Position numbers and translations under genes: made by a program | Shown: in pieces, positions 1 through 64,000 of the stretch | How the letters are laid out: each line of letters begins with the position of its first letter | Numbering within the stretch: position 1 is the first letter of the stretch | Source of the DNA: Vicinamibacterales bacterium | GTDB lineage: Bacteria; Acidobacteriota; Vicinamibacteria; Vicinamibacterales; UBA8438 | NCBI GenBank assembly: GCA_965207615.1 | Contig: CBDBMZ010000003.1 | Span: 139,854-203,853, forward strand | DNA length: 64,000 nt | Direction of reading: 5' to 3' | The notes under the pieces: generated by a model | What the model was told of the DNA's origin: nothing | The model's input: only the letters and a program-made list of their open reading frames with translations | The model's database searches: none

Positions 1-659
1 ACCCCCAGGCGTTCTACGTGAGCTGCCACGGCGACTCGATGGTCCCGGCCGGCATCCGGTCGGCGGACTTCTGCCTCGTCTCTCCGTGCGCGAAGCTCGA
101 GCCCGGTCAGCGGATCTGGCTGCGGGACCGGAAGGGGCGCGAAGGACTGCGGTGGCTCATCAGGCTGACGGCGGCCACCTACGAGGTGGCCGCCTGGGAA
201 ACGCCCAAGCCGAACGGCCACCAGGACCTGGTCCCCGAGCGGTGGGAGCGCAAGAACGTCGACGACCGCGGCGTCGTCCTGGCGGTGTACTGCGGTTGGC
301 TCGTTCCGTCGGACCCGGTGTACCGGCTTCCCGACTGGCGCGGCGGCCCGCTCACCGGTTTGTGGCGGGCGCTGCTCGACGAGGAGCCGGACCTCCAGGC
401 CGCGGTGGCGGAGCATCTCGAAGAAACGACCTCCTCCTTCAACCGAAGGATCACGGGCTGGCTCAAGCACGGTTCGGTCCGGCGCTCCGACATGCAGGAT
501 CTCCTGCAGCAGGTCGAGGACGTGAAGCAGTTGGCCCAGTTGCTGTCCCGGCAATCGGCAGCGTCCCGCAACGAGTCCGGAGCGCGTGGCGAAGAAGCTG
601 ACCGGCCCGCCGACGGGCGCGGGGGCGAGGGAGCGGTGACGGATCCCGCCCTCGCGTGA
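1..659 (+). CDS. S24 (LexA/CI-type) peptidase-domain, repressor-like protein; 5' end outside window
   Basis: The frame is open from the window edge (..AFYVSCHGDSMVPAG..). GDSM is the Ser-nucleophile motif of S24 peptidases. A ~120-aa tail follows with no motif I recognise. Confidence 0.7.
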   Translation, partial: PQAFYVSCHGDSMVPAGIRSADFCLVSPCAKLEPGQRIWLRDRKGREGLRWLIRLTAATYEVAAWETPKPNGHQDLVPERWERKNVDDRGVVLAVYCGWLVPSDPVYRLPDWRGGPLTGLWRALLDEEPDLQAAVAEHLEETTSSFNRRITGWLKHGSVRRSDMQDLLQQVEDVKQLAQLLSRQSAASRNESGARGEEADRPADGRGGEGAVTDPALA

Positions 660-802
660 CGGCGCCCGCCGGCCGATCTTCGTCCTCGACGACCTGCCCT
701 TTCGCTCACTTCCCACCACCGGCTCGACACTGACGCACCTCACGAACGGACGCCTGCCGGGCGGCAGTCGGCGGCCACCGGGCGCCACGGGCGCACTCGC
801 CA

Positions 803-1333
803 TCATTCATCGGGTGGCTCCTGCGCGTTGACGCGGTCGAGCATCGCGCCGATCACGGAGGTCGCCTTCGCCTTGCCGAGCTTCTCCAGCGCGGGCTCGT
901 CGGGGTCGACGCCGAGCTCCCGCGCGAACTGGGGATGCTCCTCGACCAGCTTGGCCAACAGCTTCTTCTGCCGGGCGGTGATCGGGGCCGGCCGCGCGGC
1001 TGCCGGCTCGGCCTTGTCCGCGTCGGCGGCGTCGGTGGACGGCTCCGCATCGAGACCGAAGAGGGCGCGGTCGTCGGGCCGCTTCAGGGTCCGGATCTGC
1101 TCGTCGAGCCAGCCGAGACTGATGTCCGTCCGCGATGTCTGCGCCGCCCGGACGATGGCCCCGACGATGATCTTGCGGCGGGTCTCCCGCTTGCGCTCGG
1201 TCTTCGCCTCGTCCGTCTGGAGCCGGCGCAACCGATCCGCGAGGAGCCTGTCGGCGTCCCTCGCTTTGGCCGCCAGCTCCTGCCGCCGCTCCTTGAGCTT
1301 CACGATCCGAGTAGCACGTCTTGACGTCTGCAT
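803..1333 (-). CDS. mobC: MobC-type relaxosome accessory protein
   Basis: The core ..ERKRETRRKIIVGAIV...DDRALFGL.. parallels RSF1010 MobC (..ERKNETRRKVLVGAMIL...HDRALFGL..) as I recall it. It is divergent from the relaxase across oriT, as in RSF1010. The C-terminus is longer than in RSF1010 MobC. Confidence 0.8.
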   Translation of the reverse strand: MQTSRRATRIVKLKERRQELAAKARDADRLLADRLRRLQTDEAKTERKRETRRKIIVGAIVRAAQTSRTDISLGWLDEQIRTLKRPDDRALFGLDAEPSTDAADADKAEPAAARPAPITARQKKLLAKLVEEHPQFARELGVDPDEPALEKLGKAKATSVIGAMLDRVNAQEPPDE

Positions 1334-1440
1334 GACTCAGGTATGTATCATGAATCCGGGCGGTCGAAAAATAGATAAAAACAACAGTACTAGCCAAGAG
1401 TTCACCGGACTAAACGACACAAACTGAAGAAACACACGAA

Positions 1441-1481
1441 ACCCGAAGGGCGCACTTACCGGTTTCGCTGCGCGAAACCGA
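1441..1481 (-). other. oriT, RSF1010/R1162 (MOBQ) type; expected nick on the minus strand between 1451 and 1450
   Basis: The minus strand reads CGGTTTCGC-GCA-GCGAAACCG-G-TAAGTGCGCCCT. That is a 9-bp inverted repeat (1460-1468 / 1472-1480) followed by an exact copy of the conserved R1162/RSF1010 core TAAGTGCGCCCT (1447-1458). It lies between mobC and mobA, next to an AT-rich stretch at 1337-1440. Confidence 0.8.
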
Positions 1482-1519
1482 CGTGCGACGAGAGCCTTCG
1501 GCCCGAAGAGCACGACGCC

Positions 1520-2074
1520 ATGTATTGCCACGTCAACGTGAGCACGGGCAGCCGCGGCACGGGCCAGTCGGCGGCGGCGAAGTACGACTACATCAGCCGC
1601 GCCGGCAAGTACGAGGCGGCCTGCCAGGACGAGGTGGTGCACCTCGAGTCGGGCTCGATGCCGTCGTTCGCGTCGTCGGACGCGCGCCTGTACTGGGCGG
1701 CGGCCGACTGCCACGAGCGGAGCAACGGGCGGCTCTTTCGATCGCTGACGGCGGCGCTGCCCAACTCGCTGGACCCTGCCGGTCGGCTGGATCTGGCGCG
1801 GAGCTTCGCGGCGCACGTGACGTCGGGCGAGTTGCCGTACACGCTGGCGGTGCACGCCGGCGAGTCGAAGAAGGCGGGGGTGGCGGACAACCCGCACCTG
1901 CACCTGGTGTTCTCCGAGCGGGTGAACGACGGGGTGGAGCGCGGGGCGGAGCAGTGGTTCCGGCGGGCGGCGCCGAAGAAGGGCGATCCGGCGTCGGGGG
2001 GCGCGAGGAAGACGGAGCGGACGAAGCCGCGGTCGTGGCTGGAGGAGACGCGACAGGCGTGGGCGGGGAGATGA
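1520..2074 (+). CDS. mobA: MOBQ relaxase, N-terminal nickase domain (0-frame product, 184 aa)
   Basis: Collinear with RSF1010 MobA residues 1 to ~185: STGSRGTGQSAAAKYDYISRAGKY, ERSNGRLFRSL, LPYTLAVHAG, NPHLHLVFSERVNDG (HxH metal site), KPRSWLEETRQAW. The frame stops at TGA 2072-2074 inside the conserved domain. Confidence 0.85.
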   Translation: MYCHVNVSTGSRGTGQSAAAKYDYISRAGKYEAACQDEVVHLESGSMPSFASSDARLYWAAADCHERSNGRLFRSLTAALPNSLDPAGRLDLARSFAAHVTSGELPYTLAVHAGESKKAGVADNPHLHLVFSERVNDGVERGAEQWFRRAAPKKGDPASGGARKTERTKPRSWLEETRQAWAGR

Positions 2075-5000
2075 ACCTGGCGTTCGAGCGGGCCGGCGTG
2101 GACGACCGGGTGACGTCGGAGAGCCACGCCACGCAACTGGCGCGTGCGCGCGCGGCCGGCGACGCGGCGGAGGAGGTGCGTCTTCTGCTGAACCCGCCGT
2201 CGTTGCACATCGGCCCGTCGGCGAAGCACAACTGGGAGGACCGGCCGGGGAGGGCGCAGGAGCTGAAGCCGGATCGGTATGTGGCGGCCGAGGCGGCGGC
2301 GGCTTCCGCCGAGGAGGTCCGTTCGGCGCACGCGCCGGACGTGGCGGAGGTGGCCGAGGCGAGGTCGCGGGTCGCGGCGCTCGACGCGCGTATCGCGGCG
2401 CTGGAGGCGGAGGTGGCGGCCGGCGAACGGCGGGCCGGGCTGGCCGCTCGCGAGGAGTCGGTGCGGGCGACGTCGGCGGGCGGGCAGTGGCTGGACGAGG
2501 CGCACCAGTCGGTCCGCGGCGACGGCCGTCTGACGCCGGGCGAGAGGGAACGCGCCGTGGAGACGGTGGAGGGCCGTCTCCGTGCGGACCTCGCCGCCCG
2601 CGAGGAGTCGCTCATGGCGACGTCGACCGGCTCGACGTTGCTGAAGGAGGAGTACGGGGAGGCCGTCGCCGAGGCGGCGGCGGCGCAGAGCTTCGCGAAG
2701 CGGGAATCCGTTCTGGAACGGGTCGCGCAACGGGTCGGCGAGGAGCTGTCGGCTCGCGAGGAAGCGCTCCGGTCGATCCCGCTGGGCCGGCAGCATCTGT
2801 CGGCGGCGGAACAAGCTCGGGCCGTCGGGCCAGCGGGGCCGCCACTGGCCGAGCGCGAGTCGGTGGTCCGAGCGGCGGAGCAGCGGGTGGGGGAAGAGCT
2901 CGACCGACGCGAGGAACGGGTCCTCGCGGCCACGGGCGACGACCGGCTGCTGGCCGGGGCGGCCGAAGAGCTGACGGAGCGCGGAGCGGTCTCGGGCGAC
3001 GGCGGCTTCGCGGAGCGGGCGCTGATCATCGACCGGGCGGAGGACCTGCTCGAGGCGGAGCGCGCCGAGTTCGGGCTCAAGGAAGCGGATCTGCGGAAGG
3101 ACGCGGCCGGCGAGGAGTTTCTCCGCGACGCCCGGGGTGATGTCCTCGGCGCCGCCGACCGGGAGCCGGAGACGCTCGCCGACGGCTGGACCGTCATCGA
3201 CCAGGCGGCCGCGGCGAGGGCCCGCGTCGAGGCACTCGGCATCGGGGGCATGGACCTGTACCACGCCCACCTGGCGGACATCGATCCGAAGTGGGGCGTG
3301 GACGGGAACGCCGCGACGACGCGCGGGAACCAGGATGCGGCGCTGAGCGCGGCGGATTCGGACGTCGCGCGCCTCGGGCGCCTTCGCGCCGTGCTGTCGG
3401 ACGAGGCCGCCGCCGCCCGCTACCGCGAGGTCCTCGGCGATGGTCCGGGCCGGTTCGACACGGCGGACCTCGACAGGGCCCTCGCGGCGGGCGAGCGGGA
3501 GCGGGAGGAACGCGCGGCGACGGCGTGGGCCGGGCTGGCCGCCCGCGAGGAGTCGGTGCGGGCGACCTCGGCGGGCGGGCAGTGGCTGGACGAGGCGCAC
3601 CAGTCGGTCCTTGCCGACGCCGGCGGCCGCCTGACGCTTGGCGAGAGGGAACGCGCCGTGGAGACGGTGGAGGGCCGTCTCCGGGCGGATCTTGCCGCCC
3701 GCGAGGCGTCGCTCATGGCGACGTCGACCGGCTCGACGTTGCTGAGGGAGGAGTACGGGGAGGGCGGCGCCGCAGCGGCGGCGCAGAGCTTCGCGGAGCG
3801 GGAATCCGTTCTGGACCGGGTCGCGCAACGGGTCGACGAGGAGCTGGGGGCTCGCGAGGAAGCGCTCCGGTCGGTCCCGCTGGGCCGGCGGCATCTGTCG
3901 GCGGCGGAGCAGGCTCGGACCGGCGGTGTTGCGGATGCGCCGCCGACCCCGGCCGAGCGCGAGTCGATGGTCCGCGCGGCGGAGCAGCGGGTGGGAGAGG
4001 ATCTCGACCGGCGCGAGGAACGGGTCCTCGCGGCCACGGGCGACGACCGGCTGCTGGCGGAGGCGGCCGAAGAGCTGGCGGCGCGCGGCGCGGTCTTCGG
4101 CGACAGCGGCTTCGAGGAGCAGGCGTTGATCATCGACCAGGCGGAGGACCTGCTCGAGGGGGAGCGCGCCGGGCTCGAGCTCGAGGAAGGCAAGCTGTTG
4201 AAGGCCGCCGGCGGCGAGGAGTTTCTCCGCAACGCCCGGCTTGACGTCCTCGGCGACGACGACCGGGAGGCGGAGACGCTCGTCGACGGCTGGGCCGTCA
4301 TCGACCAGGCGTCCGCGGCGAAGGCCCGCGTCGAGGCGCTCGGCATCGGGGGCCTGGACCTGTACCACGCCCACTTGGCGGCCGTCGATGCGAAGTGGGG
4401 CGTGGACGGGAACGCCGCGACGACGCGCGTGAGCCAGGATGCGGCGCTGAGCGCGGCGGAGTCGGACGTCGCGCGCCTCGGGCGCCTTCGCGCCGTGCTG
4501 TCGGACGAGGCCGCCGCCGCTCGCTACCGCGAGGTCCTCGGCGACAGTCCGGACCGGTTCGACACGGCGGACCTCGACCGGGCCCTCGCGGCGGGCGAGC
4601 GGGAGCGGGAGGACCGCGCGGCGGCGGCTCGCCGTACGGCGGACCTCGAGACGGCCACGGAGGCGGCGCAGGCCGCGGCGGCGCGGTCGAAGATCAACTT
4701 GCGCCCCGCCGGCGTGCGCGCGGTCTACGAGACCGGCGAGACGCACGCGGCCGGTATCGCGGCCGTGGAGCGCACGACCGAGGCCCTCGACGCTGCGGCC
4801 GACCAGGGTCTCCCGGCCGGCACGGTCATCGACGCCTGGAAAACGAACCGTTCGGCGCCCGGCGGGATAGCGGCGGCCCTTGCCGCCGCCACCGCCGCCG
4901 CCCGCCTTGAGGAGGAGCGTGCCGAGGCGCGCCGCAAGCAGGCGGCCATCGAGAAGCGCAGCTCTCGCGTGAAGCAGCTGTTGGCCGACCCCGCGTCGGC

Positions 5001-6192
5001 CGACGCACTCATCGAGGCCCTCGAAGCGGAGGACCCGTCGTGGCGGTCTGGGATCCGCCCGGCCCGCATCGACCGGGCGCTCGACGTCGCCGAGCGGGAC
5101 GCCGGCCGCCGGGAGGTCGCCACTCGGCGACACCGGGAACACGAGGTGGTCCTGGAGGCGGAACAGCGCTTCCCCGACGCCACCAGCACGGCGTGCCAAT
5201 TCGCGGGTGGCCGTTTCGACGGGACCACGGAGGTCGGCCGTGCGGGCCGGCGCGTCTCGCAGGATCTCTCGGACCGCGCCCTCGTGAGAGCGCACGCGGC
5301 CGAGAAGGCCGAGGCGCCGGCGCCTCGCAACTTCGTTCAGCGGCTCTACGACTGGCTGCGGGATCGGCTCGAGCGGCTGTTCGGCCGTTCGCCCGGCCGG
5401 GCCGCGGAGGCCGCCGCCCTCGGGCCGGCGGCCTCCGCGGAGCGTCCGGCCGAAGCGGGACGGCCTCGACCCGCCGCCTTCGAGGAGCGGTACTGCCGGG
5501 AGTGGCCCGAGCACGCGGCCGACATCCGTCGTCCGGACTTCGAGAAGCTGGCCGCGGGCGCGTTGAGCGGCAACCGGCTCTTCGAGCGGGAGGAGCCCCG
5601 CTCGTCAAGATGGATCACGGTCGAACCGGGCGAGTTGCCGGCCGCTCTCGCCAAGCCCGCGCCGGCTTGGAGCGACAAGGCCGTCGAGGAGGTGACCCGG
5701 CGGGCTACAGTCTGGGACCCGGACCGGACCGAGGGCCGGCGGGTCGCCGAGGCGCACCTGGGCGGCTACGAGAGCCGGTTGCCGGCGGAGTACTCGCACT
5801 CGGCGGAATGGCAGGCGATCCTGAAGCGTGCGGAGGAGGCGGTCGGGAAGGCCCAGAACAGCTGGCGGTACAAGTGGGCCGACCGCCGGAAGGACGACCG
5901 GAAGAAGCGGGAGCTCGAGGCGACCGCTATCAACCGCGCCTGCGGCCGCGATGCGCGCCGCCTGCACGGGAAGATGATGGCGGGGCGTGAGGCCGCGCGG
6001 CCCGGCTGGGAGGTCACGGTCAGGATCCGGGCCGTTCAGGAGCTCATCCGGGACGAAGAGGCGACCCGTTTCAGACAAGAGCGGGAGCAGGCGCGGGAAC
6101 GGGAACAGGCGCAAGAGCGGGAGCGCCCCGCCGACAGGCCGCCGCCCGAGCAGAAGCGGCCGAGAGGCCGGGGACATGTTCTAGATCGATGA
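2065..6192 (+). CDS. mobA: Relaxase continuation in the -1 frame; the fused product would be ~1557 aa
   Basis: The -1 frame continues the MobA alignment without a gap: ..AWAG|EMNLAFERAGVDDRVTSESH.. versus RSF1010 ..AWADHANRALERAGHDARIDHRTL... The rest is an Ala/Glu/Arg-rich, coiled-coil-like extension in which I recognise no primase motif. Confidence 0.7.
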   Translation, partial: GEMNLAFERAGVDDRVTSESHATQLARARAAGDAAEEVRLLLNPPSLHIGPSAKHNWEDRPGRAQELKPDRYVAAEAAAASAEEVRSAHAPDVAEVAEARSRVAALDARIAALEAEVAAGERRAGLAAREESVRATSAGGQWLDEAHQSVRGDGRLTPGERERAVETVEGRLRADLAAREESLMATSTGSTLLKEEYGEAVAEAAAAQSFAKRESVLERVAQRVGEELSAREEALRSIPLGRQHLSAAEQARAVGPAGPPLAERESVVRAAEQRVGEELDRREERVLAATGDDRLLAGAAEELTERGAVSGDGGFAERALIIDRAEDLLEAERAEFGLKEADLRKDAAGEEFLRDARGDVLGAADREPETLADGWTVIDQAAAARARVEALGIGGMDLYHAHLADIDPKWGVDGNAATTRGNQDAALSAADSDVARLGRLRAVLSDEAAAARYREVLGDGPGRFDTADLDRALAAGEREREERAATAWAGLAAREESVRATSAGGQWLDEAHQSVLADAGGRLTLGERERAVETVEGRLRADLAAREASLMATSTGSTLLREEYGEGGAAAAAQSFAERESVLDRVAQRVDEELGAREEALRSVPLGRRHLSAAEQARTGGVADAPPTPAERESMVRAAEQRVGEDLDRREERVLAATGDDRLLAEAAEELAARGAVFGDSGFEEQALIIDQAEDLLEGERAGLELEEGKLLKAAGGEEFLRNARLDVLGDDDREAETLVDGWAVIDQASAAKARVEALGIGGLDLYHAHLAAVDAKWGVDGNAATTRVSQDAALSAAESDVARLGRLRAVLSDEAAAARYREVLGDSPDRFDTADLDRALAAGEREREDRAAAARRTADLETATEAAQAAAARSKINLRPAGVRAVYETGETHAAGIAAVERTTEALDAAADQGLPAGTVIDAWKTNRSAPGGIAAALAAATAAARLEEERAEARRKQAAIEKRSSRVKQLLADPASADALIEALEAEDPSWRSGIRPARIDRALDVAERDAGRREVATRRHREHEVVLEAEQRFPDATSTACQFAGGRFDGTTEVGRAGRRVSQDLSDRALVRAHAAEKAEAPAPRNFVQRLYDWLRDRLERLFGRSPGRAAEAAALGPAASAERPAEAGRPRPAAFEERYCREWPEHAADIRRPDFEKLAAGALSGNRLFEREEPRSSRWITVEPGELPAALAKPAPAWSDKAVEEVTRRATVWDPDRTEGRRVAEAHLGGYESRLPAEYSHSAEWQAILKRAEEAVGKAQNSWRYKWADRRKDDRKKRELEATAINRACGRDARRLHGKMMAGREAARPGWEVTVRIRAVQELIRDEEATRFRQEREQAREREQAQERERPADRPPPEQKRPRGRGHVLDR
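2437..4620 (+). repeat. Tandem direct duplication, 2 units of ~1.09 kb (~365 aa each), inside the relaxase extension
   Basis: Unit 1 starts at 2437 (gggctggccgctcgcgaggagtcggtgcgggcgac..) and unit 2 at 3532 (gggctggccgcccgcgaggagtcggtgcgggcgac..). The protein units run from GLAAREESVRATSAGGQWLDEAHQS to DRALAAGERERE, are highly similar, and differ by a few indels. Confidence 0.9.
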
Positions 6193-6365
6193 GCCCGCTT
6201 CGCGGAAGCAGCGCTCGCTAGGGCCCGGCAGGAGACGCCGTGCGCCACCAGCGCGAGGAGAGCGAGGACTGCCCGGTCGAGCTGAGGCCGTCGGAAGACC
6301 TTCAGTGACGAGTAAATCCTAACAGCCTGCCGGCAGGAGGGCCTTGGCGCGGTCGATATAGAGTC

Positions 6366-6412
6366 GAGCGGGGGTGACGACACGCTCTTCGTGCTCGACG
6401 GCGTGCCGTACC
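6366..6412 (+). repeat. 47-bp direct repeat, copy 1 (partner at 8713-8759)
   Basis: gagcgggggtgacgacacgctcttcgtgctcgacggcgtgccgtacc versus gaggggggctgacgacacgatcttcgtgctcgacggcgtgctgtacc. I count 43/47 identical. Confidence 0.9.
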
Positions 6413-6613
6413 TTCGCGCCGCTGGCCGCCGACGGTCAGCGTCAACCTCGCCGTCGTAGCCGCCCCCCGAGGCCGCGTGCGCCAGCGTCGCCTTGTCCTC
6501 CGCCGTGTCGTCGTCCTCGCTCGCCGTCACCCGTCCGGGCGTGCTCCCATTGCCCCTTACCAGCCCGGGCTTTTCGTCGGGTTTCTGGCCGGGCCACGTG
6601 ATAGGCTGAAGGC

Positions 6614-6889
6614 ATGGAGGCTCTCACGCCGTGGTTGACGCCCGTCCTTCTGGTCGGGCTCTTCGTGTGGCTGCGGCGCGAACTGAACGGTCGCCTTGAC
6701 AGATCAGAGAAGCGGCTCACCGACCGCATGGAGAAGATCGAGAAGCAGGTCGGCGAGCTGGCCAAGGACATGAACCAGCGGTTCGACCAGGTCAACCGCG
6801 AGCTGGCCGATCTGCGCGAGCGGATGGCGAAGCTCGAGGGCTCGCTCGAAGGGTTCCTCGCCGGCCGCCGCGACCGCGACGTCGCCTGA
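6614..6889 (+). CDS. Small N-terminally membrane-anchored coiled-coil protein, function unknown
   Basis: One hydrophobic helix (LTPVLLVGLFVWL) is followed by heptad-like RLTDRMEKIEKQVGELAKDM..LRERMAKLEGSLEG. No motif I can name. Confidence 0.5.
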   Translation: MEALTPWLTPVLLVGLFVWLRRELNGRLDRSEKRLTDRMEKIEKQVGELAKDMNQRFDQVNRELADLRERMAKLEGSLEGFLAGRRDRDVA

Positions 6890-6891
6890 CG

Positions 6892-7830
6892 ATGAGGATA
6901 CAAACCATGGAGAGCAACCCGACTCAGAGGACCGTGTTCATCACGGGTACGAACTCGGGCTTCGGCAAGGCCACCGTCGAACTGTTTGCGGCGAACGGTT
7001 GGAGGGTCGCCGCGACGGTGCGGAACAAGGATCGGCACGCGGACCTGTTCACGGAACTCGCGGGCGTCAAGCTGTACGAACTGGATGTGGACGACTTCAC
7101 CCGGGTAGAGCAGGTCGCAGGCGAGGTCGTCAACGACTTTGGTCGCGTCGACGTGGTGGTCAACAACGCCGGCTACTGCCTGATGGGGCCGACAGAAACC
7201 AGCACCATGGAACAGATCCGGAAGCAGTTCCAGACCAACACTTTAGGCGTATTCGCCGTGACCAAGGCGTTCCTGCCCCACATGCGCGAGGCGGGCGGCG
7301 GGACCATCATCAACATCGCATCCGCGAGCGCTGTGTTCAACTACCCCTTCATCGCCGCCTACGGCGCAAGCAAGTGGGCGGTCCGCGGTCTGACCGAGAG
7401 CCTGGCCGTCGAGCTCGCCCCGTTCAACATCCGCGTCAAGGGGATCTACCCGGGATTCCACGCGACCGGGATCTTCACCAAGCTCGATCAGGGGACCGCG
7501 GATGAAGGCCCCGAGTACCGACTCTACAAGCCTTACTACGCCAATTTCCTCTCGGCACAGAAGGCCCTGCCCAGTGCGGGAAGCCCGGACAGAATCGCCC
7601 GGACGATTTATCGCGCGGCGACGAACCCGGCCGGAAGGCCGCACATCGTGTCCGGGGCGGACGCTAAGCTGCTGGCGTTCATCAAGCGCGTGCTGCCACA
7701 GCGGGCGTTCCTGCGCTTCCAGACGCGCTCGATTCTGTCGCCTATCTCGAAAACGCAGGCGGCATTCATGAGGTTCACCTTCGGCAAGAACCAGCAACCG
7801 TTGCGCATGGACCTGCCCGAAGACTTGTGA
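6892..7830 (+). CDS. Short-chain dehydrogenase/reductase (classical SDR)
   Basis: TGTNSGFGKA (TGxxxGxG), NNAG and YGASKWAV (YxxxK). An alternative start is the ATG at 6907. Confidence 0.9.
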   Translation: MRIQTMESNPTQRTVFITGTNSGFGKATVELFAANGWRVAATVRNKDRHADLFTELAGVKLYELDVDDFTRVEQVAGEVVNDFGRVDVVVNNAGYCLMGPTETSTMEQIRKQFQTNTLGVFAVTKAFLPHMREAGGGTIINIASASAVFNYPFIAAYGASKWAVRGLTESLAVELAPFNIRVKGIYPGFHATGIFTKLDQGTADEGPEYRLYKPYYANFLSAQKALPSAGSPDRIARTIYRAATNPAGRPHIVSGADAKLLAFIKRVLPQRAFLRFQTRSILSPISKTQAAFMRFTFGKNQQPLRMDLPEDL

Positions 7831-8109
7831 TTAACCGCGCCCGGGGCTCCGGGGACGGGGTGGGTCGCGCGGGCGAGCGGCTGCACGCCCGTCCCCGGGT
7901 CGTCTGCGGAAGGGGGCGAGATCCTACGTCAAGCGGGGGTGCTACATCAGCGAGCAGTACGGTTGGCTATTCGAGCCTGCGTGCCTCGAGTACGACGGCG
8001 GGCGGCTCGTCATCCTCAAGACCACCGCCGACGGTACGGCCGAGAGCTGGACGGAGGTAGGGGGACCCGGCGCTGATCGCTCCGGACGATCATCGACAGA
8101 GGAGGCGAC

Positions 8110-8724
8110 ATGAGCGAAGCAGTCACCGTGACTCTGGGACGCGACCCGGCCCAGCGACGGCGGGCGACCTACCAGGATGTGCTCGATGCCCCCGCCCATC
8201 GGGTCGCCGAGGTCGTTGACGGCGTGCTCCACACGAATCCGCGGCCGGCCATGCCGCATTCTTTGGCGAGTTCCCGACTGGGCGGCGAACTCACGGGACC
8301 ATTCGATCGGGGTCGCGGCGGCCCCGGCGGATGGTGGATCATCTTCGAGCCCGAGCTGCACTTGGGCGAGGATATCCTCGTGCCCGACCTCGCCGGTTGG
8401 CGGCGGGAGCGGATGCCTGTCTTTCCCGATGCGCCGTACGCCACGCTGGGCCCCGACTGGGTGTGCGAAGTGCTCTCGCCGTCGACCCGCAAGCTGGACC
8501 TCCACGGCAAGCGCGACGTCTATGGGCGTGAACAGGTGGGTCATCTCTGGCTCGTCGACCCCGCCGACCGCACCCTGGAGGCCTTCGAACTGCGCGAGGG
8601 CGAATGGGTGCTGATCGCCACCGCGCAGGATGACGCCCCCGTCAGCATCCGCCCCTTCGACGCCGTCACCTTCAGCCTCGGCGATCTCTGGCCGCCGAAT
8701 GTCGCCCCGGCCGAGGGGGGCTGA
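8110..8724 (+). CDS. Uma2-family (DUF820) putative endonuclease
   Basis: VPDLAGW..PDWVCEVLSPSTRKLDLHGKRDVYGREQVGHLWLVDP is the typical Uma2 PD-(D/E)xK-like core. GAGGAGG lies 5 nt (gcgac) upstream of the ATG. The stop codon lies inside 47-bp repeat copy 2. Confidence 0.8.
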   Translation: MSEAVTVTLGRDPAQRRRATYQDVLDAPAHRVAEVVDGVLHTNPRPAMPHSLASSRLGGELTGPFDRGRGGPGGWWIIFEPELHLGEDILVPDLAGWRRERMPVFPDAPYATLGPDWVCEVLSPSTRKLDLHGKRDVYGREQVGHLWLVDPADRTLEAFELREGEWVLIATAQDDAPVSIRPFDAVTFSLGDLWPPNVAPAEGG

Positions 8725-8759
8725 CGACACGATCTTCGTGCTCGACGGCGTGCTGTACC
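8713..8759 (+). repeat. 47-bp direct repeat, copy 2
   Basis: See copy 1. In frame it reads DDTIFVLDGVLYH, which resembles the Tn3-family TnpA motif RD(S/A)TxVLDGLLYHE. Confidence 0.9.
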
Positions 8760-8775
8760 ATAGAAACGAGGACGG

Positions 8776-9303
8776 TCAGTTCGGAAAACCCCGCGTCAGA
8801 AGTCCATCGAGCGCCAGCTTGAACCACGCAGTGTATCCCGTCGGACGCTCTGCGAGCTCCCTTTGAATCGTGGGCACGGTCGCCCACTTCCATTCCTCCA
8901 CTTCTTGGTCGTCCGGTGCCGGAACACCACAGAACCGCCCAATCAGCACGTGATCGAACTCATGCTCCACGAGTCCGCCGTCCGTTGCTGCCCGGTACAC
9001 GAAGCCGAACACGACCCGCAGCGGGCAGTTGAACCCCATTTCCTCCTTCAACCGGCGCTCAGCAGCCCCAATCAGGGACTCTCCCGCCCTCGGATGGCCG
9101 CAACAGGTGTTGGACCAGAGACCGCCCGAGTGGTACTTGCCGGCCGCGCGCTTCTGCAACAGCAGGCGGTCGGTTTCGTCGAAGACGAAGATCGAGAACG
9201 CCCGGTGCAGGATTCCGTTCCGGTGAGCCGCCATCTTCTCCACGACTCCCGTTTGCCGGTCGTCGCCGTCGACGGCAATCAGGAGCGTATCGGAATCCTG
9301 CAT
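8776..9303 (-). CDS. idi: Isopentenyl-diphosphate delta-isomerase, type 1 (Nudix fold)
   Basis: LHRAFSIFVFD..LLLQKRAAGKYHSGGLWSNTCCGHPRAGE..AAERRLKEEMG matches the type-1 IDI signature, including the catalytic Cys and Glu context. Confidence 0.85.
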   Translation of the reverse strand: MQDSDTLLIAVDGDDRQTGVVEKMAAHRNGILHRAFSIFVFDETDRLLLQKRAAGKYHSGGLWSNTCCGHPRAGESLIGAAERRLKEEMGFNCPLRVVFGFVYRAATDGGLVEHEFDHVLIGRFCGVPAPDDQEVEEWKWATVPTIQRELAERPTGYTAWFKLALDGLLTRGFPN

Positions 9304-9382
9304 GGGTGTTCACCTCTTAACCGCGGCATCGACGGAATCGTCGACTGGATGTTTGCCGCCGGGAAGTCGTCGGCCCGCCGGG

Positions 9383-10651
9383 TCACCATTCTCGCGAATC
9401 TTCCTCGAACACCGAGGTCGGCAGGCTGTAGGAATGCTCGTACTCGCCGAGATTCGAGACTTCGAGCATGCTCCTGAACCGCGACCTCGACCGATACGCG
9501 GCCAGCGGCGGCGCGAGCCTCCGCAGCATCCTGTCGCCGAAATTGCGCAGCCGCAGCAGCGGAAGCTCCTTCTTCAGTCTTCCGGCGGGGAACCTCAGCT
9601 CGTCGGCCAGCCCGTCCCCGATCATTTCCCGCGACACCTGGTACATGTACTTCGCCATGGCGCGCCGCGCCTTGGGTTCGGTGAACCCCAGAACGATCGG
9701 CGCGCTGTTGACGATGCTGTTCGCCATGATGATCGCGTCCTCGTCGGGCCGCGGCTCGCACAGCGCTCCAATCTCGAACCACCTGACCGACGAGGCGTAG
9801 TCCCGGAACAGGATCTCGTCGGGTATCCCCATGAGGCGGCCGGTGTACCGCCAGACGTGCACGTACCCCTCGCGTTCCCGGTCGCTGAAATCTCCGCCGA
9901 GGTTCGATACATGCTGCAGCAGCCTCCCCGAGAAGGCGGCGGCGCCGAGCAGCATGTGCGCCGCGCTGAGGGGGACCCCGTATACCGACCGGTCCCATTC
10001 GTCGGAAGTCGAGACCAGCCGCCTCGCCTGCGCGTGCACGAGCCGGATCCTGAGGCTCAGCTTCCACCCGTCGCCGCCCGGCTCGATGCCTCCGGGCAGG
10101 TACTGTTCCAGGAGCTGCAGCAGGTTCTGCTTGAGCCGCCGCACGCCGTTCGTCATGATGCGGCTGCGAATGCGGAACGACTTGCTGATGAGCGTGGAGA
10201 AGCCCTCGATGATGGCGCCGCCCACCAGGGCGCCCATCACCATCTCGGAGTTGCGAAGGAAGGCCCGGGTCGCGTCGCGGGCGAGATCGCGGTCGAACCA
10301 GTCGGGCACGACGCCCGAGTCAGCAATCAGGTCACGCAGCGACTTGGGCGTGTCGGCCGGCAGATCGCTGAAGCTGTCGAGCGTCCTCGCGATGATTCCG
10401 TGCACGTCCGCCGGCGACGCGTTCGCCGCCAGCTCGGCGACCACCGCGTCGGCCACCGGGTCCCCCAGGGTCGTGTGGCGGATGTACCTCTCGGCCAGCA
10501 CGGGGTCGACCTTGCGGGCGGTTTCGTAACCGGCGACGTAGGCGGTCGGGATGTTCATCATGCCGGAGAAACGCTCGGTGAGGGGGGGTGCGCAACGAGG
10601 AGCGGAACCGCCTGCGTCGGGTGAACGCGGCGGCGCGGTCATCGCCGTCAC
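9383..10651 (-). CDS. MpaB/DUF2236-family oxygenase (the family that includes the latex-clearing protein Lcp)
   Basis: Length and the ..LSLRIRLVHAQARRL.. (R-x-x-H-A) block are typical of DUF2236. Its start overlaps the upstream P450 stop by 4 nt. Confidence 0.65.
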   Translation of the reverse strand: MTAMTAPPRSPDAGGSAPRCAPPLTERFSGMMNIPTAYVAGYETARKVDPVLAERYIRHTTLGDPVADAVVAELAANASPADVHGIIARTLDSFSDLPADTPKSLRDLIADSGVVPDWFDRDLARDATRAFLRNSEMVMGALVGGAIIEGFSTLISKSFRIRSRIMTNGVRRLKQNLLQLLEQYLPGGIEPGGDGWKLSLRIRLVHAQARRLVSTSDEWDRSVYGVPLSAAHMLLGAAAFSGRLLQHVSNLGGDFSDREREGYVHVWRYTGRLMGIPDEILFRDYASSVRWFEIGALCEPRPDEDAIIMANSIVNSAPIVLGFTEPKARRAMAKYMYQVSREMIGDGLADELRFPAGRLKKELPLLRLRNFGDRMLRRLAPPLAAYRSRSRFRSMLEVSNLGEYEHSYSLPTSVFEEDSREW

Positions 10652-12048
10652 CTCGGGCGCTCCCGGATGGTCACTCGAAAGCCGAGGACGCCTACCCCGA
10701 TGTTCTCGCGTTTCGGCGGGCGGCTCGACGCCGGCTCGATCCGCAGGCGCTGGGTCATGGTCGCCAGCGCCAGGACGAACAGCATCGCCGCCAGATCCGC
10801 GCCGGCGCAGGTGTGCGGGCCGCTCCCGAAAGGGATGTACGCCTGTTCGTGTCGGACCGGTCCGTCACGCCGCGAGTCCTCCAGCCAGCGTTCCGGCCTG
10901 AACTCGCCGGCCCGCGTCCAACCGTCGGCGCGGTGGTGGAGCACACGCATGCCGACGTACACCAGCGTTCCCTTCGGAACCGGATAGCCGCCCAGCACGC
11001 AGTCTTCCTCCGCCCGCCTGGCCCGCATGACATAGGGCGGCGGCTCCAGACGCAACGTCTCCTTGAACACCGCCTGCACGTACTCGAGCCTCTGCAAGTC
11101 GCCCGGCTCCACCGGCCGGTCCCCCAGCACGTCCGAGACCTCTCTCTCCACCCGATCCCGGATGGCCGGATCGCGTGCGACGTGGTGCAGCGCGAAGCAC
11201 AACGCGGCCGTCGGCGCATCCGTGAACGCGCACAGGAAGGCGATGATCTCGTCGCGCAGCGCCCGGGGGCTCGGGTACGACCACCCGCACAGACCCCGGC
11301 GCGCGGCCCGGACGAGGTGTGAAACCAGATCGCGGCCCTCGTGGGCGGGGTCGCCGGCGCGTTCGATGGCGCCGTATATCGCCGCGTCCAGCGCCGCGGT
11401 ATCGGGCGCCCGCCCCATCTTCTTGATGGACTGGCCGAACGGCAGGAGATCCAGAAGCATCGCGGCTTTCAACAGCCTGCAGATCCGCAACCCCTGATCG
11501 CGGTCCGCGTCGCGGCCGAGGACGGCCTCCGCCAGGGCGTCCCACACGTAGCGCTCCACCTCCGGCCGCAGATCCAGCGCCCGCCCCGGCGCCAGCCTCT
11601 CTCGGAGCCTCAGGGCGTGCCGGCCGATGACCTCCGCGTAGCCGGGAAGGCGGTCCTTCGTGAACGCCGTGGCCATGAGCTCGGCGCGCCGGCGGTGCTC
11701 CTCGCCGTCGTGCACGGGCAGGCAGCCGTGCTCCATCAGCGGGTTCGGCTCCCGGCCGCCGGGCGCCCAGGGCGGAAAGGACTCCGCCCGCGTGACGAGG
11801 ACCTCCCGGACGAGGTCGGCGTTGAAGACCGCGCAACACCTCAGGGAAGGAAGACTGAAGAACACGATGTCTCCATGGTCCCGGTAGAGCCGCTCCATGA
11901 ACTCCGGAAAGCCGGTGAACCGCTCGACGTAGTTGCGCAGCCGCCGGCCCCGCGGTCCCGGGGGACGGGCCGGCTTGTCGTCGGCGGAACGCTGCCCGGC
12001 CATGTCCTCCGAGCTGGGAGCCGGCTCTTCTTTGGCGGAACGCTGCAT
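10648..12048 (-). CDS. Cytochrome P450
   Basis: Heme loop FGSGPHTCAGADLA (FxxGxxxCxG) and the ETLRL (ExxR) motif. The N-terminus carries PPGPRG. Confidence 0.9.
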   Translation of the reverse strand: MQRSAKEEPAPSSEDMAGQRSADDKPARPPGPRGRRLRNYVERFTGFPEFMERLYRDHGDIVFFSLPSLRCCAVFNADLVREVLVTRAESFPPWAPGGREPNPLMEHGCLPVHDGEEHRRRAELMATAFTKDRLPGYAEVIGRHALRLRERLAPGRALDLRPEVERYVWDALAEAVLGRDADRDQGLRICRLLKAAMLLDLLPFGQSIKKMGRAPDTAALDAAIYGAIERAGDPAHEGRDLVSHLVRAARRGLCGWSYPSPRALRDEIIAFLCAFTDAPTAALCFALHHVARDPAIRDRVEREVSDVLGDRPVEPGDLQRLEYVQAVFKETLRLEPPPYVMRARRAEEDCVLGGYPVPKGTLVYVGMRVLHHRADGWTRAGEFRPERWLEDSRRDGPVRHEQAYIPFGSGPHTCAGADLAAMLFVLALATMTQRLRIEPASSRPPKRENIGVGVLGFRVTIRERPR

Positions 12049-12067
12049 CGCGATGTCCTTCTTCGAA

Positions 12068-13477
12068 TCAGCTGCCGGGCTCCCGTCGCTCGACGCGCGC
12101 CCGTATCGGCCCCTTCACCCCCAGCCCGAGCAGCTCGGCCCGGAACGGCGTGGGTGATTCGAGGGTCAGACGCATGCCCTGCGCACAGCCCGCGAGGGTC
12201 AGCACGACGAGCACGGTGGCGAACTCCCAGCCGAGGCAGCTGTGGGGCCCGATGAAGAACGGCGTGCAGGCATGGTCGGGACGGGAACCCCCCGAGCCGT
12301 CCATCCAGCGCTCCGGGCGGAACTCCGCCGGCCGCTCCCAGACCGCGGGGTCCCGGTGCGATTCGCCGAGGCACGGTTGCGCAATCGTGCCCCTGGGAAT
12401 CCGGTAGCCGCCGACGACGCAGTCCTCCGACGCCTGCCGCCAGTGCGACGTGCCGGCGTAGGAAGGTGGTCTCAGCCGGAAGCTCTCGCTGGCGACGGCC
12501 CGTGCGTACGGAAGGCGGTCGAAGTCGGCCCCGGCGACCGGGCGGTCACCGAGCACGTCGTCGACCTCCCGCTCCAGCCGCTCGCGAACTTGGGGATTCC
12601 GATCGAGCAGCTCGAGGCTCCACACCAGCCCCATCATCGGCGAGTCGATGGAGCCGAGCACGATCATGTAGATCTCGTCCCGCAGCTCCCGGTCGCCGGC
12701 GGCGAACGGGCAACCGTCCTGCGCGTCGGCGGTGCGGACGACGTGGGAGACCATGTCCTCGCCGCCGTGCGAAGGGTCGCGGGCCTTCCGCATGGCGGCG
12801 TACACGGCGTCGTCCATGCGCTCGATGGCGCGCCGGGCGCGCCGGTTCGCGGGCAGGGGCAGGCGCTTCAGCGCGCCGGACGCCGGGAGGTAGCTCAGCG
12901 CCCAGTCGCGCTTTATCGCCGCGCCGGCATCCCACGCCACTTCCGGCGGAACCCGCGGCTCGCGGCCGAGGAGGGCGTCGAGCAGAGCGCCGCACGCGAG
13001 GCGGCCGGTCTCGGCCTTGTAGTCGATGGTCTGCCCCGCCCCCCAGCGCTCCTTCATCTCGTGGATGTTGTCGGCGATGAGGTCGGCGTAGCGGCGCATG
13101 CGGCGCTCGACGAACGCGCCCCCGAACACCTCGCGCACGCGTTGGTGGTGCTCGCCGTGGTCGCGCGGCATGCAGGGCGTCGCGATGACCCCGAAGCCCG
13201 CGGGATCGTTGAACGCCGGGAACATGTCGGCCTTCTCGACGAGGACCTCGCGGATCAGGTCCGCGTCGAACAGGGCGCAGAAGTCCAGGCCCGGAATCCG
13301 GTAGTGGACGATCCTTCCGTATTCCTCGTGAAGCCGCCTCATCATGCCGCGAAAATCGCGCGAGCGCTCGATCAGGTTGCGTATCCGCCGTCCCTTCGGA
13401 CCGGGAGGCAGTCGCCGATTGCCGTTGTCGGAGCCCTGCATCGATCGCCGTTCCTTTCCTGTTTTCCCTTCCCGCAC
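12068..13477 (-). CDS. Cytochrome P450, paralogue of the downstream one
   Basis: Heme loop FFIGPHSCLGWEFA and the ESFRL motif. The N-terminus PPGPKGRRIRNLIERSRDF parallels PPGPRGRRLRNYVERFTGF of its neighbour. An alternative start is the ATG at 13441. Confidence 0.9.
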   Translation of the reverse strand: MREGKTGKERRSMQGSDNGNRRLPPGPKGRRIRNLIERSRDFRGMMRRLHEEYGRIVHYRIPGLDFCALFDADLIREVLVEKADMFPAFNDPAGFGVIATPCMPRDHGEHHQRVREVFGGAFVERRMRRYADLIADNIHEMKERWGAGQTIDYKAETGRLACGALLDALLGREPRVPPEVAWDAGAAIKRDWALSYLPASGALKRLPLPANRRARRAIERMDDAVYAAMRKARDPSHGGEDMVSHVVRTADAQDGCPFAAGDRELRDEIYMIVLGSIDSPMMGLVWSLELLDRNPQVRERLEREVDDVLGDRPVAGADFDRLPYARAVASESFRLRPPSYAGTSHWRQASEDCVVGGYRIPRGTIAQPCLGESHRDPAVWERPAEFRPERWMDGSGGSRPDHACTPFFIGPHSCLGWEFATVLVVLTLAGCAQGMRLTLESPTPFRAELLGLGVKGPIRARVERREPGS

Positions 13478-13528
13478 TCCGCGCCCGCCGCCCGCGTCGC
13501 AACGCGCCGCGCCCGTCCGCGCGCCGTG

Positions 13529-16500
13529 TCAGCCGACCGGCGCCGGCCGTGCCGTTGCAGCCGGCCCGCTCATGGCCGTTCGGGGCATCGTGACGCCGAA
13601 GTACACGGTGGCCAGGGCCGGCACGACCAGCATCAGGATCGCCGTCGCGAACAGCAGCCCGAAGCCGAGCGAGACGCCGAGCGGGCTGAGGAACTGCGCC
13701 TGAATGCTCCGCTCGAAGATCAACGGTGCGAAGCCCAGGAACGTCGTCAACGACGTCAGCATGATGGGGCGGAAGCGCCGCTTCGCGCCGTCGATGACCG
13801 CGGTCCTCACGGGCGCCCCGAGCCTGAGCCGCTCGCAGATGAAGTCGATCATCACGAGAGAGTCGTTGACGACGACGCCGGTGAGTCCGATGACGCCCCA
13901 CATGGACGTGGCGCTCAGACCGATGCCCATGATGAGGTGGCCGAGGACGGCCCCCACGATGCCGAACGGTATGGCCGCCATCACGAGCAGCGGCATGGTG
14001 TATGAACCGAACGGAATGGCGAGCAGCGCATAGATCGCCAGCAGGGCGAGAAGCAGACCGCGGGTCAGCCCCTCGAACGACTCGGCCTGCTGCTGTTGCT
14101 GGCCGCCCACCGCATACGTCAGACCCGGATAGGCGCTCTCGAGCTCGGGCAGCGCCGTGGCCGTCAGCACCGCGGTCGCTTCGCCGCCGGTGATGACGCC
14201 GTCGTCGACGTCCGCCGTGACGGTGACGATGCGGCGGCCGGCCTTGCGCCGGATCGACGACGGCGATTCCCCCAGGCTCACGGTGGCGACCCGGCTCAGG
14301 GGCACGTCGGCGCCGCCGGGCGTGCGGATGAGGTAGTCCTCGACGTCGGCTATCGTGTCGCGGTCCTCGGGCGGCAGCCGCACGTAGACGCGGACATCCT
14401 CCCGCCCGCGTTGCACGCGCAGGGCCTCTTCGCCGAAGAACGCCGCGCGCACCTGGCGGGCCAGCGCGTCGAGCGTCAGTCCGAGGGTCCGCGCCGCGGG
14501 CCGCAGCTCGATCTGCAGCTCCTGCACGCCCGACGCGTGGTCGGAGCGCACGTCGAAGACCCCCTCGATCCCGCGCAGGCTGTCGACGACCGACTCGGCG
14601 ATCGGACCGAGGCGGTCCGGCTCCGGGTGCGCCAGCTCGACCTGCACCGGGACGCCGAGGTCGAGCAGGTCGGCGCCGAAGGTCAGGCTGCGCGCGTCGG
14701 GAGCTGGGCCCGCCTGCCGCCGCCAGGCCTGCGCGAACGTCTCCGCGGCGATGTCCCGGACCTCGGCGGCAGGCAGCCTGAACTCCACGGCGGCGACGTT
14801 GGCCCGGGGATTCAGGTCGGGCGTCTGCTCGATGGAGCCTCCCAGGGTTCGCGCCCTCGCGCCGACCGTCAGGTTCACACCGGTCAGCAGATCGGGCGCG
14901 CCGTCGGGGCGACCGCGCGACAGGTCGTCGATGGCCCGTCGCCCGGCCGCTTCCAGCTCGCGCGCCAGCTCGGCCGTTCGGTGCGCGGGAGTGCCTTCCG
15001 GCATCACCAGGCTGGCCGTGACGATGTCCGATTCGACGTCCTCGATGAAGATGACGGGGACCGTTCCCGATCCGACCAAGCCGATGCACAGGATGACGGC
15101 GGCCACGCCGCCCGCGATCACGACGGCCGGCTCGCCGGTGGCCAGCCGCAACCCCCGGTCGAGCGGCCCTTCGATGAACCACCGCAACCCGCCGTCCACG
15201 CGGCCCTGGATCCACGAGAAGAAGCGCTCGACCGGGTTGGCCGGCGGCAGCGCCGGGTCCGGCAGGTGGGACAGGTGGTGCGGCAGCACCAAGAGGGATT
15301 CGACCAGCGAGACCAGCAGCACCCCGATCAGGATGATCGAGAGCGGGCGCATCATGGCGCCGATGGGGCCGGGGACGAGCAGGAGCGGCGCGAAGGCGCC
15401 GACGGTGGTGAGGACCGCGAAGACCACCGGGCGCCCGACCCGTTGAGCGCCCCGAATCGCCGCCGCGAGGGGTGGCGTCCCCCTTCGCCGCTCGGCATGC
15501 ACGTTCTCGGCGACGACGATGGCGTCGTCGACCACGATGCCGACCGCGAGAATGAAGGCGAAGAGGGAGATGGTGTTGATGGAGACGTCGAACGCCAGCG
15601 CCACCGCGAGGGCGCCGACGAAGGAGATGCCGATGCCCGCCGCGACCCACGCCGCCAGGCGGATCTGGAGAAACATGGCCAGCGCCGCGAGGACGAGCAG
15701 CAGGCCCAGCGCGCCGTTCTCCCGCAGCAGGTCCAGGCGGCTCTCGTACACTTCCGCGTCGTTGTTCCAGATCTCGACGGCCACGCCAGCGGGCAGCGAC
15801 GGGACGACCTGCCGCGCCAGATGGTCTTCGACGGCGGCCACGACCTCCATGACCTGCTCGCCGGAGGACCGGTACACCTCGACGAACGCCGCCGGCCGTC
15901 CGTTGTAGCGGACGATCAGGTCGGTGTCGGCGAAGCCGTCGCGCACCGTCGCCACGTCGCCGAGGCGGACGGCGGTCCCGTCGGCCCTGCTCAGGACGAC
16001 GATCTCCTCGAAGTCGTGCTGGTGGTAGCGCCGGCCGGTGGTGCGGACGCGCACCTGCGCGTCGCGCGTCTCCAGGCGGCCGGCCGACAGGTCGAGCGAG
16101 CCCGCGCGGACCGCGTCGGAGACGTCGGCATGCGTCAGCCCCAGCGCGCGCAGCCGGTGCAGCGGTACCTCGACGGAGACTTCATAGGCGCGCACCCCGC
16201 TCGTCTCCACCTGGGAGACCCCCGGAAGCGCGGCGAGACCGTCCTCGATGCGGTACGCCAGCTCCTTGAGCGCGCGTTCCCCGACGTCGCCGTACACCAC
16301 CAGGCGAAGGACGCTCTGGCGGTTGGTCATCTCGCGAATCCGCGGGCGTTCGGCCCGGGCCGGCAGCGTCCGAATCCGGCCGACGGCGGCCTCGACCTCG
16401 TCGAGGGCGCGGCCCGCACCGGCGCCGGCCGCGAGTTCGACGACCACGGAGGCCAGTCCCTCGGCGGCGACGGACGTCACCTCGCCGACGCCCTCCAGCG

Positions 16501-16750
16501 TCCCGACCTGCTCCTCGATCCGGACGACTATCGACTCCTCCACCTCGTTCGGGGTCGCTCCGGGGTACGGCACGGTAATCTCGATGGCGTCGAGAGACAC
16601 CGTGGGAAACGGCTCCTGCACCAGGCCGGGCAGCGACAGCAACCCCGCCGCCACGATGAAGAACATCAGGAGGTTGGCGGCCACCCCGTTCCGGGCCATC
16701 CAGGCGACGGGCCCGCGCGATTCCTGCGCGAAGCGGTCGTCCGGGCTCAA
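13529..16750 (-). CDS. RND efflux transporter, inner-membrane permease (AcrB/HAE-like)
   Basis: 1073 aa. The N-terminus ..NGVAANLLMFFIVAAGLLSLPGLVQEPFPTVSLDAIEITVPYPGATPNEVEESI.. and the 12-TM architecture are typical. It overlaps the adaptor stop by 4 nt. Confidence 0.9.
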   Translation of the reverse strand: MSPDDRFAQESRGPVAWMARNGVAANLLMFFIVAAGLLSLPGLVQEPFPTVSLDAIEITVPYPGATPNEVEESIVVRIEEQVGTLEGVGEVTSVAAEGLASVVVELAAGAGAGRALDEVEAAVGRIRTLPARAERPRIREMTNRQSVLRLVVYGDVGERALKELAYRIEDGLAALPGVSQVETSGVRAYEVSVEVPLHRLRALGLTHADVSDAVRAGSLDLSAGRLETRDAQVRVRTTGRRYHQHDFEEIVVLSRADGTAVRLGDVATVRDGFADTDLIVRYNGRPAAFVEVYRSSGEQVMEVVAAVEDHLARQVVPSLPAGVAVEIWNNDAEVYESRLDLLRENGALGLLLVLAALAMFLQIRLAAWVAAGIGISFVGALAVALAFDVSINTISLFAFILAVGIVVDDAIVVAENVHAERRRGTPPLAAAIRGAQRVGRPVVFAVLTTVGAFAPLLLVPGPIGAMMRPLSIILIGVLLVSLVESLLVLPHHLSHLPDPALPPANPVERFFSWIQGRVDGGLRWFIEGPLDRGLRLATGEPAVVIAGGVAAVILCIGLVGSGTVPVIFIEDVESDIVTASLVMPEGTPAHRTAELARELEAAGRRAIDDLSRGRPDGAPDLLTGVNLTVGARARTLGGSIEQTPDLNPRANVAAVEFRLPAAEVRDIAAETFAQAWRRQAGPAPDARSLTFGADLLDLGVPVQVELAHPEPDRLGPIAESVVDSLRGIEGVFDVRSDHASGVQELQIELRPAARTLGLTLDALARQVRAAFFGEEALRVQRGREDVRVYVRLPPEDRDTIADVEDYLIRTPGGADVPLSRVATVSLGESPSSIRRKAGRRIVTVTADVDDGVITGGEATAVLTATALPELESAYPGLTYAVGGQQQQQAESFEGLTRGLLLALLAIYALLAIPFGSYTMPLLVMAAIPFGIVGAVLGHLIMGIGLSATSMWGVIGLTGVVVNDSLVMIDFICERLRLGAPVRTAVIDGAKRRFRPIMLTSLTTFLGFAPLIFERSIQAQFLSPLGVSLGFGLLFATAILMLVVPALATVYFGVTMPRTAMSGPAATARPAPVG

Positions 16751-17988
16751 CGGTCCGCTCCCGGTCCGGTGCGCACCGCCATGCCCTCGGTGGCCACCTG
16801 AAGCCCGCCCACGACGACGGCGTCGCCTTCCCGGAGGGGGCCGGTCACGAACAGGGCGTCGTCCGCGCGCTGCAGCACGCGCACGGGGACAATCGCCACC
16901 CGGCCTCCGCGCACCACCCAGACCTCGTCACCGGGCCTGAGGGCCGGGCGCCGAACCCGGAAGTAAGTGTCCGGGGCAATCCCCTGAATCTCGACCTCAA
17001 CGAACATGCCCAGCAGCAGCGGCGGGCCTCCGGACGGCACCGGCCGGCCGCCGCCGCTACCAGTCCCGCTGTCGCGCGCGTCCGCCGGGACACCGGCGGT
17101 GAACGGCCGCGGCACGCGGACGATCACGTCCAGCGTCCGCGTCTGTTCGTCGAGGGCCGTCTCCACGCGGTCCGCGTACCCCGGCCAGGCGTAGCGGCCG
17201 ACACCGTGCTCGGCGACCACGCGAACCGGGATCCGCCGGTCTGCCTCACCGGCCCGCAGGCTCCACAGGTCTGGCACGAGGGCGGCGTCCGCGTCGGACA
17301 GCGGAACCACGACCTCGACCGCGTCGGAGGCGTACAGCCGTCCGACGCTCTCGCCGGCGGCCACGACCTGACCGGCGTCGAGGGACTCGATCCGCACCAC
17401 GCCGTCGAACGGCGCGCGGACCTCGGTCCGGGACAGCGCCAGCTCGGCGTCCGCCAACTCGGCGTCGTGCCGGCGCAGAACCGCCTGCGCCGCCTCCAGC
17501 TGCGGCTGCCAGAGAGCCAGCGGGCCTGCATCCGCCGCCGGGGCGCCGTCCGCGCGGCGGCGCCGGAAGGCCTCGTACTGCGCACGCGCGATGCGCGCCT
17601 CTTCCTGGATGCGAAGAATCTCCACCTGCTGAACCGCGATGTCGGACCGCACCTGTTCGACACGGTTGCGGTAGCCGGCATCGTCGATGCGGAAGATGGC
17701 CTGTCCCTTGCCGATCCGCCCGCCGCTCTGAAAGGCCGGCTCCACCCAGGTGACCCGGCCCCCGACCTCGGCCGCGATATCGATCTCGGCGTGGGCCCGG
17801 ACCGTGCCGGCGGCCAGAACGGGAATGGCGCCGTCGCCGGCAACCACCGGCTCGGTGACCGCGAACGGCGCCCGCGGGGGCGGCTCCCGGCGCTCGGGCG
17901 CCGGGCGCGTGGAGATCAGGTAGCCGGCCGCGGCCAGCGATCCGGCCAGCAGGGTCACGACCATGACGAATCGCGGCAGTCGGCCCAT
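16747..17988 (-). CDS. RND efflux periplasmic adaptor (MFP/HlyD-like)
   Basis: N-terminal anchor, a coiled-coil hairpin (..QVEILRIQEEARIARAQYEAFRRR..LEAAQAVLRRHDAELADAELAL..) and beta-barrel segments. It abuts the OMF gene. Confidence 0.85.
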   Translation of the reverse strand: MGRLPRFVMVVTLLAGSLAAAGYLISTRPAPERREPPPRAPFAVTEPVVAGDGAIPVLAAGTVRAHAEIDIAAEVGGRVTWVEPAFQSGGRIGKGQAIFRIDDAGYRNRVEQVRSDIAVQQVEILRIQEEARIARAQYEAFRRRRADGAPAADAGPLALWQPQLEAAQAVLRRHDAELADAELALSRTEVRAPFDGVVRIESLDAGQVVAAGESVGRLYASDAVEVVVPLSDADAALVPDLWSLRAGEADRRIPVRVVAEHGVGRYAWPGYADRVETALDEQTRTLDVIVRVPRPFTAGVPADARDSGTGSGGGRPVPSGGPPLLLGMFVEVEIQGIAPDTYFRVRRPALRPGDEVWVVRGGRVAIVPVRVLQRADDALFVTGPLREGDAVVVGGLQVATEGMAVRTGPGADR

Positions 17989-19527
17989 CTATCCGCTTCG
18001 CCCCTCGGTCGGGGTGGAGGCCGGCACGATGCGCGGCCCCGCCCTCAAGTCCGACGCGACCCAGCCCCCGCCCAGGGCGCGGTGGACCGCAAGCCTGGCC
18101 AGCGCCACGTCCCGCTCGCCGCCGGCGAGCGCCGACTCCGCGTCGAGGAGAGTGCGCAGTGCGTCCAGGAAATCCGCGTAGCCTCCAACGCCCGATCCGT
18201 ACCGCTCCGCCCGGAGATCGACTTCGGCCTGCGCCTCCTCCCGCCGGGATTCGAGCAGGGCGCGGCGCCGGTCCTCGTATCGCATCCCCGCCAGCGCGGT
18301 TTCGACCTCGTTGACCGCCGTCACCACGGTGCGTCCGTAGGCGGCGGCCGCCTCGTTGAAGCGGGCCTCCGCAAGCGTGACGTTGCTCCGAAGCCGGCCG
18401 CCGTCGAAGACCGGCAACAGCAGATTCGCGGCCAGGTTGCTGAACCACTGATGGACGTTGAAGAGTCCGGCGACCTGCGAGTTCTGCAGCCCGAGGGTCC
18501 CGGCGAGGGTGAGCGAGGGGCGAAGCTCGGCGCGGCGGACCTCAATGTCGTAGCCGGCCGCTTCCAGTCGGTGTCCGGCGGCCCTCACGTCCGGGCGCTG
18601 GTGCAGGAGATCGGCCGGAATCCCCGCCGGAACGGCGGTCGCAACCGGCGACGGGGACGGGGAGTCCCCGAGTAGCTCCTCCAGGTCGCGCCGGTAGCCG
18701 CCCAGCATCACCACCAGGCGTCCCTCGGCGCCGGACAACCGATGCTCCAGTTGCGGAAGCCGCGCCTGCGTGTCGAGCAGATCCTGGCGGACCCTGTAGG
18801 TGTCCAGGGAATCCGACAGCCCGCGACGGTAGCGCGTCTCCGCCACCGCCTCCCGCTCCTGGAGCACATCGACCGTCTCGCGGAGGAGCACGACTTGTCG
18901 GCGGTAGCCGACGATCTCGAAGTACGAGGCGATGGTCTCGGCGACGATGCCGATGCGGGCCGCCCGAAAATCCGATTCCGAGGCCAGATACGCGGCTCCG
19001 TCGGCGAGCCGGCTGCTGTCGGCGCGCCCCCAGAAATCCAGCTCGTAGGCGAAGTCGGCGCCCAGCGAAAAGGTGGTGAGCCCCAGTCGATCGGGCAACG
19101 TGAAATCGTCCGTCGCGACGCCGAGCCCTTCGCCGAGTCCCAGCTCCTGGAGTTGCGCCCCGATGCCGGCGTTGGTCGGCGAGCTGAAGTCGTCGACGGA
19201 CGCGCGAGCCCGTATCGTGGGGAGAAACGCGGCGCGCGCGATGCGGGCCGCTTCCCGCGCGTGCTGCACGCGCGCAACCGCCACCGCCATGTCGTGGTTG
19301 GAGGTGAGCACCGACTCGACGATCGTGTCGAGCATCGGGTCGGCGAAGGCCCGCCACCATTCGACCGAATCGTACGCTCCCGTCTCCTCGCTGTTGCTGA
19401 ACTCGGCGGGCAGTTCGTCGGCAATGGCCGTCGGCGACGACACGATCGGCTCGGGAAGCCGGGTCCCGGGCGCGAGCGAACACGCAGAGAGGGCGCAACC
19501 CGCAAACAGCAGCGGGGCAGTCGACAT
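17989..19527 (-). CDS. Efflux outer-membrane factor lipoprotein (NodT/TolC family)
   Basis: Lipobox LLFAGC after the Met at 19527 (the ORF is open to 19617). It has the duplicated TolC-type repeat and ends ..LAVHRALGGGW. Confidence 0.85.
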   Translation of the reverse strand: MSTAPLLFAGCALSACSLAPGTRLPEPIVSSPTAIADELPAEFSNSEETGAYDSVEWWRAFADPMLDTIVESVLTSNHDMAVAVARVQHAREAARIARAAFLPTIRARASVDDFSSPTNAGIGAQLQELGLGEGLGVATDDFTLPDRLGLTTFSLGADFAYELDFWGRADSSRLADGAAYLASESDFRAARIGIVAETIASYFEIVGYRRQVVLLRETVDVLQEREAVAETRYRRGLSDSLDTYRVRQDLLDTQARLPQLEHRLSGAEGRLVVMLGGYRRDLEELLGDSPSPSPVATAVPAGIPADLLHQRPDVRAAGHRLEAAGYDIEVRRAELRPSLTLAGTLGLQNSQVAGLFNVHQWFSNLAANLLLPVFDGGRLRSNVTLAEARFNEAAAAYGRTVVTAVNEVETALAGMRYEDRRRALLESRREEAQAEVDLRAERYGSGVGGYADFLDALRTLLDAESALAGGERDVALARLAVHRALGGGWVASDLRAGPRIVPASTPTEGRSG

Positions 19528-19739
19528 CACGGCCAATGGACTCGACGACCCCGGCGCGCCAGCAGCCGCATTCGCGTTTGCACCCCGTTGGCGAAGCACC
19601 GCCAATGAATACCACAATCCAGACGGTCGGCAAATGGATCAAGGCAACAGCGGGCTTCGATCTGACGGAGTCGGCCCTCCGGACACGGGTCGAGCACGCG
19701 CAGGCCGACCGGACGAAGGGCCGGGACGGGCCTGACTGT

Positions 19740-20005
19740 CGCCCCGGCCGACTCGGCTGCGCCGTGCGGTGGGAGGTGCCCGACAGGAAGGTCTGCGCCC
19801 TGCTGACGCAACGCATGGCCGGAGCGCTGTCAGCACCGATGCGCGAAGGTCTTGATGCGCTGGTCGCCGTCGACGACGACCAGCCGCACTCGCCCCTGAA
19901 CCGGGTCAAGGCGAACTCGTCGGTCCGCGGCATGAAGCGGCTGCTGGTGAGGCTGGAGCTGAGCGAGGCGACCTATGTCCTGGGAGTCGACGTGGGCTGG
20001 GGCAA
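19740..20005 (+). pseudogene. Tn3-family transposase fragment (region around aa ~190-260 of TnpA)
   Basis: ..REGLDALVAVDDDQPHSPLNRVKANSSVRGMKRLLVRLELSEATYVLGVDV.. parallels Tn21 TnpA ..[50 protein letters not shown].. (from memory). No N- or C-terminal continuation is present. Confidence 0.55.
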
Positions 20006-20243
20006 ACAGCAACTACCAGCGGATCCGTCGTCCTCTCGGGCAACGCCCGCCGGATGCTGACCCAGGGCGGGCCGGACAGGGCCCGCGAGCGACGCGGGCC
20101 GCACTGTATCCGATCCGTCCGCCGCGGCCCGCGTGCGGGTCTGTCGGCCCGCCGCTTCGGGGCGTGCCGCTCCGTCCGCCCCTGCTTCAACGCCGTGCCA
20201 GGTCGAGAGGTTGGCTTGCACGCACAGTCGTCCCATCCGCCCC

Positions 20244-20496
20244 CGGAGCGGGGTTGAAGGGCGACCCCGCTCCGAACCCCGGCAGCCGCCGGCGGGGCGG
20301 ACGCCGCCCCCGGCCGGACCTGGAACCGCGGTCCGGCCTCAATCCTGCGGCCGTGAAGGGCGACGGCCGCGGGATGGGCGGCGAACCCCTGCCCTTGCGA
20401 CGGCGCACCCGGCCGGCCTGAAGACCGGGCCGGCCAGACGGGTGCGCCTCTCGCAGATTCCGGGTCAAGGACGGCGGTGGCGAAGAGCGACCGCCG
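20244..20496. repeat. Array of 5 GC-rich stem-loops with different stems but a shared loop, TGAAG(G/A)(G/C)CG
   Basis: H1 20244-20274 cggagcggggt/TGAAGGGCG/accccgctccg. H1b 20313-20337, loop TGGAACCGC. H2 20347-20370, loop (T)GAAGGGCG. H3 20411-20435, loop TGAAGACCG. H4 20472-20496, loop GGCGAAGAGCG. A weaker sixth lies near 20632-20649. Confidence 0.7.
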
Positions 20497-20809
20497 CCGC
20501 TGAACGCCCGGGGCGACGAATCTCCGCTTTCCACCTTGACGGCGCCGGCAAAAACGCGGCTTCGCCGCAGGCCGGCACTTCCTCGCCACCACCACCGCCG
20601 TACCCGACGAGAGAACCGCTCTCTCAGGCCGGCCGGCCTGAACGCCGGCGCCGAAAACCATCGGCTGGTCGATTAGCCGCCCCGGGCAGCGGTCCCCTGC
20701 GGGGCTCCCTGACTCCGGAATCGCGGGCAGGGGTCCTCCGGCGCGACGTGTGCGCCCGAGCGCGGGTCGGCATGAGGCCGGACGCGACTCGCCGCAGGAG
20801 GAGTGAACG

Positions 20810-21559
20810 ATGACCAGCACCCGCGTCCGCAACATGGGGAGGGACCGGTTCCGCGACGGCGACGGGTCCGTCGAACGGCCGAGCCGACAGGGGGATCTGT
20901 TTCCCGAGGACCGGCCGATACGAGTCGGCTCCGAGATCGTCGTGCGCTCGATCGACAGCGGCGGCTCGACCATCCGCGCCCTGCGGGTGACCGCGCAGCT
21001 GCGCCTGCAGGGCTCGGCGCTGGCCGCGGCGCTGGCGAGCCCGGCCGTGAGCTCGGCCCTCGCCGACGTGTCGTATCGCACCGGCGCCGGCCACACGACG
21101 GGCCTCTCGGTGGTCTACCAGCAGGTCGAGCCGCTGACCACGGTCGTCCGCGAGTCGGCCGTGAGCGCCGGGCAGGAGTTCGAGGTCACGTGGCGGGGCG
21201 CCGACGGCCTCCTCGACCAGATGCCGGACCCCGAGCCCATCGACGGCAGTCCGACGCGCGCGGCCGTCGACTGGCACGAGCTGGCGAAGCACGCTCCAGA
21301 CGTCGACGACGAGCGGTCGATGCCGGCCCTCGCCGACCGGAAGGTCCTGCGCCGGCGCGGCCGCGTGACGGTCAGGCGCGGGTTCCTGCGCCCGCCGATG
21401 TCGACCGAGGCCGTCGCGCGCATGGTCGAGCTTCGCGCCCAGGGCCTCGGCTTCAAGCGTATCGCGCGGGCGGTCGGCTGCGCGCCCATCACCGTGTCCC
21501 GCTATCTGCGCAGCTTCGAGGAGGAATGGAATGGACGCCTCCCGCCCTCTGATTGGTAG
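20810..21559 (+). CDS. Hypothetical protein with a C-terminal HTH (resolvase/sigma-like)
   Basis: AGGAGG RBS. The C-terminus reads STEAVARMVELRAQGLGFKRIARAVGCAPITVSRYLR. I do not recognise the ~170-aa N-terminal part. Confidence 0.65.
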   Translation: MTSTRVRNMGRDRFRDGDGSVERPSRQGDLFPEDRPIRVGSEIVVRSIDSGGSTIRALRVTAQLRLQGSALAAALASPAVSSALADVSYRTGAGHTTGLSVVYQQVEPLTTVVRESAVSAGQEFEVTWRGADGLLDQMPDPEPIDGSPTRAAVDWHELAKHAPDVDDERSMPALADRKVLRRRGRVTVRRGFLRPPMSTEAVARMVELRAQGLGFKRIARAVGCAPITVSRYLRSFEEEWNGRLPPSDW

Positions 21560-21595
21560 CGGCAACATGAAGGGGACCCCCTGAGCACTCGGAAG

Positions 21596-21630
21596 CCGCG
21601 CTCTCCTGGCGATGAGCCAGGAGAGCGCGG
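21596..21630 (+). terminator. Perfect 14-bp stem-loop 37 nt downstream of the HTH gene (no U-tract)
   Basis: ccgcgctctcctgg-cgatgag-ccaggagagcgcgg. Confidence 0.4.
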
Positions 21631-21873
21631 AGGTGAGTCAGGATGAACCGGTGGGCCGAGAGCACGCGACCGACATCAGGGCGAGCACAGATAGAGACTC
21701 ACGCTCCTGGCGCCGGTGCCGCGCCACGCCGCCCTTCGGCCGGCGTGGCGGTTGTCAGGCGGGCCGGCCCGCTGCAACGCGGCCTCGGTCGAGCCCGCCG
21801 ACGCTCGATGTCGTGAACGTCCGGGGGCCGAGCTGTCTGTCACCGGTCCGTTACGTAACGGTGAGGAGTAGTC

Positions 21874-22164
21874 GTGGCGTTGACGAACGCGGAGCGGCAG
21901 GCGCGCTACCGGGAGCGGCGACAGGCCGCCGAGCCCCGGATCCGGTATCGCCGGCCGGCGGACCGGCGGTCGCGGCCACAGCAGTGGGACGGCGCGGTCC
22001 GGACGCTCCTGGCACTTCAGGACCAGTATCGGGCGTGGCAGGACGCGTTGCCTGCATCCCTCGCCGGGTCCGCGACCGCGGCGTTGCTCGAGCAGGTCTG
22101 CGAGCTCGATCTGTCGGTCCTGGAGGCAGTCGAGCTTCCCAGGGGGTTCGGGCGTGACCGCTGA
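21874..22164 (+). CDS. Small conserved MGE-associated protein, function unknown
   Basis: GTG start with a GAGGAG RBS. The N-terminus LTNAERQARYRERR and the C-terminus ..ELPRGFGRD resemble small proteins I have seen next to recombinases on plasmids and transposons. I have no family name for them. Confidence 0.55.
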   Translation: MALTNAERQARYRERRQAAEPRIRYRRPADRRSRPQQWDGAVRTLLALQDQYRAWQDALPASLAGSATAALLEQVCELDLSVLEAVELPRGFGRDR

Positions 22165-22494
22165 ACCGCCGGCAACAAGCTTCCGCTTGGTGGCTACGAC
22201 CCGGCGCTGTCGGGCCCATCAGCATGACCGTGTGCTCGCCGGCGTCAAGCCGCGTCGCTTCGCTCCGCCCCCGCTTCGCGGGGCTGACGGCCTTGACGCC
22301 GGCTGCGCGCACGGTCCCAGGCTGGTCTGCCCGACAGCCCCACGGAACGCTCAGCGAGGAGGGCCCGGAATCTGATGTGTTGACGGAGAACCTGGGGGGG
22401 CCTTTCACGGTGAAGGTGGACCCCCCGGGCCGACGGCATCTAAAGTGCCCAAGGGGGAAGCGCAAGCTCTTCCCAGGCAACCGGGAGGTCCAAG

Positions 22495-23520
22495 ATGAAG
22501 AATAGCAGAACGGTCGTCGGCGTGGACACGGCGAAGCGGGTGTTTCAGTTGCACTGGGTCGACCTCGAGACCGGCGAGATGGTGGACAGGCGGTTGAGCC
22601 GTGGGAAGTTCCTGGAGCACTTCGCCAATCGGGCGGCATGCCTGGTAGGCCTGGAAGCCTGTGGCGGGTCGCAGCACTGGGCGCGCCGGCTCCGCGAGTT
22701 GGGCCACGAGGTCCGTATGGTGCCGGCGAAGATGGTGCGGCCGTTCGTGAGTGGCAACAAGAACGACGCGGCTGATGCGCGGGCGATCTGGACGGCGGTT
22801 CAGCAGCCCGGCGTCAAGACGGTGGCGGTCAAGAGCGAGGAGCAGCAGGGGGTGCTGGCGCTGCATCGGATGCGGCAGCAACTCGTGAAGTTCCGCACGG
22901 CGCAGATCAACGGCCTGCGGGGCCTGTTGGCCGAGTACGGCGAGGTGATGCCGCGCGGCCGCACGGGAATGCGGCGGGACATGGCCGCGGCGCTTGCCCG
23001 GGTCTCGGAGCAGCTGCCGGCCCTGGTGGTCGAGACGTTGCGAGAGCAGTGGGCACGCGTGTCGCAGTTGGATGCGGAGGTCGGGGCGATCGAGCGGCGA
23101 CTGGCGGTGTGGCACCGGAGCAGCGAGGCGAGCCGGCGGATTGCGGCGATCCCGGGTGTCGGCGTGCTGAGCGCGACCGCGGCGGTGGCGGCGATGGGCG
23201 ACCCGTCCGCGTTCCGGTCCGGTCGCGAGTTTGCCGCGTGGCTGGGACTGGTGCCCCGCCACAGCGGCACGGGGGGGAAGGTGCGCATGCTCGGCATCTC
23301 GAAGCGGGGAGACAGGTACCTGCGCACTCTGCTGATCCACGGCGCCCGCTCGGCGCTCACCCACGCCAAGACCCCGTCGACCTGGCAGCTCCAGCTGGCC
23401 AGACGTCGTCCGCCGAATGTGGCGGCCGTGGCGCTGGCGAACAAGACAGCGCGCACGATCTGGGCCTTGCTGGCCCATGACCGGGAGTACGATCCGAACT
23501 TTGCTGTCCAGTCCGCCTGA
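22495..23520 (+). CDS. IS110-family DEDD transposase/recombinase
   Basis: VVGVDTAKRVFQLH.., LEACGGSQHWARRLRELGHEVRMVPAKMVRPFVSGNKNDAADARAI, IPGVGVLSATA, GLVPRHSGTGGKVRMLGISKRGDRYLRTLLIHGAR, ALANKTARTIWALL. It is collinear with the IS4321/IS5075 transposase as I recall it. Confidence 0.9.
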   Translation: MKNSRTVVGVDTAKRVFQLHWVDLETGEMVDRRLSRGKFLEHFANRAACLVGLEACGGSQHWARRLRELGHEVRMVPAKMVRPFVSGNKNDAADARAIWTAVQQPGVKTVAVKSEEQQGVLALHRMRQQLVKFRTAQINGLRGLLAEYGEVMPRGRTGMRRDMAAALARVSEQLPALVVETLREQWARVSQLDAEVGAIERRLAVWHRSSEASRRIAAIPGVGVLSATAAVAAMGDPSAFRSGREFAAWLGLVPRHSGTGGKVRMLGISKRGDRYLRTLLIHGARSALTHAKTPSTWQLQLARRRPPNVAAVALANKTARTIWALLAHDREYDPNFAVQSA

Positions 23521-23885
23521 TGTTGGGCAGCGCAGGAGCGTGAACCACGAATCGGAGGAGGTGGCCGCCGAAGGTTGCGCAAGGCAACGACAAGGTGTGA
23601 TGGCAAACAGGTCAGACCGCGACCCGCCAAGCCTGGACCGGCCCTCAAGGGGAAACACCCTACAGGAGGAATGAGGCGCGGGTCGGCTGATTCCATCGGG
23701 GCCAGCAGGAGTCGATCCTGCACGAACAGGCCGGATATAGAGCTGCAACCTGTTCCCAGGCACACCGAATCGAGCCTTGCCTAGCGGGAGGCGTCCATAT
23801 AGAGGGTCGATGACGGTTTCCGCGACGTGGCGCTTCACGTCCGGCGATCGGGTCGGCCGAGCCGTGTAGGATCCCCCCGTACAGT
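23521..23885 (+). ncRNA. Candidate IS110-family guide (bridge/seek) RNA in the 3' non-coding tail
   Basis: No credible ORF. Several local stems (gaacagg..cctgttc 23724-23756; gacgtg..cacgtc 23823-23840). Two AT-rich ATATAGAG octamers sit 62 nt apart in otherwise GC-rich sequence. The position matches the IS1111-subgroup arrangement. Confidence 0.3.
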
Positions 23886-24218
23886 GACACGCCCCGGCAC
23901 CCATGCCGGGGCGTGGATTCCCAGGTCGGCCCGTCCGAACGCTTGTGCAGGCAGGACGACGGGCTGACCTTCCAAGCGGGCGCGATAATGCCCGAACGGT
24001 CGAAGCTTACCCGCTCGTCGAATCCGCGTCAACGGATACCGATCAGCGCCCGGGACGGCGCGGCCCGAGGCCGCGCGTTAGTGACGGTCTCTTGCTTTGC
24101 CTTCCGGAGCTGATACGCCAACTGACGGCGCGTCTCGATCGGCACCCCGACGAGCGAACGTACGCACCTCGTCGAGCAGTGTGCTCAGTTCCGCAATTTC
24201 GGCCCACCCCAAGAGAGT

Positions 24219-24247
24219 TTGACATCCTGCGGGCAGGCCAGTAATCT
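24219..24247 (+). promoter_or_regulatory. Sigma70-like promoter: TTGACA, 17-nt spacer, TAATCT
   Basis: TTGACA at 24219-24224, a 17-nt spacer, TAATCT at 24242-24247. The ATG at 24257 is only 9 nt after the -10 element, which implies a leaderless or near-leaderless mRNA. Confidence 0.5.
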
Positions 24248-24256
24248 CCATGACCA

Positions 24257-24544
24257 ATGAGTGACATCGCACAGGCAATTGCTGACCGCCAAAGTGAAAT
24301 AGACCGCCTCCAGGCCGAGATCAAGGCGTTGACCGACGTCGAGCAGATGCTTGGAGCGTCCGCACCGACGGCACGCTCTTCGCCGCGGCGCTCCTCGCGG
24401 AAGAAGTCCGCCGTCGCCGAGAGCGAACCCGAGGCCAAGCCAAAACGGAAGCGCCGGTCCATGACGGCCAAGGAGAAGAAGGCGGTATCGGAGCGCATGA
24501 CCGCCTACTGGGCGGAGCGGAGGAAGAAGGCCACCAAGAAGTAG
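24257..24544 (+). CDS. Small basic coiled-coil protein (Lys/Arg-rich C-terminus), function unknown
   Basis: The N-terminal coiled coil (IADRQSEIDRLQAEIKALTDVEQ) is followed by ..KPKRKRRSMTAKEKKAVSERMTAYWAERRKKATKK. A good promoter lies upstream. Confidence 0.55.
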   Translation: MSDIAQAIADRQSEIDRLQAEIKALTDVEQMLGASAPTARSSPRRSSRKKSAVAESEPEAKPKRKRRSMTAKEKKAVSERMTAYWAERRKKATKK

Positions 24545-25240
24545 TGTGCTTGCGCCGAGGGTGGCGGGGCAGCCCGGTCGCCGGACGCGCGGCAACTGCC
24601 CCGACGATTTCGCGGGCTTTGCCGCCTGCCCCTGGGAATCTGACGCCGATCGACCGATACATCCGGCATGCGAAAACCGACCCGACAGGCCAGGCTGATG
24701 GACGCGCTGCTCGCGGTTGAAGAAGCCCGCCCGACTGCGCTTCCTCCCCCCAAGCTCGGCATTGTGCCCGGCGGCACCGTGGACGCCGTGCGGCGCCTGC
24801 TCGCAGAGCCTACCCCGGAGTTGAGCCCGCTTCACGCGGTCGGGTCCGGGTCCGTCCGCATCGGCTGCCCGGCCCACCCGAGCCATCCAGGATCGACCCG
24901 CTCTACGCCGTCCGGGTAGGTGACAACGGCCAAGCCCCCACGTATCGCCGTCGCCGTCCCGGTGCGGCCGGACAAGTCCCGCACCCTCACACGCCGCCAT
25001 CGCCAGCCTCGCGAATCAACCGCCGCAGAACTTCACCGTCCACCACCCTCCCTCTCCCTTGTGGTCGACTCCCTCGGCCGCGGCCGCCTCGGGGCGCACC
25101 CGCGGCTCCGGGGTCACCGCCGGTTGTAGCGCGGACCGTGCGCACCGGCGTAGCCGCTTCTCGTGCACCCCTCGAGAACCGGTCGGCTTGGCACTGCGGC
25201 ATCGCGGCCGATACCTGCGGGGCCGCGGGACCCAAGGATG

Positions 25241-25325
25241 CGCGAGCCCTGGTGAACCTGACGCCCATCGCGGGTCTCGAACGGCACCTGCATCGCTGCC
25301 AGGGCGACGCGCGCCTCGCGTTGCG
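25241..25325 (+). repeat. 85-bp direct repeat, copy 1 (partner at 26815-26899)
   Basis: cgcgagccctggtgaacctgacgcccatcgcgggtctcgaacggcacctgcatcgctgcc... I count 78/85 identical to copy 2. Confidence 0.85.
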
Positions 25326-25400
25326 TACGGTGCGCGAGGCGGTGCTCGAACGCAACCGCGAAGGACGGACGGCATGACCTCGGCGACGACGGGGCGGATC

Positions 25401-26291
25401 TCAGAAACCGTCGGTCAACTCCGACACATTCATGCCCGCCGCCTTCTTCAGGCGCTCGATCAGCTTCCGGTGAATCCGGGCGGGGTCGCCACCGTTGGTC
25501 ACCACCGCGAGCTCCGAGATGCACGTGGCGTGCATACCGCAGAGGACGAAGTCGTTCATGCCCCGGGCGCCGAGGAAGTGCGCGCCGGCGAGCAGCGAGG
25601 CGGCGTCGATGACGACCCCGTAGGCGCTCCTGCCGATCCGCTCCTTCACCTCGTCGGCGAGTATGGCCCAGTTGTTCTCGGTGAACCGCTTCATCGCCTC
25701 GTCGTTCGCGGTGCGGTGGCACCGGAACTCCTCGTCCGAGGTGATGCCCCATGCGTTCTCGGTCCAGTTCCCGGCGGCGTCCTTGAAGCCGATGTCCCGC
25801 AGGGCGGCCCGGGTCATCTGGTAGTAGCCGATGGCCGTGCTGTTCGACGGGCTGAGGCCGCAGCCCGTCGATTCGTGCCGCCTCGCCAAGTCCAGGTAGT
25901 CCCGCACGCCGGCGTTGTTCGCCGCGGCGACAGCGGTGGCGCTCACGAGGCCGGCCAGCGCGGCGGCTGCGCCGTGCGCATTGGCATCGGCACCCCGCGC
26001 GCGAGGGCCTCGACCGTGGCCAGGCTTCCGGCGCGGGTCGCGGTCATCAGCACCTCGTCTCGCCTCCCCGCCGTCTCGAGGTCGTCGTGGTACGTCGCCC
26101 AGTGGAGGGCGATCATGCCGTCGACCCTGCGCCGCGTTGACGTCGGCGCCCCCCGCGTGCAGCAGGGTGCGGACCAGCGCGGCGTTCCCCTCCTGGGCCG
26201 CGGCGGCGAACGGGGCCTCGCCGGCCGCCCACGCGGCTCCGGCCAGTCCCAGCGCCAGCACCGACGGTCGGGCGATTCGTCCTGGTTGCAT
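25401..26291 (-). CDS. Secreted ankyrin-repeat / lysozyme-like (SLT-like) protein; the ankyrin part appears out of frame
   Basis: AGGAGA RBS and signal peptide MQPGRIARPSVLALGLAGAAWA. AAQEGNAALVRTLLHAGGADVNAA is an ankyrin start, but the next ~55 codons make sense only in another frame (VDGMIALHWATYHDDLETA..TRAGSLATVEALARG). The C-terminal HESTGCGLSPSNSTAIGYYQMT..LLAGAHFLG looks transglycosylase-like; that call is tentative. Confidence 0.5.
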   Translation of the reverse strand: MQPGRIARPSVLALGLAGAAWAAGEAPFAAAAQEGNAALVRTLLHAGGADVNAAQGRRHDRPPLGDVPRRPRDGGEARRGADDRDPRRKPGHGRGPRARGADANAHGAAAALAGLVSATAVAAANNAGVRDYLDLARRHESTGCGLSPSNSTAIGYYQMTRAALRDIGFKDAAGNWTENAWGITSDEEFRCHRTANDEAMKRFTENNWAILADEVKERIGRSAYGVVIDAASLLAGAHFLGARGMNDFVLCGMHATCISELAVVTNGGDPARIHRKLIERLKKAAGMNVSELTDGF

Positions 26292-26368
26292 CCGGATTCT
26301 CTCCTGGCCCGGCGACCTCCGCCTCGGCGCCGATCGCCGCCGGCCCCCGATTGATATCGACCGTTGCG

Positions 26369-26520
26369 TTACACCGCGACAGGGGCGAAGAGCGTGTCGA
26401 AGGTGCCGGTGCTGTCGCCGAACTGGGTCGAGCTCCACCCCCATCCGGTCGAGCAGGGTGGAGCGCAGGTTGGCCAGCGGCTTGTCGGTCTTCGTAGCCG
26501 ATGTGGCGGCCGCGGCCAGC
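26369..26520 (-). pseudogene. C-terminal fragment of a DUF1552-family protein, frameshifted
   Basis: ..KTDKPLANLRSTLLDRMGV.. in one frame and ..QFGDSTGTFDTLFAPVAV* in the next. Together they match the conserved DUF1552 C-terminus (..ANL..LL..MGV....FGDSTG..L). Confidence 0.55.
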
Positions 26521-26814
26521 TCAGCAGGCCGTCCACCACGACGAGCGCTCGATGCCGGCCCTCGCCGACCGGAGGTCCTGCGCCAGCGCGGCCGCCTGAC
26601 GGCCGGGGAGCGGTCGGGCCCTCTTCGCGATGGAGGACTCCCTCTATGGCTGCTACCTGCGCGTGGGCGATCCCGGGCCGTGGGCGGGCGGGTCCTTGGG
26701 CGGGCGTCGCCCGCCTCGAGATGCCGTCAGGCATCGGCCGCGCCGGCGCGGTCGATGCGGCCGACCAGGCCGCGGGCTGGCTGCCGGGCTTCGCGTCGGC
26801 GCTGCACCGGGACG

Positions 26815-26899
26815 CGCGGGCCCCGGTGAACCTGACGCCGATCGCGGGTCTCGAACAGCACCTGCATCGCCGCCAAGGCGCCGCGCGCCTCGCGTTGCG
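26815..26899 (+). repeat. 85-bp direct repeat, copy 2
   Basis: See copy 1. Confidence 0.85.
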
Positions 26900-27069
26900 C
26901 GCGGCGCCCAGGGGTTCACCATTGCGTCGACCTGCTCGGGTGCGGGGGCGTCTCGCGGTTCTGCTCGGCCGCGACCGCCGCGGTCATGGCCTCGCGGTCC
27001 TCAACGGCGGCCGGGGACGCAGGCGCCGTCGCATCCCCGGCCGCCCCCGTCGGGCGGCCCGCCGCCGGA

Positions 27070-28149
27070 TCAGGCGCTGTCGGCCGCGAGCGCACCGCGC
27101 AGGGCGTCCAGCTTCGCCGCGTTGAACCGTTGCGCGATCTTCGTGTCGGCGGCCAGACCGTCGAACCCGTGGAAGGCGCCGGGAACCACCAGGAGCTGCG
27201 TCGGCACGCCCGCCTCGATCAGCCGCCGCGCGTACTCGATGTCCTCAAGGACGAACAGGTCGATCCCGCCCACGCCGATGAACGCGGGCGGCAGGCCTTC
27301 CACGCTGGCGACGCGGGCCGGCACACCGGCGCTCGGCACCGACGCGCCGCCCGCCTCCTGGCCGAGGAAGGCGCTCCAGCCGAACCGGTTCGCGGTGGCG
27401 TTCCACGTGATGCGGCCCATCTGCGGCGGCACCTCGCGCGTGCTCCCGGTCCGATCGTCCAGCATCGGATAGACGAGGAGCTGGAACGCCAGCGGCACCT
27501 CGCCCCGGTCGCGGGCCGCGATGGCCAGGAGGGCGGCATGCCCGCCGCCGGCGCTCTCGCCCATCACGGCCAGACGGTCGGGATCCACGCCCACCTCGTC
27601 CGCGTGCTGGTAGAGCCACAGCAGACTGGCATAGTTGTCCTCGACGGACCCCGCGTAGGTCGTCTCCGGCGCCAGCCGGTACTCGACGGTGACGACGCCG
27701 CAATCGAGCGCCGCGGCAACCTCCTGGAGAGGACGCACGCTCGCAGAGGCCGACCCGGCGACGTAGCCGCCGCCGTGCGCGTGGAGGATGCCGGGCCGGC
27801 TCGCGCCGGGCTTCGCGTTGATGATGTAAACCTCGACGTCCGGCTCACCGGCCGAACCTGGGACGGTCCGCCTCTCGACCGGCGGAGCCTCCAGGGGCGG
27901 CGGCGTCAAGGCATCCGCCGCTCCCCGCATCGTCGGCAGCGTGTCCGCCGTAATCGCGGACAGCGCCTGGCCCAACGGCTGCGCCTGGCGCGCGGCGGCG
28001 CGCAGCTCGGGGTGGACGAACGAAAGCGGGTCCGCGTCGGACGAGGCCTGCGGCAACGCCGCCAGCGCGGAGCGGGCGCTGGAAAGAGCCAGGAGTCCCG
28101 GCATTGTCATCCCCGCGAGCATGAGCTCACGGCGTGTCAGTTCGGTCAT
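27070..28149 (-). CDS. Tat-exported alpha/beta hydrolase, HSL-type esterase/lipase
   Basis: AAGGAGA RBS. Twin-arginine signal MTELTRRELMLAG. Oxyanion HGGG (LHAHGGGY), nucleophile elbow GESAGG, and C-terminal ..PGAFHGFD. Confidence 0.85.
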   Translation of the reverse strand: MTELTRRELMLAGMTMPGLLALSSARSALAALPQASSDADPLSFVHPELRAAARQAQPLGQALSAITADTLPTMRGAADALTPPPLEAPPVERRTVPGSAGEPDVEVYIINAKPGASRPGILHAHGGGYVAGSASASVRPLQEVAAALDCGVVTVEYRLAPETTYAGSVEDNYASLLWLYQHADEVGVDPDRLAVMGESAGGGHAALLAIAARDRGEVPLAFQLLVYPMLDDRTGSTREVPPQMGRITWNATANRFGWSAFLGQEAGGASVPSAGVPARVASVEGLPPAFIGVGGIDLFVLEDIEYARRLIEAGVPTQLLVVPGAFHGFDGLAADTKIAQRFNAAKLDALRGALAADSA

Positions 28150-28334
28150 TGCGTTCTCCTTAGTCCCTGTCGGGCGTCGGCGGCTTGCGCGGCCGCCCGC
28201 CTGTTGATCCACGACGAACCCGGCCGCAACGATAGATTGTAGGCTATGCTGACCGTGTTCTTGTTCGGGGGATGTCCCGCTGGCGGTTGGATTTCGCGGG
28301 TGACGGACTCCGTACCTGACGAGTTAAACTGTTC

Positions 28335-28720
28335 GACGTCGCGGTGTTGTTTACCTGCGGGACGCGTTCCGCGTCGGCGACGTCTGGCTGGCGTGGTCGC
28401 GCCGCTACGGCGACATCCCAAAGGCGCTGCTGTCGGCTCCCGGCTTCGCTGATGCCAACCGCAGCCTGCCGGTCCCGGCCAGTCTGCACGACTGGCTCGC
28501 CGAGCGCCGGTCCGCCCTCGACGAGGGCTTGCGCCGGCTGGCCGTTGCGGCGTGGGCCGGTGCGTTCGCCGGCGGGGGAGCATCGAAGACAGCGTGCTTC
28601 GCGTCGAGAGGACGGAAGCCGCCGTGCCGGACGCGGCCGCTGACACCCGGCCGCCGACCTCTACCGGCGGCTGCCCGAGGCGCGGATCACGGACATCCTC
28701 CTCGAGGTGGACGACGCCGA
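28335..28720 (+). pseudogene. Tn3-family transposase fragment (region around aa ~520-650 of TnpA), at least 2 frameshifts
   Basis: ..YLRDAFRVGDVWLAWSRRYGDIPKALLSAPGF..SLHDWLAERRSALDEGLRRL.. then IEDSVLRVERTEAAVPDAA then LYRRLPEARITDILLEVDD. Tn21 TnpA reads ..[74 protein letters not shown]. Confidence 0.7.
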
Positions 28721-29233
28721 TCGAACGTTGAGGCGGCGCGGCGACTGCACCGGCTGCTGCGCGAACGGCTCGCGCCTCTCCGCTGACCTCGGCCCGAAAT
28801 CGATCCGGGACGGGTACTCGTACGCGCCGCCGAGGGTGAAGTCAGCGGCTGCCGGTATCAGGGCCGCGAGAAGGCCTATCCGAATGCTCCCTTCCGGATC
28901 CTCCTCTCCGGGGAACTGGGGGTAGACGCCGTAGCCGAGGAAGAACGCGGCCACCAGATCCAACCACATCCACTTGCTCAGGCTGTTCCCCAGCTGCCTG
29001 TACTCCGAGTTGCCCTGTTGATCGACGACGCGAACCTGGGGACTCGCGGCGCGGCGAGTCATGACGAACTCGGTCGGCGTGGTGCCGGCCGGCTCGCCGG
29101 CGACGAAGACCTCGGCGCCCGGCGGCTCCGACAGCACCTGGATGCGTTGCGAGGTGCCATTGATCATGGTCGCGCAGCCCGCCATCGACAGCATGGCGCT
29201 GGCGACCCCGATGAAATGCAGGCTCTTCAACAC
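28661..29233 (-). CDS. PEGA-domain lipoprotein; the 3' end runs into the Tn3 fragment and is probably not native
   Basis: Lipobox LSMAGC. PEGA-like IQVLSEPPGAEVFVAGEPAGTTPTEF. The last ~40 codons overlap the tnpA relic and are Arg/Ser-rich. Confidence 0.6.
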   Translation of the reverse strand: MLKSLHFIGVASAMLSMAGCATMINGTSQRIQVLSEPPGAEVFVAGEPAGTTPTEFVMTRRAASPQVRVVDQQGNSEYRQLGNSLSKWMWLDLVAAFFLGYGVYPQFPGEEDPEGSIRIGLLAALIPAAADFTLGGAYEYPSRIDFGPRSAERREPFAQQPVQSPRRLNVRSASSTSRRMSVIRASGSRR

Positions 29234-29690
29234 GGGTCTGCTCCTCTACCGGATGCGCATGGCGAGCCCGTTCCGCTGGAAGCCGGGCTCGATAGCGGTG
29301 AAGGAGAACACGTTCGACACGCGGCCGTCGACGTCCGCCCGAAATGCGATCGGCGTGTCCGGGGTCAGCCCTCGGATGACGAACACGCCGTTCCATCCGG
29401 TGGCCTGGAATCGCCATCCAGGGCTCTGAGGGCCCCAGCGGTCGGGAACCAGGCCGCGCTACCGCGCCGCCGCCGCGGTCGCCGGTCAGCACCGGGGCGA
29501 GGGAAGTCGCCGCTCGTCGCTGCCGCCGTGCCTCCTCCAGATCCCGCCACCCCAGACCCACAATCCCAACCAGGGGGGCGCCGGCGACGAACCCGGCGAG
29601 GACCGCCGTTCGGCGCCCCACACGAGCGTGATGGAGACGAACAGCGATTGAGAACGTGGCGACATTTTCCTGTCGGCCCGGCGGGCTCCG

Positions 29691-30263
29691 TCACCACGAG
29701 ACCGACAGGGCGGCCCCGGCATGCTCCCTCGACACCAGCGGCCTGAGCACTGCACGCCGCTTCCCTGTCGAGGCCCGGTAGAGATCCGTCATCCTCATGT
29801 GGCGACCGTCAATGCTGGCGCCGATCAAGCCCCCTGCTGTGCCGACCGCGCCCGTGAGCAGCGCAAACCCGGCAAGTCCGGCTCCGCCCCCACTCGGCAG
29901 TTCTCCCTCGTGGTGCGCTATCAGCACGAACATCACCAACAGCGGCGCCGCACCCACCGCGAACCCTATGGCGAAGCCGTCCCGTGTGGGATCCTCCCAG
30001 TGCTGGCGGATGCGCAGGACGCGGGACTCGTCGAGCTCGACCCGGCGCCCGCTGACGACCACGCTCAGTGAGGACCCCGAGACGTCGAGGGCCCGGCCCA
30101 TGACCACCTCCTCCTCGGGGCCGTGCGTGACCACGACGTCTTTCCCGAGTTCGATCAGCTCCGCGAGTTCGCGGAACGAGTCGGCGGGCTGCGCTCCCGC
30201 CGAGCCCGCCAACAATGCAAGCAGAATCCACGCGCCCGATCTCACCGCACTCATGGGGTGCAC
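29691..30263 (-). CDS. Secreted/membrane hypothetical protein
   Basis: Signal peptide SGAWILLALLAGSAGAQP, two Gly/Ala-rich hydrophobic segments, GGAGG-like RBS. No motif I recognise. Confidence 0.5.
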   Translation of the reverse strand: MHPMSAVRSGAWILLALLAGSAGAQPADSFRELAELIELGKDVVVTHGPEEEVVMGRALDVSGSSLSVVVSGRRVELDESRVLRIRQHWEDPTRDGFAIGFAVGAAPLLVMFVLIAHHEGELPSGGGAGLAGFALLTGAVGTAGGLIGASIDGRHMRMTDLYRASTGKRRAVLRPLVSREHAGAALSVSW

Positions 30264-30877
30264 CTCCTATCCCCGGAGTGCGCGAACGACGAGCGAGACG
30301 GCTCAAGATCGGGTCGCTCAGCCCCCGAACCCGATGATGACGCGGGCGGACCGCGTGAACCCGCTCACATACGTGCGGTTCAGGATGAAGAGCAGGTCGG
30401 CCGCCACGCGGACCACGACCGTGCCTGTCCTCAGCCGTGATCGCCGGCCGGCCGCCGGTAGCCGGCGAGGACGCGCCGTCCCCCCCAAGCCCATCACGGT
30501 TGTGTGGCCGACGCTCGACGAGGTAAGGCGGCGACGGCGCTCTCCTCGAGCGGCCGGGTCGTCGAGCCAGGCGTCGACGCGGTTCGCGGCGGGTTGTGAT
30601 GGCGGGCCCGAGCTCGCGGTCCGGCGTGATCAAGACGATGAGACCAGGCTGGCTAGTAGCCTAGACGGCCCCTCTCCCCGACGAAGCACCGTCATGCGTG
30701 CGCTGTCACGGGCAACCGTGACAATCACCGAATACCAGCGTGACTCGTCGTCGAAGCGCCCTCGATCGTTCGTCGTCTCGGCGGCCCGCTCTCGGGCTGA
30801 CGCCGGTGGCGCCCGCCGACGCCGCCAACGGCGTCAACCCGCTCGGGGCATTGACGAACGTCGGGGTGTTGACAACA

Positions 30878-31064
30878 GGTCATTCCATAACAGCGCTAGC
30901 CCGGCGGCTACAGCCGTGTGCGGGACTACGTCCGGGCGGTTCGTCCCCGCGAGGCGCCCGAACCGGTGGTGCCGTTCGAGACGCCGGGGGGGCGTCAGGG
31001 CCAGGTTGACTTCGCGACGCTCACCCTGCCGTGCGGCCGCCGGCCCGCCCTGGTGGCCGGTTAG
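30878..31064 (+). pseudogene. IS21-family IstA transposase N-terminal fragment, frameshifted and truncated
   Basis: GHSITALARRL.. (HTH) then, in another frame, VRDYVRAVRPREAPEPVVPFETPGGRQGQVDFATLTL... IS21 IstA reads ..TVRRYL......VRFETQPGYQLQHDWGE... Confidence 0.6.
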
Positions 31065-31280
31065 GGTTAGGCCGGAAGCAAGCTTCCGGCCGCAACAAGG
31101 CGGCGGCCCGTTAGCTGAGTGGAAGGTCTTGCGAACGAGGAAACGCTCATATAGGGCACAGGCGGGGGGCGGTGTCGGAGATGCAATCGACCCCTCATGT
31201 GAACCTGGACCCCTTGCCCGTCGCCCCCGTCCACCCGGCCGCCTGTCGAAGACAGGCGGCCGGGACGGATGAATTTCGCG

Positions 31281-31830
31281 CTATGCACTCGACCGAAAGC
31301 CGTGAACGTCCGCATCCGTACCCGTCGCTCTCCGTAGCGCCTTGATCAAGGTGTCGCCGTTGAGCAGCCGCCCGCCCACGCCAGGGAAGATCAACGAATC
31401 GGCCGCGCCGTCAGAATGCGCTCTCATGCCCTCGAGAACGGCCACAGCCGCATCCGACAACGGCACCCGGTGTTCCCGCCCCGGCCTTCATCCGTGATGC
31501 CGGTACGCGCCACTCCCGTGCCTCGAGGTCGACCTCGCCCCACATCGCCCCGCGCGCCTCGCCGGACCGTACGGCCGTCAGCAGCAGCGACTCGAACGCC
31601 AGCTTGACCGCCGGCGCCGTCGACTGCACGACTCTGAAGCCGTGCACCACGCCCGGCAAGCAGCAGATCGGCGATGTCGATCGGTTGCGTGCGGAACGGC
31701 TTCGCGGCCTCGACCGTTGCGTGAGCGCCCCGGAGATCGAAACCGGCGGCCTTGCCGGCGTTCGTAATCGCGTTGACCACCGAGACGCAGACCTGCCGGC
31801 GGACCGAACGCAGGCCGCGCGGCTCGCGGC
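31281..31830 (-). pseudogene. P4-type tyrosine integrase remnant: N- and C-terminally truncated, at least 2 frameshifts
   Basis: ..RRQVCVSVVNAITNAGKAAGFDLRG.. / ..VKLAFESLLLTAVRSGEARGAMWGEVDLEAREWRVPASRMKAG.. / ..VPLSDAAVAVLE..LIFPG..HGFRSSA*. It stops before the catalytic ..AYRR.. Tyr block, which is present in the intact copy at 41410-42552. Confidence 0.8.
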
Positions 31831-31839
31831 GGAAGCCGG

Positions 31840-32652
31840 CTATCGTCCCGGTTCGCCAGCCGCCGGGTCAAGCCGGGCGCAGGCCTCATCCATGTGCCGT
31901 TGCGTGCGCGACACCGAACGACTGTCGGGATAGAGATCGGCTGGAAGCGGCATGTCGCAACGCAGAAAGGCGAGCAACTCTTCGGATCGCTGCAGGAGGG
32001 TCTCGACGCCGTCGAGGAGGTAAGGCGGTTCGTCGAGACACCGGACGGCGAACCGCGGATCGATGCGCAGGGTGCCGGCCACGCGCGGCCCGGCGGAATC
32101 GTCGACATCGTCGACCAGGACGACGTTGTCGTCGTGCAGAGAGACGGGGTGCTCCTGCACGTAGACGGTTGCACTCTCCGGTTCGAACCGGAGCTCCAAG
32201 CGCACTCTCCCCTGGTGAATACTGACCGACGAGCCGAGGCGACCGCCAGCCGGCACGCCGCCCGCCGCCGGACGTGACGCGTCCCGGCCGGGCCGTGGGT
32301 AGAAGGCGCCGCTGTCGAAGGACACCGATGAGCCACCGCCGGGGCCCGGCTCGAGAAACCACCCCGGGGTCCCGCGCCAGAGAACGAGCACCTCCAGCAT
32401 CGCGGAAGACTCCCGGTTCTCCCCGCCCGCAGGGGCCACCTGCGGAGGCGACGCTACCGGTGAGCGCAACGGCTCCAGGCCGGCCGAGCAGTTGACCGGC
32501 TCGTGCTGTTGAGCGAACCAGCTGGCCCCGACCGACGGCGAGAGCTGACGCCATGCGGTGTCCGCGAACGCCGCCGGTCGGTTGGGCGGTGACGAACAGC
32601 CCGGAGCTGCCAGGAGGAACGCGGCAATGAAGACGGCCTCGGCGACCCGCAT
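31840..32652 (-). CDS. Hypothetical lipoprotein
   Basis: Taking the Met at 32652, MRVAEAVFIAAFLLAAPGCSS gives a lipobox. The rest is beta-rich with no motif I recognise. Confidence 0.45.
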   Translation of the reverse strand: MRVAEAVFIAAFLLAAPGCSSPPNRPAAFADTAWRQLSPSVGASWFAQQHEPVNCSAGLEPLRSPVASPPQVAPAGGENRESSAMLEVLVLWRGTPGWFLEPGPGGGSSVSFDSGAFYPRPGRDASRPAAGGVPAGGRLGSSVSIHQGRVRLELRFEPESATVYVQEHPVSLHDDNVVLVDDVDDSAGPRVAGTLRIDPRFAVRCLDEPPYLLDGVETLLQRSEELLAFLRCDMPLPADLYPDSRSVSRTQRHMDEACARLDPAAGEPGR

Positions 32653-33281
32653 CCAAGACCTCACCGCCTCGAACAGGCAGGGCATCCCCTCAACGAGTCG
32701 GCGGCGAGCTTCTGGCGCGCCGACGGTCTGCTCTCTCGTCATGAGTGGTCTTCGCTCCGCTGTGTCTTGCCGCGCCACCACCAGGCGACTCGGTGCCGCC
32801 GGCAACAGAATCCAAGGAACCATCGCAGGTGTCTCCGGACCGTACCGCACCGCCGCTGGCTCACAGCCCGGCTCAAGCTATCGCGCCCAAAAATCTGGCG
32901 ACATGACCGTACCACATCGTAGCGGCGCGGACCGAACCGGTCCCTCGGAGTCCGTCCGTGCCAGCCCCGCGGATGAAGGCGAAGCGCGAGCACCGGGTTC
33001 CACTCTGCCCGTGTCGACGCGCCCAACGTCGACGCCGCCGCGAGGCTCGCACTGTTCTTGTCACATCGACAGCCGGCCGTCCCCGCCTCCGGCCGGGACC
33101 TCCTTCGAGCCCGTCGTGATCACGCCGCCGCCCTGCGACCCGAGCGTGCCTCACCACGACCTCGACGACGAGGCCCAGATGCTGCCGGACTAGATTCCTT
33201 GAACAAGCGTGATCTTTACAGTTGAGTCAAGTTCGGGGCGGCCTCCATTTCGACAGCTTGGTTTTCTCGGTGATCGACGGT

Positions 33282-34883
33282 TTACGCGGCGAGGGCCTGT
33301 CCGTGCCAGGCGCGGTGGACCTCGCGATCGTAGATGGCCAGGGCTTCATGTAGCCGCGTGGTCGATTCCCCGTCGAGGGTCGCCGACAGGACGGGGCCCA
33401 GGACCCTCGCCTGCGTACGGTGGTAGGCGAGGGCGACGCACAGCCCTTTGGCGGTGAGCCGATAGCGCTGGGTGCGGGGGACCCGTTCGATGATGCCCCG
33501 CAGCCGGAGCCGGCGCAGGTCGTAGGTCATGCGGCCCGCGCCGTAGTCGTCGGGTGAGAGCCCGCAGAGCCCCGCCACCGTCTCGCGCAACTCCCGGTTG
33601 CGGAAGCCCTGCGGCAGCAGGTCGAAGCGCAGCAGGGCCGCGAAGAGGCTCTGCACCCGCGGGTCGCCGAAGCGGAGCGCCGAGGCGCGTTGGCCGTCGA
33701 TGCACATCGGACGGTGCAGCTCGTCGAGCACGTCGGCCCCGAGGGTGCAGTCGTGGCTGAGGCGTTGGACGCCGAGCAGGCGTCGGTTGGCGGCGAAGCC
33801 GATCTTCTTCAGATCATCGAGGTTCCTCAGCCGGCGACCGACATCGAAGTCGTACGTGTCGTTGATGACCGTCTCGGTGCGCAGCGCGCGCCCTTCCTTG
33901 TGGTACTGCTTGATCCGCGAGTGCTTGTAGTCGACGTGCAGCGACGGGATGACCCCGTCGGTGATGACGCGGGTGCGATACCGCGAGGGGGTGCGCCGGC
34001 TGACGCGCCGGTCGAAGATCAACTGCACGTGGTCGGGTCGACCCATGTCGAGGTTCTCGCGCACCACCTCCTCGAAGAAGACCCGCCCCTGCGCGGGCCG
34101 GTCGAAGACCTGGGTCAGAGCGAACTCGGCCTGGAGAATCGAGATGTCGTAGCGGATGCCCTGCTGGCGGTCGGAGACCGTGAAGGGGTGGGGCAGGCGG
34201 GCCAGCCACTTGCGCAGCAGCGCGTCGACCTTCTTCGCCGTCAACCCGTCGGCCAGCCGCTGCAGGCGTTCGGGGTCCGAGCAGCGCAGGATTCCGTTGT
34301 CGAGCGACTGGTACGCGATGCCCCGCTTCGTCAGCTGCCGCTTCAGGTACTCGTGCCCGTTGATGCACAGCTTGGCGTTGTAGGGGAAGTACGAGCAGAA
34401 CTTCAGGAAGAACGGACCGAAGTCGTCGTCCACGGCGTAGAAGTAGAACTGGTTGACCATCGCCGTCGAGGTGGCCAGCCACGGGTAGGTGTCGCCGGTG
34501 GCGGGGTCGTGGCGGCGCTCGGTGCGCACCACCCGAGCCTTCTCCTGGGCCTTGCCGATGTAGAGGACGCCTTCGACGCCCGGCCAATCGCGGAGGTACT
34601 GCCGGGTCCGGTCGTCCTTGCGCTCGCCGCGGCGGAACGTCACGATCTCGATCCCGTTGCGGGCAGCGAAGCTCTTGATGGCGTCGACGAAGCGCTGGGT
34701 CATCGGGGCCATCAGGGCCGAGGACGGCACGGCTGCACCCCGCATCTTGCGGAAGAAGTACGCCGCACCGGCGGCCCTCTGGAGCAGGGGCACGTAGACG
34801 TTGAGGTACATCCGGTCGATGCACTCCAGGGTCAGCGTCGTGTGCTCTGCCAACACCTCGGCGACGGAACGTGCTACCTTCAT
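33282..34883 (-). CDS. Conserved 533-aa MGE-like singleton; possibly an unclassified transposase-like protein
   Basis: Clean 1.6-kb ORF. I recall N-terminal ..LECIDRMYLNVYVPLLQ.., mid ..FFLKFCSYFPYNAKLCINGHEY.., and C-terminal ..MTYDLRRLRLRGIIERVPRTQRYRLTAKG.. blocks from orphan genes in high-GC bacteria. I cannot name the family. Confidence 0.6.
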   Translation of the reverse strand: MKVARSVAEVLAEHTTLTLECIDRMYLNVYVPLLQRAAGAAYFFRKMRGAAVPSSALMAPMTQRFVDAIKSFAARNGIEIVTFRRGERKDDRTRQYLRDWPGVEGVLYIGKAQEKARVVRTERRHDPATGDTYPWLATSTAMVNQFYFYAVDDDFGPFFLKFCSYFPYNAKLCINGHEYLKRQLTKRGIAYQSLDNGILRCSDPERLQRLADGLTAKKVDALLRKWLARLPHPFTVSDRQQGIRYDISILQAEFALTQVFDRPAQGRVFFEEVVRENLDMGRPDHVQLIFDRRVSRRTPSRYRTRVITDGVIPSLHVDYKHSRIKQYHKEGRALRTETVINDTYDFDVGRRLRNLDDLKKIGFAANRRLLGVQRLSHDCTLGADVLDELHRPMCIDGQRASALRFGDPRVQSLFAALLRFDLLPQGFRNRELRETVAGLCGLSPDDYGAGRMTYDLRRLRLRGIIERVPRTQRYRLTAKGLCVALAYHRTQARVLGPVLSATLDGESTTRLHEALAIYDREVHRAWHGQALAA

Positions 34884-35217
34884 GGCCGGACTCCGGTCGA
34901 TGGGCTCCTCACCGGCCAGTCTACGGCCACCATCGCCCTTGTGCGACCATGAACGCGGCTTTCGGGCCGCAGCTGGAGCAGCGGCCGGGGTCCATCTTCA
35001 CCGTCGGAAGCTGCCCAGCCCTACATGCTCGTCGGTCTGAGGCGGAGCCTCGCTAGTACTTAGTAGACCAAGCCCGCCTCGGCGGGCGGGATCGTACACC
35101 GCAGGACACTTCCGCCAGCCGCGCCCGTACCAGCCGCGCCAGCCCAAGATATCGAGAGCCCGGATCGGGATACAATGTGCGCAAAGCGCGACCGGTTCAC
35201 GCATCGCCAAGGAGGGA

Positions 35218-35550
35218 ATGTTGGCAAGAGTCAAGAAGCTCACCGTGGCCATGACGAAGACGCAGCTGTTTTCGGATATCGCGGAGAACACGGCGTTGAC
35301 GAGGCGGCAGGTCGCGGATGTCTTCGAGGCGCTGGAATCGGTCATCGAGCGCCATGTCCGGAAAGGGGCCGTCGGCGTTTGCACGATACCCGGCCTGATG
35401 AAGATCAGGGTCGTGAAGAAGCCCGCGCAAAGGGCCCGGAAGAACGTGCCGAATCCGTTCCGGCCAGGTGAGACGATGGACGTGAAGGCCAAGCCGGCAA
35501 GCAACTCCGTGAAGGTCCAGCCGCTCAAGAAGCTGAAAGATATGGCGTAG
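35218..35550 (+). CDS. HU/IHF-family DNA-binding protein
   Basis: MTKTQLFSDIAENTALTRRQVADVFEALESVI..IPGLMKIRVVKKPAQRARKNVPNPFRPGETMDVKAKPASNSVKV is the HU fold signature. The canonical start would be the ATG at 35251. Confidence 0.8.
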   Translation: MLARVKKLTVAMTKTQLFSDIAENTALTRRQVADVFEALESVIERHVRKGAVGVCTIPGLMKIRVVKKPAQRARKNVPNPFRPGETMDVKAKPASNSVKVQPLKKLKDMA

Positions 35551-35916
35551 GTGTCGGCGGTACGGCTCGGCGTCCCGCTCGCGCTGCGTACTCCGGTTCG
35601 ACGCGCGCGTGACCGAGGTCAAGGCGCCTACGGCCTGACCGTCGACCGCCGGGTGCGGGACGCCCCGGCCCGCACCTTGGCGGGGTGCGAAGACACCGAG
35701 ATCGACATCATCGCGCCGGGCGCCGCCGCCGAGATCGCGTCGCCGTCGTCGCCCGCGGCCATCGGTACCGACGCGCTCGCGCTGCACGACGACAACGGGA
35801 ACGGCCGCACCAGCTGCGCCGAAGCGCGCCGCCACGGCATCGCGCCGGTGCCCCGAAACCACCCCGCGTACCGGTACATGCGGAACTGAGACGGCGACGG
35901 TGTTGTCTGCGAATGA
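35551..35916 (+). pseudogene. Excalibur (calcium-binding) domain protein with an in-frame TGA 9 codons before the native stop
   Basis: ..TSCAEARRHGIAPVPRNHPAYRYMRN-TGA-DGDGVVCE-TGA. Excalibur domains end ..CxxARAAGxAPIxxGxPGY...DRDGDGxxCE. The TGA at 35887-35889 sits where Arg (CGA) is expected. Confidence 0.5.
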
Positions 35917-36089
35917 AGCCCGCCGGTCCCGGACGGGAACCGAACCCCGCGGCCGAAGCGGCCGAATCCCGGAGAGGACGCCATGACCGACAGGACGACG
36001 AAAGCGCTGCTGGCCGCCATCGCTGTGGGACTATGGGCGAACATCGCGGGAGACTGGCTGAAGCCGGAACCGGTTCACGCCCAGGACAC

Positions 36090-36618
36090 GAGGACGCTCC
36101 GACCATCGGGCAATCGCTGCGGTCCGCGCACGTGCAAACGAGCGACGGGCCGGCGGCCACGATGGCCGCGGTCAACGCCGCCATCGTCCGCCGGGGGATA
36201 CAGGGGCGCTTCGTCACGCTCTTCCACGGCGTGCTCTTCCCCGATGGCAGGGTCACGTACTGCAATGCCGGTCACAACCCTCCCATCCTCGCGAGCAGCT
36301 CCGGCGTCCGCCGGCTCGAGACCGGCGGCATGGTGCTCGGCTTCTTCGAGGACGCGCCGTACGCGGAGGGTTCCCGTGACGCTCCTGCCGGACGACTACC
36401 TGGTGCTGTTCAGCGACGGGATCTCGGAGGCGATGAACGACGAGGAAGAAGAGTTCGGCGACGACGGGCTCGTCGGCTGCCTCGCCGGGGTCGCGGACGC
36501 CGAGGCCGACTCCCGCCTGCGCCACATCTTCGCCAGCGTGAAGCGGTTCACCGCCTCCGCCCCGCAGCACGATGACGTGACGGCCATGGTCGTGGCGTAT
36601 CGCTCGTCCGCGGCATGA
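36090..36618 (+). pseudogene. PP2C/SpoIIE-family phosphatase remnant: N-terminally truncated, 1 frameshift near 36365
   Basis: ..MAAVNAAIVRRGIQGRFVTLFHGVLFPDGRVTYCNAGHNPPILA..LETGGMVLGFFEDAPYAEG| then a frame change to |VTLLPDDYLVLFSDGISEAMN..FGDDGL..QHDDVTAMVVAYR. The N-terminal metal-binding Asp block is absent. Confidence 0.7.
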
Positions 36619-36969
36619 CGACGTGCGGCTCCCTCCGCCTCGGCGGCGATCGCCATCCCATGACCGTGGCGTACCGCTCGCTCGCGGCACCACGACCGAT
36701 GCCGCCACATGACCCGAACCTCGGTGACAGGCGTCGCCGGACGTCCGTTGGGTGACGGCGACCCCGACCCAGCGCAGCCCGAGGCCACGCGCGCATCTGC
36801 GTGCTTTCGACCCGTTGCTCTAGTCCGCTCCACGCGGCGGCACTTTTGCTTACCGAGAGGAGCAGTGCCACAATACACGGTGACCGAGGGGACGATGCAG
36901 AAGGCAACCACCGGAATGACCGGACCGTCGAATCTGTTGCACGGGCCGGCTGACTGACGGAGGAAGATC

Positions 36970-39642
36970 ATGCCCTTCGAGCAATGGCTCTACGCGTGGC
37001 GGGTCCGGCTGCGAATCCTGCTCGACCGCGACGCCGTCGACCGCGAGCTGGACGACGAGTTGCACCACCACGTCGCGCTCGAGACCGAGTCGCGGCGTGC
37101 GCAGGGAATCCTCCCGGCCGAGGCGCGCCGGCAGGCGCTCGCGACCCTGGGGGGGCTCGAGTCAACCCGCAACCACGTTCGCGAGGCGAGGTTCGGGGCC
37201 GCGCTCGAGCACGTGCTGCAGGACGTCCGCTACGTCCTGCGGGTCCTGCGCAGGAATCCGGGCTTCACCGCCACGACCGTCCTGACCCTGACCCTCGCGA
37301 TCAGCGCGACCACCGCCACCTTCTCGGTGGTCGACGCGGTGCTGCTGCAGCAGCCGCCCTTCCCCGACGCGGACCGTCTCGTCACGCTGTGGGAGACGGA
37401 CCCCGAGAACGGCAACCGGCCGACCGAGCCGGCCCCCGCGAACTTCCTGGACTGGCGCGACCAAGCGACCAACTTCGAGCACATCGCAGCCCTCGAACCG
37501 TGGTCGGTCGACCTCACGGGCACCGACACCCCCGAGGAGCTCTACGGGTGGCGGGCCACGGAGGGCTTCTTCGAGACGCTGGGCGCCGGCGCCGCCCTCG
37601 GCCGGACGTTTCTGCCCGACGAGCATCGCCCAGGCAGCGGCGTCGTCGTCCTGACGAACGCGCTGTGGCAGCGGCGCTTCGCCGGCGACCCCGGCATCGT
37701 CGGCCGCCCGCTGGTGCTGAACGGCGAGCCGCACGCGGTGGTGGGGGTGCTCGCCCCGAGCTTCGAGCTCCGCCTGGAGGGCCGTCGAAGCGACCGCGAT
37801 TTCTTCCTGCCCAAGGCCATCGCTGAGCATGAGACATCCAGGCGTAGCGGGGGCTGGTGGCAGGTGATCGGGCGGACCCGCCCGGACGTGTCGCTCGCGG
37901 AGGCGCAAGCCGAGATGGACGCGGTCGCGGGGCGGCTCGCCGCCGACCATCCGCGCACCAACACCGGCGTCGGGGCGCGCGTCATCCCTCTGCAGACGCG
38001 TCAGGTCGAGGCGGTGCGGCCGGTGCTGCTTCTGCTGTGGGGCGCGGTCGTCTTCGTCCTGCTCATCGCCTGCGTCAACGTCGCGAACCTCATGCTGGCG
38101 CGCTATGCCCGGCGCCAGCAGGAGTTCGCGGTCCGCGCCGCGGTGGGGGGCGGCCCCGCGCGCCTGCTCCGCCAGCTCCTGACCGAGAGCGTCGTCATCG
38201 CGGCCCTCGGCGGCATCGGCGGGCTCGTGGCGACGGCCTACGCCCTCGACCTGCTAGTGGCGCTCATGCCTGCCGACGTGCCCCGCCTCGCCCGGATCGC
38301 GGTGAACGGACGCGTCCTGGGGTTCACCGCCGGCCTCGTCGTCCTCACCGCCCTCGCCTTCGGCTGCGCGCCCGCGGTCCGGATACTCCGGCAGGACGCG
38401 AACGGCCCCCTCACCCGGGGGCAGCGCGCGGGCGACACCCCCGCTCAGCAGCGGCTGCGACGCATGCTGGTGGCGGCCGAGGTCGCCCTCGCCCTGGTGC
38501 TGCTGGTCGGGGCGGGCCTGCTCCTGCAGAGCTTCGTGCGGCTGGTCAACGTCGACCTCGGCTTCACCCCGCGGAACACCGCGGTGCTGCAGGTGTTCCA
38601 CTACGGCGACGGCGGCGCCGAGGCCACCCCCAACTTCTTCCGCGAGACCGTCGCCGGCATTCGCGCCCTCCCCGGCGTCGCCGCCGCCGGCGCCGTCTCG
38701 GCGTTCCCCCTCGCGCTCGCCGACATGAGCGCCGAGAGCCCCCTGACGCTGCTCGACCGGCCGCCGCCCCCGCCCGGCGAGGAGCCGTCGACGACCGTCT
38801 CGATGGTGACTCCGGGCTACTTCGACGCGATGCGGGTTCCGCTCCGGGCCGGGCGGTGGTTCGACGAGCGCGACGACGCCGAAGCGCCGGCCGTCGCCAT
38901 CGTCAACGAGACGCTGGCGCGACAGCACTGGCCTGACGGGAACCCCATCACGCGGCGGGTGACCGTGCAGCTCCAGGGGGGGCAGGCGTTCGAGGGGGAC
39001 TTCGAGGTGGAGATCGTCGGCGTCGTCGGGGCGGTGCGCCCGCGAGGCTTCGACAGCCCCCCGCGCCCGGAGGTGTTCATTCCCCACGCGCAGGCGCCGA
39101 ACGGCGCGATGACCTACGCCGTGCGGATCAACGGCGATCCCGCGGCCGGCATCCCGGCCATCCAGAGCGTGGTGTGGGACGCCGCGCCGCACCTCGCCTT
39201 CTACAGCGTCGCGATGGTCGAGCAGCTCCTGTCGGACACCCTCGCGGTGCGGCGGTTCACGACCGTGCTCCTTGCGCTGTTCGGTGCGGCGGCCCTCGCC
39301 CTCGCCGGCCTCGGCATCTACGGGGTCATCGCGGTGGCCACGGCCCAGCGGACCCGCGAGATCGGCCTGCGCCTCGCCATGGGGGCAGTGCCGCGCAATG
39401 TCGTGTGGATGGTCGTCCGCGGCGCCGTCGGTCTCGCCGGGGCCGGGGTCGCGGTCGGCCTGCTCGCATCGCTGCTGTTCTCGCAGATCCTCACCGGCCT
39501 GCTCTTCGACGTCGCCCCGTTCGACGCCCCGACGCTGGCCGCGGTGTCCCTGGTGCTGCTCGCCGTGGCCGCGGCCGCCGCCTGGTCCCCGGCGAGGCGC
39601 GCGAGCCGGGTGGACCCGCTCGTCGCGTTGCGCACGGAGTAG
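36970..39642 (+). CDS. ADOP-family duplicated FtsX/MacB-like ABC permease
   Basis: 890 aa. The prefix ..RLRILLDRDAVDRELDDELHHHVALETE..RRQALATLGGLESTRNHVRE.. and two FtsX-type 4-TM modules are typical of the acidobacterial duplicated orphan permease family. No adjacent PadR or ATPase gene. Confidence 0.85.
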   Translation: MPFEQWLYAWRVRLRILLDRDAVDRELDDELHHHVALETESRRAQGILPAEARRQALATLGGLESTRNHVREARFGAALEHVLQDVRYVLRVLRRNPGFTATTVLTLTLAISATTATFSVVDAVLLQQPPFPDADRLVTLWETDPENGNRPTEPAPANFLDWRDQATNFEHIAALEPWSVDLTGTDTPEELYGWRATEGFFETLGAGAALGRTFLPDEHRPGSGVVVLTNALWQRRFAGDPGIVGRPLVLNGEPHAVVGVLAPSFELRLEGRRSDRDFFLPKAIAEHETSRRSGGWWQVIGRTRPDVSLAEAQAEMDAVAGRLAADHPRTNTGVGARVIPLQTRQVEAVRPVLLLLWGAVVFVLLIACVNVANLMLARYARRQQEFAVRAAVGGGPARLLRQLLTESVVIAALGGIGGLVATAYALDLLVALMPADVPRLARIAVNGRVLGFTAGLVVLTALAFGCAPAVRILRQDANGPLTRGQRAGDTPAQQRLRRMLVAAEVALALVLLVGAGLLLQSFVRLVNVDLGFTPRNTAVLQVFHYGDGGAEATPNFFRETVAGIRALPGVAAAGAVSAFPLALADMSAESPLTLLDRPPPPPGEEPSTTVSMVTPGYFDAMRVPLRAGRWFDERDDAEAPAVAIVNETLARQHWPDGNPITRRVTVQLQGGQAFEGDFEVEIVGVVGAVRPRGFDSPPRPEVFIPHAQAPNGAMTYAVRINGDPAAGIPAIQSVVWDAAPHLAFYSVAMVEQLLSDTLAVRRFTTVLLALFGAAALALAGLGIYGVIAVATAQRTREIGLRLAMGAVPRNVVWMVVRGAVGLAGAGVAVGLLASLLFSQILTGLLFDVAPFDAPTLAAVSLVLLAVAAAAAWSPARRASRVDPLVALRTE

Positions 39643-40006
39643 GAGTCACCGCTGGCGGCCGCGTGCTGGTGCCCTAGCGCCGCGTCAGCGGCCCTCCCTC
39701 CCGCCTCGCCCCGTCGAGCGCCGCGGAGCGGGCAAGCCGTTCGAGCACGACGCCACGCATCCCCAGGGGCCCGGACGTCCCGCCGAGCCAGCCCGGAAGT
39801 CCGCCCCGGACGCGCAAGTGGCCGCCCGACGATTCCGGCGGGCGCAGGGGTGGAGCCCGTCGGCGGCGGGTTCGGCGTCGCGCAGCGGCGCGAGCATCCA
39901 ACTATATCGTCGCCGTTCCCGGGAGTGCGCGAGTTGGCTCGTTGCCAGCCCATGAGCCGATCGAAAGTTTTTTTACTTTTTTTCGGGAGTAGAACGCCGG
40001 CTCAGC

Positions 40007-40033
40007 ACGTCAGAACACGTCAGAAAACGTCAC
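40007..40033 (+). repeat. Three helically phased (10-bp spacing) direct repeats, ACGTCAGAA / ACGTCAGAA / ACGTCAC, in an AT-rich stretch
   Basis: agcACGTCAGAAcACGTCAGAAaACGTCACgcg, with starts at 40007, 40017 and 40027. It is preceded by gtttttttactttttttc at 39967-39984. Confidence 0.7.
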
Positions 40034-40210
40034 GCGTGTTCGTGCCCCCGTCCCATACCGTGCTACTGGTTCCCAGGGTGTCATGTAATAATAAACTATT
40101 GCTAAACAACAACTTACGTCGTTCTTGTGCTAGGCTCGACCGTCATGGTCCACGGCGAACCAACCACGTCGGTGCCGCCCGTCGGCGGGCCGCAACCACA
40201 GGAGGAAGAC

Positions 40211-40411
40211 ATGACGACGAGACTGCTCACGCTCCGCGACGTGATGGCGATGACCGCACTGTCGCGCTCGGCCATCTACGCGCTGATGGCCGAGTCCCGG
40301 TTCCCGAAGCCGATCCGGGTCGGCGCCCGCGCGGTCCGCTGGGTCGAGCAGGAAGTGGCCGACTTCATCGCCAGCCGGCCCCGCGCCGGCTCCGAGCACC
40401 CGGCCGCGTAG
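40211..40411 (+). CDS. alpA: AlpA-family transcriptional regulator/excisionase-like protein
   Basis: GGAGGA RBS. LLTLRDVMAMTALSRSAIYALMAESRFPKPIRVGARAVRWVEQEVADFI is the AlpA/MerR-type HTH signature. Confidence 0.85.
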   Translation: MTTRLLTLRDVMAMTALSRSAIYALMAESRFPKPIRVGARAVRWVEQEVADFIASRPRAGSEHPAA

Positions 40412-40603
40412 CCGAGACGACCTGCCCGACCGTCTGCAAAGGTCAGGCGGTCGGGCTTGGGCTGGGTGACACGGTCTTCCATCGTCCAGACCCAATGGCG
40501 CAAAGGCCGCCGACCTGATCGACCTCGATATCGAAACCGTTCCCACCGCCGCCTTGCAGCTCGGCGAGAGACGCACACCGTGACGGGCTTCGGGGCGGAC
40601 GGT

Positions 40604-41386
40604 ATGCTACCATCCGCGGCCGTGGCGCAGATCACGATACGGCAAGGGACTCCCTCGGAGGATGCCAACGTCCTCCGGGTCGAATCCTGGCAGACGACGT
40701 CTTTGGCCGCCGCGCTCGTTCTGGTCATCGTCGTTGCCGTCATGGTCCTGCGGAGGTGGGTCCGCGGCGGCCCGGAGCACTCTGCCAGCGCGCCTCGCCC
40801 TGCTGGCGGGGTGCTCCGGCTGATCGACAGTCCCGTCCGGGTGATGAGCTGGTGGGGGGCTGGCCCCCAGCGCATCGACTGGGCGATCCTCCCGGTGCTC
40901 GTCCACGCCGTCGCTTCGGCTCGGGTCTCTCTGGGCTTGGCGCTGCCTCCTGATGCGCCGATGGCCGCCGCGCTCTTCAGCCCCTTGATCCTCGCCGGTG
41001 CGTCTGCCGCTGCCGTGGCGGCCTTCGGTGCGCACGCCGTCGTCGTCGTGGTGCTCGATCTCCTCGCGGCTCCCTCGGGCCGGGCTCGGCGGTTGGTCGA
41101 GCTGTCAGCACTCGCGTACTGGTCGCAGGTTGCGTGGTCTGTCCCGGCCGCGTTGCTGGTGACGGGTGCCGGCGCGGTCGGTGACGATCTACGCGTGGTT
41201 CTCGACGCCACGCGGCAGCTGTGGGGCGTGTGGCTGATCGGCCTCCACGCCGCAGTCCTCTACGTCGTCACCGGCTTGTCGGTCGCCGGCGCCGTGGCGG
41301 CGGCGCTGATCATGCTCGCGGTCTTCTACGGGCTCCCGCCCCTCGTCGGCATGATCGGGTCTCAGCTCCTGACGCCCGTGCCCTGA
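40604..41386 (+). CDS. Multi-pass membrane protein (Yip1-like topology?), function unknown
   Basis: Five or more hydrophobic segments. It lies between alpA and int. The start is uncertain (ATG 40604, GTG 40580, or upstream). Confidence 0.5.
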   Translation: MLPSAAVAQITIRQGTPSEDANVLRVESWQTTSLAAALVLVIVVAVMVLRRWVRGGPEHSASAPRPAGGVLRLIDSPVRVMSWWGAGPQRIDWAILPVLVHAVASARVSLGLALPPDAPMAAALFSPLILAGASAAAVAAFGAHAVVVVVLDLLAAPSGRARRLVELSALAYWSQVAWSVPAALLVTGAGAVGDDLRVVLDATRQLWGVWLIGLHAAVLYVVTGLSVAGAVAAALIMLAVFYGLPPLVGMIGSQLLTPVP

Positions 41387-41409
41387 CGCCGCGGGCCGGC
41401 TGTGGCGCC

Positions 41410-42552
41410 TTACTCCTTCTCGACGACGTACTCGGCCCAAGCGTCCATCAGCATGCGACGCTTCGCGAGGAGGTCGCCGCGACGGTACGCCCGCTCGACC
41501 GCGGAGCCCACCGCATGGGCCAGCGCCGTTTCGACGACGGCGAAGTCGTGGGCCGTCTCCTCCGATGCCCAATCGCGGAACGAGGAGCGGAAGCCGTGGA
41601 TCGTGCCGGCGATGCCCTGCACCGTCCGGGTCAGCCCCATCTGCGACAGGGCGCGGCCGGTGCGCTCGGAGGCGAACACGAACCCCCGCTTGTGCAACCC
41701 GCTTCGCTCGTCGAGGATCGCCAAAGCCGGGTCGCTCAGCGGCACGACGTGCGCCCGCTTGCTCTTCATGCGTTCGGCGGGTAGCGTCCAGGTCCTGCCG
41801 CCCAAGTCGATCTCGTCCCACAGCGCCCCCCGAGCCTCAGCCGACCGGGTGGCGGTCAGGACCAGAAAGGCGGCGCAGGCACGAGCGGAATCCGCGGCGT
41901 GACTGCCGAGAATGTTGCGGTACGCACTCGGAACATCGCGGTAAGGGACCGCTTCGTGGTGCCGCCTGACGCGCTCCTGGACCGGGAGAGCCGCCTTGAT
42001 GCCGCCGTTGGCGGCGACGTTCTCGGAGACGTGGCCATGGGCGAGGCACCAGTCGAAGATGGCGCGTACTCGCTGGAGCGCCTTCCGGCTCTCGGCCGGC
42101 TTCGAGGTCCAGACGGGCTTGAGCACGCCGATGATATCCTGGCGGCTGATGGCGTTCACGCGATGCTGGCCGAGCACCCTGAGGACGTTGCAGCCCCGAA
42201 GCGGCTGCATGAACGCTCGGGCGCTGCTCTCGGACCACCGCCCGCGATTGGCCGCCAACGTCGCCTCGGCGGCGTCGCGGAACAGCGGCTTGACGTTGTG
42301 GGGAGCGGTGAAGGGATCACGGCCGTCGAGCCGGGCCGCCCGGCGGTTGGCCGACGCGATGGCCCGCGCCTCGGCGAGCGTCCGCAGGGGCCATCCACCG
42401 AGGCCGCGGTCGACGCGCTTGCCGTTGACGGTGAGCCGCTGCACGAACGCCCGGGAGCCGGAGGGCTGCACGACGACGAACAGGGTCTTGCAGTCCGAGT
42501 CCCCGTGGCGGCCTGCCTGCAACGTCCCGATCCGCCTCTGGGTCAGCTTCAT
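41410..42552 (-). CDS. int: Tyrosine site-specific integrase, P4-type (DUF4102 N-terminal domain), intact
   Basis: N-terminus MKLTQRRIGTLQAG..KTLFVVVQPSGSRAFVQRLTVNGKRVDRGLGGWP. Catalytic blocks LTATRSAEARGALWDEIDL, AHVVPLS, IHGFRSSFRDWASE, LAHAVGSAVERAYRRGD. Confidence 0.9.
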   Translation of the reverse strand: MKLTQRRIGTLQAGRHGDSDCKTLFVVVQPSGSRAFVQRLTVNGKRVDRGLGGWPLRTLAEARAIASANRRAARLDGRDPFTAPHNVKPLFRDAAEATLAANRGRWSESSARAFMQPLRGCNVLRVLGQHRVNAISRQDIIGVLKPVWTSKPAESRKALQRVRAIFDWCLAHGHVSENVAANGGIKAALPVQERVRRHHEAVPYRDVPSAYRNILGSHAADSARACAAFLVLTATRSAEARGALWDEIDLGGRTWTLPAERMKSKRAHVVPLSDPALAILDERSGLHKRGFVFASERTGRALSQMGLTRTVQGIAGTIHGFRSSFRDWASEETAHDFAVVETALAHAVGSAVERAYRRGDLLAKRRMLMDAWAEYVVEKE

Positions 42553-42723
42553 CGCACCCTCCCACGCCCAGTGTCATCCACGAACTATACCACGTTTTGG
42601 TTACGGTTTCAGCGCGATTCCTGTGGACGCGCACGGATTGATCGGGACGCGGAAATCGCCACAAGTAACAGAAAATGCTTGCTTTAGGTGGACAGCATGG
42701 GAGTATCTCGGACCTCCAGCGAC

Positions 42724-42737
42724 ACTACACGTGTAGT
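42724..42737. other. Perfect 14-bp palindrome ACTACACGTGTAGT at the island/chromosome junction; candidate att or recombinase site
   Basis: It lies 172 nt from the int start codon and about 2 nt before homology to the PQQ-dehydrogenase paralogue begins. Confidence 0.4.
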
Positions 42738-42738
42738 T

Positions 42739-43567
42739 CGCCTGGTACTATCAGCACCTGAACGACCACTGGGACCTCGACCATCCCTTCGAGCGCCTGC
42801 TCGTCGACACCGCGGTCGCCCCGGACGCCGCCGCCGTCGACTGGATCAATCCCGGCGTGCAGCCGGGCGAGACGCGCCGGGTCATCACCGGCATCCCCGG
42901 GAAGACCGGCGTCGTCTACACGCTGGACCGCGAGACCGGCGAGTTCCTCTGGGCCAGGCCCACCATCACCCAGAACGTCATCAGCCACATCGACGGCGCG
43001 TCGGGCGCGGTGACCGAGAACCCCGAGCTCATCTTCACCGGGGCGGGGCAGCAGGTGCTCACCTGCCCCCACGCCAGCGGCGGCAAGGACTGGGAGGCGG
43101 GCGCCTACAGCCCCCTCACCAACACCATGTACATGCCGCTGCGCAACGTCTGCGCGCAGATGATCGCCGAGGGCCCCGAGAGCACCTCGATCTACGCCAT
43201 CAACTGGCGCCCCGAGATCGCGCCGGGCACCGACCAGGTCGGCGCGGTCTGGGCCGTCTCGGCCGAGACCGGCGAGACCGCCTGGGTCCACGAGCAGCGC
43301 GCCGCCACCATGTCGCTGGTCACCACCGGCGGCGGCCTCGTCTTCGGCGGCGACGTCAACGGCCGCTTCCGCGCCTTCGACCAGGAGACCGGCGAGGTGC
43401 TCTGGGAGGTCAACCTCGGCTCGTCGGTGTCGGGCTTCCCCATCACCTACGCGGTCGACGGCCGGCAGTACGTGGCGGTGAGCACGGGCACGCCGCGGTT
43501 CATCAACCTCACCCCCGAGCTGAGCCCCAGCCAGGGGAACAATCTGTTCGTCTTCGCGCTGCCCTGA
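42739..43567 (+). pseudogene. 5'-truncated PQQ-dependent dehydrogenase (C-terminal ~275 aa only)
   Basis: WYYQHLNDHWDLDHPFERLLVDTAV...GNNLFVFALP* is collinear with, and highly similar to, residues from ~307 to the end of the intact gene at 59376-61118. An in-frame TAG lies at 42734-42736 just upstream. The first possible start is the GTG at 42857. Confidence 0.85.
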
Positions 43568-43655
43568 TTCGGGAGGCCCACGGTCACCGGACGTGGCGTC
43601 TGATGCGCGGCCTACTCGTCGAAGAAACTGCCGCGGGACCTGAAGGAACGTCGTC

Positions 43656-44558
43656 GTGGAAGCACCGGGTGAGGACGTTGTCGTTCGCAGCGTCGAGTCC
43701 GTGCTGGAAGGCGGGCCGGCGAAGCTCACGTCCTGTCCCAACTGCGGATCGGGCCGCGTCGAGAACTTCTGCCCGTCGTGCGGCCAACGCGCCGGAGACC
43801 TTCATACGTCGGTCTTCACGTTCGCGCGGGAGATGCTGGACGGCCTCTTCTCGTTCGACTCACGCGTGTGGCGCACGCTCATCGTTCTCCTGCTTCGGCC
43901 CGGCGATCTGACGCTGGAGTACTGGCGCGGAAGGCGCGCGCGTTTCGTGGCGCCGTTGCGGCTCTACCTGTTCGTCAGCTTCTGCGTGTTTCTCTTCCTG
44001 GCGGTCGTCGCGCCGCAGGGCGTCATCGACACTTCAGGCGAGGAGTCCGACGCGATGGTGCAGATCGGGCTCGACGAGGATGCTCCCGCCGACCTCGACG
44101 ACCTCGGCGCGGACTCTCCGCCTGTCGAGCGTTGGTTCGTGCAGCGCGTCCTGCGGCCGATGATCGAGGAGCCGGAACGCGCCGGGGCCCTCTTCCTCCA
44201 GCGACTGCCCTGGGCGTTCTTCTTTCTCGTTCCGGCGTTCGCGGCGCAGCTTCGGCTGCTGTACCGCCGGCAGGAGCGGTTCTTCGTTCCGCACCTCGTC
44301 TTTGCCCTTCATTTCCAGACGGCTGCGTTCCTGCTCTACACCGCCGGCATCGCTGTCGACGCGATCTCCGGCACGGAAGCGGCCTCCTCGCTCGCGGGGC
44401 TGGTTCTCCTCGCGTTTCTGTTTCTGTCGCTCCGCCGCGCGTACCGGCAGGGTTTCCTGATGACCCTCGCCAAGCAGGCCGGGCTCCTGTTCGTGCACTC
44501 GATCGTGATTATGGTGGCGATGCTCCTGTTGCTGGTCGTCACGGGGTTGACCGCATAG
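43656..44558 (+). CDS. DUF3667-family zinc-ribbon membrane protein
   Basis: CPNCGSGRVENFCPSCGQR, then ..FDSRVWRTLIVLLLRPGDLTLEYWRGRRARFVAPLRLYLFVSF.. and several TM segments. Confidence 0.75.
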   Translation: MEAPGEDVVVRSVESVLEGGPAKLTSCPNCGSGRVENFCPSCGQRAGDLHTSVFTFAREMLDGLFSFDSRVWRTLIVLLLRPGDLTLEYWRGRRARFVAPLRLYLFVSFCVFLFLAVVAPQGVIDTSGEESDAMVQIGLDEDAPADLDDLGADSPPVERWFVQRVLRPMIEEPERAGALFLQRLPWAFFFLVPAFAAQLRLLYRRQERFFVPHLVFALHFQTAAFLLYTAGIAVDAISGTEAASSLAGLVLLAFLFLSLRRAYRQGFLMTLAKQAGLLFVHSIVIMVAMLLLLVVTGLTA

Positions 44559-44728
44559 CGGTGCGGGAAGAACGGCGGTTGGATCCGGTCTCCCGGAGCT
44601 GCGAAAGCCGCAACTGCGGTGCGCGGTCCGCGCTTGGTTCGGGGAGAAGTGGTCGCCCTGGCCGCGGTGGCCGTTCCGTGGGCCAAGGAGGCGGCCGGCG
44701 GTCTGTCCCGGAGGCGTCTTCCGCCGAC

Positions 44729-45196
44729 TCAGTAGTTCGTGTGACCCGGCAGTCGCTGCCAGCTGGCGAACACCTCCAGGGCCCCGTCGCACGGAAGGTG
44801 CACCATCGGCAGCGCCCGCTCCGCCAACGGCTTCGCCAGCTCCTCGTAGATGAACTCGTCGCGGAACTCGATGCCGGCGGCGTCGTGCCGGCCGATCGAG
44901 AAGTACACCCGGCCGATGCGCGACCAGTAGATGGCGCCCAGGCACATCGGGCACGGCTCGCAACTGGCGTAGATCTCGCAACCCGACAGGTCGTAGGTTC
45001 CCAGTGCACGGCACGCGTTCCTGATGGCGACGACCTCGGCATGGGCGGTCGGGTCTTTCGAGCTCAGGACTTCGTTCCAGCCTTCGCCGACGACGGCGCC
45101 GCCCCGCACGATCACGGCGCCGAACGGTCCGCCGTGCCCCGACTCCATGCCCCTGCGGGACAACTCCACGGCCCGCTTCATGTACGCTTCGTGCAT
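44729..45196 (-). CDS. CDA-fold nucleoside/guanine deaminase
   Basis: ..DPTAHAEVVAIRNA.. (HAE) and ..CEPCPMCLGAIYWS.. (PCxxC) zinc ligands. 155 aa from the Met at 45196. Confidence 0.85.
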   Translation of the reverse strand: MHEAYMKRAVELSRRGMESGHGGPFGAVIVRGGAVVGEGWNEVLSSKDPTAHAEVVAIRNACRALGTYDLSGCEIYASCEPCPMCLGAIYWSRIGRVYFSIGRHDAAGIEFRDEFIYEELAKPLAERALPMVHLPCDGALEVFASWQRLPGHTNY

Positions 45197-45486
45197 CGGT
45201 GTCCAATCCGGCCACCGCCCGTTCCCGGGCGGCCGTGGGGCAGCGTGCCCTCGAACGTGCATTCTATGCCGTACGGCGTCGGCGCCACGTCCGGGGCTGC
45301 GATTGTCGTCTCGCGCGGGCGGCGCGAGGAGCGACGACGTTCGGGGAAGGCACACGGCTGGCCCTGTGGAGCCGCCGAGGAGCCCGCCTGACCAGGCGCG
45401 ACGAGGGAGAGTACCGGGCGTGTTCGGCCGAGGAGCAACGCAACCAGGCGGGAAGCATCGCCGCTCGAATGCGGCGGCACCCTTCA

Positions 45487-46704
45487 CTACGGGCTCCCAG
45501 GATCGCCGATCCGGAACGGCACCACGGCGCCGCGGGCGCGCTCGGCGCCCCGGGCCTCGGCCGCGTCGACCTCGAACGCCCGCCCGATGCGGTTGCCGGC
45601 GACGTCCTCGAGGGTTGGCGCCGCGACGAGTCGATGCTCGCCCGGCCGCCACGGCGCGCGCGGCGTGAAGGTCCAGCGCGTCTCGCCCTGCTCCACCCGG
45701 ATGTCCCCGGCCAGCGGCCGGCCGCCGGCGTCCGCCACGTGGAGCGCGCGCTGCAGCAGGCCGTAGTCGAGTGATACCGGAAAGCGCACCAGGAGAGGGT
45801 CCCGTGTGTCGTGGGCCGGGAGATCGAGCTGCCAGCTGTCGGGAGCGAGGGCGCGCTCCCGGGGCGGACCCACCCGGAACTCCCGTCGGAACGGCGCGAC
45901 GAGCGGCTGGCCCGCCGCGTCGCGCCAGGCGACGTCGATCACCAGCGTGTACCTGCGGTCCGCCGACAGCGGGCGGCCGAGCTCGGCGTTCGGCAGGATG
46001 CCGCGCTTGACGCGCCCCGGGTCGTAGAGAACCGTGTAGCGCGTGCGGTCCGCGTTCCACAGGTCGACGTCCAACGGCAGGAACGGGTCGGCGACCGGCT
46101 GGCCGCGCTCGTCGAGCAGTCGGACGTGCGCGCCGCCCGCGCCCAGCCCCATCGGCGCCGAGAAGAGGACGTACAGGCGGAGATGGTTCTCCGGCACCTC
46201 GGGGCCGGTGGGGTAGACGGCGACCACGCGGGTCGACGGCGCGCGGTCGGGCGCCGGTACCTCGACCGTCGCGCGGAGGGCGCGCGGCGGGGTGGGCGCG
46301 GAACCGCCGCGCGCGGACGGGAGGGACGACGGATCGAAGACCACCTCGTAGCGTTGACCCGCATCGAACGGAAACCGCGGGGTGAAGCGCAGTGCGCCGG
46401 CTTGCACGGCATAGTCGCCGAGGACCGGCGGCAGCTCCGCGGGGACCGGATCCGCCTGCGCAACCTGGACGCGCAGGATGGCCTGCCACGCGTCGGGCGA
46501 CGGGGCGGAGCGCTCGAGGTGCGCGAGGTCCGCGGCCGCCAGCCCCGCGACGTCGACGGTGCGCTGCCCGGAGGGCGAGGTGACCAATTGGATACGCGGC
46601 GCGCCGGGACCGGGTTCCGGCCCCCGGCTGCTCGAGGGCGAGCACGCGTGCGCGAACGCGAGGGCCGCCGCCACCACGGCGGCGGCCCTCGCCGCATGTC
46701 TCAT
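45487..46704 (-). CDS. Hypothetical lipoprotein (~405 aa)
   Basis: MRHAARAAAVVAALAFAHAC lipobox. Beta-rich body. Only the C-terminal half of track ORF 45487..47964 is in a sensible frame. Confidence 0.6.
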   Translation of the reverse strand: MRHAARAAAVVAAALAFAHACSPSSSRGPEPGPGAPRIQLVTSPSGQRTVDVAGLAAADLAHLERSAPSPDAWQAILRVQVAQADPVPAELPPVLGDYAVQAGALRFTPRFPFDAGQRYEVVFDPSSLPSARGGSAPTPPRALRATVEVPAPDRAPSTRVVAVYPTGPEVPENHLRLYVLFSAPMGLGAGGAHVRLLDERGQPVADPFLPLDVDLWNADRTRYTVLYDPGRVKRGILPNAELGRPLSADRRYTLVIDVAWRDAAGQPLVAPFRREFRVGPPRERALAPDSWQLDLPAHDTRDPLLVRFPVSLDYGLLQRALHVADAGGRPLAGDIRVEQGETRWTFTPRAPWRPGEHRLVAAPTLEDVAGNRIGRAFEVDAAEARGAERARGAVVPFRIGDPGSP

Positions 46705-46718
46705 CGGAATGCAGGCGC

Positions 46719-47876
46719 CTACGGCAGCGCGACCGCTTCGAGGTCCAGCCCGCCGCCCGCGGCGTCGACGAGCAGCATCGCCCGGGAGGCATCCAGCCGA
46801 TCGAGCTGCCGCACGCCTTCGAGCGACGCGATGGTCTCGAACGGCACGCCGGCCGTATCGGGGATCGGATCCGCGATGGCGTCCGCGGCGCCGAACGGCT
46901 CCGTCGGTACCTTCATCACGCCGCGCTGGTTGTTCGACAGCAGGATGTAGTCCTGCCCGTCCTTCTCGTAGACGATCATGTCGATGGGCCGGTTGCGGTT
47001 GCCGAACTCGGCGATCGTCGTCCCCTGGATCTTGCTGCCCGGCTCGAGGGCCGCGATGGGGAACTTGACGAGCGGCGTGCACAGGTAGCTGGCGACGATA
47101 GACGGCTCGCCGTCTATCTCGTACGGCACGAACGTGAACACGGGCGAGAAGGTTTCGAGCTGGCCGTGGGAGCCGTGGTAGATCTCGACGCTCGTCCCCG
47201 CGTCCGCCACCCGGAACGGGTAGGGGATGACGCGCATCTTCGACGCGAACTCCTCGTTCGACAGGCCCGAGACGAAGAGGTTGCCGTCGATGAAGGCCAT
47301 GTGGGTGATGGTCTGCACGCCGATCAGCCCCGCGGGGTCGACCTGGTCGGGATAGTTGGCGATTGGCACCTCCCGCCCGCCCGCGAGCACCAGCGGAGTC
47401 TCGGCCGGCGGCGGATTGGGCACCCCGATGCGCGAGTAGCGGACCTCGTCGAGCGAGACGACCTCGATCTCGCCCGCGCCGTCCACGCGCAGGAGGACCG
47501 GCACGGCGCCGTCGCCGAGCCCGCGCATCACCGAGAGCCAGGTGTTGCGCGTCCGCGGGTCGACCACCATGTCGGTGATCAGCAGGTTGCCGGCGTCGAT
47601 GCCGAGCAGCGCGGCGACCTTCCGATCGATCGCGGGCACGTCCCGCGTCCCCGGCGTCCCGCCGGCCATCTCCCCGCCGAGATGCAGGGCGGTGATGGAC
47701 ACTTCCTGGGCGTCGGCCGCGAAGAGCACGCCTTCGGGCCCGAACGCCAGCTTGCCGATGTACTGGAACTCGGGCGCGACGCCGGTCGTCGCCTCCGAGT
47801 TGGCCGCCGGCCGGGCTCCGGCGACGGCCAGGCTCCCGACGATGACGAGCAACAGGCCGAAACGAATTCTGGACAT
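46719..47876 (-). CDS. Secreted hypothetical protein, beta-propeller-like
   Basis: Signal MSRIRFGLLLVIVGSLAVAGA. No named motif. It ends 14 nt upstream of the next gene. Confidence 0.6.
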   Translation of the reverse strand: MSRIRFGLLLVIVGSLAVAGARPAANSEATTGVAPEFQYIGKLAFGPEGVLFAADAQEVSITALHLGGEMAGGTPGTRDVPAIDRKVAALLGIDAGNLLITDMVVDPRTRNTWLSVMRGLGDGAVPVLLRVDGAGEIEVVSLDEVRYSRIGVPNPPPAETPLVLAGGREVPIANYPDQVDPAGLIGVQTITHMAFIDGNLFVSGLSNEEFASKMRVIPYPFRVADAGTSVEIYHGSHGQLETFSPVFTFVPYEIDGEPSIVASYLCTPLVKFPIAALEPGSKIQGTTIAEFGNRNRPIDMIVYEKDGQDYILLSNNQRGVMKVPTEPFGAADAIADPIPDTAGVPFETIASLEGVRQLDRLDASRAMLLVDAAGGGLDLEAVALP

Positions 47877-48023
47877 GCGGGTCTCCTTCCAGCGCACACG
47901 ATACCGGTTTGACCAGTCCCCGGCACGGCCAGGGAGGGAACGGATCGAAGCGACGAGTCTCCACGGGCGCCGCGACGGCCGCCCTTCACTCGCCAGGGGG
48001 CCGCGACGGCCGCCCTTCGCGCG

Positions 48024-50027
48024 TCAGGGCGCCGCGATGGCCGCGCGCCACGCGGCGGCGGCAGACGCCTTGAGCGTCTCGGCGTCGGCGGGCAGCAGGT
48101 ACCCCTCGGCGACCAGCGCGTCCGCCGCCTCGCCGTAGCTCGCCACGTACTCCGCCTCGCCGCCGGGGTAGCGCTCTTCCAGGGAGAGCCGCGAATCGCC
48201 CGACGCCGTCCGCTCGTCCCGCGTCCGTGGGAACGGAATCGTGGAGCCGTTCACGCCGCACAGGTCGCCTTGGGCGAAGCCCGCCGCGCGGACCGCCTTG
48301 CCCATGGTGGAGAGCGGGGCAGCGACCTCCGGCACGATGACCCCGGCCACGATGTTGCCGTCGGCGTCGAGGCCCGGCACGAACAGCGGGTACCGCTCGT
48401 CGCTCTCCTTCGGCGGCCAGACCGAGAAGTCGCGCACGCCGAGGGTGCTGATCGTGTCGTTGTAGGGACGGTCCGGGATGGTCGGATACTGCTCGCCCTG
48501 CCGTTCGACCGTCACCGCGGTGCCGTCGGCCACCGAGGGCGCGCGTGTCGCCGGCGGCTCGACGCCGTCCCGCACCCACCGCACCGTCGCGTCGAACGCG
48601 GCCCGGTAGTACGGCCACGGCAGCACCGGGTTGGCGGGGTCGCGGCACCCGGCGTCGCCCTGCAGGTGCGCGGTCCCGAGCATCCAGTAGCGCACGTTCG
48701 GCGGCAGCTCCAGCGCCCGGCCCCTCGTGTCGGTGACGATGAGCGAGGCATGGGCGCCGTAGTACTCGGAGTCGGCGTCCACCTGGATGATGCGGGGGCA
48801 CGTGTCCGAGGCGGTGCAGGCGGCCAGCAGCCCGTCGGTGCGGCCCGTCAGCGGATCGGTGGTCGTCGCGAAGGTGAACGGGAACTCGTCCATCGGGTAG
48901 TTGTGGTCCTCGTGCTGGCGCGTGTAGCGGCCCGTCTGCGCGAAACGGGCGTTGACCCACGTGAGGCGCGCGCCCGCCACGTACGGCGTCATGCCGTCGA
49001 AGACGCGCCGCCCCGCCGGGTCCTCGTTGAAGCCCTTGTAGAGGAAGTCCCTGATCATCCGGCCGCTCTGCGAGGAGCCGACGGCCACCGCGTGCTCGAG
49101 CACCGGCATGCCGTCCACGAAGAGCGGGTTGGCGACGCCCCGATCATCGGCGGGACGGTAGCGCGCGAACGACACGAGATCGCGCATGCCGCTGAAGCCC
49201 AGGCCGTGGACGATCGGATCCCGGGCCTCGTACACGAACTCGTAGATGGTTCCCGCGTCGGTGCCCGCGGGCGGCGTGACCGCGACCGTCGTGTCGTCGA
49301 CGTAGCGCCACGCGTCGGCCGGAAGGTTCTGGCGCGGATCGTCCTGGAGCTGGCGGTGCGTGAGGGTCGCGGCGCTCTCGTCGAGCGTCGCCGCCGGGTA
49401 GGTCAGCCGCCCGAACGCGGGGCTGTCCGGGTTCTGCCACTCCTCCATCGAGGCGCCGGTAATCGTCCGGCCGTCGTCGGTGGCGAGCGGGAAGGTCGCC
49501 AGCACCGGGCGCGGGTCGCCGGCCCCCGGCGCGCCGTGCAGCCAGCCGCTCGAGACGTACGTGTAGCCCTGGTTCATGAGGAACGCGCTGCCGGCGTTCC
49601 CGGCCGCGTAGCCCCGCCCCGCCTCGTGGAAGTAGCCGAAGACGATGTTGCGGCCGCGGTTGTTGACCTCGTACGCGAGGACGCCGTTGCCCCGGGTGAT
49701 GTCGACCGGCTTGAGGATGTCGACCTCGAAGGTGTACTCGACCAGACCGTCCGCGTTGCGCGGGGCGTTCTCGAGATCCGCGATCCCGGCGTCGCGGGGG
49801 GCGTCCGGATCGGCGACGGCGGTGGCCGTCCCGAGCAGAATCTCGTACGCGCCCACGGCGCCGAACGACCGGCCGCCGAAGGCGGGCTCGCGGCTCGTGA
49901 TGTCGAGCCGGGTGACGCGCGAACCGGCGAGGGCCGGCGAGGCGGATTCCTGCGCCTCGGCGACGCCCTGAAGCCCGCCCAGTCCCATCCCTAGTACGAC
50001 CGTCAACAGTTGGCGTCGGAACCGCAT
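48024..50027 (-). CDS. Secreted protein of the large 'alpha/beta hydrolase domain' family
   Basis: Signal MRFRRQLLTVVLGMGLGGLQGVAEA. VTRLDITSREPAFGGRSFGAVGAYEIL..GLVEYTFEVDILKPVD..GNGVLAYEVNNRG is the characteristic N-terminal block of this family, as I recall it. Confidence 0.65.
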   Translation of the reverse strand: MRFRRQLLTVVLGMGLGGLQGVAEAQESASPALAGSRVTRLDITSREPAFGGRSFGAVGAYEILLGTATAVADPDAPRDAGIADLENAPRNADGLVEYTFEVDILKPVDITRGNGVLAYEVNNRGRNIVFGYFHEAGRGYAAGNAGSAFLMNQGYTYVSSGWLHGAPGAGDPRPVLATFPLATDDGRTITGASMEEWQNPDSPAFGRLTYPAATLDESAATLTHRQLQDDPRQNLPADAWRYVDDTTVAVTPPAGTDAGTIYEFVYEARDPIVHGLGFSGMRDLVSFARYRPADDRGVANPLFVDGMPVLEHAVAVGSSQSGRMIRDFLYKGFNEDPAGRRVFDGMTPYVAGARLTWVNARFAQTGRYTRQHEDHNYPMDEFPFTFATTTDPLTGRTDGLLAACTASDTCPRIIQVDADSEYYGAHASLIVTDTRGRALELPPNVRYWMLGTAHLQGDAGCRDPANPVLPWPYYRAAFDATVRWVRDGVEPPATRAPSVADGTAVTVERQGEQYPTIPDRPYNDTISTLGVRDFSVWPPKESDERYPLFVPGLDADGNIVAGVIVPEVAAPLSTMGKAVRAAGFAQGDLCGVNGSTIPFPRTRDERTASGDSRLSLEERYPGGEAEYVASYGEAADALVAEGYLLPADAETLKASAAAAWRAAIAAP

Positions 50028-50443
50028 CGCTCACCTCCGGGCGCATGATACAGCCTGCCGTCATCGACCGCCAGCGACGAGAGCGGGCCGCGAGCGCCGG
50101 ACGCTCATCGCCCCGAGCGGGTCGATCGTGCCCCGAGTCTCGCGTCGGTGCTCGAGCACGTCCTGGCCCGGAGAGCGTCGACTACGGCTCCGCTCGCCGC
50201 CCAACCAACCCTGCTGGGCGTCTGCACCGGGCCACGGCGCAGACTCCCGGGGCCCGGTGAAGGCGCCACCGGGGCCAACCCGGGAAACGGCTTGTCGGAC
50301 CGCGGGGGGGCCTTCGTCGAGCGGCCCCACGGCTCCCCTTCGTGGTTGCCAAGGCCACCGCGGGGTGATAGCGTGAGCCGCCGCGGCGCGGACGATCCGG
50401 TTCGGCGCGTCGTGAACGAAGGTGTGGCAGCAAGGAGGACACG

Positions 50444-51301
50444 ATGGTGGATCCGACCAGACGCACGATACTCAAGACGGGCGCGGCGGCGACGGTCCTG
50501 GCCGCCACGCGGGGGCTTGCGGGACAGACCGGCCAGGACGGAGCGGCCATGTCCTTCTACGAGAGGGGGCCCGTCCGCATCCGCTACGAGGAGGCCGGCT
50601 CCGGCTTCCCGCTGCTCGTCATCGCCGGCGGGGGACTGAACTCGTCGATCGCCGGGCTGGCCACGCATCCCTTCAACCCGCTGGAGGATCTCAAGGAAGA
50701 GCACCGCGTCATCGCCGCCGACCTGCGCAACTCCAACCGCGGCCAGTCCTCCGGCCCGGTCGAGATCGATCGGCCGTGGGATTCGCATACCGACGACCAT
50801 CTCGGCCTGATGGATCACCTGGGCATCGAGAGGTTCATGGTGCTCGGCTTCTGCATCGGCGGCCCCTTCATCTGGAACCTGCTGCGGCGGGCCCCCGACC
50901 GCGTCGTCGCCGCCGTGCTGGCGCAGCCCAGCGCGTATAGCGCGGATCATCCCACCCTGTTCTACGACAACAACATGGGAAGTTGGGGGCCGGATCTCGT
51001 CGCGCGCCGTCCCGAGATCACGATGGACATGGTCGACCGGTTCCTGACCAGGATGTACCTCGCCAACGCGGACTTCGTCTTCACCGTGACCCGGGACTTC
51101 GTGCGCGAGCTGCAGACGCCGATCCTCATCCTGCCTGACGACATCCCGGCGCACCCGTACGACGTCGCCATCGAGGCCGCGATGCTCGCGCCGAAGTCCG
51201 AGCTGAGCCTGTTCCCGTGGAAGCGGCCCGAGGAACGGATTCCGCTCGCGGTGCGCCAGATACGGTCCTTCCTCCGGGCGCATCGGCCGGCGGCCGGGTA
51301 G
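50444..51301 (+). CDS. Alpha/beta-fold hydrolase with Cys at the nucleophile elbow (G-F-C-I-G-G), Tat-like signal
   Basis: AAGGAGG RBS. RRTILKTGAAATVLAA. The elbow GFCIGG is at codons 135-140, with TGC at 50852-50854. Confidence 0.8.
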   Translation: MVDPTRRTILKTGAAATVLAATRGLAGQTGQDGAAMSFYERGPVRIRYEEAGSGFPLLVIAGGGLNSSIAGLATHPFNPLEDLKEEHRVIAADLRNSNRGQSSGPVEIDRPWDSHTDDHLGLMDHLGIERFMVLGFCIGGPFIWNLLRRAPDRVVAAVLAQPSAYSADHPTLFYDNNMGSWGPDLVARRPEITMDMVDRFLTRMYLANADFVFTVTRDFVRELQTPILILPDDIPAHPYDVAIEAAMLAPKSELSLFPWKRPEERIPLAVRQIRSFLRAHRPAAG

Positions 51302-51367
51302 AGGGTATACTGCCGGCTACAGACGACTTGCGAATGGCCTCGAGCTGCGAAGGCGAAGGAGAGATCC

Positions 51368-52621
51368 ATGGCTGCGAAACGACCTGATCGTCGGGAATTC
51401 CTGCGAGGCGGCGCCGCGTTGGCGGGCGGCTTGACGGTGGGGGCGGCAGAGCCGGCGCTCGGCCAGGCGCCGCCGGAGCCGGAGCGGTACGTCAGGGGCG
51501 ACCCGGACCTGATCGCCTATGGCGAGCGCTCGCGTTTCGTGACCTCGGTGCGCATACCGCACCCGCCGGGCGGCCGGGAGTCGCCCGACTCGTTCGGGCT
51601 CGTGTTCCACGTGGCGGCGCCGCTCCAGGATTCGGTGGGCGTGATCACGCCGTCGTCGCTCCACTTCGTGGGGACCACCCGCGGCTCCCTCATGCCGGAC
51701 ATCGATCCCGCCGAGCATCGCCTGATGATCCACGGCATGGTGGAGCGTCCGCTGATCTTCACCATGGAGGAGTTGAAGCGTCTCCCGTCGGTGACTCGCC
51801 TGCACTTCGTCGAGTGCGCGGGGAACCGGGCGAGAAGCACGCACAAGGACGTGCAGGAGACGCACGGGATGACCAGTTGCGCCGAGTGGACCGGGGTGCT
51901 CCTGTCCACGCTGCTCGAGGAGGCCGGCGTGAAGGCCGGGGCGGCCTGGGTCGTCGCGGAAGGGACCGAGAACGTGAAGGGCGCGTCGAGCTTCCCGCTG
52001 GCCAAGGCCATGGACGACTGCATCGTGGCCTACGGCATGAACGGCGAGGCGGTGCGCCCGCAGAACGGGTTCCCGCTGCGGCTGCTGATTCCCGGCTTCG
52101 AGGGGATCTTCAACACGAAGTACCTCAGGCGGATCAAGGTCACGGAAGAGTACTACCTGAACTACAACGACTACGGGCACCTCAGCCGGAACGCGACGCG
52201 CGCCGCGTTGGGCTACCAGGTCGGGCCCAAGTCGGTCATCACGCGCCCTTCCGGCGGCCAGCGGCTGCCCGGTCCCGGATTCTACGAAGTCTCCGGCCTG
52301 GCGTGGTCCGGGGGGGGCGCCGTCAGCCGGGTGGACGTGTCCACCGACGGCGGCCAAAGCTGGAGCGAGGCCGAGATTCAGGGGACGGCGCACCGCATGG
52401 CGCACACCCGGTTCCGCCATCAGTGGAACTGGGACGGCCAGGAGACCGTGCTCATGTCGCGCTGCACGGACGAAGTGGGCCAGGTGCAGCCGTTGCAGGC
52501 GCAGGTCGCCGAGCACTTCGGCGAGCCCGGCAATACGTCGGTCGGCGTGCCGGGTCTCGACAACACGATCCAGCCGTGGCGGGTCGCCGGCGACGGGAGC
52601 GTCAGCAATGGGCGCGCTTAG
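51368..52621 (+). CDS. Sulfite-oxidase-family molybdopterin oxidoreductase (SoxC/SorA-like), Tat-exported
   Basis: Twin-arginine signal DRREFLRGGAALAGG. ..HFVECAGN.., ..AYGMNGEAVRPQNGFPLRLLIPGFEG..KYLRRI.. and a C-terminal dimerisation domain. Confidence 0.85.
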   Translation: MAAKRPDRREFLRGGAALAGGLTVGAAEPALGQAPPEPERYVRGDPDLIAYGERSRFVTSVRIPHPPGGRESPDSFGLVFHVAAPLQDSVGVITPSSLHFVGTTRGSLMPDIDPAEHRLMIHGMVERPLIFTMEELKRLPSVTRLHFVECAGNRARSTHKDVQETHGMTSCAEWTGVLLSTLLEEAGVKAGAAWVVAEGTENVKGASSFPLAKAMDDCIVAYGMNGEAVRPQNGFPLRLLIPGFEGIFNTKYLRRIKVTEEYYLNYNDYGHLSRNATRAALGYQVGPKSVITRPSGGQRLPGPGFYEVSGLAWSGGGAVSRVDVSTDGGQSWSEAEIQGTAHRMAHTRFRHQWNWDGQETVLMSRCTDEVGQVQPLQAQVAEHFGEPGNTSVGVPGLDNTIQPWRVAGDGSVSNGRA

Positions 52622-53180
52622 AGTCCTCGCGCTGGCGATGCTGATGGGCGGCGCCGCGCTGGCGCAGGGGCCCACCTACGGAGTGGGACGGACCCCCACG
52701 CCGGACGAAATCCGTGCCTGGGACATCTCCGTCGGTCCCGCCGGCGAGGAGCTCCCGCCGGGGAGCGGCACGGCCGCGGACGGGGAGCGTCTCTATCGGA
52801 TACGTTGCGCGGGATGCCACGGAAGGGAGCTGGAAGGCGGCCGGGCTCCCCGGCGCGCCCCCCGGCTGGTGAAGACCGAACCGGGGTCGGACGTCGACCC
52901 GTGGGCCGCGGGGCGCATACTGCCGTACCGCTCGCCGTACGCGACGACGGTCTGGGACTACATCAACCGCGGCATGCCGCTCTACCAGGAGGGATCGCTG
53001 ACCGCGGACCAGGTGTACGCGCTGACGGCGTTCCTGCTGTACAGGAACGATGTCATCCCGGAGGACCTGGTGCTCGACGCCGAGAGCCTGCCGCAGGTCG
53101 AGATGCCGAACCGCGACGGATGGGCGCCGCTGCCGGATTGGAAGCCCCGGTCACCGAGGCTTCCGGGTTATCCCTTCTAG
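52608..53180 (+). CDS. Monoheme cytochrome c subunit (SoxD/SorB-like)
   Basis: Signal peptide. CAGCH heme-binding motif. ..MPLYQEGSLTADQVYALTAFLL... It overlaps the upstream gene by 14 nt. Confidence 0.8.
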   Translation: MGALRVLALAMLMGGAALAQGPTYGVGRTPTPDEIRAWDISVGPAGEELPPGSGTAADGERLYRIRCAGCHGRELEGGRAPRRAPRLVKTEPGSDVDPWAAGRILPYRSPYATTVWDYINRGMPLYQEGSLTADQVYALTAFLLYRNDVIPEDLVLDAESLPQVEMPNRDGWAPLPDWKPRSPRLPGYPF

Positions 53181-53255
53181 GGGTCTCCGCCGTAGAACGG
53201 TGCGGATTCCTGGAGGATTGGTTGGGCGCCCAGCGGAGCCGAAGGCGACGATGGG
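53181..53255 (+). repeat. ~70-nt intergenic repeat, copy A (starts 1 nt after the cytochrome c stop)
   Basis: gggtctccgccgtagaacggtgcggattcctggaggattggttgggcgcccagcggagccgaaggcgacgatggg. Confidence 0.8.
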
Positions 53256-53379
53256 CGGGCCAGGCGAGTGTCGGCGGTCACCGGGCGGATGGCGCCCCGG
53301 TGATCCGGGAGTTTCCAGTGGACGCCGGCGAGCGACGGCGTGGAACCAGGGGCGCGCGCCCCGAGCCAAGGAGTGCACG

Positions 53380-55242
53380 ATGAGTCTGTCTACCAACCGG
53401 AGCGGCTGGATGTCGATTCCGCTCCTGTCACTGCTGTGCCTTCTCGCCGTACCGGCGGCCGCGGTCGCCCAGGAGGGTTCGGCCGGCGACGCCTCGCAGT
53501 GGGTCATGCCGAACGCCAACTACGCCGGCTGGAACTACAGCCCGCTCGACCAGATCAACGTCGACAACGTCGGGCAGCTCACGATGACGTGGACGATGCA
53601 GCTCGGCGTCCACGATTCGTACGAGGCCTCGCCGCTCGTGATCGGCGACACGATGTACATCGTCACCCCCGAGCCGAACTACGTCTACGCGCTCGACCTC
53701 GCCCGGGACGGCTTCATCAAGTGGGAGTTCCGCCCCGAGATTCCCGACGCGGAGCTGACGCGGAGGAGCGCCTGCTGCGGCGCGCAGACCCGCGGCCTGG
53801 GCTACGACGACGGCCGGATCTTCTTCTCCACCCTCGACGGCCAGGTGTTCGGGCTCGACGCGGAGACCGGAGAGCAGCTCTGGCAGGCCGATAACGCGAG
53901 CGTCGAGATGGGGGAGACGGTTCCCGGCATGCCGCTCGTGGTCGGCGACAAGGTCATCGTGGGCGTGGCCGGCGGCGAGCGCGGCGTCCGCGGCCACGTC
54001 ACCGCCTACAACCTCGACGACGGCCGGCTCCGGTGGCGGTACTACAGCATGGGGCCGAACAACGAGGTGGGCATCGGGTCCCGCTTCGCCCCCTTCTATC
54101 CGGACGACCGGATCGACAACCCGGCCCTCGACACCTGGTCGGGCGACTCGTGGCGGCGCGGCGGCGGCGCCGTCTGGGGCTGGTTCACGTACGACGCCGA
54201 GCTCAACCTCTTCTACTACGGCACGAGCAACTGCGCCCCCTGGAACCCGGACTACCGCCGGGAGTGGGGCGTGGTCGAGCTGGACGAGGACGGGGGCCTC
54301 ACCGGCTTCCGGAACAACTACTGCGCTTCGATCCTGGCCCGCGACGCCGACACCGGAGACCTGATCTGGGCCTACAACATGACCCCCCAGGACCAGTGGG
54401 ACCTCGACGAGCCCAACGTGAACCTCCTCGTCGACCTCGAGATCGACGGCGAGGTGCGCAAGGCGCTGGTCCGCCCGGCGAGGAACGGCTACTTCTACGT
54501 GTTCGATCGCGCGACGGGCGAGATGCTCCTCGAGCCCTGGATGTTCGTCTACAACGACATCTTCGACGGCATCAACATGGAGACCGGCCGTCCGCGCTAC
54601 GACATGACGAAGATGATGTTCACCGACGTCGAGGACAGGCAGCGGTACCTGCCCGACGCCGAGAACGTCGCCATCGGCTGGTGTCCCGGCATCGCCGCCC
54701 GGAACTGGCAGAACGACGCGTTCTCCCCGCGCACCGGACTCGTGTACACGCCGACCTCGAACAGTTGCGACCGGCTGAGAATGGTCGAGGGCGAGTACGT
54801 GCCGGGGAACGACTACACGCTCCGCGAGCGCGGCGGCCGCGCCCCGGAGCCGCCCAACGCCGAGGTCGTCAACGAGCTGCAGGCTAACGATCCGGTGGCG
54901 GGCGAGACGGTCTGGCGGGTCCAGTTCACGACCGCCAACAACGCGCCGGTCATGGCCACCGGCGGTGATCTGCTCTTCCAGGGCGGCCCCAACGAGGGCG
55001 TGGTGCGGGCGTTCGACGCCCGGACCGGGGACATCGTCTGGACGTTCCGGACCGGGACCAACTTCCGGAACTCGCCCATCACCTACCTCGGGCCGGACGG
55101 CCGGCAGTACGTCGCCGTCATCGGCAGCCAGCGCCCGGGCAGCGTTCAGATCACGCCGGACGCCGAGCCCGACGCGGTCGACCGCTTCCGGCGGGCGGGC
55201 AGCGCCCTCTACGTGTTCGCGCTCCCGCCGGCCGCCGACTGA
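53380..55242 (+). CDS. PQQ-dependent alcohol/methanol dehydrogenase, XoxF/ExaA-like 8-bladed propeller
   Basis: AAGGAG RBS and a signal peptide. ..NYAGWNYSPLDQINVDNVGQL..SYEASPLVIGDTMYIVTP.., vicinal Cys-Cys (SACCG), ..GGERGVRGHVTAYNLDDG.., ..QDQWDLDEPN... Track ORF 53050.. includes spurious upstream codons. Confidence 0.85.
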   Translation: MSLSTNRSGWMSIPLLSLLCLLAVPAAAVAQEGSAGDASQWVMPNANYAGWNYSPLDQINVDNVGQLTMTWTMQLGVHDSYEASPLVIGDTMYIVTPEPNYVYALDLARDGFIKWEFRPEIPDAELTRRSACCGAQTRGLGYDDGRIFFSTLDGQVFGLDAETGEQLWQADNASVEMGETVPGMPLVVGDKVIVGVAGGERGVRGHVTAYNLDDGRLRWRYYSMGPNNEVGIGSRFAPFYPDDRIDNPALDTWSGDSWRRGGGAVWGWFTYDAELNLFYYGTSNCAPWNPDYRREWGVVELDEDGGLTGFRNNYCASILARDADTGDLIWAYNMTPQDQWDLDEPNVNLLVDLEIDGEVRKALVRPARNGYFYVFDRATGEMLLEPWMFVYNDIFDGINMETGRPRYDMTKMMFTDVEDRQRYLPDAENVAIGWCPGIAARNWQNDAFSPRTGLVYTPTSNSCDRLRMVEGEYVPGNDYTLRERGGRAPEPPNAEVVNELQANDPVAGETVWRVQFTTANNAPVMATGGDLLFQGGPNEGVVRAFDARTGDIVWTFRTGTNFRNSPITYLGPDGRQYVAVIGSQRPGSVQITPDAEPDAVDRFRRAGSALYVFALPPAAD

Positions 55243-55249
55243 GGCCTCA

Positions 55250-55394
55250 GGAGTCCGCGTCGTGGAACGGCGCGGACTCCCGCGGGGTTGGTTGAGGCGC
55301 CAGGCGGCGATTGGCCGTCGAGGAGTCTGCGCTGTAGAGCGGCGTACTCCTGCAGGGTTGATTGGCGCCAAGCGGAGCCGACGGCGGCGATTGG
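55250..55394 (+). repeat. ~70-nt intergenic repeat, tandem copies B (55250-55314) and C (55322-55394), just after the PQQ-dehydrogenase stop
   Basis: B: ggagtccgcgtcgtggaacggcgcggactcccgcggggttggttgaggcgccaggcggcgattgg. C: ggagtctgcgctgtagagcggcgtactcctgcagggttgattggcgccaagcggagccgacggcggcgattgg. B holds a perfect 9-bp hairpin, gagtccgcg..cgcggactc. Confidence 0.8.
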
Positions 55395-55496
55395 AGGCGA
55401 GGCGGGAGACGCGCGGTGAGGCGCCCGGGGCCCGGCCCCGGAGGCCGTCGGCGCCTCACCGCATTGGGCCACGCGGAGGTCTCACCAAGGGCTCGC

Positions 55497-57761
55497 ATGC
55501 CCAGACTCCTGGCAAGCCTCCCGGTTCCGCGGTCCTCGTCGCTCCGGATCCGGGTCCTGGCCCTGACCTGCGCCTGCCACTGCATCATTGCCCTCCCTCC
55601 GTGGGTCGCCACTGCTCAGCAGACCACAGATCCGGTTCGCTCGGCCGTCGTGACGCGGGTCGCCGCGGAGATCGTCATCGACGGGTCGCTCGACGAGGCA
55701 GCGTGGCGGCAGGCGCCGACCATCGGCGACCTGGTCCAGAGAATCCCCGTGGCCGGGGCGGCGCCCACCGAAAGGACCGAGGTCAGGCTGCTCTACGACG
55801 AGGAGAACCTCTATATCGGCGTGATGTGTCACGACTCGGAACCCGACCGCGTGCTGGCGTCGCAGATGGCGCGCGACGCGAGCCTGAATGCCGACGACCG
55901 CCTCGCCATCGTGCTCGACACGTTCCGCGACCAGAGCAACGCCTTCCATTTCGCCACCAATCCGGCCGGCGCCATGGTCGACGGCCTGGTGTTCGCGAAC
56001 GGCGAGACGAACGACGACTGGGACGGCATCTGGATCGTGCGGACGGCGCGAACCGGCGCGGGGTGGAGCGCGGAGTTCGCCATCCCCTTCAAGACCCTGA
56101 GCTTCCCGGCCGGCGAGACCGTCTGGGGCTTCAACATCGCCCGCACGATTCAGCGGAAGCTGGAAGAGAACCGCTGGACGGGGGCGCGCTTCCAGACCCA
56201 GTTCTTCCAGATTTCCGAGGCGGGCCGGATCACCGACCTCGAAGGCCTGCAGCAGGGTGCAGGGCTCGACGTCCGCCCCTTCATGGCGCGGCTATGGCCG
56301 CGCCCGGACACCGGGGGCGACACCGTCGTCGGGAAGCCCGGCGTGGACCTGTTCTACAACATCACCCCGAGCCTCAAGCTGTCCTTCACCGCGAACACCG
56401 ACTTCGGCGAGACCGAAGTGGACGCGCGGCAGATCAATCTCACGCGCTTCTCCATCTTCTTTCCCGAGAAGCGGACGTTCTTCCTGCAGGACGCCGGCGT
56501 CTTCAACTTCGCGACCACCGGCATCGATCCGCCGGGCGGCATTCCGGGCACCGGGGCCGAGATCTTTCCGTTCTTCAGCCGGAGAATCGGCCTGCTCGGC
56601 GGGCGGGAGGTGCCAATCGACTACGGCGCCAAGCTGACCGGGAGGGTCGGCAGGACCGAGGTCGGCATGCTCGACGTGCGCACCCGCGGCGTGCCCGCCG
56701 CCGAGGGCGGCAACCTGCTGGTGGGGCGCCTCAAGCGGAACTTCCTGGAGCAGTCGTACGTGGGCGCCATTCTCACGAACGGCGACCCCGCTTCCGCGCT
56801 CTCGAGCAGCACCGTGGGCGTGGATCTGCGGTTGGCCACGTCCGATTTCCTGGGCCGCGGTCAGAACCTGGTCTTCAGCGCCTTCGGCCTCCGGAGCGAC
56901 AACGAGGGCGTCGCCGACGACAACGCGTCCTTCGGCTTCGGGGCGCACTATCCCAACGACAGGTACGAGGCCCAGATTCTCTGGCGGGAGATTCAGGGCA
57001 ACTTCGACCCGGCGATCGGCTTCGTGCAGCGCAGCAACGTGCGGATGCTCCGGGTCGCGGGCAGCTTCAACCCGCGCCCGAGTCCGTCGACCGGCATCCA
57101 GCAGATGTTCCACGACGTCTTCTACACGCGCTTCACCCGGCTCGACAACGGACTGGTCGAGAGCTGGGACATCTATGCCACCCTGGTCGACTGGCACTTC
57201 AACTCGGGCGACTCGCTGCACAGCCTGTTCGACCTGAACCCGACCTACGAGCGCCTGTTCGAGCCGTTCGAGATCTCGCCCGGCGTCGTCCTTCCCGTGG
57301 GCGAGTACCGCTTCATGCCCATGCGCATCTTCTTCACCTCGGCGCAGAAGCGGCGGCTGCAGGGCAGCGTCGGCCTGACGTTCGGCAACTACTGGTCTGG
57401 CACCGCGCAGGCGCTCCGGACGGGCATCAGCTACAAGCTCCCGCCCAACTTCCTGGTCAGCTTCAATGCCGACCAGACGTTCGCCAGCCTGCCGGAAGGC
57501 GATTTCGTCGCCCGCATCTACAGCTCGGAAGTGAACTACGCGGTCTCGCCCTTCCTCACGTTCTCCAACCTGATACAGTTCGACAACCGATCGGGGAACC
57601 TCGGCCTCCAGAGCCGCGTGCACTGGACCCTGGAGCCGGGAAACGACCTCTTCTTCGTATTCGGCCAGGGCTGGGTGCACGACCTCGAGCGGGGCTACCG
57701 CGCTTTCCGGAGGCAGGACTCGAGGCTGGCCACCAAGCTCCAGTACACGTTCCGCTTCTGA
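55497..57761 (+). CDS. CBM9-like / DUF5916-family outer-membrane-type protein
   Basis: ..IDGSLDEAAWRQAP..LYDEENLYIGVMCHDSEP..DDRLAIVLDTFRDQSNAFHFATNPAG..WDGIW..GWSAEFAIPFKTLSF.. followed by a long beta-rich C-terminal part ending ..KLQYTFRF. Confidence 0.75.
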   Translation: MPRLLASLPVPRSSSLRIRVLALTCACHCIIALPPWVATAQQTTDPVRSAVVTRVAAEIVIDGSLDEAAWRQAPTIGDLVQRIPVAGAAPTERTEVRLLYDEENLYIGVMCHDSEPDRVLASQMARDASLNADDRLAIVLDTFRDQSNAFHFATNPAGAMVDGLVFANGETNDDWDGIWIVRTARTGAGWSAEFAIPFKTLSFPAGETVWGFNIARTIQRKLEENRWTGARFQTQFFQISEAGRITDLEGLQQGAGLDVRPFMARLWPRPDTGGDTVVGKPGVDLFYNITPSLKLSFTANTDFGETEVDARQINLTRFSIFFPEKRTFFLQDAGVFNFATTGIDPPGGIPGTGAEIFPFFSRRIGLLGGREVPIDYGAKLTGRVGRTEVGMLDVRTRGVPAAEGGNLLVGRLKRNFLEQSYVGAILTNGDPASALSSSTVGVDLRLATSDFLGRGQNLVFSAFGLRSDNEGVADDNASFGFGAHYPNDRYEAQILWREIQGNFDPAIGFVQRSNVRMLRVAGSFNPRPSPSTGIQQMFHDVFYTRFTRLDNGLVESWDIYATLVDWHFNSGDSLHSLFDLNPTYERLFEPFEISPGVVLPVGEYRFMPMRIFFTSAQKRRLQGSVGLTFGNYWSGTAQALRTGISYKLPPNFLVSFNADQTFASLPEGDFVARIYSSEVNYAVSPFLTFSNLIQFDNRSGNLGLQSRVHWTLEPGNDLFFVFGQGWVHDLERGYRAFRRQDSRLATKLQYTFRF

Positions 57762-57767
57762 GGAAAC

Positions 57768-57784
57768 GGCGACCGCGGGTCGCC
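57768..57784 (+). terminator. Short GC hairpin 7 nt after the stop (ggcgacc-gcg-ggtcgcc); no U-tract
   Basis: Seen directly. Weak evidence for terminator function. Confidence 0.3.
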
Positions 57785-57826
57785 ATCACATGAGGCGCCT
57801 CGCGGGGAGGCGCAGGAGGTTGCCAC

Positions 57827-59131
57827 ATGGTCAGTCGACGCAGGTTCAATACGCTGCTCGCGGGAACGGCCGGCTGGGTCGCCGCGGGTCCGCTCGGCAC
57901 GTCCGCCGCGGGTCCGCTCGGCACGTCCGCCGCGGGTCCGCTCGGCACCGCCGCCGCGCAGTCGCAGCCGCGCGGCGCGGTGTATGCCAGCCTGGGCGCC
58001 CGGCTTTACCGGGTTCGCCGCGACGGCGATGCCCTCGTGCGGGAGCCCCGCCCGGTGGTTCTGCCCGCGCAGGTGCAGGAGGGGTGGCAGCACCCGTCGG
58101 GCCGCTACTTCTACATCGCCAGCAGCGACCAGCGCACGTCGACGGCCCGCGTGCGGCATCACTATCTGAACGCGTTCCGGGTCGATTCGTCGGGAGATCT
58201 CCAGCCGCACGGCGGGGCGGTGGAGCTGCCGCACCGGCCAATCTTCATCACCGTCGACCAGCGCGGCGAGTACGTGCTGTCGGCCTACAGCTTCCCGAGC
58301 TCCCTCTCGGTGCACCGGCTCGCCGCCGACGGGTCGATCGGCGACATGGTCGAGCAGCGGGCGACCCTCGACGCGGGCTACTATGCGCACGCGGTGTACG
58401 TCATGCCGTCGAACCGCGCGGTCCTGCTGCCGGCGCGCGGCAACGAGCCCGACCCCGGCGTCCACACCGAGGACCCGGGCGGCCTCTTCCTGTACGGCTT
58501 CGAGAACGGCCAGTTGACCAACAAGCAGACGGTGGCGCCGAACGGGGGGCTCGCGTACCGCGCGCGGCACGCCGACTTCCACCCGTCGGGCCGCTGGGTC
58601 TACGTCGATCTGGAGACCCAGAACCTGCTGCACACCTACGCCATCGGGGCCGACGACACGCTGTCGGAGGAGCCGGTGTTCGCCAGCACGACGCTGGCCG
58701 CGCCGGAGGCCTATCGCGGTGGGCAGACGACGTCGTCGATCCGCATGCACCCGACCGACGGCCGGACCCTCTACGTGGCGAACCGCGGCCGCGGAACGGA
58801 GATCTTCCGGGGCGAGACGGTGTCGAACGGCACCGAGAACACCATTTCCGTCTTCTCCGTCGATGCTGGCACCGGCGAGCCGACCCTGGTGCAGACCATC
58901 GACACCCGCAGCGTCGCCGTGAGAAACATGGCGTTCCAGCCGGACGGCCGGTCGATGGTCGCCTCGAGCCCGGAGCCGGGACAGGTCCGCACCGACGGGC
59001 GCCTGGAGACGGTGCCGGCGGCGCTGACGTTGTACGACATCGAGGCGGATGGCCGGCTGGCGTTCAAGTCCGTCCTGCCGATCGACACGCGGGGCGAGTC
59101 GATGTTCTGGTCCGGGATCGTCCGCTACTGA
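57827..59131 (+). CDS. 7-bladed beta-propeller lactonase family protein, Tat-exported
   Basis: SRRRFNTLLAG twin-arginine signal. ..LYVANRGRGTE..NTISVFSVDAGTGEPTL.. and repeated propeller blades. Confidence 0.75.
   Translation: MVSRRRFNTLLAGTAGWVAAGPLGTSAAGPLGTSAAGPLGTAAAQSQPRGAVYASLGARLYRVRRDGDALVREPRPVVLPAQVQEGWQHPSGRYFYIASSDQRTSTARVRHHYLNAFRVDSSGDLQPHGGAVELPHRPIFITVDQRGEYVLSAYSFPSSLSVHRLAADGSIGDMVEQRATLDAGYYAHAVYVMPSNRAVLLPARGNEPDPGVHTEDPGGLFLYGFENGQLTNKQTVAPNGGLAYRARHADFHPSGRWVYVDLETQNLLHTYAIGADDTLSEEPVFASTTLAAPEAYRGGQTTSSIRMHPTDGRTLYVANRGRGTEIFRGETVSNGTENTISVFSVDAGTGEPTLVQTIDTRSVAVRNMAFQPDGRSMVASSPEPGQVRTDGRLETVPAALTLYDIEADGRLAFKSVLPIDTRGESMFWSGIVRY
57881..57952 (+). repeat. 3 x 24-nt perfect/near-perfect tandem repeat inside the signal peptide (AAGPLGTS x3)
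   Basis: gccgcgggtccgctcggcacgtcc x2, then gccgcgggtccgctcggcaccgcc. Confidence 0.95.
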
Positions 59132-59375
59132 GGTGGGACCCGGCAGGGAACGCCGCGGCGCCGAAATCGAACCGGGACCGCGGTTGTCGTCTGACAGAGT
59201 GCTGCCGCGCCGCACGTCGAGCCGGCGCGTCTACAAGCACCACTGGCGACGATCACGGTGGCCGGACCGCTGCCGGCCGGCGGAATCGCGCAGGGCAGCC
59301 GTGCCACGGCAGGCACGGGAGCGAAAGCAGGGCCGTAGCTCGATGCACTGAACTTCACTTCCCCGGGAGCGTGCG

Positions 59376-61118
59376 ATGTTCCGACAGCGTCTTGGATTCT
59401 CTCTTTCGATGCTTGCTTCCGTGCTGCTCGCGCCGCTCGCGGTGACGGCGCAGTCCAGCGAAGATGCCGGCTTCGTGCCCGTCACCGACGCCATGCTCGA
59501 GGGCCCCGCGCCGGACGACTGGCTCATGTGGCGCCGCACGCAGAACGGTTGGGGCTACAGTCCGCTCGACCAGGTGAACCGCGACAACGTCGGCGACCTG
59601 CGACTGGTGTGGACGCGGGCCCTGGCGGAGGGCGCCCAGGAGGGGACCCCGCTGGCCTACGGCGGCGTCCTCTACATGCCGAACCCGAGGGACCACCTGC
59701 AGGCCATCGACGCCGTCACCGGCGACCTGCTCTGGGAGTACCGGCGCGACATCCCCGAGGACGTCCCCGAGATCATGGGCGGCCTGACCGACAACAACCG
59801 GAACGTCGCCATCTACGGCAACCTGATCATCGACACCAGCAACGACGACTACGTCTACGCCCTCGACGCCGAGAGCGGCGAGCTGGTCTGGGAGACGCAG
59901 ATCTTCGACTACCAGGTGCACCCCGCCCGGCATTCCTCGGGCCCCATCGTCGGCGGGGGGAGGATCTACTCGGGGCGTAGCTGCCGCCCGCGGGCGGGGC
60001 CGGTCTCGTGCGTCATCGTCGCCCACGACGCCGCCACCGGCGAGGAGCTCTGGCGGACCGGCCTCGTGCCGGCGCCGGGCGAGCCGGGCGACGAGACCTG
60101 GGGCGGCGTGCCTTACGAGGAGCGCATGCACGTCGGCTCGTGGATGGTGCCGAGCTACGACCCCGAGCTCGACCTCGTCTACGTCGGCACCTCCGTCACG
60201 TCGCCGGCCCCGAAGTTCATGCTCGGCGGCGTCGACAACCGCCACCTCTACCACAACTCGACCCTCGCCCTCGACGGCGAGACGGGGGCCATCCGCTGGT
60301 ACTACCAGCACCTGAACGACCACTGGGACCTCGACCACCCCTACGAGCGCCTCCTCGTCGACACCGCGGTCGCGCCCGACCCCGACGCCGTCGCCTGGAT
60401 CAACCCGCGGCTCCGCCCCGGCGAGGAGCGCCGGGTCATGACCGGCATTCCCGGCAAGACCGGCGTGGTGTACACCCTCGACCGCGAGACCGGCGAGTTC
60501 CTCTGGGCCACCCCGACCATCGCCCAGAACGTGATCAGCGACATCGACGGCGCGACCGGCGCGGTCACCGAGAACTCGGAGCTCGTCTTCACCGACCTCG
60601 GGCAGGAGGTGCTGTCGTGCCCCTCGTGGGGCGGCGGCAAGAACTGGCCGGCCGGCGCGTACAGCCCGCTGACCAACACCATGTACTTCCCGATGCAGAA
60701 CACCTGCGCGCGGGTGCTCTCGACGATGGACGGCGGGCTCGCCATCTACCGCCTCGCCGCCCGCTTCCAGCTCGCGCCGGGGACGGACGACCTCGGCAGC
60801 GTGTGGGCCATCGACGCGGCGACCGGCGAGACCACGTGGCTGCACGAGCAGCGGGCCTCCACCTACGCCCTCGTTGCGACCGGCGGCGGGCTCGTCTTCG
60901 GCGGCGACGGCAACGGCCGGTTCCGGGCGTTCGACCACGAAACCGGCGAGGTGCTGTGGGAGATCAACCTGGGGTCGGCGGTCAGCGGCTTCCCGATCAC
61001 CTACGCGGTCGACGGGCGGCAGTACGTCGTGGCCAGCACCAGCGCGCGGCGGTCTGGGCTGACGCCGGAGCTGCGCCCGAGTTCGGGCAACAATCTGTTC
61101 GTGTTTGGGCTGCCTTGA
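59376..61118 (+). CDS. PQQ-dependent dehydrogenase (580 aa, no cytochrome domain)
   Basis: Signal peptide. ..WLMWRRTQNGWGYSPLDQVNRDNVGDLRLVW..EGTPLAYGGVLYMP.. and repeated propeller W-motifs. ..NDHWDLDHPYE... This is the full-length paralogue of the fragment at 42739-43567. Confidence 0.85.
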   Translation: MFRQRLGFSLSMLASVLLAPLAVTAQSSEDAGFVPVTDAMLEGPAPDDWLMWRRTQNGWGYSPLDQVNRDNVGDLRLVWTRALAEGAQEGTPLAYGGVLYMPNPRDHLQAIDAVTGDLLWEYRRDIPEDVPEIMGGLTDNNRNVAIYGNLIIDTSNDDYVYALDAESGELVWETQIFDYQVHPARHSSGPIVGGGRIYSGRSCRPRAGPVSCVIVAHDAATGEELWRTGLVPAPGEPGDETWGGVPYEERMHVGSWMVPSYDPELDLVYVGTSVTSPAPKFMLGGVDNRHLYHNSTLALDGETGAIRWYYQHLNDHWDLDHPYERLLVDTAVAPDPDAVAWINPRLRPGEERRVMTGIPGKTGVVYTLDRETGEFLWATPTIAQNVISDIDGATGAVTENSELVFTDLGQEVLSCPSWGGGKNWPAGAYSPLTNTMYFPMQNTCARVLSTMDGGLAIYRLAARFQLAPGTDDLGSVWAIDAATGETTWLHEQRASTYALVATGGGLVFGGDGNGRFRAFDHETGEVLWEINLGSAVSGFPITYAVDGRQYVVASTSARRSGLTPELRPSSGNNLFVFGLP

Positions 61119-61302
61119 CTCGCAAGGCCATGTTGGGCAACCTGCCCTGAACGGCAGCCGCCAACCTGACAACTCCCCGTCTCGCTGACGGGCCGTGGCG
61201 CACTTTCTCAGGCGCCCACCAGAAGAGTGGTAGATTGTTCATGGGATGCTGCGACATGTTCGTGTGACTTGGAGGCGGGAGATGCCAGGTGTGCGGGAGA
61301 CC

Positions 61303-61962
61303 ATGTCGAAGTGGACGTCGACATCGACAACGGCACTGACGGTACTGTCCACTCCGGTGCTCGCAGGTGCTACGCTGTATCTGGCGATCAGTGCCAGGGA
61401 CAGTGCCTACAGCGCAAGAGAAGCAGCGGAGGCGGCGCGTGAGACGGCTGTAGCAGTTGAGGCAGCTGTCAATGTGGTGCGAGAGACTGCTGACATCGCT
61501 CGAGAATCGGTTGATGTCACCAGGGATTGGTTTGAGCTGAGCCAACGGCCGTTTATTAGCTTGGGTGGCTGGGAGATCGTCGCACGCGATAGTGGCAGGG
61601 TCGTTATTCGGGGAAGATTGAGTGATGTGGCCGGTGTGCCGACGGCCATAGAGAATGTCTGCATTTGGTCGAGGCCGCAGCAAGTTGTAGAAAGTCAGAG
61701 GAATTTTGTTCGGGTTAATCTGGATGACAATGCAATTGCCTTCATGGACCATCATCAATGGGTTCTTTATGGACCACTTCCTCTGCGAACACAGGTTGTG
61801 GGCCAACGAATCGGTTTTCTGAGTACCATTTATTCATTCTCGCGTGAAGGTACGTCTTCAAGCGAAACATGGCGTGTGGATTCGGAGGTACAGGTCGCGG
61901 AAGAGTCTCGGCTCCTCATCAGGACAATCGACATGTATCGAGTAGAGGAGGTTACCTGCTAA
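61303..61962 (+). CDS. Membrane-anchored hypothetical protein in a low-GC islet
   Basis: TM segment ALTVLSTPVLAGATLYLAI, then a helical Ala/Glu-rich segment and a beta-rich domain. I recognise no motif. Local composition is far below the window norm. Confidence 0.55.
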   Translation: MSKWTSTSTTALTVLSTPVLAGATLYLAISARDSAYSAREAAEAARETAVAVEAAVNVVRETADIARESVDVTRDWFELSQRPFISLGGWEIVARDSGRVVIRGRLSDVAGVPTAIENVCIWSRPQQVVESQRNFVRVNLDDNAIAFMDHHQWVLYGPLPLRTQVVGQRIGFLSTIYSFSREGTSSSETWRVDSEVQVAEESRLLIRTIDMYRVEEVTC

Positions 61963-62126
61963 CGATAATCGTCAGCGGTCGCCCGGATCAGCTCCAGGAG
62001 CTCAGTGGCAGGCTTATCGAGTAGCCCGAATTCCGGGCGACCTCCTCACCCTGCGATTCGAGCGTCTGCTCCTCGCCGAACCTCGCCGGCTGATATCGTG
62101 GCGTCACCGGTGGCTCTGCCGCCATC

Positions 62127-62165
62127 TTGGTTGACACGTGTACCGATGTGTATTATTTACACATG
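62127..62165 (+). promoter_or_regulatory. Putative hicAB promoter/operator
   Basis: TTGACA 62131-62136. TATTAT 62151-62156 or TATTTA 62154-62159. The inverted repeat ATGTGTA-ttatt-TACACAT (62146-62164) overlaps the -10 element and the hicA ATG. Confidence 0.4.
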
Positions 62166-62330
62166 AACAGTGCGGCAGTCATCAAGCGGCTCCGGCGAGC
62201 CGGCTGGGTGCTTCGGCGGGTGAAGGGCAGCCACCATCACTTCACGCACCCGACCAGGCCCGGCGTCGTGACGGTGCCACACCCGCGTCGAGACATCATG
62301 CTTGGCACGCTGCGAGACATCTTCCGCTAG
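62163..62330 (+). CDS. hicA: HicA mRNA-interferase toxin
   Basis: VIKRLRRAGWVLRRVKGSHHHFTHPTRPGVVTVPHPRRDIMLGTLRDIFR is a canonical HicA sequence. Confidence 0.9.
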   Translation: MNSAAVIKRLRRAGWVLRRVKGSHHHFTHPTRPGVVTVPHPRRDIMLGTLRDIFR

Positions 62331-62358
62331 GCAGGCTGGAAGTGGAAGGATCGGTAAG

Positions 62359-62766
62359 ATGCAGTTTCTTGTCGTGCTGCACACCGAAACGGATCGCACC
62401 GACTATGGCGTCACCGTGCCGGACCTGCCGGGCTGCGTGTCGGCTGGTGACACCCTGGAACAAGCGCTCGCCAACGCCGGGGAGGCCATCCTCGGCCACC
62501 TGGAGGTCATGGTCGAGGATGGCAAGCCCGTGCCGGAGCCGAACAGCACGGTACCGCCGCTCGGCCCCGGTCAGATGATCGGCGCCGTCAAGGTCGACCT
62601 TGCCGAGCTGGAGGCGCTCCGCGAGACGGTCCGACTGAACATCTCGATGGCGCGCCGCACGCTGGAACGCATCGACGAGGCTGCCAGGCTAGCCGGAACC
62701 ACCCGTTCGGGATTCCTTGCGATGGCAGCCTTGGAGCACATCAACCGGCGCCAACAGGCCGGTTGA
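62359..62766 (+). CDS. hicB: HicB antitoxin with a C-terminal RHH/CopG-like DNA-binding domain
   Basis: ..YGVTVPDLPGCVSAGDTLEQALANAGEAILGHLE.. (HicB fold) and ..RLNISMARRTLERIDEAARLAGTTRSGFLAMAAL.. (RHH). Confidence 0.9.
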   Translation: MQFLVVLHTETDRTDYGVTVPDLPGCVSAGDTLEQALANAGEAILGHLEVMVEDGKPVPEPNSTVPPLGPGQMIGAVKVDLAELEALRETVRLNISMARRTLERIDEAARLAGTTRSGFLAMAALEHINRRQQAG

Positions 62767-62821
62767 ATCCTGGGGTGGGGCGCGCGCAACCGATCCCGTC
62801 GACCGGGCCGTTTCCGGAGAG

Positions 62822-64000
62822 TCAGCGAGGGGGTGGCGTCAACGTCCACAGGGTCAGCGTGTCGACGTCCTTGACGAAGATCCGGTCGCCGGAGATGGCG
62901 GGTTGGGCCCACGTTGGGCTGTCGGCGACGACATGGCGTGCGACCGGCTCGAAGCCGGCGCGGTCGGCCCGCGCCACGATCAGCTCGGCGTCGTCGTTGA
63001 GCAGGAACAGGAGGCGTTCCGTCTGGACGACGGCGGAGTTCTCGGCCTGACGCGGAGGCCCCAGCCACAGCGTCGCCCCGGTGTTCGCATCGAGGGCGAA
63101 GAACTGCCCCCGCCTGCGCTCGGACAGCCCGAACAGGGTGTCGGCGATCACGACGGGATTGGTCATCCCGGGCGAGACGTCATCGTTCCGCCATTCGGTG
63201 TCGACGACCCATTCGGCCCGCCGACGGCGCGGCCGGAGAGCTCGGATTCCCATGTTCTGGGCGCCGACGACGATTTTCCCGGCGTGCGCGATCGGGGTGA
63301 TCGCATGGGTGTACGGCGACGAGAACGGATGGGCCCAGAGCACGACGCCATCCCGCGCCGACAGGCCGACCACGTGATCCTGCGATATCGACACGACCTG
63401 GCGAACCCCGTCCAAGTCGACGACGAGCGGCGAGCTGTAGGTGAAGGTGCCCGCGGTGCTCCAGACGACCGCGCCGGTATCCCGGTCGAACGCGGTCAGC
63501 GCGTCGTAGTTGCCGGTGTGAACGAAGACGAGGCGGCCGTCGGCGGCTGGTGACGAGGCGGTGCCGTAGAAGGGCTGCTCGGCCGGCCTCGGGGTCTGCC
63601 ACAGGAGTCGGCCGTTCGCCGCGTCGAAGGCCGAGACGACGCCGCTCATGCCGAGCGTGAAGAGCGTGCCGTCGACGAACAGGGGAGTGGCCTTGGGTCC
63701 AGGACCGTGGTTGGCGGTGGCCGCGAACATGTCGTACTGCGCGGCGTACGCCGTTCGCCAGAGCACGCTGCCGGTTTCGGCGTTCAACGCCGTCATCACC
63801 TCGTCGCCGTTCCGGCGCGTGAACATGAAGACGCGGTGGCCGACGATGATCGGCGTGGCGTAGCCGTGGCCGACGGGTACGGTCCACCGTCGTGACAGTT
63901 CGGCGGGCCAGGAGGACGGCTCGATGAGCCCGCTCGCGGCCCCGTCGCGGTCGCGCCCCCGCCACTGCGGATAGTCGAGCCGTTCCGACTGCGCGGCCGC
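62822..64000 (-). CDS. PQQ-like beta-propeller repeat protein (BamB-like fold); 5' end outside window
   Basis: The frame stays open to the window edge (..YPQWRGRDRDGAASG..VGHGYATPIIVGHRVFMFTRR..). Repeated ..ALDA.TG..LW.. blade motifs. Confidence 0.75.
   Translation of the reverse strand, partial: AAAQSERLDYPQWRGRDRDGAASGLIEPSSWPAELSRRWTVPVGHGYATPIIVGHRVFMFTRRNGDEVMTALNAETGSVLWRTAYAAQYDMFAATANHGPGPKATPLFVDGTLFTLGMSGVVSAFDAANGRLLWQTPRPAEQPFYGTASSPAADGRLVFVHTGNYDALTAFDRDTGAVVWSTAGTFTYSSPLVVDLDGVRQVVSISQDHVVGLSARDGVVLWAHPFSSPYTHAITPIAHAGKIVVGAQNMGIRALRPRRRRAEWVVDTEWRNDDVSPGMTNPVVIADTLFGLSERRRGQFFALDANTGATLWLGPPRQAENSAVVQTERLLFLLNDDAELIVARADRAGFEPVARHVVADSPTWAQPAISGDRIFVKDVDTLTLWTLTPPPR

Follow-up and report, generated by a model that had tools for sequence, protein, structure and literature searches.

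The minus strand of positions 1441-1501 very probably represents the origin of transfer (oriT) of a MOBQ1 (RSF1010/R1162-type) cassette belonging to a family of mobilisable, multi-copy chromosomal islands in soil Acidobacteriota (Vicinamibacterales). All positions refer to the window, i.e., the whole stretch of 64,000 nucleotides that was analyzed. The cassette consists of a cI-like repressor gene, mobC, the oriT and mobA (Table 1). A preliminary description of this DNA, based on its letters, had already proposed an oriT of the RSF1010/R1162 type, and this reading is supported here by the nick core, the position of the hairpin, the co-varying distal stem and the gene order.

Acidobacteriota are one of the dominant phyla in soils. 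According to a survey published in 2012, almost nothing was known experimentally on conjugation in this phylum (PMC3548315). What is new here is this host phylum, in which conjugation is essentially unstudied, together with the abundance of the family. The core consensus of MOBQ oriTs and the existence of integrated mobilisable elements with MobQ relaxases are already known, and the present work offers a careful annotation rather than any new principle. The cassette provides a testable entry point: it has a predicted nick site and a small relaxase domain whose near relative has been crystallised, and efflux pumps, P450s and defence systems are examples of the cargo found with its dozens of near-identical origins.

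Table 1. Features of the mobilisation cassette and of the surrounding island, with their positions in the window.
Feature	Positions	Strand	Description
cI/LexA-like repressor gene, 3' part	1-659	+	HTH and S24-peptidase-like, GDSM motif; leftmost gene of the cassette, cut by the window start
mobC	803-1333	-	Relaxosome accessory protein, 176 aa; N-terminal ~94 aa homologous to RSF1010 MobC, C-terminal ~80-aa extension
mobC-mobA intergenic spacer	1334-1519		186 nt; holds the oriT and presumably divergent promoters; regional GC minimum
Outer inverted repeat around hairpin and nick	1443-1501	-	CCGAAGG 1501-1495 / CCTTCGG 1449-1443; CGCAC 1487-1483 / GTGCG 1455-1451
Nick core TAAGTGCG/CCCT	1447-1458	-	Identical to IncQ1/RSF1010; predicted nick G1451/C1450; the transferred strand would be the minus strand
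oriT hairpin	1460-1480	-	Arms 1480-1472 (CGGTTTCGC) and 1468-1460 (GCGAAACCG); loop 1471-1469 (GCA)
mobA part 1	1520-2074	+	MOBQ1 relaxase (HUH nuclease) domain, 184 codons; TGA 2072-2074; Pfam MobA_MobL
mobA part 2	2068-6192	+	-1 frame, ~1,373 codons; the part 1 stop and ATG 2071 overlap (ATGA)
Cargo block	6200-20177		SDR, Uma2, Nudix, MpaB-like oxygenase, two P450s, RND efflux pump AcrB/MFP/OMF (Pfam)
Tyrosine integrase remnant	31287-31650	-	tblastn with the L121 integrase, residues 199-319
AlpA-type excisionase/regulator gene	40106-40411	+	Pfam Phage_AlpA, E 3e-18
Tyrosine integrase gene, candidate island integrase	41413-42573	-	Pfam Arm-DNA-bind_3, Phage_int_M, Phage_integrase
PQQ-dependent dehydrogenase, 3' fragment	42743-43564	+	From codon ~316; abuts the integrase; probable integration target and probable right junction

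Hairpin and nick core in the mobC-mobA spacer

Read on the minus strand, positions 1480-1447 spell CGGTTTCGC-GCA-GCGAAACCG-G-TAAGTGCG/CCCT, and the hairpin and core given in the preliminary description are found again letter for letter. The repeat finder returned two 9-nt arms, 100% complementary, on either side of a 3-nt loop. A single G at 1459 separates the hairpin arm from TAAGTGCG (1458-1451), which is followed by CCCT (1450-1447). The 12-mer TAAGTGCGCCCT occurs only once in the 64 kb window, for a chance expectation of 0.11 matches when up to one mismatch is allowed. The spacer of 186 nt is delimited by the ATG of mobC (1333-1331) and that of mobA (1520). It had been described as the most AT-rich stretch nearby, and indeed the GC content was 0.51 in 1301-1500 vs. 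0.62-0.80 elsewhere in the first 8 kb. A scan of the spacer (1334-1519) for sigma-70 promoters and terminators found none, and an Rfam search of the whole 64-kb window gave no match.

RSF1010-like IncQ1 plasmids picked up by blastn served as the reference for the RSF1010 oriT and proteins. When the spacer was compared by blastn with 72,556 plasmids, 183 records matched, 158 of them typed as mobilisable, and the matches were restricted to query positions 33/42-73 of the spacer, i.e., the hairpin and the core. The three matches that were inspected (H2, H8, H25) are IncQ1/MOBQ plasmids matching at their oriT, between mobC and the mobB/mobA side, arranged and oriented like the window. In the alignment, the RSF1010-like oriT reads CCAGTTTCTCGAAGAGAAACCGGTAAGTGCGCCCTCCCC and has 20 nt, GAAACCGGTAAGTGCGCCCT, exactly in common with the window, core included. 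The hairpin immediately precedes the core on its 5' side, in the same register (stem base AACCGG 8 nt from the nick), the predicted nick falls at the identical G/C, and the gene order, mobA <- oriT -> mobC, is shared. In the distal stem, a T-A pair of RSF1010 is replaced by G-C in the window, both sides having changed. The alignment that the preliminary description had put forward as a check is thus favorable, and the RSF1010/R1162 oriT that it quoted proved to be correct, as the IncQ1 plasmids carry CCAGTTTCTCGAAGAGAAACCGGTAAGTGCGCCCTCCCC and the published cleaved substrate is ...GAGAAACCGGTAAGTGCG/CCCTCCC (PMC4814116).

Several differences from RSF1010 were also recorded. The top of the stem is TC/GA in RSF1010 and GC in the window, and the stem of 10 bp with a mismatch in the former is a perfect stem of 9 bp in the latter. 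On the 3' side of CCCT, the window reads TCGGG whereas RSF1010 reads CCCC, and the window has an outer inverted repeat across the nick that RSF1010 lacks. The setting also differs, as the window site lies in a multi-copy chromosomal island of Acidobacteriota and not on an IncQ1 plasmid.

Published cleavage assays help to interpret this pattern of identity and change. RSF1010 MobA(1-186) was assayed on the substrate CAGTTTCTCGAAGAGAAACCGGTAAGTGCG/CCCTCCC, which was cleaved, and a shortened variant with an altered stem, CCGGTTGAAAACCGGTAAGTGCG/CCCTCCCC, was cleaved equally well (PMC4814116). The authors of that study concluded that the enzyme is contacted only by the base of the stem; their cleavage data put the nick at GTGCG/CCCT and show that the stem base and the core suffice for RSF1010 MobA (PMC4814116). 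The window fits the same pattern, since its stem base and core are identical and the top of its stem is free to co-vary. By homology, the oriT nick is predicted to fall between G1451 and C1450 of the minus strand.

The exact match of the core had been presented as a striking feature. The match is real, but it is less surprising than was implied: TAAGTGCGCCCT corresponds to the consensus published for the MOBQ family as a whole (PMC3832669), and with a relaxase recognised as MOBQ an exact core is expected and is unsurprising by itself. This consensus is NWACCNNTAAGTGCGCCCTYNN (Francia et al., 2004, as quoted in PMC3832669), and a nearly identical one, NcgtNtaAgtGCGCcCTta, has been quoted for Gram-positive plasmids (PMC10333310). 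The window reads AAACCGGTAAGTGCGCCCTTCG, in agreement with every specified position of NWACCNNTAAGTGCGCCCTYNN, and thus shows no difference from the MOBQ family at the level of the consensus.

Relaxase, MobC and IncQ components

The N-terminus of the relaxase, with the two parts joined, aligned with the R1162 minMobA (PDB 2NS6) with an E-value of 8e-55 over residues 3-193. Identity with RSF1010-type MobA reached 54%, over residues 2-174 only and with the primase half unmatched (tblastn), or 51% over ~225 aligned N-terminal residues (alignment A2). Among 72,556 plasmids, the best matches of the relaxase domain were the MobA proteins of IncQ1 (49% identity). The catalytic residues Y24 and H112/H126/H128 are invariant among the ten diverse relatives aligned in A2. 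Thus, the catalytic tyrosine and histidine triad of RSF1010 MobA are conserved, whereas the proteins of the window family, of 800-1,560 aa, have a C-terminal region unlike any known domain (no Pfam, NCBIfam or PDB-sequence match). In part 2 of the window gene, the first ~55 codons carry on the MobA homology, and a tandem duplication occupies 2421-3524 and 3515-4628. More distant members of the family have relaxase ORFs of ~800-850 aa.

The mobA reading frame of the window copy is interrupted by the stop at 2072-2074, after a run of four G. The alignment with 2NS6 crosses the frame junction without any gap (QAWAG/EMNLAFERAG vs. EAWADHANRALERAG). The DNA at the junction is GCGGGGAGATGA, with the G4 run at 2065-2068, whereas the three closest relatives (L004-L006; 95-98% protein identity) read GCGGGGGAGATG, i.e., G5, and encode single ORFs of 1,555-1,559 aa. 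The "184-aa domain" of the preliminary description must therefore be abandoned as such: it is a frameshift product, one nucleotide short in the G-run when compared with these intact genes. Other database proteins of 184-185 aa were considered as examples of a natural stand-alone domain and were rejected, as they correspond to frameshifts elsewhere that run into a common out-of-frame stop. Judging from these comparisons, the 184-aa relaxase domain is not a protein designed to stand alone.

The meaning of the G4 run for the window copy is a separate matter. The 51 other G/C runs of at least 5 in the 12 long intact ORFs of the window are all in frame, and a relative from an independent sample (L201, 92% DNA identity) also has G4, the gene caller splitting its mobA into 184 and 1,511 aa. 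For these two reasons we do not assert an assembly error. The split of mobA could result from recurrent slippage, from a site-specific sequencing error, or be a tolerated split. The split point coincides with the end of the region matching residues 1-186 of R1162 MobA, its minimal active domain, which by itself nicks in vitro (PMC4814116). Unless both halves of mobA are made and are sufficient, the oriT of the window would have to be served in trans by a paralogous relaxase that is intact.

It is quite conceivable, although we hold it to be somewhat doubtful, that the oriT is intact while the window copy is a decaying, non-autonomous element with a frameshifted relaxase, its site being silent or used only in trans by paralogues. 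This proposal is compatible with our best explanation as regards the identity of the site, and differs from it as regards the activity of the window copy. It would account for a G4 run facing G5 and intact ORFs in L004-L006, a difference of which random assembly error is not the obvious cause given the in-frame state of the other runs. It is also in line with the integrase remnant and an IS110 found within the island, and with oriT cores identical among copies, which make action in trans feasible. However, the G4 run of L201 argues against a one-off recent inactivation, the ATGA stop/start overlap may still allow the downstream half to be translated, the R1162 fragment ending at residue 186 is able to nick alone, and both frames past the shift are otherwise intact.

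The product of mobC showed 33% identity with the MobC of IncQ1 (L003:2616-2900), with E-values of 2e-11 by BLASTP and 2e-7 by tblastn; the ~80-aa C-terminal extension belongs to the window protein, and no Pfam or NCBIfam model matched the product above threshold. The oriT is therefore flanked by MobC and by an RSF1010-like MobA, as had been proposed (E 2e-11 for the former, 8e-55 against 2NS6 for the latter). On the other hand, the claim of a complete IncQ-style module does not hold, as tblastn detected neither MobB nor the primase half of MobA. For MobB, the best tblastn match in the window had an E-value of 0.36 and was located elsewhere, not inside mobA, and no alternative-frame ORF with a coding GC3 pattern was present within mobA. 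RSF1010 requires MobB for efficient transfer. RepB gave only tblastn E-values above 3 in the window, and Pfam scans of the window revealed no replication families (RepA, RepC); the preliminary description was right in this respect, as it was for the chromosomal, island-like setting. RSF1010 thus possesses MobB, a primase domain and RepA/B/C, all of which the window cassette lacks.

These results bear on the hypothesis that an IncQ-like plasmid, or its remnant, was integrated in the chromosome, in which case the module would not have originated within an integrative element. In its favor, IncQ1 plasmids provide the nearest plasmid relatives for all three parts (relaxase domain, MobC and oriT), and the gene order is identical. 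We nevertheless judge this origin very unlikely, because the primase domain, MobB and a RepB homologue are missing (tblastn E > 0.3), no replication protein appears in the Pfam scans of the window, and protein identity is just ~50%. Furthermore, the boundaries of the cassette are conserved in more than 30 chromosomal loci, together with the cI-like repressor and a variable cargo, and the GC3 of 0.89-0.90 matches that of the host.

Island context and proposed transfer

Similarity among the loci of the family begins ~830 nt to the left of window position 1, just upstream of the repressor gene, and spans mobC, the oriT and mobA, beyond which the cargo differs. The repressor has a full-length homologue in a relative (L005:4030-5136), and its Pfam matches are weak (Peptidase_S24, E 0.0016; HTH_3, E 0.014). 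If these weak matches are taken at face value, DNA damage may act as the inducer, as the combination of a cI-like repressor and an S24-like motif suggests. The cargo block is lacking in the closest sisters (L004 and L005), where window position 6192 is joined directly to the sequence from 20177 on, and another relative of the family carries defence genes. The AcrB, HlyD and OEP genes of the window, which form an AcrB/MFP/outer-membrane-factor pump, indicate a diderm host. This pump and the Vicinamibacterales affiliation of the relatives led us to reject an actinobacterial host.

Further to the right, the integrase remnant at 31287-31650 suggests that the island is composite. The sole tRNA call of ARAGORN (31577-31667) lies inside this remnant and was taken as false, and there was no tRNA gene at the integrase. 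A mobA-to-integrase arrangement was found in a related genome over ~39 kb (L006/L051) and ~21 kb (L005/L047); the link between the mob cassette of the window and the integrase at 41.4 kb is drawn from this recurrence, in three elements only. The fragment of PQQ-dependent dehydrogenase beside the integrase is 73% identical to residues 316-588 of an intact paralogue located at 59352-61115. The identical breakpoint occurs beside the integrase in at least 10 loci, and similarity to L051 and L047 stops at 43564, which is the stop codon of the dehydrogenase. Taken together, these comparisons point to a site-specific insertion into PQQ-dehydrogenase paralogues. The 5' half of the dehydrogenase was looked for and was not found. 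With a sister genome (CBDEVO010000003.1) as a proxy for the left end of the island, which lies outside the window, the left boundary of the sister elements and the integrase-side flank shared no att direct repeats beyond chance-level matches of 10-13 nt, and the alignment of the sister elements at their left boundary showed no sharp end.

Among the ~45 predicted proteins of the window, no VirB4, VirD4 or TraG (T4SS/coupling-protein) family was detected with Pfam, nor were such families present within 7-10 kb of the cassette in three relatives (L121, L122, L201). A self-transmissible ICE was consequently rejected. These chromosomal islands are mobilisable rather than self-transmissible, as they carry no transfer apparatus of their own, and the cassette is most aptly described as their mobilisation module. 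Integrated mobilisable elements (IMEs) with a MobQ relaxase are a known class, for example IMESp2907 of Streptococcus pyogenes, and in a review of 2017 the canonical IMEs listed were restricted to Bacteroidetes, Firmicutes and one actinobacterium (PMC5704250). Like the canonical IMEs such as IMESp2907, the island is chromosomal and has its own relaxase, oriT and accessory factor without mating-pore genes, as well as a tyrosine integrase nearby and a variable cargo. It differs from them in its occurrence in a diderm phylum, the Acidobacteriota, with up to 7 copies per chromosome.

By homology with RSF1010, MobC would open the duplex and assist MobA at the oriT. The N-terminal HUH domain of MobA would bind the hairpin at its base (AACCG/G) as well as TAAGTGCG in single-stranded form, then cut between G1451 and C1450 and become linked via Tyr24 to the 5' C. 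The relaxase and the strand would be exported through the T4SS of a co-resident conjugative element and, in the recipient, where hairpin and core are reconstituted, the relaxase would join the ends again at this site. Transfer of the strand should run 5' to 3' toward mobC, so that mobA and the hairpin would enter last.

Conservation of the site and outer inverted repeat

The relatives of the relaxase came almost exclusively from metagenome-assembled genomes (MAGs) of Vicinamibacterales/Acidobacteriota, many of them chromosome-scale. A single chromosome may hold several copies of the cassette, with 7 in OZ253664.1, 4 in CBDEVO010000003.1 and 3 in OZ242003.1. In a first scan, the exact core was present in 30 of the 36 loci, one more being cut by a contig end and one carrying a variant; in a second scan, the exact hairpin-plus-core motif was present in 33 of 37. 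Across 31 unique spacers, the arms were 100% conserved, the core 99% and the loop 76%. The remaining spacer, at 55-67%, was less conserved than the adjacent coding sequence.

Beyond this family, relaxases with 42-54% identity were found in other Acidobacteriota, Gemmatimonadota, Binatota, Desulfovibrionaceae, Truepera (Deinococcota) and Betaproteobacteria. Upstream of their genes they keep the same layout, i.e., xGTTTCxx, loop, xxGAAACx, 2-4 nt and (A/T)AGTGCGCCCT. In these distant relatives, compensatory changes of the stem were observed near the loop (TC/GA, GC/GC, CC/GG, TG/CA, AT/AT) and at the stem base (CCG/CGG, CAG/CTG, AAG/CTT). This constitutes good comparative evidence that the hairpin-plus-core is a functional site. 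Both parts appear to be under purifying selection, which gives only indirect support for a strand- and site-specific cut by the relaxase and for a need of the site in cis during mobilisation.

That the palindrome chiefly serves the divergent mobC and mobA as a protein-binding operator or another transcription signal, and resembles a nick site without being nicked, is most improbable: the RSF1010 oriT region does carry autoregulated mob promoters and a dimer could use the outer inverted repeat as a symmetric operator, but the conserved block is asymmetric (a hairpin followed by a single-stranded core), agrees in every phylum compared with each base that the relaxase recognises, has a variable loop and co-varying arms as for a hairpin and not a linear operator, and no terminator or promoter consensus was found.

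With the block read as a relaxase site, it is plausible, given the identical recognition sequence, that relaxases of the IncQ type and those of Acidobacteriota act on each other's origins. If true, such cross-recognition would matter for the exchange of genes between soil bacteria and Proteobacteria.

Folding of the region as a single strand also gives an outer stem. In this stem, GTGCG of the core is paired with a CGCAC that precedes the hairpin on its 5' side, and CCTTCGG, just past the nick in the 3' direction, with a CCGAAGG lying still further 5'. The pairing thus takes in the nick core and 8 nt beyond the nick (GTGCG/C-CCTTCGG). The flank-flank duplex had a dG of -15.0 kcal/mol, with a z of -3.8 vs. 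shuffles. Outer pairing with p <= 0.05 was observed in 13 of 33 diverse oriTs, distributed over about eight separate clades; the two IncQ1-type sites examined (L179 and L189) did not show it at p <= 0.05. Extensions that co-vary were seen in L188 (GGAAGGCGCAC/GTGCGCCTTCC), L191 (CCACAGGCGCAC/GTGCGCCTGTGG) and L178 (GAAGAGAGGG/CCCTCTCTTC), and GCGCAC lies beside the hairpin in most non-IncQ relatives.

Such a pattern would be expected alike from a structural role, as a rejoining splint or a cruciform, and from a symmetric site for protein binding. We consider it unlikely, yet worth stating, that the outer repeat is an extra oriT layer which RSF1010 lacks and which characterises an environmental clade of MOBQ1 and, separately, that G4/G5 is a recurrent switch between fused and split relaxases instead of damage. 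If so, the outer repeat in the transferred strand would splint the relaxase-bound 5' end beside the 3'-OH for rejoining, or could alternatively sequester the nick after termination. As for the G4/G5 tract, it falls exactly where the minimal relaxase domain ends and is accompanied by the ATGA overlap, an arrangement that might be read as such a switch.

Organization of the relaxase gene and its transfer origin

The relaxase of the island is approximately 1,557 aa long, while its length in most members of this family of mobilisable islands ranges between 800 and 850 aa. This doubled length is due to a tandem duplication inside mobA, of which the two copies (2421-3524 and 3515-4628), each of about 1.1 kb, share around 90% identity. 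The whole C-terminal region of the mobA product gave no match in Pfam or PDB. Also, a G4 tract (within 2063-2074) cuts mobA into two parts of 184 aa and about 1,373 aa, which overlap through the stop-start sequence ATGA, and the split falls where the minimal relaxase domain ends. An independent element, L201, 92% identical to that of the window, carries this G4 as well (L201:7532-7566). In the three closest relatives (L004-L006), closer than L201, the tract is G5 in all cases and the mobA reading frame is intact.

The hairpin and the predicted nick of the oriT are enclosed by an outer inverted repeat constituted of CGCAC/GTGCG and CCGAAGG/CCTTCGG (1443-1501, minus strand), unlike IncQ1 oriTs, which do not present it. 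The motif GCGCAC was seen 5' of the oriT hairpin in most of the non-IncQ relatives (among L160-L200), and longer, co-varying extensions of the outer repeat were observed in several clades (L178, L188, L191, L193, L200, L194-198).

Cargo, remnants and probable integration target

The cargo block, missing from the closest sister elements, looks like a small cluster for oxidative metabolism and export carried by the island (see table). The island also contains a gene for a protein of the HU/IHF family, whose members assist, in other systems, relaxosomes and complexes for recombination as accessory factors.

Features of the island and its surroundings in the window
Feature	Position	Strand	Remarks
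Cargo block genes	6892-19638		SDR, Uma2 nuclease, Nudix/IPP-isomerase-like, MpaB/Lcp-like oxygenase, two cytochromes P450
RND efflux pump, complete	within 6892-19638		AcrB, MFP, outer-membrane factor
Integrase gene remnant	31287-31650	-	mid-island
HU/IHF-family DNA-binding protein gene	35041-35550	+	in island; Pfam Bac_DNA_binding, E 6e-12
PQQ-dehydrogenase paralogues, intact	53026-55239; 59352-61115		

In typical family members, a piece of about 125 nt is located directly 3' of mobA. Here this piece (31155-31281) is separated from the gene by 25 kb, which implies rearrangement or accretion. The 'tRNA-???' called by ARAGORN at 31577-31667 falls within the integrase remnant and is probably false. 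A sequence of about 170 nt (33013-33180), found at 80-90% identity and in both orientations in many related loci, adjoins the gene of a 533-aa protein without family match (33282-34883, minus strand), and may form the terminus of an insertion sequence of an uncharacterised kind.

At least 10 loci from different genomes (window 41413-43564; L042-L052) have the tyrosine integrase invariably adjoining a 3' fragment of a PQQ-dependent dehydrogenase gene, beginning at codon ~316 (WYYQH). This recurrent junction suggests that the integrase inserts site-specifically into PQQ-dehydrogenase paralogues. The matching 5' half was looked for and not found.

Related loci on small contigs and beside recombinases

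Relaxases of about 50% identity with the same oriT type were found on Vicinamibacterales MAG contigs of 32-38 kb (L160, L164, L165, L169-L176), some of which are labelled 'chromosome_N'. These contigs may be plasmids, in which case the phylum would possess MOBQ1 modules both on plasmids and on islands. In relatives, clusters of tyrosine recombinase genes lie alongside the mob cassette, as three genes in tandem directly 3' of mobA (L201:12228-14555) or as divergent pairs (L121:4748-7188 and 15177-16304). Thus, these loci are hot spots where integrative elements are nested or arranged in tandem.

Follow-up and report, generated by a model that had tools for sequence, protein, structure and literature searches.

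The two overlapping open reading frames at positions 1520–2074 and 2071–6192 of the window, the 64,000-nucleotide stretch of DNA analysed here, are a single MobA-like relaxase gene with a 1-nt homopolymer lesion. The best explanation for the break is the loss of one G from a G5 run in one copy of a multi-copy mobilisation module, either as a recent mutation or as a consensus error. A programmed –1 frameshift, which the initial annotation had raised as one of two readings of this site, is at the level of sequence largely refuted by the orthologues. The site fails as a recoding candidate and should therefore not be listed among new programmed frameshifts. In practice, the result matters for annotation, where two open reading frames should be treated as one gene. 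The features of the region are as follows.

1448–1489, – strand: RSF1010/IncQ-type oriT core, with an inverted repeat (1460–1468 / 1472–1480) adjoining GGGCGCACTTAC
1520–2074, + strand: 5' part of the relaxase gene in the 0 frame, 184 codons plus TGA; MobA/MobL HUH nickase domain, cut within its last helix
2065–2068, + strand: the lesion, four G where the six closest intact relatives have five (comparison with relatives)
2069–2074, + strand: AGA TGA, the out-of-frame reading of GAG ATG AAC (E-M-N; three-frame translation and related loci)
2071–6192, + strand: 3' part of the relaxase gene in the –1 frame, 1373 aa from the ATG at 2071–2073; no Pfam domain
2421–4628, + strand: internal tandem duplication of about 1.1 kb in the C-terminal part (self-BLAST; copies 2421–3524 and 3515–4628, 90% identical)

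Reading frames at the break

The codons at the break read TGG (2060–2062), GCG (2063–2065), GGG (2066–2068), AGA (2069–2071) and TGA (2072–2074) on the + strand. The sequence confirms the 0-frame end as first described, with the G run at 2065–2068 and a MobA/MobL relaxase fragment of 184 aa encoded by 1520–2074. The –1 frame is free of stops from 1483 to 6192, and joining the two frames at the G run yields ..QAWAG-EMNLAFERAG.., followed by 1374 residues. In a GC3 frame plot, the coding frame changes at around 2041–2070.

Translation from the ATG at 1520 stops after 184 codons at a TGA that belongs to the out-of-frame E-M-N codons. This TGA is the first stop in its frame for any 1-nt deletion within roughly the last 47 codons, and homologues with different upstream lesions terminate at the same triplet. 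The underlying sequence, GAGATGAAC, was found in 22/22 related loci. What had been taken for the context of a recoding site, AGA followed by a stop, is thus, as judged from these alignments, an artefact that appears when the conserved GAG ATG AAC is read with a one-base offset.

The ATG at 2071–2073 overlaps the TGA at 2072–2074 as ATGA, and in four related sequences (L001, L143, L144 and L145) the ATG equivalent to it is where gene callers have the downstream gene begin. A scan of 1300–2400 for promoters and terminators returned none, and hence gave no sign of a transcription unit of its own for the downstream part. The 3' part of the gene is rich in Ala, Glu and Arg. Its 1.1-kb duplication was detected by self-BLAST and missed by Tandem Repeats Finder because of the period limit of 500.

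The relaxase domain

Joining the frames raises the score of the Pfam family MobA_MobL (PF03389; gathering cut-off 26.7 bits) from 36.2 bits for the 184-aa frame to 53.8 bits, and moves the end of the profile match from position 180 to position 205. The joined protein aligns with R1162 MobA (PDB 2ns6) at E = 1.6e-54 over query residues 3–193 and chain residues 3–184, without a gap at the junction. The proposal that the –1 frame continues the MobA homology is thereby borne out, with 1374 further codons. In the same alignment, Y24 is the counterpart of MobA Y25, and the His triad (MobA H112, H120 and H122) is present in the aligned H..NPHLHL; the list of MobA catalytic residues was taken from PMC6856555. 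The positions of the acidic motif II residues E74 and E76 are occupied by Ser/Thr (LFRSLTAALP vs LFKEVEFALP). As the consensus has Ser/Thr throughout the clade, this substitution is unrelated to the frameshift.

The suggestion that the 184-aa product equals the minimal nickase domain holds approximately in extent, but the product stops 11 residues before the end of the crystallised 185-residue MobA construct, inside a helix. The final native residue, G183, is opposite chain residue 174 in the alignment, corresponding to D175 of MobA. In the predicted structure, G183 lies within a confidently predicted 21-residue helix (pLDDT above 90), and the confident fold extends about 40 residues past the break.

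The two products of RSF1010 mobA/repB arise by in-frame internal initiation of the primase domain. The initial annotation had invoked them as a family precedent, which does not carry over to the window: the downstream start does not share the frame of the upstream part, and the 1374-aa C-terminal part gave no match to a primase or any other Pfam family at E below 0.01.

Relatives at the break site

In every one of the 22 related loci whose DNA could be read, the reading frame is continuous at the site, as it is in 22 of the 24 sequences, G4 being confined to the window and L001. The six closest relatives (L002, L003, L004, L020, L021 and L026) carry GGGGG. Five of these are complete single reading frames of 1555–1566 aa, and L002 exits its contig. 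The other 16 relatives have GCG followed by GCG, TCG or AGG, or else GCA GCG, before the GAG codon and are likewise continuous. G5 is ancestral to G4, since the majority state GCG GCG GAG equals G5 in length. A simple 1-nt indel, which the initial annotation gave as the alternative to recoding, is what this comparison supports, with six G5 relatives of uninterrupted frame and other copies bearing unrelated lesions.

The nearest relatives all have G5. L004, which is 97.6% identical to the window over 9.5 kb including the downstream cargo, is likely the positional orthologue of the window copy. L003 is the sister of the window copy in a neighbour-joining tree, and L026 differs from it by 2 nt in the 549-nt N-domain. 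Close relatives with an intact gene point to an ordinary mutation or a sequencing slip rather than a programmed recoding signal. The differences between the window and L004 comprise 218 substitutions and only four indels, namely two in-frame indels (3 and 6 nt), an intergenic C6/C5 difference and the relaxase lesion. This pattern looks like natural, selection-filtered variation and not like error-prone assembly.

L001, the second G4 sequence, is 5–8% divergent from the window in every block and branches elsewhere in the tree. Since the two are not sisters, two separate origins, or two miscalls, of G4 are probable. Finding the identical G4 in a pair of non-sister sequences is mildly coincidental, whichever random model is assumed. 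A single inherited event or a gene-conversion tract was considered as the source of both G4 runs and rejected, as the tree and the block-wise distances separate the two sequences. Moreover, the two can already be told apart within 12 nt on the upstream side of the run and 35 nt on its downstream side, so that any shared tract would be shorter than about 50 nt.

Broken copies are common in this relaxase family. A TAG nonsense codon interrupts L011, an Illumina/MEGAHIT contig, at position 83; L013 has a late frameshift, and L008, L019, L023 and L024 are truncated. Further split alleles comprise G4 to G3, G6 to G5 and a +2-nt lesion. Between the window and its relatives, dN/dS is 0.3–0.5 in the N-domain and 0.5–0.8 in the C-part. 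The value for the window copy (about 0.5) is the same as among intact copies, so that nothing besides the single lesion speaks positively for decay, although these values fit decay, error or function alike and cannot separate them. A scan of JGI metagenomes for GTGGGCGGGG N{0,2} AGATGAAC, covering the G4, G5 and G6 alleles, returned 115 matches. All those inspected were unrelated genes sharing an 18–20-mer, none with shared flanks, and no further alleles were gained.

Origin of the break

The module affected is RSF1010-like, consists of an oriT and a MobA-like relaxase of about 1557 codons, and is found in multiple copies in Vicinamibacterales. Loss of one G would convert GCG GGG GAG ATG into GCG GGG AGA TGA. 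We see an even chance that this loss is a recent, real slipped-strand deletion and not a recoding signal. After such a deletion, the full-length relaxase would no longer be the main product. Termination-reinitiation may still allow translation of the remaining 1373 codons, since their ATG and the stop share bases (ATGA), and a low background of the ancestral protein, not under selection, may come from re-pairing of tRNA-Gly on G GGG. The copy would be heading towards a pseudogene, and transfer of the element would rely on paralogous relaxases that are intact and act on the shared oriT in trans. Such action in trans is plausible: the same oriT is kept in all copies of the module, and R1162/RSF1010 MobA is efficient in trans (PMC6856555).

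The break shares with homopolymer frameshift pseudogenes of multi-copy mobile elements and with long-read consensus errors the 1-nt contraction of a short G run, the intact sisters and the unrelated lesions elsewhere; the only difference is the chance ATGA stop-start overlap created here. A length polymorphism of G4/G5 at one site, apparently recurrent, is also reminiscent of phase-variable (contingency) homopolymer tracts. Whereas known switches of this kind usually have 7 or more bases, the tract here has only 4–5.

Several observations count against a real mutation and in favour of an error in the consensus, whereby the true genome would read GGGGG, the gene would be continuous over 1558 codons and the missing G would be a homopolymer under-call of a long-read assembly. 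We regard this as a tentative reading, although one to be taken seriously. A contraction of a G homopolymer is a typical long-read error, the 7.03-Mb contig implies long reads, and repairing the run yields the same protein as in the G5 relatives, with 1374 downstream codons free of further damage. L001 is a long-read contig in metaMDBG style, and its sample also yielded L144 with the odd +2-nt lesion. Many long-read metagenome relatives have homopolymer lesions at low coverage, such as L145 (G4 to G3) at 5x, and the relaxase gene shows multiple frame switches in several ENA contigs, with several per gene in some relatives (P0092 and P0096). However, only 2/17 G/C runs of five or more differ from L004 over 9.5 kb, the other one being intergenic, and about 30 other large reading frames of the window have Pfam matches and show no sign of interruption. 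Four other long-read-style assemblies (L003, L004, L020 and L021) read G5 in the same context and hence show no systematic context error, and a single contig of 7 Mb suggests good coverage.

That the G4 allele is real and tolerated or even functional appears improbable to us. Here G4 would have had at least two independent origins, in the window and in L001, and have been kept as a clean fission into a nickase fragment (residues 1–183 of the 184-aa product) and a 1373-aa C-terminal protein starting at M185, translationally coupled through the ATGA overlap of stop (2072–2074) and start (2071–2073). A low level of tRNA-Gly slippage on G GGG, ahead of the rare AGA, could supplement these with some full-length protein. 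Such a fission would account for the recurrence of G4, this being the cleanest possible split with only E184 lost, and would, if true, turn a fused relaxase into a two-subunit one in a single step. In line with it, Y24 and the His triad lie entirely upstream of the break, gene callers place the downstream start at the overlapping ATG in four split alleles, and both non-sister G4 lineages retain an intact downstream reading frame of 1373 or 1511 aa. On the other hand, the break falls midway in the 21-residue helix with the folded region continuing beyond it, and the product is shorter than the minimal MobA construct. The GGGGAG that directly abuts the ATG is too close for Shine-Dalgarno-driven initiation. 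Moreover, only 2/8 G-type sequences are split, the nearest relatives being fused, and dN/dS provides no evidence of selection after the split.

Least probable of all, and highly doubtful in our judgement, is a programmed –1 frameshift in which the P-site tRNA-Gly slips back on G GGG while the rare AGA is awaited, so that a 20-kDa nickase and a 165-kDa full-length relaxase would be made in a set proportion. AGA is rare as first claimed, with 32 of 1532 Arg codons (2.1%) in the 33 GC3-supported reading frames of the window; tRNA-Gly can re-pair on G GGG, the –1 product is the ancestral protein, and a GGAGGAG at 2042–2048 and a possible hairpin 6 nt downstream, the expected distance of a stimulatory structure being 5–9 nt, are reminiscent of stimulatory elements. 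The –1 sites of dnaX and of IS3-family transposases likewise have overlapping frames, a longer fusion product, a re-pairing run and an upstream G-rich, Shine-Dalgarno-like stretch. These known sites also combine an X XXY YYZ heptamer (A AAA AAG) with a stimulatory hairpin or pseudoknot and conservation among orthologues, whereas the window departs from them in all three respects. At G GGG AGA (2065–2071), only the P-site Gly codon re-pairs, and the heptamer is absent because AGA becomes GAG in the –1 frame and cannot re-pair. The downstream sequence folds no better than chance (MFE –42.4 vs a shuffle mean of –42.9 kcal/mol, z = 0.15; 98/200 shuffles fold as well), and a scan of 1300–2600 at E up to 1 returned no Rfam match of any kind, frameshift elements included. 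GGAGGAG codes for a conserved L-E-E shared by every relative, whether its gene is split or continuous. It ends 16 nt before the run, the expected spacing of a stimulator being about 10–14 nt. The predicted structure does not place the break at a domain boundary, and the arrangement is not conserved, the nearest relatives being among the 22 continuous sequences. The initial annotation had named contiguous orthologous frames with an extra G, or unrelated lesions in orthologues, as grounds for refuting a programmed shift, and both are present.

An RSF1010-type origin of transfer upstream

An RSF1010-type oriT sits directly upstream of the split relaxase gene. This side result is biologically more interesting than the recoding candidate: an RSF1010/IncQ-type oriT with a MobA-like relaxase forms a multi-copy chromosomal module in soil Acidobacteriota (Vicinamibacterales), linking a phylum far from Proteobacteria to one of their classic broad-host-range mobilisation systems. 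As in RSF1010/R1162 (IncQ1, MOBQ1), the oriT core, an almost identical inverted repeat with GTAAGTGCGCC, lies directly upstream of a gene whose N-terminal HUH nickase domain, aligned with MobA over 190 residues, has the catalytic Tyr and three His. In contrast to the small plasmid, the module is chromosomal, multi-copy and found in Acidobacteriota. The relaxase itself differs from MobA by a repetitive C-terminal part of 1374 aa with no detectable primase domain, by the Ser/Thr of its clade at E74/E76 and by the interruption of the gene.

GGGCGCACTTAC is the complement of the nick-region motif GTAAGTGCGCC. The nick is predicted on the – strand, at a position that we assume to be that of R1162. 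The oriT block is nearly invariant in more than 20 related loci. The version in L002 matches 198 plasmids at 100% over 32 nt, 193 of them typed as mobilizable, and in an IncQ1/MOBQ plasmid the matching stretch is flanked by mobC and the mobA/mobB region.

Frame break in the relaxase gene

The MobA-like relaxase gene is split by a 1-nt homopolymer lesion of an ordinary kind.

Features of the split gene and its flank
3-659, + strand: conserved upstream ORF, no Pfam match
803-1336, - strand: conserved upstream ORF, no Pfam match
1448-1489: RSF1010/IncQ-type oriT core, 30 nt upstream of the relaxase start
1483 to 6192, + strand: open -1 frame (ORF reading)
1520-2074, + strand: upstream ORF, 184 aa (ORF reading)
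2060-2074, + strand: codons TGG GCG GGG AGA TGA (direct sequence reading)
2065-2068, + strand: G run (direct sequence reading)
2421-3524 and 3515-4628: internal tandem duplication of ~1.1 kb (~368 aa), 90% identical, in the C-terminal part of the relaxase

Joining the two frames (1520-2068, resuming at 2068) yields ..RQAWAG-EMNLAFERAG.. and a further 1374 residues. The Pfam MobA_MobL score thereby rises from 36.2 to 53.8 bits, and the match, which had ended at profile position 180, now reaches 205 of 224. The 0-frame ending and the -1 continuation of MobA homology are as the initial annotation described them: the fused product aligns with the R1162 MobA crystal fragment (PDB entry 2ns6; E = 1.6e-54), and no gap opens at the junction. 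In a GC3 frame plot the coding frame switches at ~2041-2070 without a non-coding gap. This is a true frame break within a homologous gene, as opposed to a chance ORF pattern.

In the 2ns6 alignment, Y24 matches the catalytic MobA Y25 and H..NPHLHL the MobA His triad (catalytic residues as listed in PMC6856555), and this homology marks the N-terminal domain as a HUH relaxase of the MOBQ/MobA type. The motif II glutamates E74/E76 of MobA are replaced by Ser/Thr (LFRSLTAALP, residues ~74-78 of the 1520-2074 product) in the window and the entire acidobacterial clade. Their loss is unusual in a MOBQ relaxase. No Pfam domain was found in the C-terminal 1374 aa, which are Ala/Glu/Arg-rich. Relatives fall into two size classes, ~1555-1566 aa and ~820-849 aa; the long class shares the ~1.1-kb duplication with the window copy, and the short class is without it.

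The site in relatives

The homologous position was read in the DNA of 23 further relatives. Six loci (L002, L003, L004, L020, L021 and L026) carry five Gs (G5; GCG GGG GAG ATG AAC), and 16 have other continuous states (GCG GCG, GCA GCG, GCG TCG or GCG AGG, then GAG ATG AAC). Four Gs (G4) occur in the window and L001 only. Each G5 locus has one uninterrupted ORF (1555, 1559, 1556, 1566 and 1562 aa), except that L002 runs off its contig, and the protein P0099 (1562 aa) shares a 90% cluster with the window's 184-aa product. As G5 equals the majority state in length, comparison of the alleles identifies G4 as a 1-nt deletion from G5.

The window is 97.6% identical to L004 over 9.5 kb, downstream cargo genes included, 97.0% to L003 and 92.0% to L001. 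Every sub-block lies nearer to G5 sequences than to L001, and the N-domain distance is 0.36% for L026 and 4.7% for L001. In a neighbour-joining tree the window's partner is L003, and L001 branches elsewhere. G4 thus probably has two separate origins, whether as mutations or as miscalls. It is unlikely that the window and L001 share it by descent or through a long conversion tract, since the tree separates them and their flanks differ within 12 nt on the upstream side of the run and 35 nt on the downstream side.

AGA TGA is the reading, one base out of frame, of the universally conserved GAG ATG AAC (E-M-N). TGA 2072-2074 is the first stop in its frame after any 1-nt deletion in approximately the last 47 codons. 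Because one stop catches deletions over such a stretch, the database holds several 184/185-aa homologues with differing lesions, all ending there.

Lesions in 184/185-aa homologues
After NDG: P0120, P0121 (G4 to G3 in L145)
After GVER: P0039, P0119
After APKG: P0035 (G6 to G5 in L143)
After GGDPA: P0109
After GGAR: P0034
After TKPR: P0030 (+2 nt in L144)

Beyond these, a TAG nonsense codon interrupts L011 (on a MEGAHIT contig) at position 83, the frame of L013 shifts late in the relaxase gene, and L008, L019, L023 and L024 hold truncated copies.

Recoding signals and the 184-aa product

The site lacks an X XXY YYZ heptamer, the P-site codon alone being able to re-pair; predicted folding of the 92 nt downstream is no stronger than that of shuffled sequence (z = 0.15), and an Rfam search returned no match. 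GGAGGAG at 2042-2048, ending 16 nt upstream of the run, encodes the conserved L-E-E. With no heptamer, no unusual downstream fold and G4 not kept in relatives, programmed frameshifting is very improbable. The initial annotation had offered it beside a simple 1-nt indel; the latter is supported, and the former is countered by the 22 continuous loci (six G5, 16 other) and by the unrelated lesions that had been named as evidence against it, found in the 184/185-aa homologues, L011, L013 and the truncated copies. The proposed recoding context of AGA and a stop is a frame artefact of the E-M-N codons. AGA is indeed rare, making up 32 of the 1532 Arg codons counted in 33 ORFs with GC3 support, and we infer that low-level, unselected tRNA-Gly slippage on G GGG ahead of it is mechanistically possible.

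The 184-aa product, earlier equated with the minimal nickase domain, is 11 residues shorter than the crystallised domain and ends within a predicted helix. Its last native residue, G183, aligns to 2ns6 chain residue 174 (MobA D175). AlphaFold2 modelling of P0001, a homologue with an unbroken frame (mean pLDDT 83.2), puts the equivalent G196 in a helix at residues 184-204 (pLDDT ~94-95 for residues 181-200), and the confident fold reaches ~residue 240. As the G183 equivalent sits mid-helix with the fold continuing, the break is predicted to fall within a helix, not at a domain boundary.

oriT and the multi-copy module

The oriT block reads GGGCGCACTTAC-CGGTTTCGC-TGC-GCGAAACCG-ACGTGCGAC, its 9-bp inverted repeat adjoining the complement of GTAAGTGCGCC, and is near-invariant in >20 related Vicinamibacterales loci. 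Between the window and the L002/IncQ version the stem shows a compensatory change (CGC..GCG against CTC..GAG). At least 118 plasmids match the L002 variant at 100% over 32 nt; of the 198 plasmids that it hits, 193 are typed mobilizable. In one IncQ1/MOBQ plasmid the match lies between mobC and the mobA/mobB region, the place expected for an IncQ oriT. Given the relaxase domain match and the oriT block directly upstream, the locus is, by homology, an RSF1010-like oriT-relaxase module.

Vicinamibacterales MAGs carry the module more than once: a single 6.6-Mb contig has four or five copies (L003, L004, L015, L020, L025). Together with the two conserved upstream ORFs, the module occurs in 3-5 copies per genome. 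The block-wise mosaic of similarity among copies suggests recombination between them.

Real deletion or consensus error

We favour a real, non-adaptive deletion, to which we give about an even chance. Over 9.5 kb the window differs from L004 by 218 substitutions and four indels (two in-frame, an intergenic C6/C5 at 6463 and the G-run lesion), only 2/17 G/C runs of >=5 differ, ~30 other large window ORFs with Pfam matches show no sign of interruption, four other assemblies of long-read style have G5 in this same context, and the L011 nonsense codon exemplifies genuine decay in the family. The same counts speak against a consensus error in which the missing G is not real. This reading is nevertheless possible, if doubtful: what has changed is the length of a homopolymer, shortened on a contig that is evidently long-read, L001 and other split alleles lie on long-read metagenome contigs, some at 5-6x coverage, and some contigs switch frame several times within the relaxase gene. 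dN/dS values do not separate the models.

The 6463 difference (C6 in the window, C5 in L004) is the sole other 1-nt indel in those 9.5 kb and lies where there is no coding signal. P0092, P0096, P0077 and P0060, from ENA long-read metagenome contigs, show at least two frame switches in the first 200 codons, a pattern that suggests consensus error at low coverage more than biology and calls for caution with any frameshift claim in this family.

A real deletion would leave a start and a stop overlapping as ATGA (ATG 2071-2073, TGA 2072-2074), and gene callers start the downstream gene at the equivalent ATG in L001, L143, L144 and L145; termination-reinitiation could therefore yield the 1373-aa remainder. 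A tolerated or functional fission, recurrent and clean with coupled translation, is unlikely. Under a non-adaptive deletion, intact paralogues could mobilise the window's copy in trans, as oriT is common to all module copies and R1162 MobA is active in trans (PMC6856555); selection on the split copy would then be relaxed.

Neighbouring genes

Between the relaxase and an HTH_23 gene (20807-21559) is a ~14 kb cargo block (6193-20204). Its genes encode an SDR, a Uma2 nuclease-like protein, an MpaB/Lcp-type oxygenase, two cytochrome P450s and an RND efflux trio (AcrB, HlyD, OEP); L026 lacks the block, and L004 has it at least to window 9503. An IS110-family transposase, a tyrosine integrase with an Arm-DNA-binding domain and an adjoining ORF span 22444-23520, 41410-42573 and 42737-43567. 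The 276-aa ORF next to the integrase matches only the last 55 positions of the PQQ-dehydrogenase profile and may be a gene truncated at an island boundary.

Follow-up and report, generated by a model that had tools for sequence, protein, structure and literature searches.

Described relatives of the enzymes and of the cluster

Lcp, MpaB' and the trans-anethole oxygenase, the characterised relatives of the oxygenase treated here, all cut a C=C bond using O2. LcpK30 from Streptomyces sp. K30 (PDB 5O1L/5O1M) is a secreted, rubber-catabolic haem-b dioxygenase, in which His198 is the proximal residue and Arg195 and Arg202 are structural (PMC5522427). The fungal MpaB/MpaB' is a eukaryotic, ER-membrane-bound enzyme with a meroterpenoid substrate and is reported to cleave the farnesyl side chain oxidatively in mycophenolic acid biosynthesis (bioRxiv 10.1101/524025; PMC6900556). 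Within the family it sets the precedent for tailoring inside the cell, where a prenyl chain is shortened as a step of a biosynthetic pathway.

In bacteria, C30/C40 carotenoid and squalene/hopanoid clusters combine CrtM, CrtB or SQS with Idi. HpnN, an RND-superfamily transporter dedicated to an isoprenoid lipid, operates without an outer membrane factor (OMF). In terpene-degradation islands, such as the monoterpene island of Castellaniella defragrans, enzymes that transform terpenoids are physically coupled to RND efflux; these islands are catabolic and are not known to carry Idi, SQS-type genes, an MpaB-family enzyme or a P450 pair. Surveys of sponge microbiomes describe widespread terpene gene-cluster families with no MIBiG match, without gene-level description (PMC11832590; PMC9426513). 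We found no literature description of the cluster reported below, of its product or of the biochemistry of any member, and no described pathway that matches it, in agreement with an earlier note on this DNA that could name none.

An intact seven-gene block

The window (the whole 64-kb stretch of DNA analysed) equals the Vicinamibacterales (Acidobacteriota) MAG sequence CBDEVO010000003.1, and the cluster sequence is present in sequencing runs labelled sponge metagenome. Positions 8776-19527 hold seven genes, all on the minus strand, for an OMF, a periplasmic adaptor, an RND permease, two P450s, an MpaB/Lcp-family oxygenase and Idi. Gene calls and profile scores bear out the earlier proposal that all seven are present and intact.

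The OMF (17989..19527, minus strand) is a NodT-type lipoprotein of a tripartite pump (PF02321 OEP, E 2e-45; TIGR01845, 293 bits against a cut-off of 210). Translation from the ATG at 19527 leads to a lipobox with LSA/C cleavage (MSTAPLLFAGCALSA followed by C); alternative starts lie at 19443 (the automatic call) and 19617 (the longest ORF). Orthologues in related clusters are 58-73% identical. The adaptor, or membrane fusion protein (16747..17988, minus strand; TIGR01730 RND_mfp, 145 bits, cut-off 95; HlyD_3 also matches), abuts the OMF stop codon. The 1073-aa permease (13529..16750, minus strand; ACR_tran, E 1e-162) is of the HAE-1 type, with MdtB, MexB and AcrB as the closest solved structures (E 5e-71 to 1e-58). 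It starts at a TTG overlapping the adaptor stop, and the 4-nt overlap given earlier as ATGA in fact reads TTGA (TTG start, TGA stop). The other spacings, namely the abutting OMF and adaptor genes and the gaps of 51, 19 and 79 nt, are as first described, except that a 4-nt overlap between the second P450 and the oxygenase holds only for a GTG start at 10651. The ATG at 10561, used by most homologues and by an independent gene call, is the more likely start, and it leaves an 86-nt gap. The last gene encodes a type-1 isopentenyl-diphosphate isomerase of 175 aa (Idi; 8776..9303, minus strand; NF002995, 169 bits against 127; TIGR02150, 121 against 106).

No promoter was detected for the block, and its seven genes include no regulator, prenyl synthase, terpene synthase or P450 redox partner. 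Neither the cluster nor the scanned flanking ORFs showed a prenyl synthase or a terpene synthase, and tblastn finds no SQS_PSY-family gene in the whole 64 kb. The earlier statement that terpene synthase, prenyltransferase and regulator are absent is therefore correct for the block itself, but as regards terpene synthase and prenyltransferase it does not extend to relatives, which carry an SQS-like gene and an FPP/GGPP synthase. The region around the block is mosaic. It has been described as mobile DNA amid pseudogenes, a picture borne out in part by an intact IS110 transposase (22495-23520) and a tyrosine integrase (41410-42552) adjoining a truncated PQQ-dehydrogenase copy, whereas a precomputed MobA/MobL match on a 1557-aa ORF was not reproduced in fresh scans.

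The oxygenase and the two P450s

The oxygenase (9383..10561, or to the GTG at 10651, minus strand; 392 aa) belongs to the MpaB/Lcp (DUF2236) family of haem oxygenases (PF09995, 82 bits, cut-off 23). It shares this Pfam family and its fold with LcpK30, which matches it at E 1e-10 with 17-19% identity. Foldseek with the AlphaFold model (pLDDT 84.9) retrieves LcpK30 (TM 0.63-0.67) and the trans-anethole oxygenase 8s1j, both with probability ~1. Checked against the haem ligands of Lcp, the protein keeps the proximal set: His176, Arg173 and Arg180 align with Lcp His198, Arg195 and Arg202, and none of the three varies among 27 homologues. On the distal side, the sequence alignment places Asn, Gln and Leu at Lcp Arg164, Lys167 and Thr168, so that the chemistry may differ from that of Lcp. 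Neither the oxygenase nor either P450 has a signal peptide, and the oxygenase has no Tat signal, so that the chemistry of all three is cytoplasmic. A secreted Lcp-type rubber oxygenase is ruled out by the missing Tat signal and by the absence of all the Lcp distal residues from the alignment.

The genomic surroundings of the block suit the substrate class of LcpK30 (isoprenoid C=C bonds), but LcpK30 is a secreted catabolic enzyme, and the block's protein is cytoplasmic and belongs to a biosynthetic-type cluster that includes a pump. The likeness to MpaB', drawn from membership of the same Pfam family, concerns a soluble bacterial protein here, and unlike the fungal setting there are no polyketide or aromatic prenyltransferase genes. 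By analogy with its characterised relatives, the putative oxygenase would cleave a C=C bond.

P450a (12068..13441, minus strand, 457 aa; 469 aa from a GTG at 13477) is a soluble E-class enzyme (PF00067, E 3e-49) whose translation contains the Cys-ligand motif FFIGPHSCLG, ESFR as the ExxR motif and PPGPKG near the N-terminus. Its closest structures are 7wzl and CYP170A1 (3dbg) (E ~5e-33), and every relative sharing at least 40% identity is a metagenome or MAG protein with no name or a generic one. P450b (10648..12048, minus strand, 466 aa; PF00067, E 3e-53) has FGSGPHTCAG, ETLR and, near the N-terminus, PPGPRG in its translation, with 7wzl, CYP97A3 and CYP3A as closest structures. The two are ~38% identical, consistent with the paralogy and the shared PPGP(K/R)G motif claimed earlier.

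Conserved linkage in sponge-associated bacteria

Is the block a unit or an accident of the mosaic island? The missing regulator, the undetected promoter and the mosaic surroundings would suit a fortuitous juxtaposition of unrelated genes. A linkage survey seeded on the block's MpaB clade (75 loci in 66 genomes, neighbours within 10 kb) contradicts it: at least one of a P450, an RND or an SQS-like gene accompanies 70/75 loci, with hosts in three phyla, Acidobacteriota, Gemmatimonadota and Pseudomonadota. P450 genes occur at 40/75 loci, RND genes at 44/75, SQS-like genes at 37/75, and P450 and RND together at 27/75. Reciprocal seeding on the SQS-like gene gives the same picture, with pump, P450 or MpaB genes adjoining 30 of the 38 copies in the MpaB-linked SQS clade, compared to 0/42 for more distant environmental SQS relatives, which double as a background control. 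Gene order and orientation vary between lineages, and this shuffling speaks for selection to maintain the linkage. Furthermore, DNA homology to ~100 related loci is limited to 8.5-19.5 kb of the window and ends at the block edges, and in MAG CBDBOU a six-gene block forms a 10.27-kb repeat (99.4-99.7% identity) with at least three distinct junctions. Chance assembly is thus very hard to credit. The homology edges, the recurrence of MpaB, P450 and RND genes in many genomes and the repeat unit indicate that the seven genes act as a single functional module, as the earlier note had supposed.

The block's oxygenase is 69-70% identical to copies from Longimicrobiales and Pseudomonadales and only 61-65% identical to several other Vicinamibacterales copies; these identities suggest that the cluster may have spread horizontally among sponge-associated bacteria. 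The clade seems to occur only in sponge-type MAGs, and IS elements are found next to or within clusters.

Sponge metatranscriptome contigs of 88-97% identity cover all seven genes. They bridge four of the six junctions: OMF/adaptor (17663-18375), adaptor/RND (16623-17069), RND/P450a (13227-13545) and the MpaB/Idi gap (9280-9612); no RNA contig covers the P450a/P450b junction. These contigs likewise speak for a single module; they are unstranded, come from a related strain and may include DNA carry-over.

Biosynthesis, detoxification or envelope lipid

The link to isoprenoids, first drawn from Idi, is strengthened by the relatives. Idi occurs at varying cluster positions in 7/13 Vicinamibacteria loci. 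In one relative (L102) the order is Idi, SQS-like, OMF, MFP, a geranylgeranyl-reductase-family gene (TIGR02032, 223 bits, cut-off 159), RND, P450, P450 and MpaB; two others (L101 and L075) additionally carry an FPP/GGPP synthase (PF00348), and in a further one (L007) the SQS-like domain is fused to IspH (446 bits, cut-off 420). The SQS-like proteins retain both Asp-rich motifs (DTLED and DSxxD), and score 97 bits, far below the squalene-synthase cut-off of 287 and also well below those of HpnC, HpnD and CrtB. The relatives resemble carotenoid and squalene/hopanoid clusters in joining Idi and a short-chain prenyl synthase with a head-to-head synthase of the SQS_PSY family, but their tailoring set consists of P450s and an MpaB-type oxygenase; no desaturase (CrtN/CrtI) or cyclase (SHC/OSC) was seen in the annotated loci.

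Our best explanation, held with roughly even confidence, is that the block represents the genes for tailoring and export from a cluster for terpenoid biosynthesis, whose product would be a head-to-head isoprenoid, oxidised and possibly cleaved, built from precursors that the bacterium makes itself. The biosynthetic reading of the window's copy rests on the relatives, as the source MAG is absent among the best 80 SQS-like loci.

The main rival, which we judge rather unlikely, is the detoxification or catabolism of host isoprenoids (sponge terpenoids, prenylated quinones, sterol side chains or carotenoids). Hydroxylation would fall to the P450s and cutting of the prenyl chain to the MpaB-type oxygenase, and the RND pump would expel the compound or its products, conferring tolerance in a chemically defended sponge. 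A clade seemingly confined to sponge-type MAGs yet spread across phyla is consistent with this, as is the lack of a scaffold synthase in the window. At least three block copies in one genome, neighbouring IS elements and an HAE-1 multidrug-type pump are features that modules for detoxification or resistance show just as typically, and gammaproteobacterial versions have MpaB and P450s with neither pump nor SQS-like gene. However, detoxification leaves the linked Idi, SQS-like and FPP/GGPP synthase genes and the SQS-IspH fusion unexplained, and genes for beta-oxidation, aldehyde dehydrogenase or uptake are absent from the clusters. It also sets enzymes that are all cytoplasmic against RND pumps, which take substrates from the periplasm or outer leaflet. 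Of the roles put forward earlier, polyisoprenoid cleavage or detoxification and export of a product from host precursors, neither is favoured by the family context, which points to biosynthesis from the bacterium's own precursors.

Alternatively, and less probably still, the module might modify an endogenous squalene- or hopanoid-precursor-type lipid that the RND protein moves to the outer membrane as HpnN does. Linkage to squalene-synthase-like genes would fit, as would a weak similarity between the permease and HpnN (E ~6e-4) and the Holophagales and Thermoanaerobaculia loci in which the MpaB/SQS pair adjoins ACP, LpxL-type acyltransferase and ketoacyl-synthase genes. Such acyl-lipid neighbours are found only in some lineages and may reflect shared ancestry. 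Differently to HpnN, moreover, the block's transporter is a tripartite pump with a full OMF and adaptor, HAE-1 rather than HAE-3, an architecture for expulsion from the cell.

For biosynthesis and export, we infer the order of steps, the role of the pump and the nature of the substrate as follows. In the fuller relatives, Idi, FPP/GGPP synthase or IspH would supply prenyl diphosphate, from which the divergent squalene-synthase-like enzyme would build a linear head-to-head isoprenoid. Tailoring would follow in the cytoplasm, by one to three E-class P450s and the MpaB/Lcp-type haem oxygenase, joined in some clusters by a flavoenzyme of the geranylgeranyl-reductase family. The dedicated HAE-1 RND tripartite pump would then carry the amphiphilic product through both membranes and out into sponge tissue. 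The window's copy has retained the pump, both P450s, the oxygenase and Idi; with the scaffold synthase missing, it has to draw its substrate either from isoprenoid genes at another site in the genome or from the cell's surroundings.

The SQS-containing relatives would be detected as 'terpene' families in surveys of sponge microbiomes, while standard BGC finders would probably miss the window's copy because it has no SQS-type core gene. The block is best explained as a trimmed version of a cluster for the biosynthesis and export of a terpenoid, one that is specific to sponge-associated bacteria and shared by symbionts from several phyla.

The seven-gene block

All seven genes are present and intact on the minus strand at 8776-19527, as the earlier note had described, and each is recognized by a profile match. 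In the order of transcription they encode a NodT-type outer-membrane factor (OMF, 17989-19527; TIGR01845, 293 bits against a cut-off of 210), which has a lipobox when started from the ATG at 19527, an RND adaptor (16747-17988; TIGR01730, 145 bits against 95), an RND permease of 1073 aa (13529-16750; ACR_tran, E 1e-162), two cytochromes P450, P450a (12068-13441; PF00067, E 3e-49) and P450b (10648-12048; PF00067, E 3e-53), an MpaB/Lcp-family protein (9383-10561; PF09995, 82 bits against 23, E 9e-23) and Idi (8776-9303). The latter is a type-1 isopentenyl-diphosphate isomerase at equivalog level, with two profiles above their cut-offs (NF002995, 169 bits against 127; TIGR02150, 121 against 106). 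The tripartite set is complete: the ACR_tran permease has an RND-type adaptor and a NodT/TolC-type OMF as its neighbors, and is a divergent HAE-1 transporter whose nearest relatives are MdtB, MexB and AcrB. No ferredoxin or reductase gene is found among the seven.

The intergenic spacing is that reported previously, apart from two junctions. The adaptor/RND overlap, given as ATGA, reads TTGA in the sequence (a TTG start over a TGA stop), and the 4-nt overlap between P450b and MpaB needs a GTG start at 10651. The start found in an independent gene call and by most homologues is the ATG at 10561, which leaves a gap of 86 nt. The gaps within the block thus range from 0 to 86 nt, with all genes on the same strand. 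No terminator-like site occurs on the minus (coding) strand inside the block; two lie on the plus strand only, a number below shuffle expectation. A sigma-70 promoter scan, a poor guide for an acidobacterium, gave no match. One sponge metatranscriptome has contigs with 88-97% identity to the block; between them every one of the seven genes is covered, and four of the six junctions are bridged (OMF/adaptor, adaptor/RND, RND/P450a and MpaB/Idi); the P450b/MpaB junction is partly covered and the P450a/P450b junction uncovered. Being unstranded, from a related strain and possibly with some DNA content, these contigs favor co-transcription, short of proof of one transcript.

The oxygenase and the P450s

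The putative oxygenase belongs to the MpaB/Lcp family (DUF2236, PF09995), and phmmer finds LcpK30 as a relative (E 1e-10). An AlphaFold model built from 27 homologues (mean pLDDT 84.9, pTM 0.86) predicts the globin-derived, all-helical Lcp fold: its top Foldseek matches are the LcpK30 structures 5o1l and 5o1m (TM 0.62-0.67, probability 1.0), followed by the trans-anethole oxygenase 8s1j. Both of these nearest folds are haem enzymes that cut a C=C bond with O2. In Lcp, His198 is the proximal haem ligand and is 100% conserved, Arg195 and Arg202 are structural, and on the distal side Arg164 and Thr168 are essential and Lys167 is a ligand (PMC5522427). The segment RLVHAQAR of the window protein aligns with RMVHAAVR of Lcp, placing His176, Arg173 and Arg180, invariant in the 27 homologues, at Lcp His198, Arg195 and Arg202. 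In the phmmer alignment, where a helix-register shift is possible, Arg164, Lys167 and Thr168 are replaced by Asn146, Gln149 and Leu150. The likeness to Lcp extends to the proximal His and the two structural Arg residues and, by this alignment, stops at the distal ones.

Neither a twin-arginine nor a hydrophobic signal is seen at the N-terminus (MMNIPTAYVAGYETARK), and helix starts at residue 6 in the model. A secreted rubber oxygenase of the Lcp type was rejected on the missing Tat signal and the aligned distal residues; from sequence and model, the protein is predicted to be a cytoplasmic member with the family fold. By analogy with its structural neighbors, haem b would be its cofactor and O2-dependent cleavage of a C=C bond its probable reaction. 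In logic it resembles fungal MpaB', an enzyme that trims a prenyl chain within a biosynthetic pathway, more than Lcp.

The two P450s had been called paralogues with a PPGP(K/R)G motif near the N-terminus, and indeed the motif occurs in both and they are ~38% identical. In both, the translations show an intact Cys-ligand loop and ExxR motif (FGSGPHTCAG and ETLR in P450b, FFIGPHSCLG and ESFR in P450a). In a large-database search, the relatives of P450a at 40% identity or above were all metagenome or MAG proteins, unnamed or generically named. The best solved structures are 7wzl and CYP170A1 (E ~1e-33 for the pair), then assorted eukaryotic and BM3-type P450s, and the NCBIfam equivalog scores lie far below their cut-offs. 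Both proteins thus appear to be E-class P450s of an unnamed family, P450a by the large-database search and P450b by its PDB and NCBIfam matches. A sterol or carotenoid assignment was considered for weak likeness to CYP97, CYP120, CYP170 and CYP17 and rejected as too unspecific, these matches (E 1e-20 to 1e-33) falling far below the family cut-offs. The presumed I-helix of P450b, AFTDAPT, has Ala at the expected Thr of the acid-alcohol pair; the P450a segment is GSIDSP (both read by eye from the translations).

Recurrence of the gene set

Between the window DNA and about 100 related loci, homology spans 8.5-19.5 kb and no further, an interval that corresponds to the block. With MpaB as seed, the GTDB species representatives gave 172 relatives, of which the best 80 (at least 57% identity) were examined. 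All 80 come from MAGs, spanning Acidobacteriota (Vicinamibacteria, Thermoanaerobaculia with Candidatus Multivorans, Holophagales and others), Gemmatimonadota (Longimicrobiales, Palauibacter and others) and a few Gamma- and Alphaproteobacteria. Linkage within 10 kb of MpaB was counted in 75 non-redundant loci from 66 genomes. An RND permease is present in 44 loci, a P450 in 40, both together in 27 and a squalene-synthase-like (SQS-like) gene in 37; at least one of the three accompanies MpaB in 70 of the 75. A search in the reverse direction, with the SQS-like protein as seed and covering the best 80 of 499 loci, serves as a built-in control: 30 of the 38 copies in the clade that includes the MpaB-linked SQS genes adjoin pump, P450 or MpaB genes, as do none (0/42) of the more distant relatives from other environments. 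The synteny search proposed in the earlier note thus finds the gene set elsewhere, and the seven genes are a true grouping. A chance juxtaposition, in which these genes would be neighbors by accident, is extremely improbable.

Gene order and orientation vary between lineages, as expected of selection for linkage. Among the 13 Vicinamibacteria loci, seven include idi, at varying positions. The closest association in Thermoanaerobaculia and Holophagales is that of MpaB with the SQS-like gene; in gammaproteobacterial versions, which have no pump, it is that of MpaB with an SRPBCC protein and two P450s. Neither the SRPBCC protein nor an SDR was retained as a member of the module, as the former is restricted to part of the gammaproteobacterial, Thermoanaerobaculia and Palauibacter loci, and the latter lies near MpaB in three contexts with differing subfamilies. 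The window MpaB is 69-70% identical to Longimicrobiales and Pseudomonadales copies, against 61-65% for several copies within its own order. Such cross-phylum identities, above several within-order values, indicate horizontal transfer.

Copy number and integrity also vary. Another Vicinamibacterales MAG, CBDBOU (loci L002-L006), holds OMF, adaptor (MFP), RND, P450, P450 and MpaB genes as a discrete 10.27-kb repeat (L002:1113-11386) at 99.4-99.7% identity. At least three distinct junctions occur on its left side and two on its right, several copies lie at contig ends, and no transposase is found inside the unit. Its right end truncates idi after ~27 codons, so that idi was part of the ancestral unit. 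That one genome contains several copies suggests that module dosage is under strong selection inside the host. In a Candidatus Palauibacter locus, an IS element (HTH_Tnp_1 and rve transposase; L022:7079-8547) lies between the two P450 genes of the cluster, with an RND fragment and an SQS_PSY gene upstream. Two or three MpaB-family paralogues are adjacent or in one cluster at loci L013, L015, L040, L011/L028 and L058; the three in tandem at L013 are 32%, 33% and 60% identical to the window's protein.

Niche and possibly mobile surroundings

The public runs with cluster sequence are labeled sponge metagenome or come from three coded organisms. The placing of the block on mobile DNA amid pseudogenes, claimed previously, is plausible but only partly shown. 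It finds support in an intact IS110 transposase (22495-23520; 325 bits against a cut-off of 140) and in a tyrosine integrase (41410-42552) adjoining a truncated PQQ-dehydrogenase copy. This copy, a 236-aa fragment at 42742-43578, matches a PQQ dehydrogenase at the C-terminal end alone, and its DNA is 77-87% identical to 60296-61129, the 3' end of a full-length PQQ dehydrogenase gene (59376-61118); it may be an integration-site remnant or a pseudogene. The relaxase fell away, as a precomputed MobA/MobL match to a 1557-aa ORF was not reproduced with Pfam or NCBIfam, using either the whole protein or its thirds. A plasmid origin was likewise rejected, since megablast of the 11-kb block against PLSDB returned only short conserved RND stretches.

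Within that giant ORF (1557-1569 aa, 1483-6192), located in a region of ~75% G+C, a stretch of ~1.1 kb is duplicated in tandem at 85-95% identity (repeats 2432-3132 and 3527-4236), and the opposite strand bears another ORF of nearly the same length. Downstream of the block are genes for a Uma2 protein and an SDR. In sponge metagenome assemblies, contig depth over 8234-8667, the Uma2 gene just downstream of idi, and over 19952-20800, ~0.4-1.3 kb upstream of the OMF start, is 3- to 8-fold above that of the cluster, with many indel variants, and the two stretches look like multi-copy elements flanking the block. The 19952-20800 stretch has no Pfam match apart from an HTH at the end of ORF 20810-21559. 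ARAGORN detects a 91-nt tRNA-like sequence with an aberrant anticodon (31577-31667), which may be a degraded tRNA and former integration target; Rfam gives no tRNA there, nor any RNA family in the window.

Scaffold synthases and the proposed pathway

Where would the substrate of these enzymes come from? The absence of a terpene synthase or prenyltransferase, pointed out in the earlier note, is true of the window copy and does not extend to its relatives. A tblastn search with SQS-like queries found no SQS_PSY-family gene in the 64 kb, and no prenyl synthase or terpene synthase was found in the cluster or the scanned flanking ORFs; the source MAG of Vicinamibacterales, CBDEVO, whose 6.6-Mb contig CBDEVO010000003.1 includes the window with full identity, is not among the best 80 of 499 SQS-like loci. 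The window copy is a trimmed version of fuller clusters, whose additional isoprenoid genes are clearly anabolic. In one of these, from a Vicinamibacterales MAG (L102), the order is Idi, SQS-like, OMF, MFP, a flavoenzyme of the geranylgeranyl-reductase family (TIGR02032, 223 bits against a cut-off of 159), RND, P450, P450 and MpaB. At L101/L075, an FPP/GGPP-type polyprenyl synthase adjoins the SQS-like gene. At a further locus, a 701-aa ORF just after the cluster P450 (L007:18783-20888) combines an SQS-like domain with the complete IspH, or HMBPP reductase (446 bits, cut-off 420), a domain fusion that we had not expected. The SQS-like proteins keep both aspartate-rich motifs and score 97 bits, far below the curated squalene-synthase cut-off of 287.

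We favor, with a confidence of about one half, the reading that the block, besides Idi, encodes the half of a terpenoid pathway that serves tailoring and export, a pathway peculiar to sponge-associated bacteria. The analysis shows which genes are present, their conserved linkage and distribution, and the modelled fold; from these we infer the substrate, cleavage chemistry, order of steps and export role as follows. The cell's own IPP and DMAPP would be condensed to FPP or GGPP, from which the SQS-like enzyme, encoded in the relatives' cluster and absent from the window, would make a head-to-head hydrocarbon. This would be oxidized in the cytoplasm by the P450s and probably cut at a C=C bond by the Lcp-like dioxygenase, and the tripartite pump would expel the amphiphilic product.

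Alternatively, the block could detoxify or catabolize host terpenoids in a process coupled to efflux. This main rival, which we hold to be possible and clearly less probable, would fit the niche restriction of the clade, the multicopy amplification, the IS context and a window copy devoid of scaffold synthase; however, it leaves the recurrent linkage of Idi, SQS-like, prenyl-synthase and IspH genes unexplained. A role in membrane-lipid remodeling is less likely still, and we regard it as improbable. Returning to the biosynthetic reading, a wider form of it can be put forward tentatively, as a possibility well short of even: sponge symbionts of at least three phyla would share, by horizontal transfer, a pathway in which a head-to-head isoprenoid is built, then cut and oxidized inside the cell by a haem dioxygenase of Lcp-like type and P450s of a new family, and the resulting apo-terpenoid is pumped into host tissue.

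Relation to known systems and significance

Surveys of sponge microbiomes rank terpene clusters first in abundance among the predicted classes, and describe widespread terpene cluster families without a match in MIBiG (PMC11832590, PMC9426513). Literature searches on MpaB/DUF2236 oxygenases, on P450, RND and terpene genes of sponge symbionts, on sponge Lcp, on squalene cleavage and on PDB 7WZL gave no account of the cluster, and a 'cytochrome P422' preprint mentions DUF2236 only in passing. The remark that the block matches no known pathway accordingly stands, as no gene-level or biochemical description was found there. A gene cluster of biosynthetic type is in itself familiar; the combination of an SQS-like protein, an intracellular MpaB/Lcp-type oxygenase, new-family P450s and a dedicated RND tripartite pump is unusual and uncharacterized. 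Versions that lack an SQS-type core gene would probably escape standard BGC finders, with the result that the module may be undercounted in surveys.

The main relevance of the module is to sponge symbiosis and natural-product research. Sponge terpene clusters are essentially uncharacterized, and the module could tie bacterial genes to a sponge-associated terpenoid. Conserved across phyla and present in metatranscriptome contigs, it offers a compact target of 10-12 kb for heterologous expression. It would widen the MpaB/Lcp family from rubber breakdown by secreted enzymes and the tailoring of fungal meroterpenoids to the tailoring of terpenoids in the bacterial cytoplasm. If the shared pathway proposed here is true, its product would be a previously unrecognized, symbiosis-specific secreted metabolite, a signal or defence compound, and the oxygenase would be the first bacterial enzyme of the MpaB/Lcp family with a biosynthetic role.

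Follow-up and report, generated by a model that had tools for sequence, protein, structure and literature searches.

The segment at positions 21526–23801 of the window (the whole 64,000-nt stretch of DNA from a Vicinamibacterales bacterium that was analysed) is very probably an IS1111-group insertion sequence (IS) with a gene for a bridge/seek RNA of ~180 nt in its 3′ non-coding region. The kind of system is already known from the work of Durrant et al. (2024) and Siddiquee et al. (2024), and nothing at this locus departs from the known mechanism. A guide RNA at this place had been proposed in an earlier reading made from the letters of the sequence (the sequence-only reading), and the present analysis corrects the anatomy of the locus: the idea of that reading was right and its map was wrong.

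The open reading frame (ORF) that we take as the transposase gene, 22495–23520, is by its translated sequence an intact IS1111-type DEDD transposase. It matches PF01548 (E 1e-12) and PF02371 (E 7e-22), both above the curated cut-offs, and carries the C-terminal motif GLVPRHSGTG, for which the motif described in IS1111 elements is GL-P----S/TG (PMC11187229). Alignment with the transposase of IS5075 gives 35.4% identity over residues 7–333, in agreement with the earlier statement that the protein is collinear with that of IS4321/IS5075. Full-length relatives that are up to 95% identical occur in Vicinamibacterales assemblies, a second copy of the IS in the same genome shows 82% identity, and the closest plasmid-borne relatives reach 57–69%, those from Paraburkholderia, Ralstonia and Bradyrhizobium being 66–69% identical; the sequencing runs that contain the sequence are sponge metagenomes. 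The element has the features of the IS1111 group, namely a DEDD transposase of 330–350 aa with both domains, subterminal repeats within 7–17 bp, and the C-terminal motif. The IS1111 layout recognised in the sequence-only reading holds, with PF01548 and PF02371 in the protein, subterminal repeats of 13 bp, and a non-coding tail 3′ of the gene.

Relatives present in several copies gave a general picture of the ends: identity among copies begins ~135–146 nt 5′ of the start codon and stops ~280–290 nt 3′ of the stop codon, and a 13-bp inverted repeat lies a few bases inside each tip. An initial estimate from the second copy in the same genome and from copies in related genomes had put the ends at ~22414 and 23781–23805. 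In the window, perfect 13-bp subterminal inverted repeats are found at 21531–21543 (IRL) and 23786–23798 (IRR), and among relatives the two arms change together, with compensatory changes. An empty site in a related genome (L020) joins window position 21525 directly to 23802 with a 2-nt overlap, GA; it reads ...GAGGAG-GA-GGGTCG..., whereas the window has GA on either side of the insertion. A contig from a DNA sequencing run has the same joint (21523 to 23802, again with a 2-nt overlap). Empty and filled sites have the 2-nt core alone in common, as in site-specific insertion without target duplication. Because the 13-bp repeats, the empty site and the joint in the DNA contig coincide, we place the IS at 21526–23801, where the core GA flanks it at both ends without a duplication. 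Outside the repeats, the terminal extensions measure 5 nt on the left (21526–21530; 7 nt counting the core GA) and 3 nt on the right (23799–23801) and fit the description of IS1111-family members, among which ISEc11 has 7 nt on the left (PMC11187229). Leaving aside an 828-bp foreign insert in the leader, the IS itself measures about 1.45 kb. The features of the locus are collected in Table 1.

Table 1 Features of the IS1111-group element and its surroundings (window coordinates)
Feature	Position	Strand	Basis
Left copy of core dinucleotide GA, end of left target half	21524–21525	+	L020 empty site, DNA contig joint
IS left end, part 1: terminal extension (21526–21530), IRL (21531–21543), first 38 nt of leader	21526–21581	+	IRL motif; aligns with relatives' intact left ends
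828-bp insert in leader: non-coding right-end fragment of an IS21-family element by homology, its own right tip truncated	21582–22409	+	
Palindrome formerly read as left edge: chimeric junction, no IS edge	22394–22426	.	22394–22409 homologous to IS21-type right ends; 22410–22426 IS leader
IS left end, part 2: resumed leader up to start codon	22410–22494	+	Collinear with relatives from 22410/22414 on
Transposase gene, 341 aa, DEDD/RuvC-like N-domain and IS110-family C-domain	22495–23520	+	Pfam, full-length relatives
3′ non-coding region (right end of IS), 281 nt	23521–23801	+	Stop codon to IRR plus 3 nt
Predicted bridge/seek RNA gene, core; closing helix P1 (23573–23578 with 23745–23750)	23572–23752	+	Model R1, consensus fold, covariation
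Predicted target-binding arm: P3/P3b (23620–23634 with 23674–23685), internal loop, capping hairpin P4 (23649–23661)	23620–23685	+	
Right target guide (RTG), 5′ side of target loop	23636–23646	+	Complementary to top strand of core and right target
Left target guide (LTG), 3′ side of target loop	23664–23673	+	5 nt of left target and core GA (23664–23670), then conserved AUG
Probable right donor guide (RDG)	23689–23697	+	Contains complement of first 7 nt of IS left end (21526–21532)
Left donor guide (LDG), multiloop	23735–23742	+	Last 5 nt of right end and core GA (plus G)
IRR (23786–23798) and 3-nt terminal extension (23799–23801)	23786–23801	+	Perfect 13-bp inverted repeat with 21531–21543
Right copy of core GA and right target half; host DNA, outside IS	23802–23812	+	Continuous with 21525 in L020 and paralogs
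Hairpin formerly read as right edge: 3′ end of target repeat, 87 nt outside IS	23888–23915	.	Recurs in repeat copies L004, L009, L013, L016

These ends redraw both non-coding parts of the element. The tail had been drawn as 365 nt running from 23521 to ~23885, an extent that is ruled out by the continuity of 23802 onward with 21525 in the empty site; its actual length is 281 nt (23521–23801), and the corresponding regions of relatives measure 275–294 nt. The description of the tail as free of ORFs and rich in stems survives in that the region is ORF-poor and structured, and fails in the extent to ~23885. Collecting other copies to define the exact ends (21526–23801) places the tail within the element. 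On the other side of the gene, the leader had been put at ~100 nt; it is ~135 nt, split by the 828-bp insert at 21582–22409, and the true left end lies ~870 bp further left than the edge given before. The longer non-coding region is the one downstream of the transposase gene, the tail being 281 nt long and the leader of intact relatives ~135 nt, and the leader in the window is longer than the tail only because of the insert.

In intact relatives a conserved leader hairpin follows the left repeat after ~40 nt; the window has the 828 bp at this place, and the insert is missing from intact members of the family. Part of it (21660–21946) recurs in at least 18 copies in this genome and, in a full copy elsewhere, follows directly after an istB gene (PF01695, E 8e-75); its right part matches right ends, and uninterrupted ones in relatives extend 36 bp further. 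Because of the istB-adjacent copy and of the matching ends that run 36 bp further, we identify the insert, by homology, as a truncated right-end fragment of an IS21-family element. Imperfect direct repeats of 15–17 bp, at 21567–21581 and 22410–22426, flank the insert. The 33-bp imperfect palindrome at 22394–22426 that had been taken as the left border is present in the sequence as described, but it is the junction between the end of the insert and the resumed leader, and its role as a border is ruled out by the alignment with intact left ends of relatives and by the homology of the insert. The break in the leader falls 56 nt from the left tip and may sever the transposase gene from a junction promoter; a scan of 21400–24000 for promoters and terminators found none, including no sigma-70-like promoter.

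The IS in turn sits in a repeat of ~1.5 kb (20046–21525 plus 23802 to ~23986), at least 10 other copies of which, 88–94% identical, are found in this genome, and the locus is a three-level nest of mobile DNA. The ORF of the repeat (20810–21556) ends in a helix-turn-helix (HTH) domain, and the IS occupies its stop-codon region; a Pfam search of the ORFs of the target repeat and of the leader insert gave only this C-terminal HTH in 20810–21556. The perfect 12-bp stem at 23888–23915 that had been read as a hairpin at the right edge does exist, with a 4-nt loop, but it lies 87 nt beyond the end of the IS and marks no edge of it. Nor are the flanks that had been named for comparison with the RNA loops (22370–22393 and 23878–23900) the target, the real halves of which are 21515–21525 and 23802–23812.

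A consensus fold was obtained with RNAalifold from the last 233 nt of the tail in 47 relatives, and consists of a closing helix, a long helix leading to a hairpin-capped internal loop, and a second small hairpin arm. A covariance model (R1), made from an alignment of 44 relatives from which the window and its two closest kin were excluded, has a single hit in the window, at 23572–23752, with 180.3 bits (E 2e-40, model positions 1–178). Genome-wide it has four hits: two are the window copy and the second copy, and the other two are weak and fall in distant relatives. On the window-free alignment, pairing holds in 98.2% of cells, and in 15 pairs both partners change, compared with 7.5 ± 1.5 in shuffled alignments (none of 500 reached 15) and 3–4 in slid controls, so that the fold is conserved across copies. 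Compensatory changes occur in 5 of the 7 predicted helices; changes on both sides affect 7 of the 12 pairs of P3/P3b and all 4 pairs of P4. The fold of the single sequence has a predicted energy of −72.2 kcal/mol (z −2.6). A helix of GCCUG with CAGGC, drawn by eye, crosses P3 and was replaced by P3b, which covaries. Scanning 21500–25000 with Rfam 15 at E up to 10 gave only chance hits on the outside hairpin and none in the tail.

The score of the window-free covariance model (180.3 bits), the covarying fold and a match between guides and flanks bear out the proposal that the 3′ tail encodes a guide RNA, and the rule given with it, that such RNAs lie 3′ of the gene in the IS1111 subgroup and 5′ of it in IS110, agrees with the literature (PMC11208160 and PMC11187229). 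Were the tail conserved as DNA instead, for transposase binding or other cis-acting sites and with no functional RNA, the lack of any promoter or terminator consensus in 21400–24000 would be accommodated, but this explanation sits badly with the compensatory changes that keep pairs in five of the seven helices, with guide segments that alternate between sense and antisense to the flanks like those of known bridge RNAs, with RNA-library contigs that cover the region, and with the homologous region of ISEc11, which works in trans as RNA; we consider it extremely improbable. The RNA-library contigs come from one sponge metatranscriptome and, matched at ≥90% likeness, cover 23454–23746 and none of 22616–23367. 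They are a weak hint of expression and could come from related copies or from DNA. Expression is only hinted at because the tail is the most conserved part of the element, so that contigs from relatives can fall there, and we did not accept this coverage, from contigs of one study at 90% likeness, as proof of expression.

The RNA gene predicted by the model and the fold carries four segments that correspond to the flanks or ends of the element, all of them unpaired in the consensus fold except for the 3′ half of the RDG. Over 10 nt, LTG has the same sequence as the left junction's top strand, and the LDG octamer is the same as 23797–23804. The order of the target guides places the top-strand guide (RTG) 5′ of the bottom-strand guide (LTG). 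We compiled a guide table of 75 loci and ran permutation tests over 42 lineages. For RTG and the right target, the mean exact match was 6.9 nt in cognate and 3.6 nt in non-cognate combinations across the 42 lineages; for LTG and the left target it was 6.3 nt versus 2.5 nt, and in both cases the cognate value was reached in 0 of 5000 permutations. LDG agrees with the variant of the right end (ATATA or ATACA) in 20 of 20 distinct combinations, and in 19 of 20 LTG, LDG and the left junction all carry one and the same core (GA or AA). The guides of the second copy in this genome differ and fit that copy's own flanks; its core is GG. A third ATATAGAG, at 6356–6363, was set aside as chance level (compared with the right end, its context differs at three positions, and it lacks an inverted repeat). 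The expectation that the loops would reveal the target is borne out by guides that match their own flanks across the 42 lineages, and in the window the loops fit the target (LTG 7/7, RTG 8/11) and, through LDG, the right end of the IS plus core. The assignment of the RDG, drawn from its complementarity to the left end, is probable: it shows partial covariation, and 23693–23698 are predicted to pair with 23598–23603 (P2), where there is one compensatory change.

It is conceivable that the RNA, as a seekRNA in the narrow sense, guides the choice of target only, that the transposase recognises the ends of the IS through the subterminal repeats, and that the donor matches at 23689–23697 and 23735–23742 are by-products. 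Recognition of the ends at the level of protein or DNA is plausible because the two 13-bp subterminal repeats show strong conservation and vary in concert; Siddiquee et al. give only target-matching segments for their short seekRNA (PMC11187229), and the RDG candidate shows poor covariation and shares bases with a predicted helix. We nevertheless regard a purely target-guiding role as unlikely, given that LDG tracks the right-end variant in all 20 combinations, and the core in step with LTG, and that LDG lies in the multiloop, where Durrant et al. report donor-binding nucleotides in many IS1111 elements (PMC11208160).

The fit of the guides also bears on where the element goes. LTG matches the left target and core of the occupied site at 7 of 7 positions. 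The reverse complement of RTG agrees with the occupied site at 8 of 11 positions (5 of them contiguous) and with a paralogous site (G000:C3:4182829) at 10 of 11; for a sister element in another genome, the fit to the site that it occupies is likewise 10 of 11. Because of these three fits, we read the preferred target as this conserved spot of the repeat family, with the window copy lying in a slightly off-consensus member. Searching the own genome for the predicted 16-nt target with up to 3 mismatches gave 129/153 against 120/151 for the reversed control, which is no enrichment. Every site had at least 2 mismatches, and four of those with 2–3 mismatches fall in copies of the target repeat.

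The imperfect fit of RTG to its present site is one of the points that would suit a different history, in which the RNA gene is real and this copy is an immobile relic that moves only passively inside copies of its host repeat. The 828-bp insert between left tip and gene would suit it too, as would a related genome with three copies of the same composite that have long common flanks on both sides; because the flanks are common on both sides, these three copies spread along with the surrounding repeat. We hold this history to be quite possible, if short of probable. What speaks for a mobile element is that no damage is seen in the ORF, in either inverted repeat or in any helix, and that in another genome a sister copy with an insert at the same position of the leader occupies a different site, which its own LTG matches at 7 of 7 positions (10 nt with the AUG). 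Because this insert-bearing sister lies at a different, guide-matching site, its position suggests that the insert-bearing form moved after acquiring the insert.

If the copy is still mobile, as it may be, and if the RNA is made and binds the transposase, its working may be sketched by analogy with IS621 and ISEc11. The RNA would fold into the closing helix, the target-binding arm and the small hairpin arm, and the internal loop of the target arm would present RTG on its 5′ side and LTG on its 3′ side. The DEDD transposase and the RNA would then align a donor, formed of the joined right and left ends, with the target AGGAG-GA-GGGCCGGT, and strand exchange would take place at the GA core, with no duplication made.

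Among known systems, the element most resembles the IS1111 elements ISEc11, ISKpn4, ISPa11 and ISPst6 (PMC11187229), with which it shares a DEDD transposase of 330–350 aa with the motif GL-P----S/TG, long subterminal repeats with extensions of 7 nt on the left (including the core) and 3 nt on the right, a long non-coding region 3′ of the gene, insertion without target duplication, and a top-strand segment that lies 5′ of the bottom-strand segment and overlaps it at the insertion point; the same order of guides is described for the IS1111 seekRNA by Siddiquee et al. (2024; PMC11187229). Without the insert its size would be ~1.44 kb, and that of ISEc11 is 1443 bp. Unlike those four, it has another target, an 828-bp foreign fragment in its leader and evident donor-matching segments. 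A relative on an Escherichia fergusonii plasmid (L110) was not assumed to be ISEc11, its flanks differing from the published ISEc11 target. The identity of the transposase to named IS1111-family elements is low, as measured against IS5075 (35%). For IS1111 elements, Durrant et al. (2024) report an RNA in the right end and, in many of them, donor-binding nucleotides that sit in a multiloop (PMC11208160); the window element fits that account in where its RNA lies, in its long subterminal repeats and in its multiloop donor segment.

The comparison with IS621 (Durrant 2024, PMC11208160; Hiraizumi et al. 2024) shows the same principle in a different arrangement. In both, target and donor guides lie in unpaired loops of one RNA, the half-sites are read on different strands, and the partner is a DEDD recombinase. 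The RNA is in the right end here, whereas it is in the left end in IS621; RTG precedes LTG, the reverse of IS621; the donor guide lies in a multiloop and not in a simple internal loop; the subterminal repeats are of 13 bp, compared with 2–3 bp; and IS621 has the core CT where this element has GA and its relatives AA or GG. IS4321/IS5075, which belong to the IS1111 group as well, have a collinear transposase, subterminal repeats and one fixed position in a conserved sequence of another mobile element. They are distant, however, and insert into the 38-bp terminal repeat of Tn21-family transposons, whereas the target here is the 3′ end of an unrelated multicopy ORF.

The bridge/seek RNA described here is a new and well-resolved natural example of the IS1111 type, from a sponge-associated member of the Acidobacteriota (Vicinamibacterales), and its three clear guides and one candidate guide have been located base by base. 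With it come 42 related pairs of guide and target that reveal which positions of the RNA are programmable; these natural pairs indicate that the core can be GA, AA or GG and that the guide order is reversed relative to IS621. They should help in the engineering of IS1111-type recombinases and in the annotation of element ends, which are often misplaced.

The insertion sites of the relatives point to a wider pattern. Among 64 unique sites, the left target contains a Shine-Dalgarno-like 4-mer in 63% (background 6.5%), and an ATG stands 6–8 nt after the start of the core in 80%; an ORF of at least 100 codons is opened by 31 of 59 such ATGs, as against 30% of control ATGs. We give an even chance to a two-part reading of these figures, in which the clade may specialise in translation-initiation regions, and the subclade of the window has left that pattern and targets the stop-codon region of the repeat. 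If this is true, the invariant bases beside the guide loops would read the constant parts of such sites and the variable guide bases would pick the gene, and insertion of the IS would be a programmable way of separating genes from their ribosome-binding sites.

The IS1111-group element lies within a repeat of which at least ten further copies, 88–94% identical, are present in this genome. The open reading frame of the target repeat has an HTH domain at its end, followed by a GC-rich hairpin. A search of the repeat for a transposase domain found none, and the repeat may represent either an IS or a gene family.

Features of the element, its target and its relatives (L-numbers, individual loci; G000:C3, contig C3 of this genome)
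Feature	Position	Remark
Multicopy repeat, ~1.5 kb	window 20046–21525 + 23802–23986	target of the IS
Truncated IS21-family right-end fragment	window 21582–22409	inside the IS leader
Second IS copy	L002 1450–3443 (G000:C3 about 5050720–5052713)	82% identical to the window IS
Sister IS with leader insert	L019 754–3154	related genome
Weak RNA-model matches, 36.5 bits	G000:C3:2967090–2967272 + 6951058–6951240 (L114, L115)	
Deleted, unannotated IS, same family as the window IS	L110 747–2043	Escherichia fergusonii plasmid NZ_AP028845.1

The leader, the DNA between the left tip and the transposase start codon, is interrupted by the IS21-family fragment, which is bordered by imperfect direct repeats of 15–17 bp (21567–21581 and 22410–22426) that are beyond explanation by any ordinary IS21 duplication. 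By eye, one IS21-type right-end copy at a separate locus (L003, ~1410–1500) adjoins the 3′ end of a putative tRNA gene. The sister IS carries an insert at the same leader position, larger than that in the window and including an N-terminal fragment of IstB (PF01695, E = 9e-11). Its target site differs from that of the window IS and fits the left target guide (LTG) of its own RNA. Either the insert-bearing IS has moved, or the leader has been struck repeatedly by IS21-type elements.

In the second copy in this genome, ~560 bp of additional DNA separates the RNA gene from the right inverted repeat; the core dinucleotide at the insertion point is GG, and its guides match its own flanks. The two weak matches to the covariance model of the RNA adjoin distant IS110-family transposase genes, and are probably additional IS1111-type elements carrying guide RNAs of their own. 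The plasmid element encodes a protein 57% identical to that of the window IS. The layout of its RNA is the same, and its left flank fits its LTG over 11 nt; comparison of its flanks with the published ISEc11 target gave no match.

Finally, we surveyed targets across the family using the left and right flanks of relatives L030–L109. A Shine-Dalgarno-like 4-mer is present in the left target at 63% of 64 unique sites (background, 6.5%), and 80% of these 64 have an ATG 6–8 nt past the start of the core. Right flanks of 400 nt or longer were available for 72 unique sites; 59 of these carry an ATG within the first 18 nt, and 31 of these 59 ATGs open a reading frame of at least 100 codons, compared with 30% of control ATGs. 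Judged from these flanking sequences, the target of the IS family looks like a translation start.
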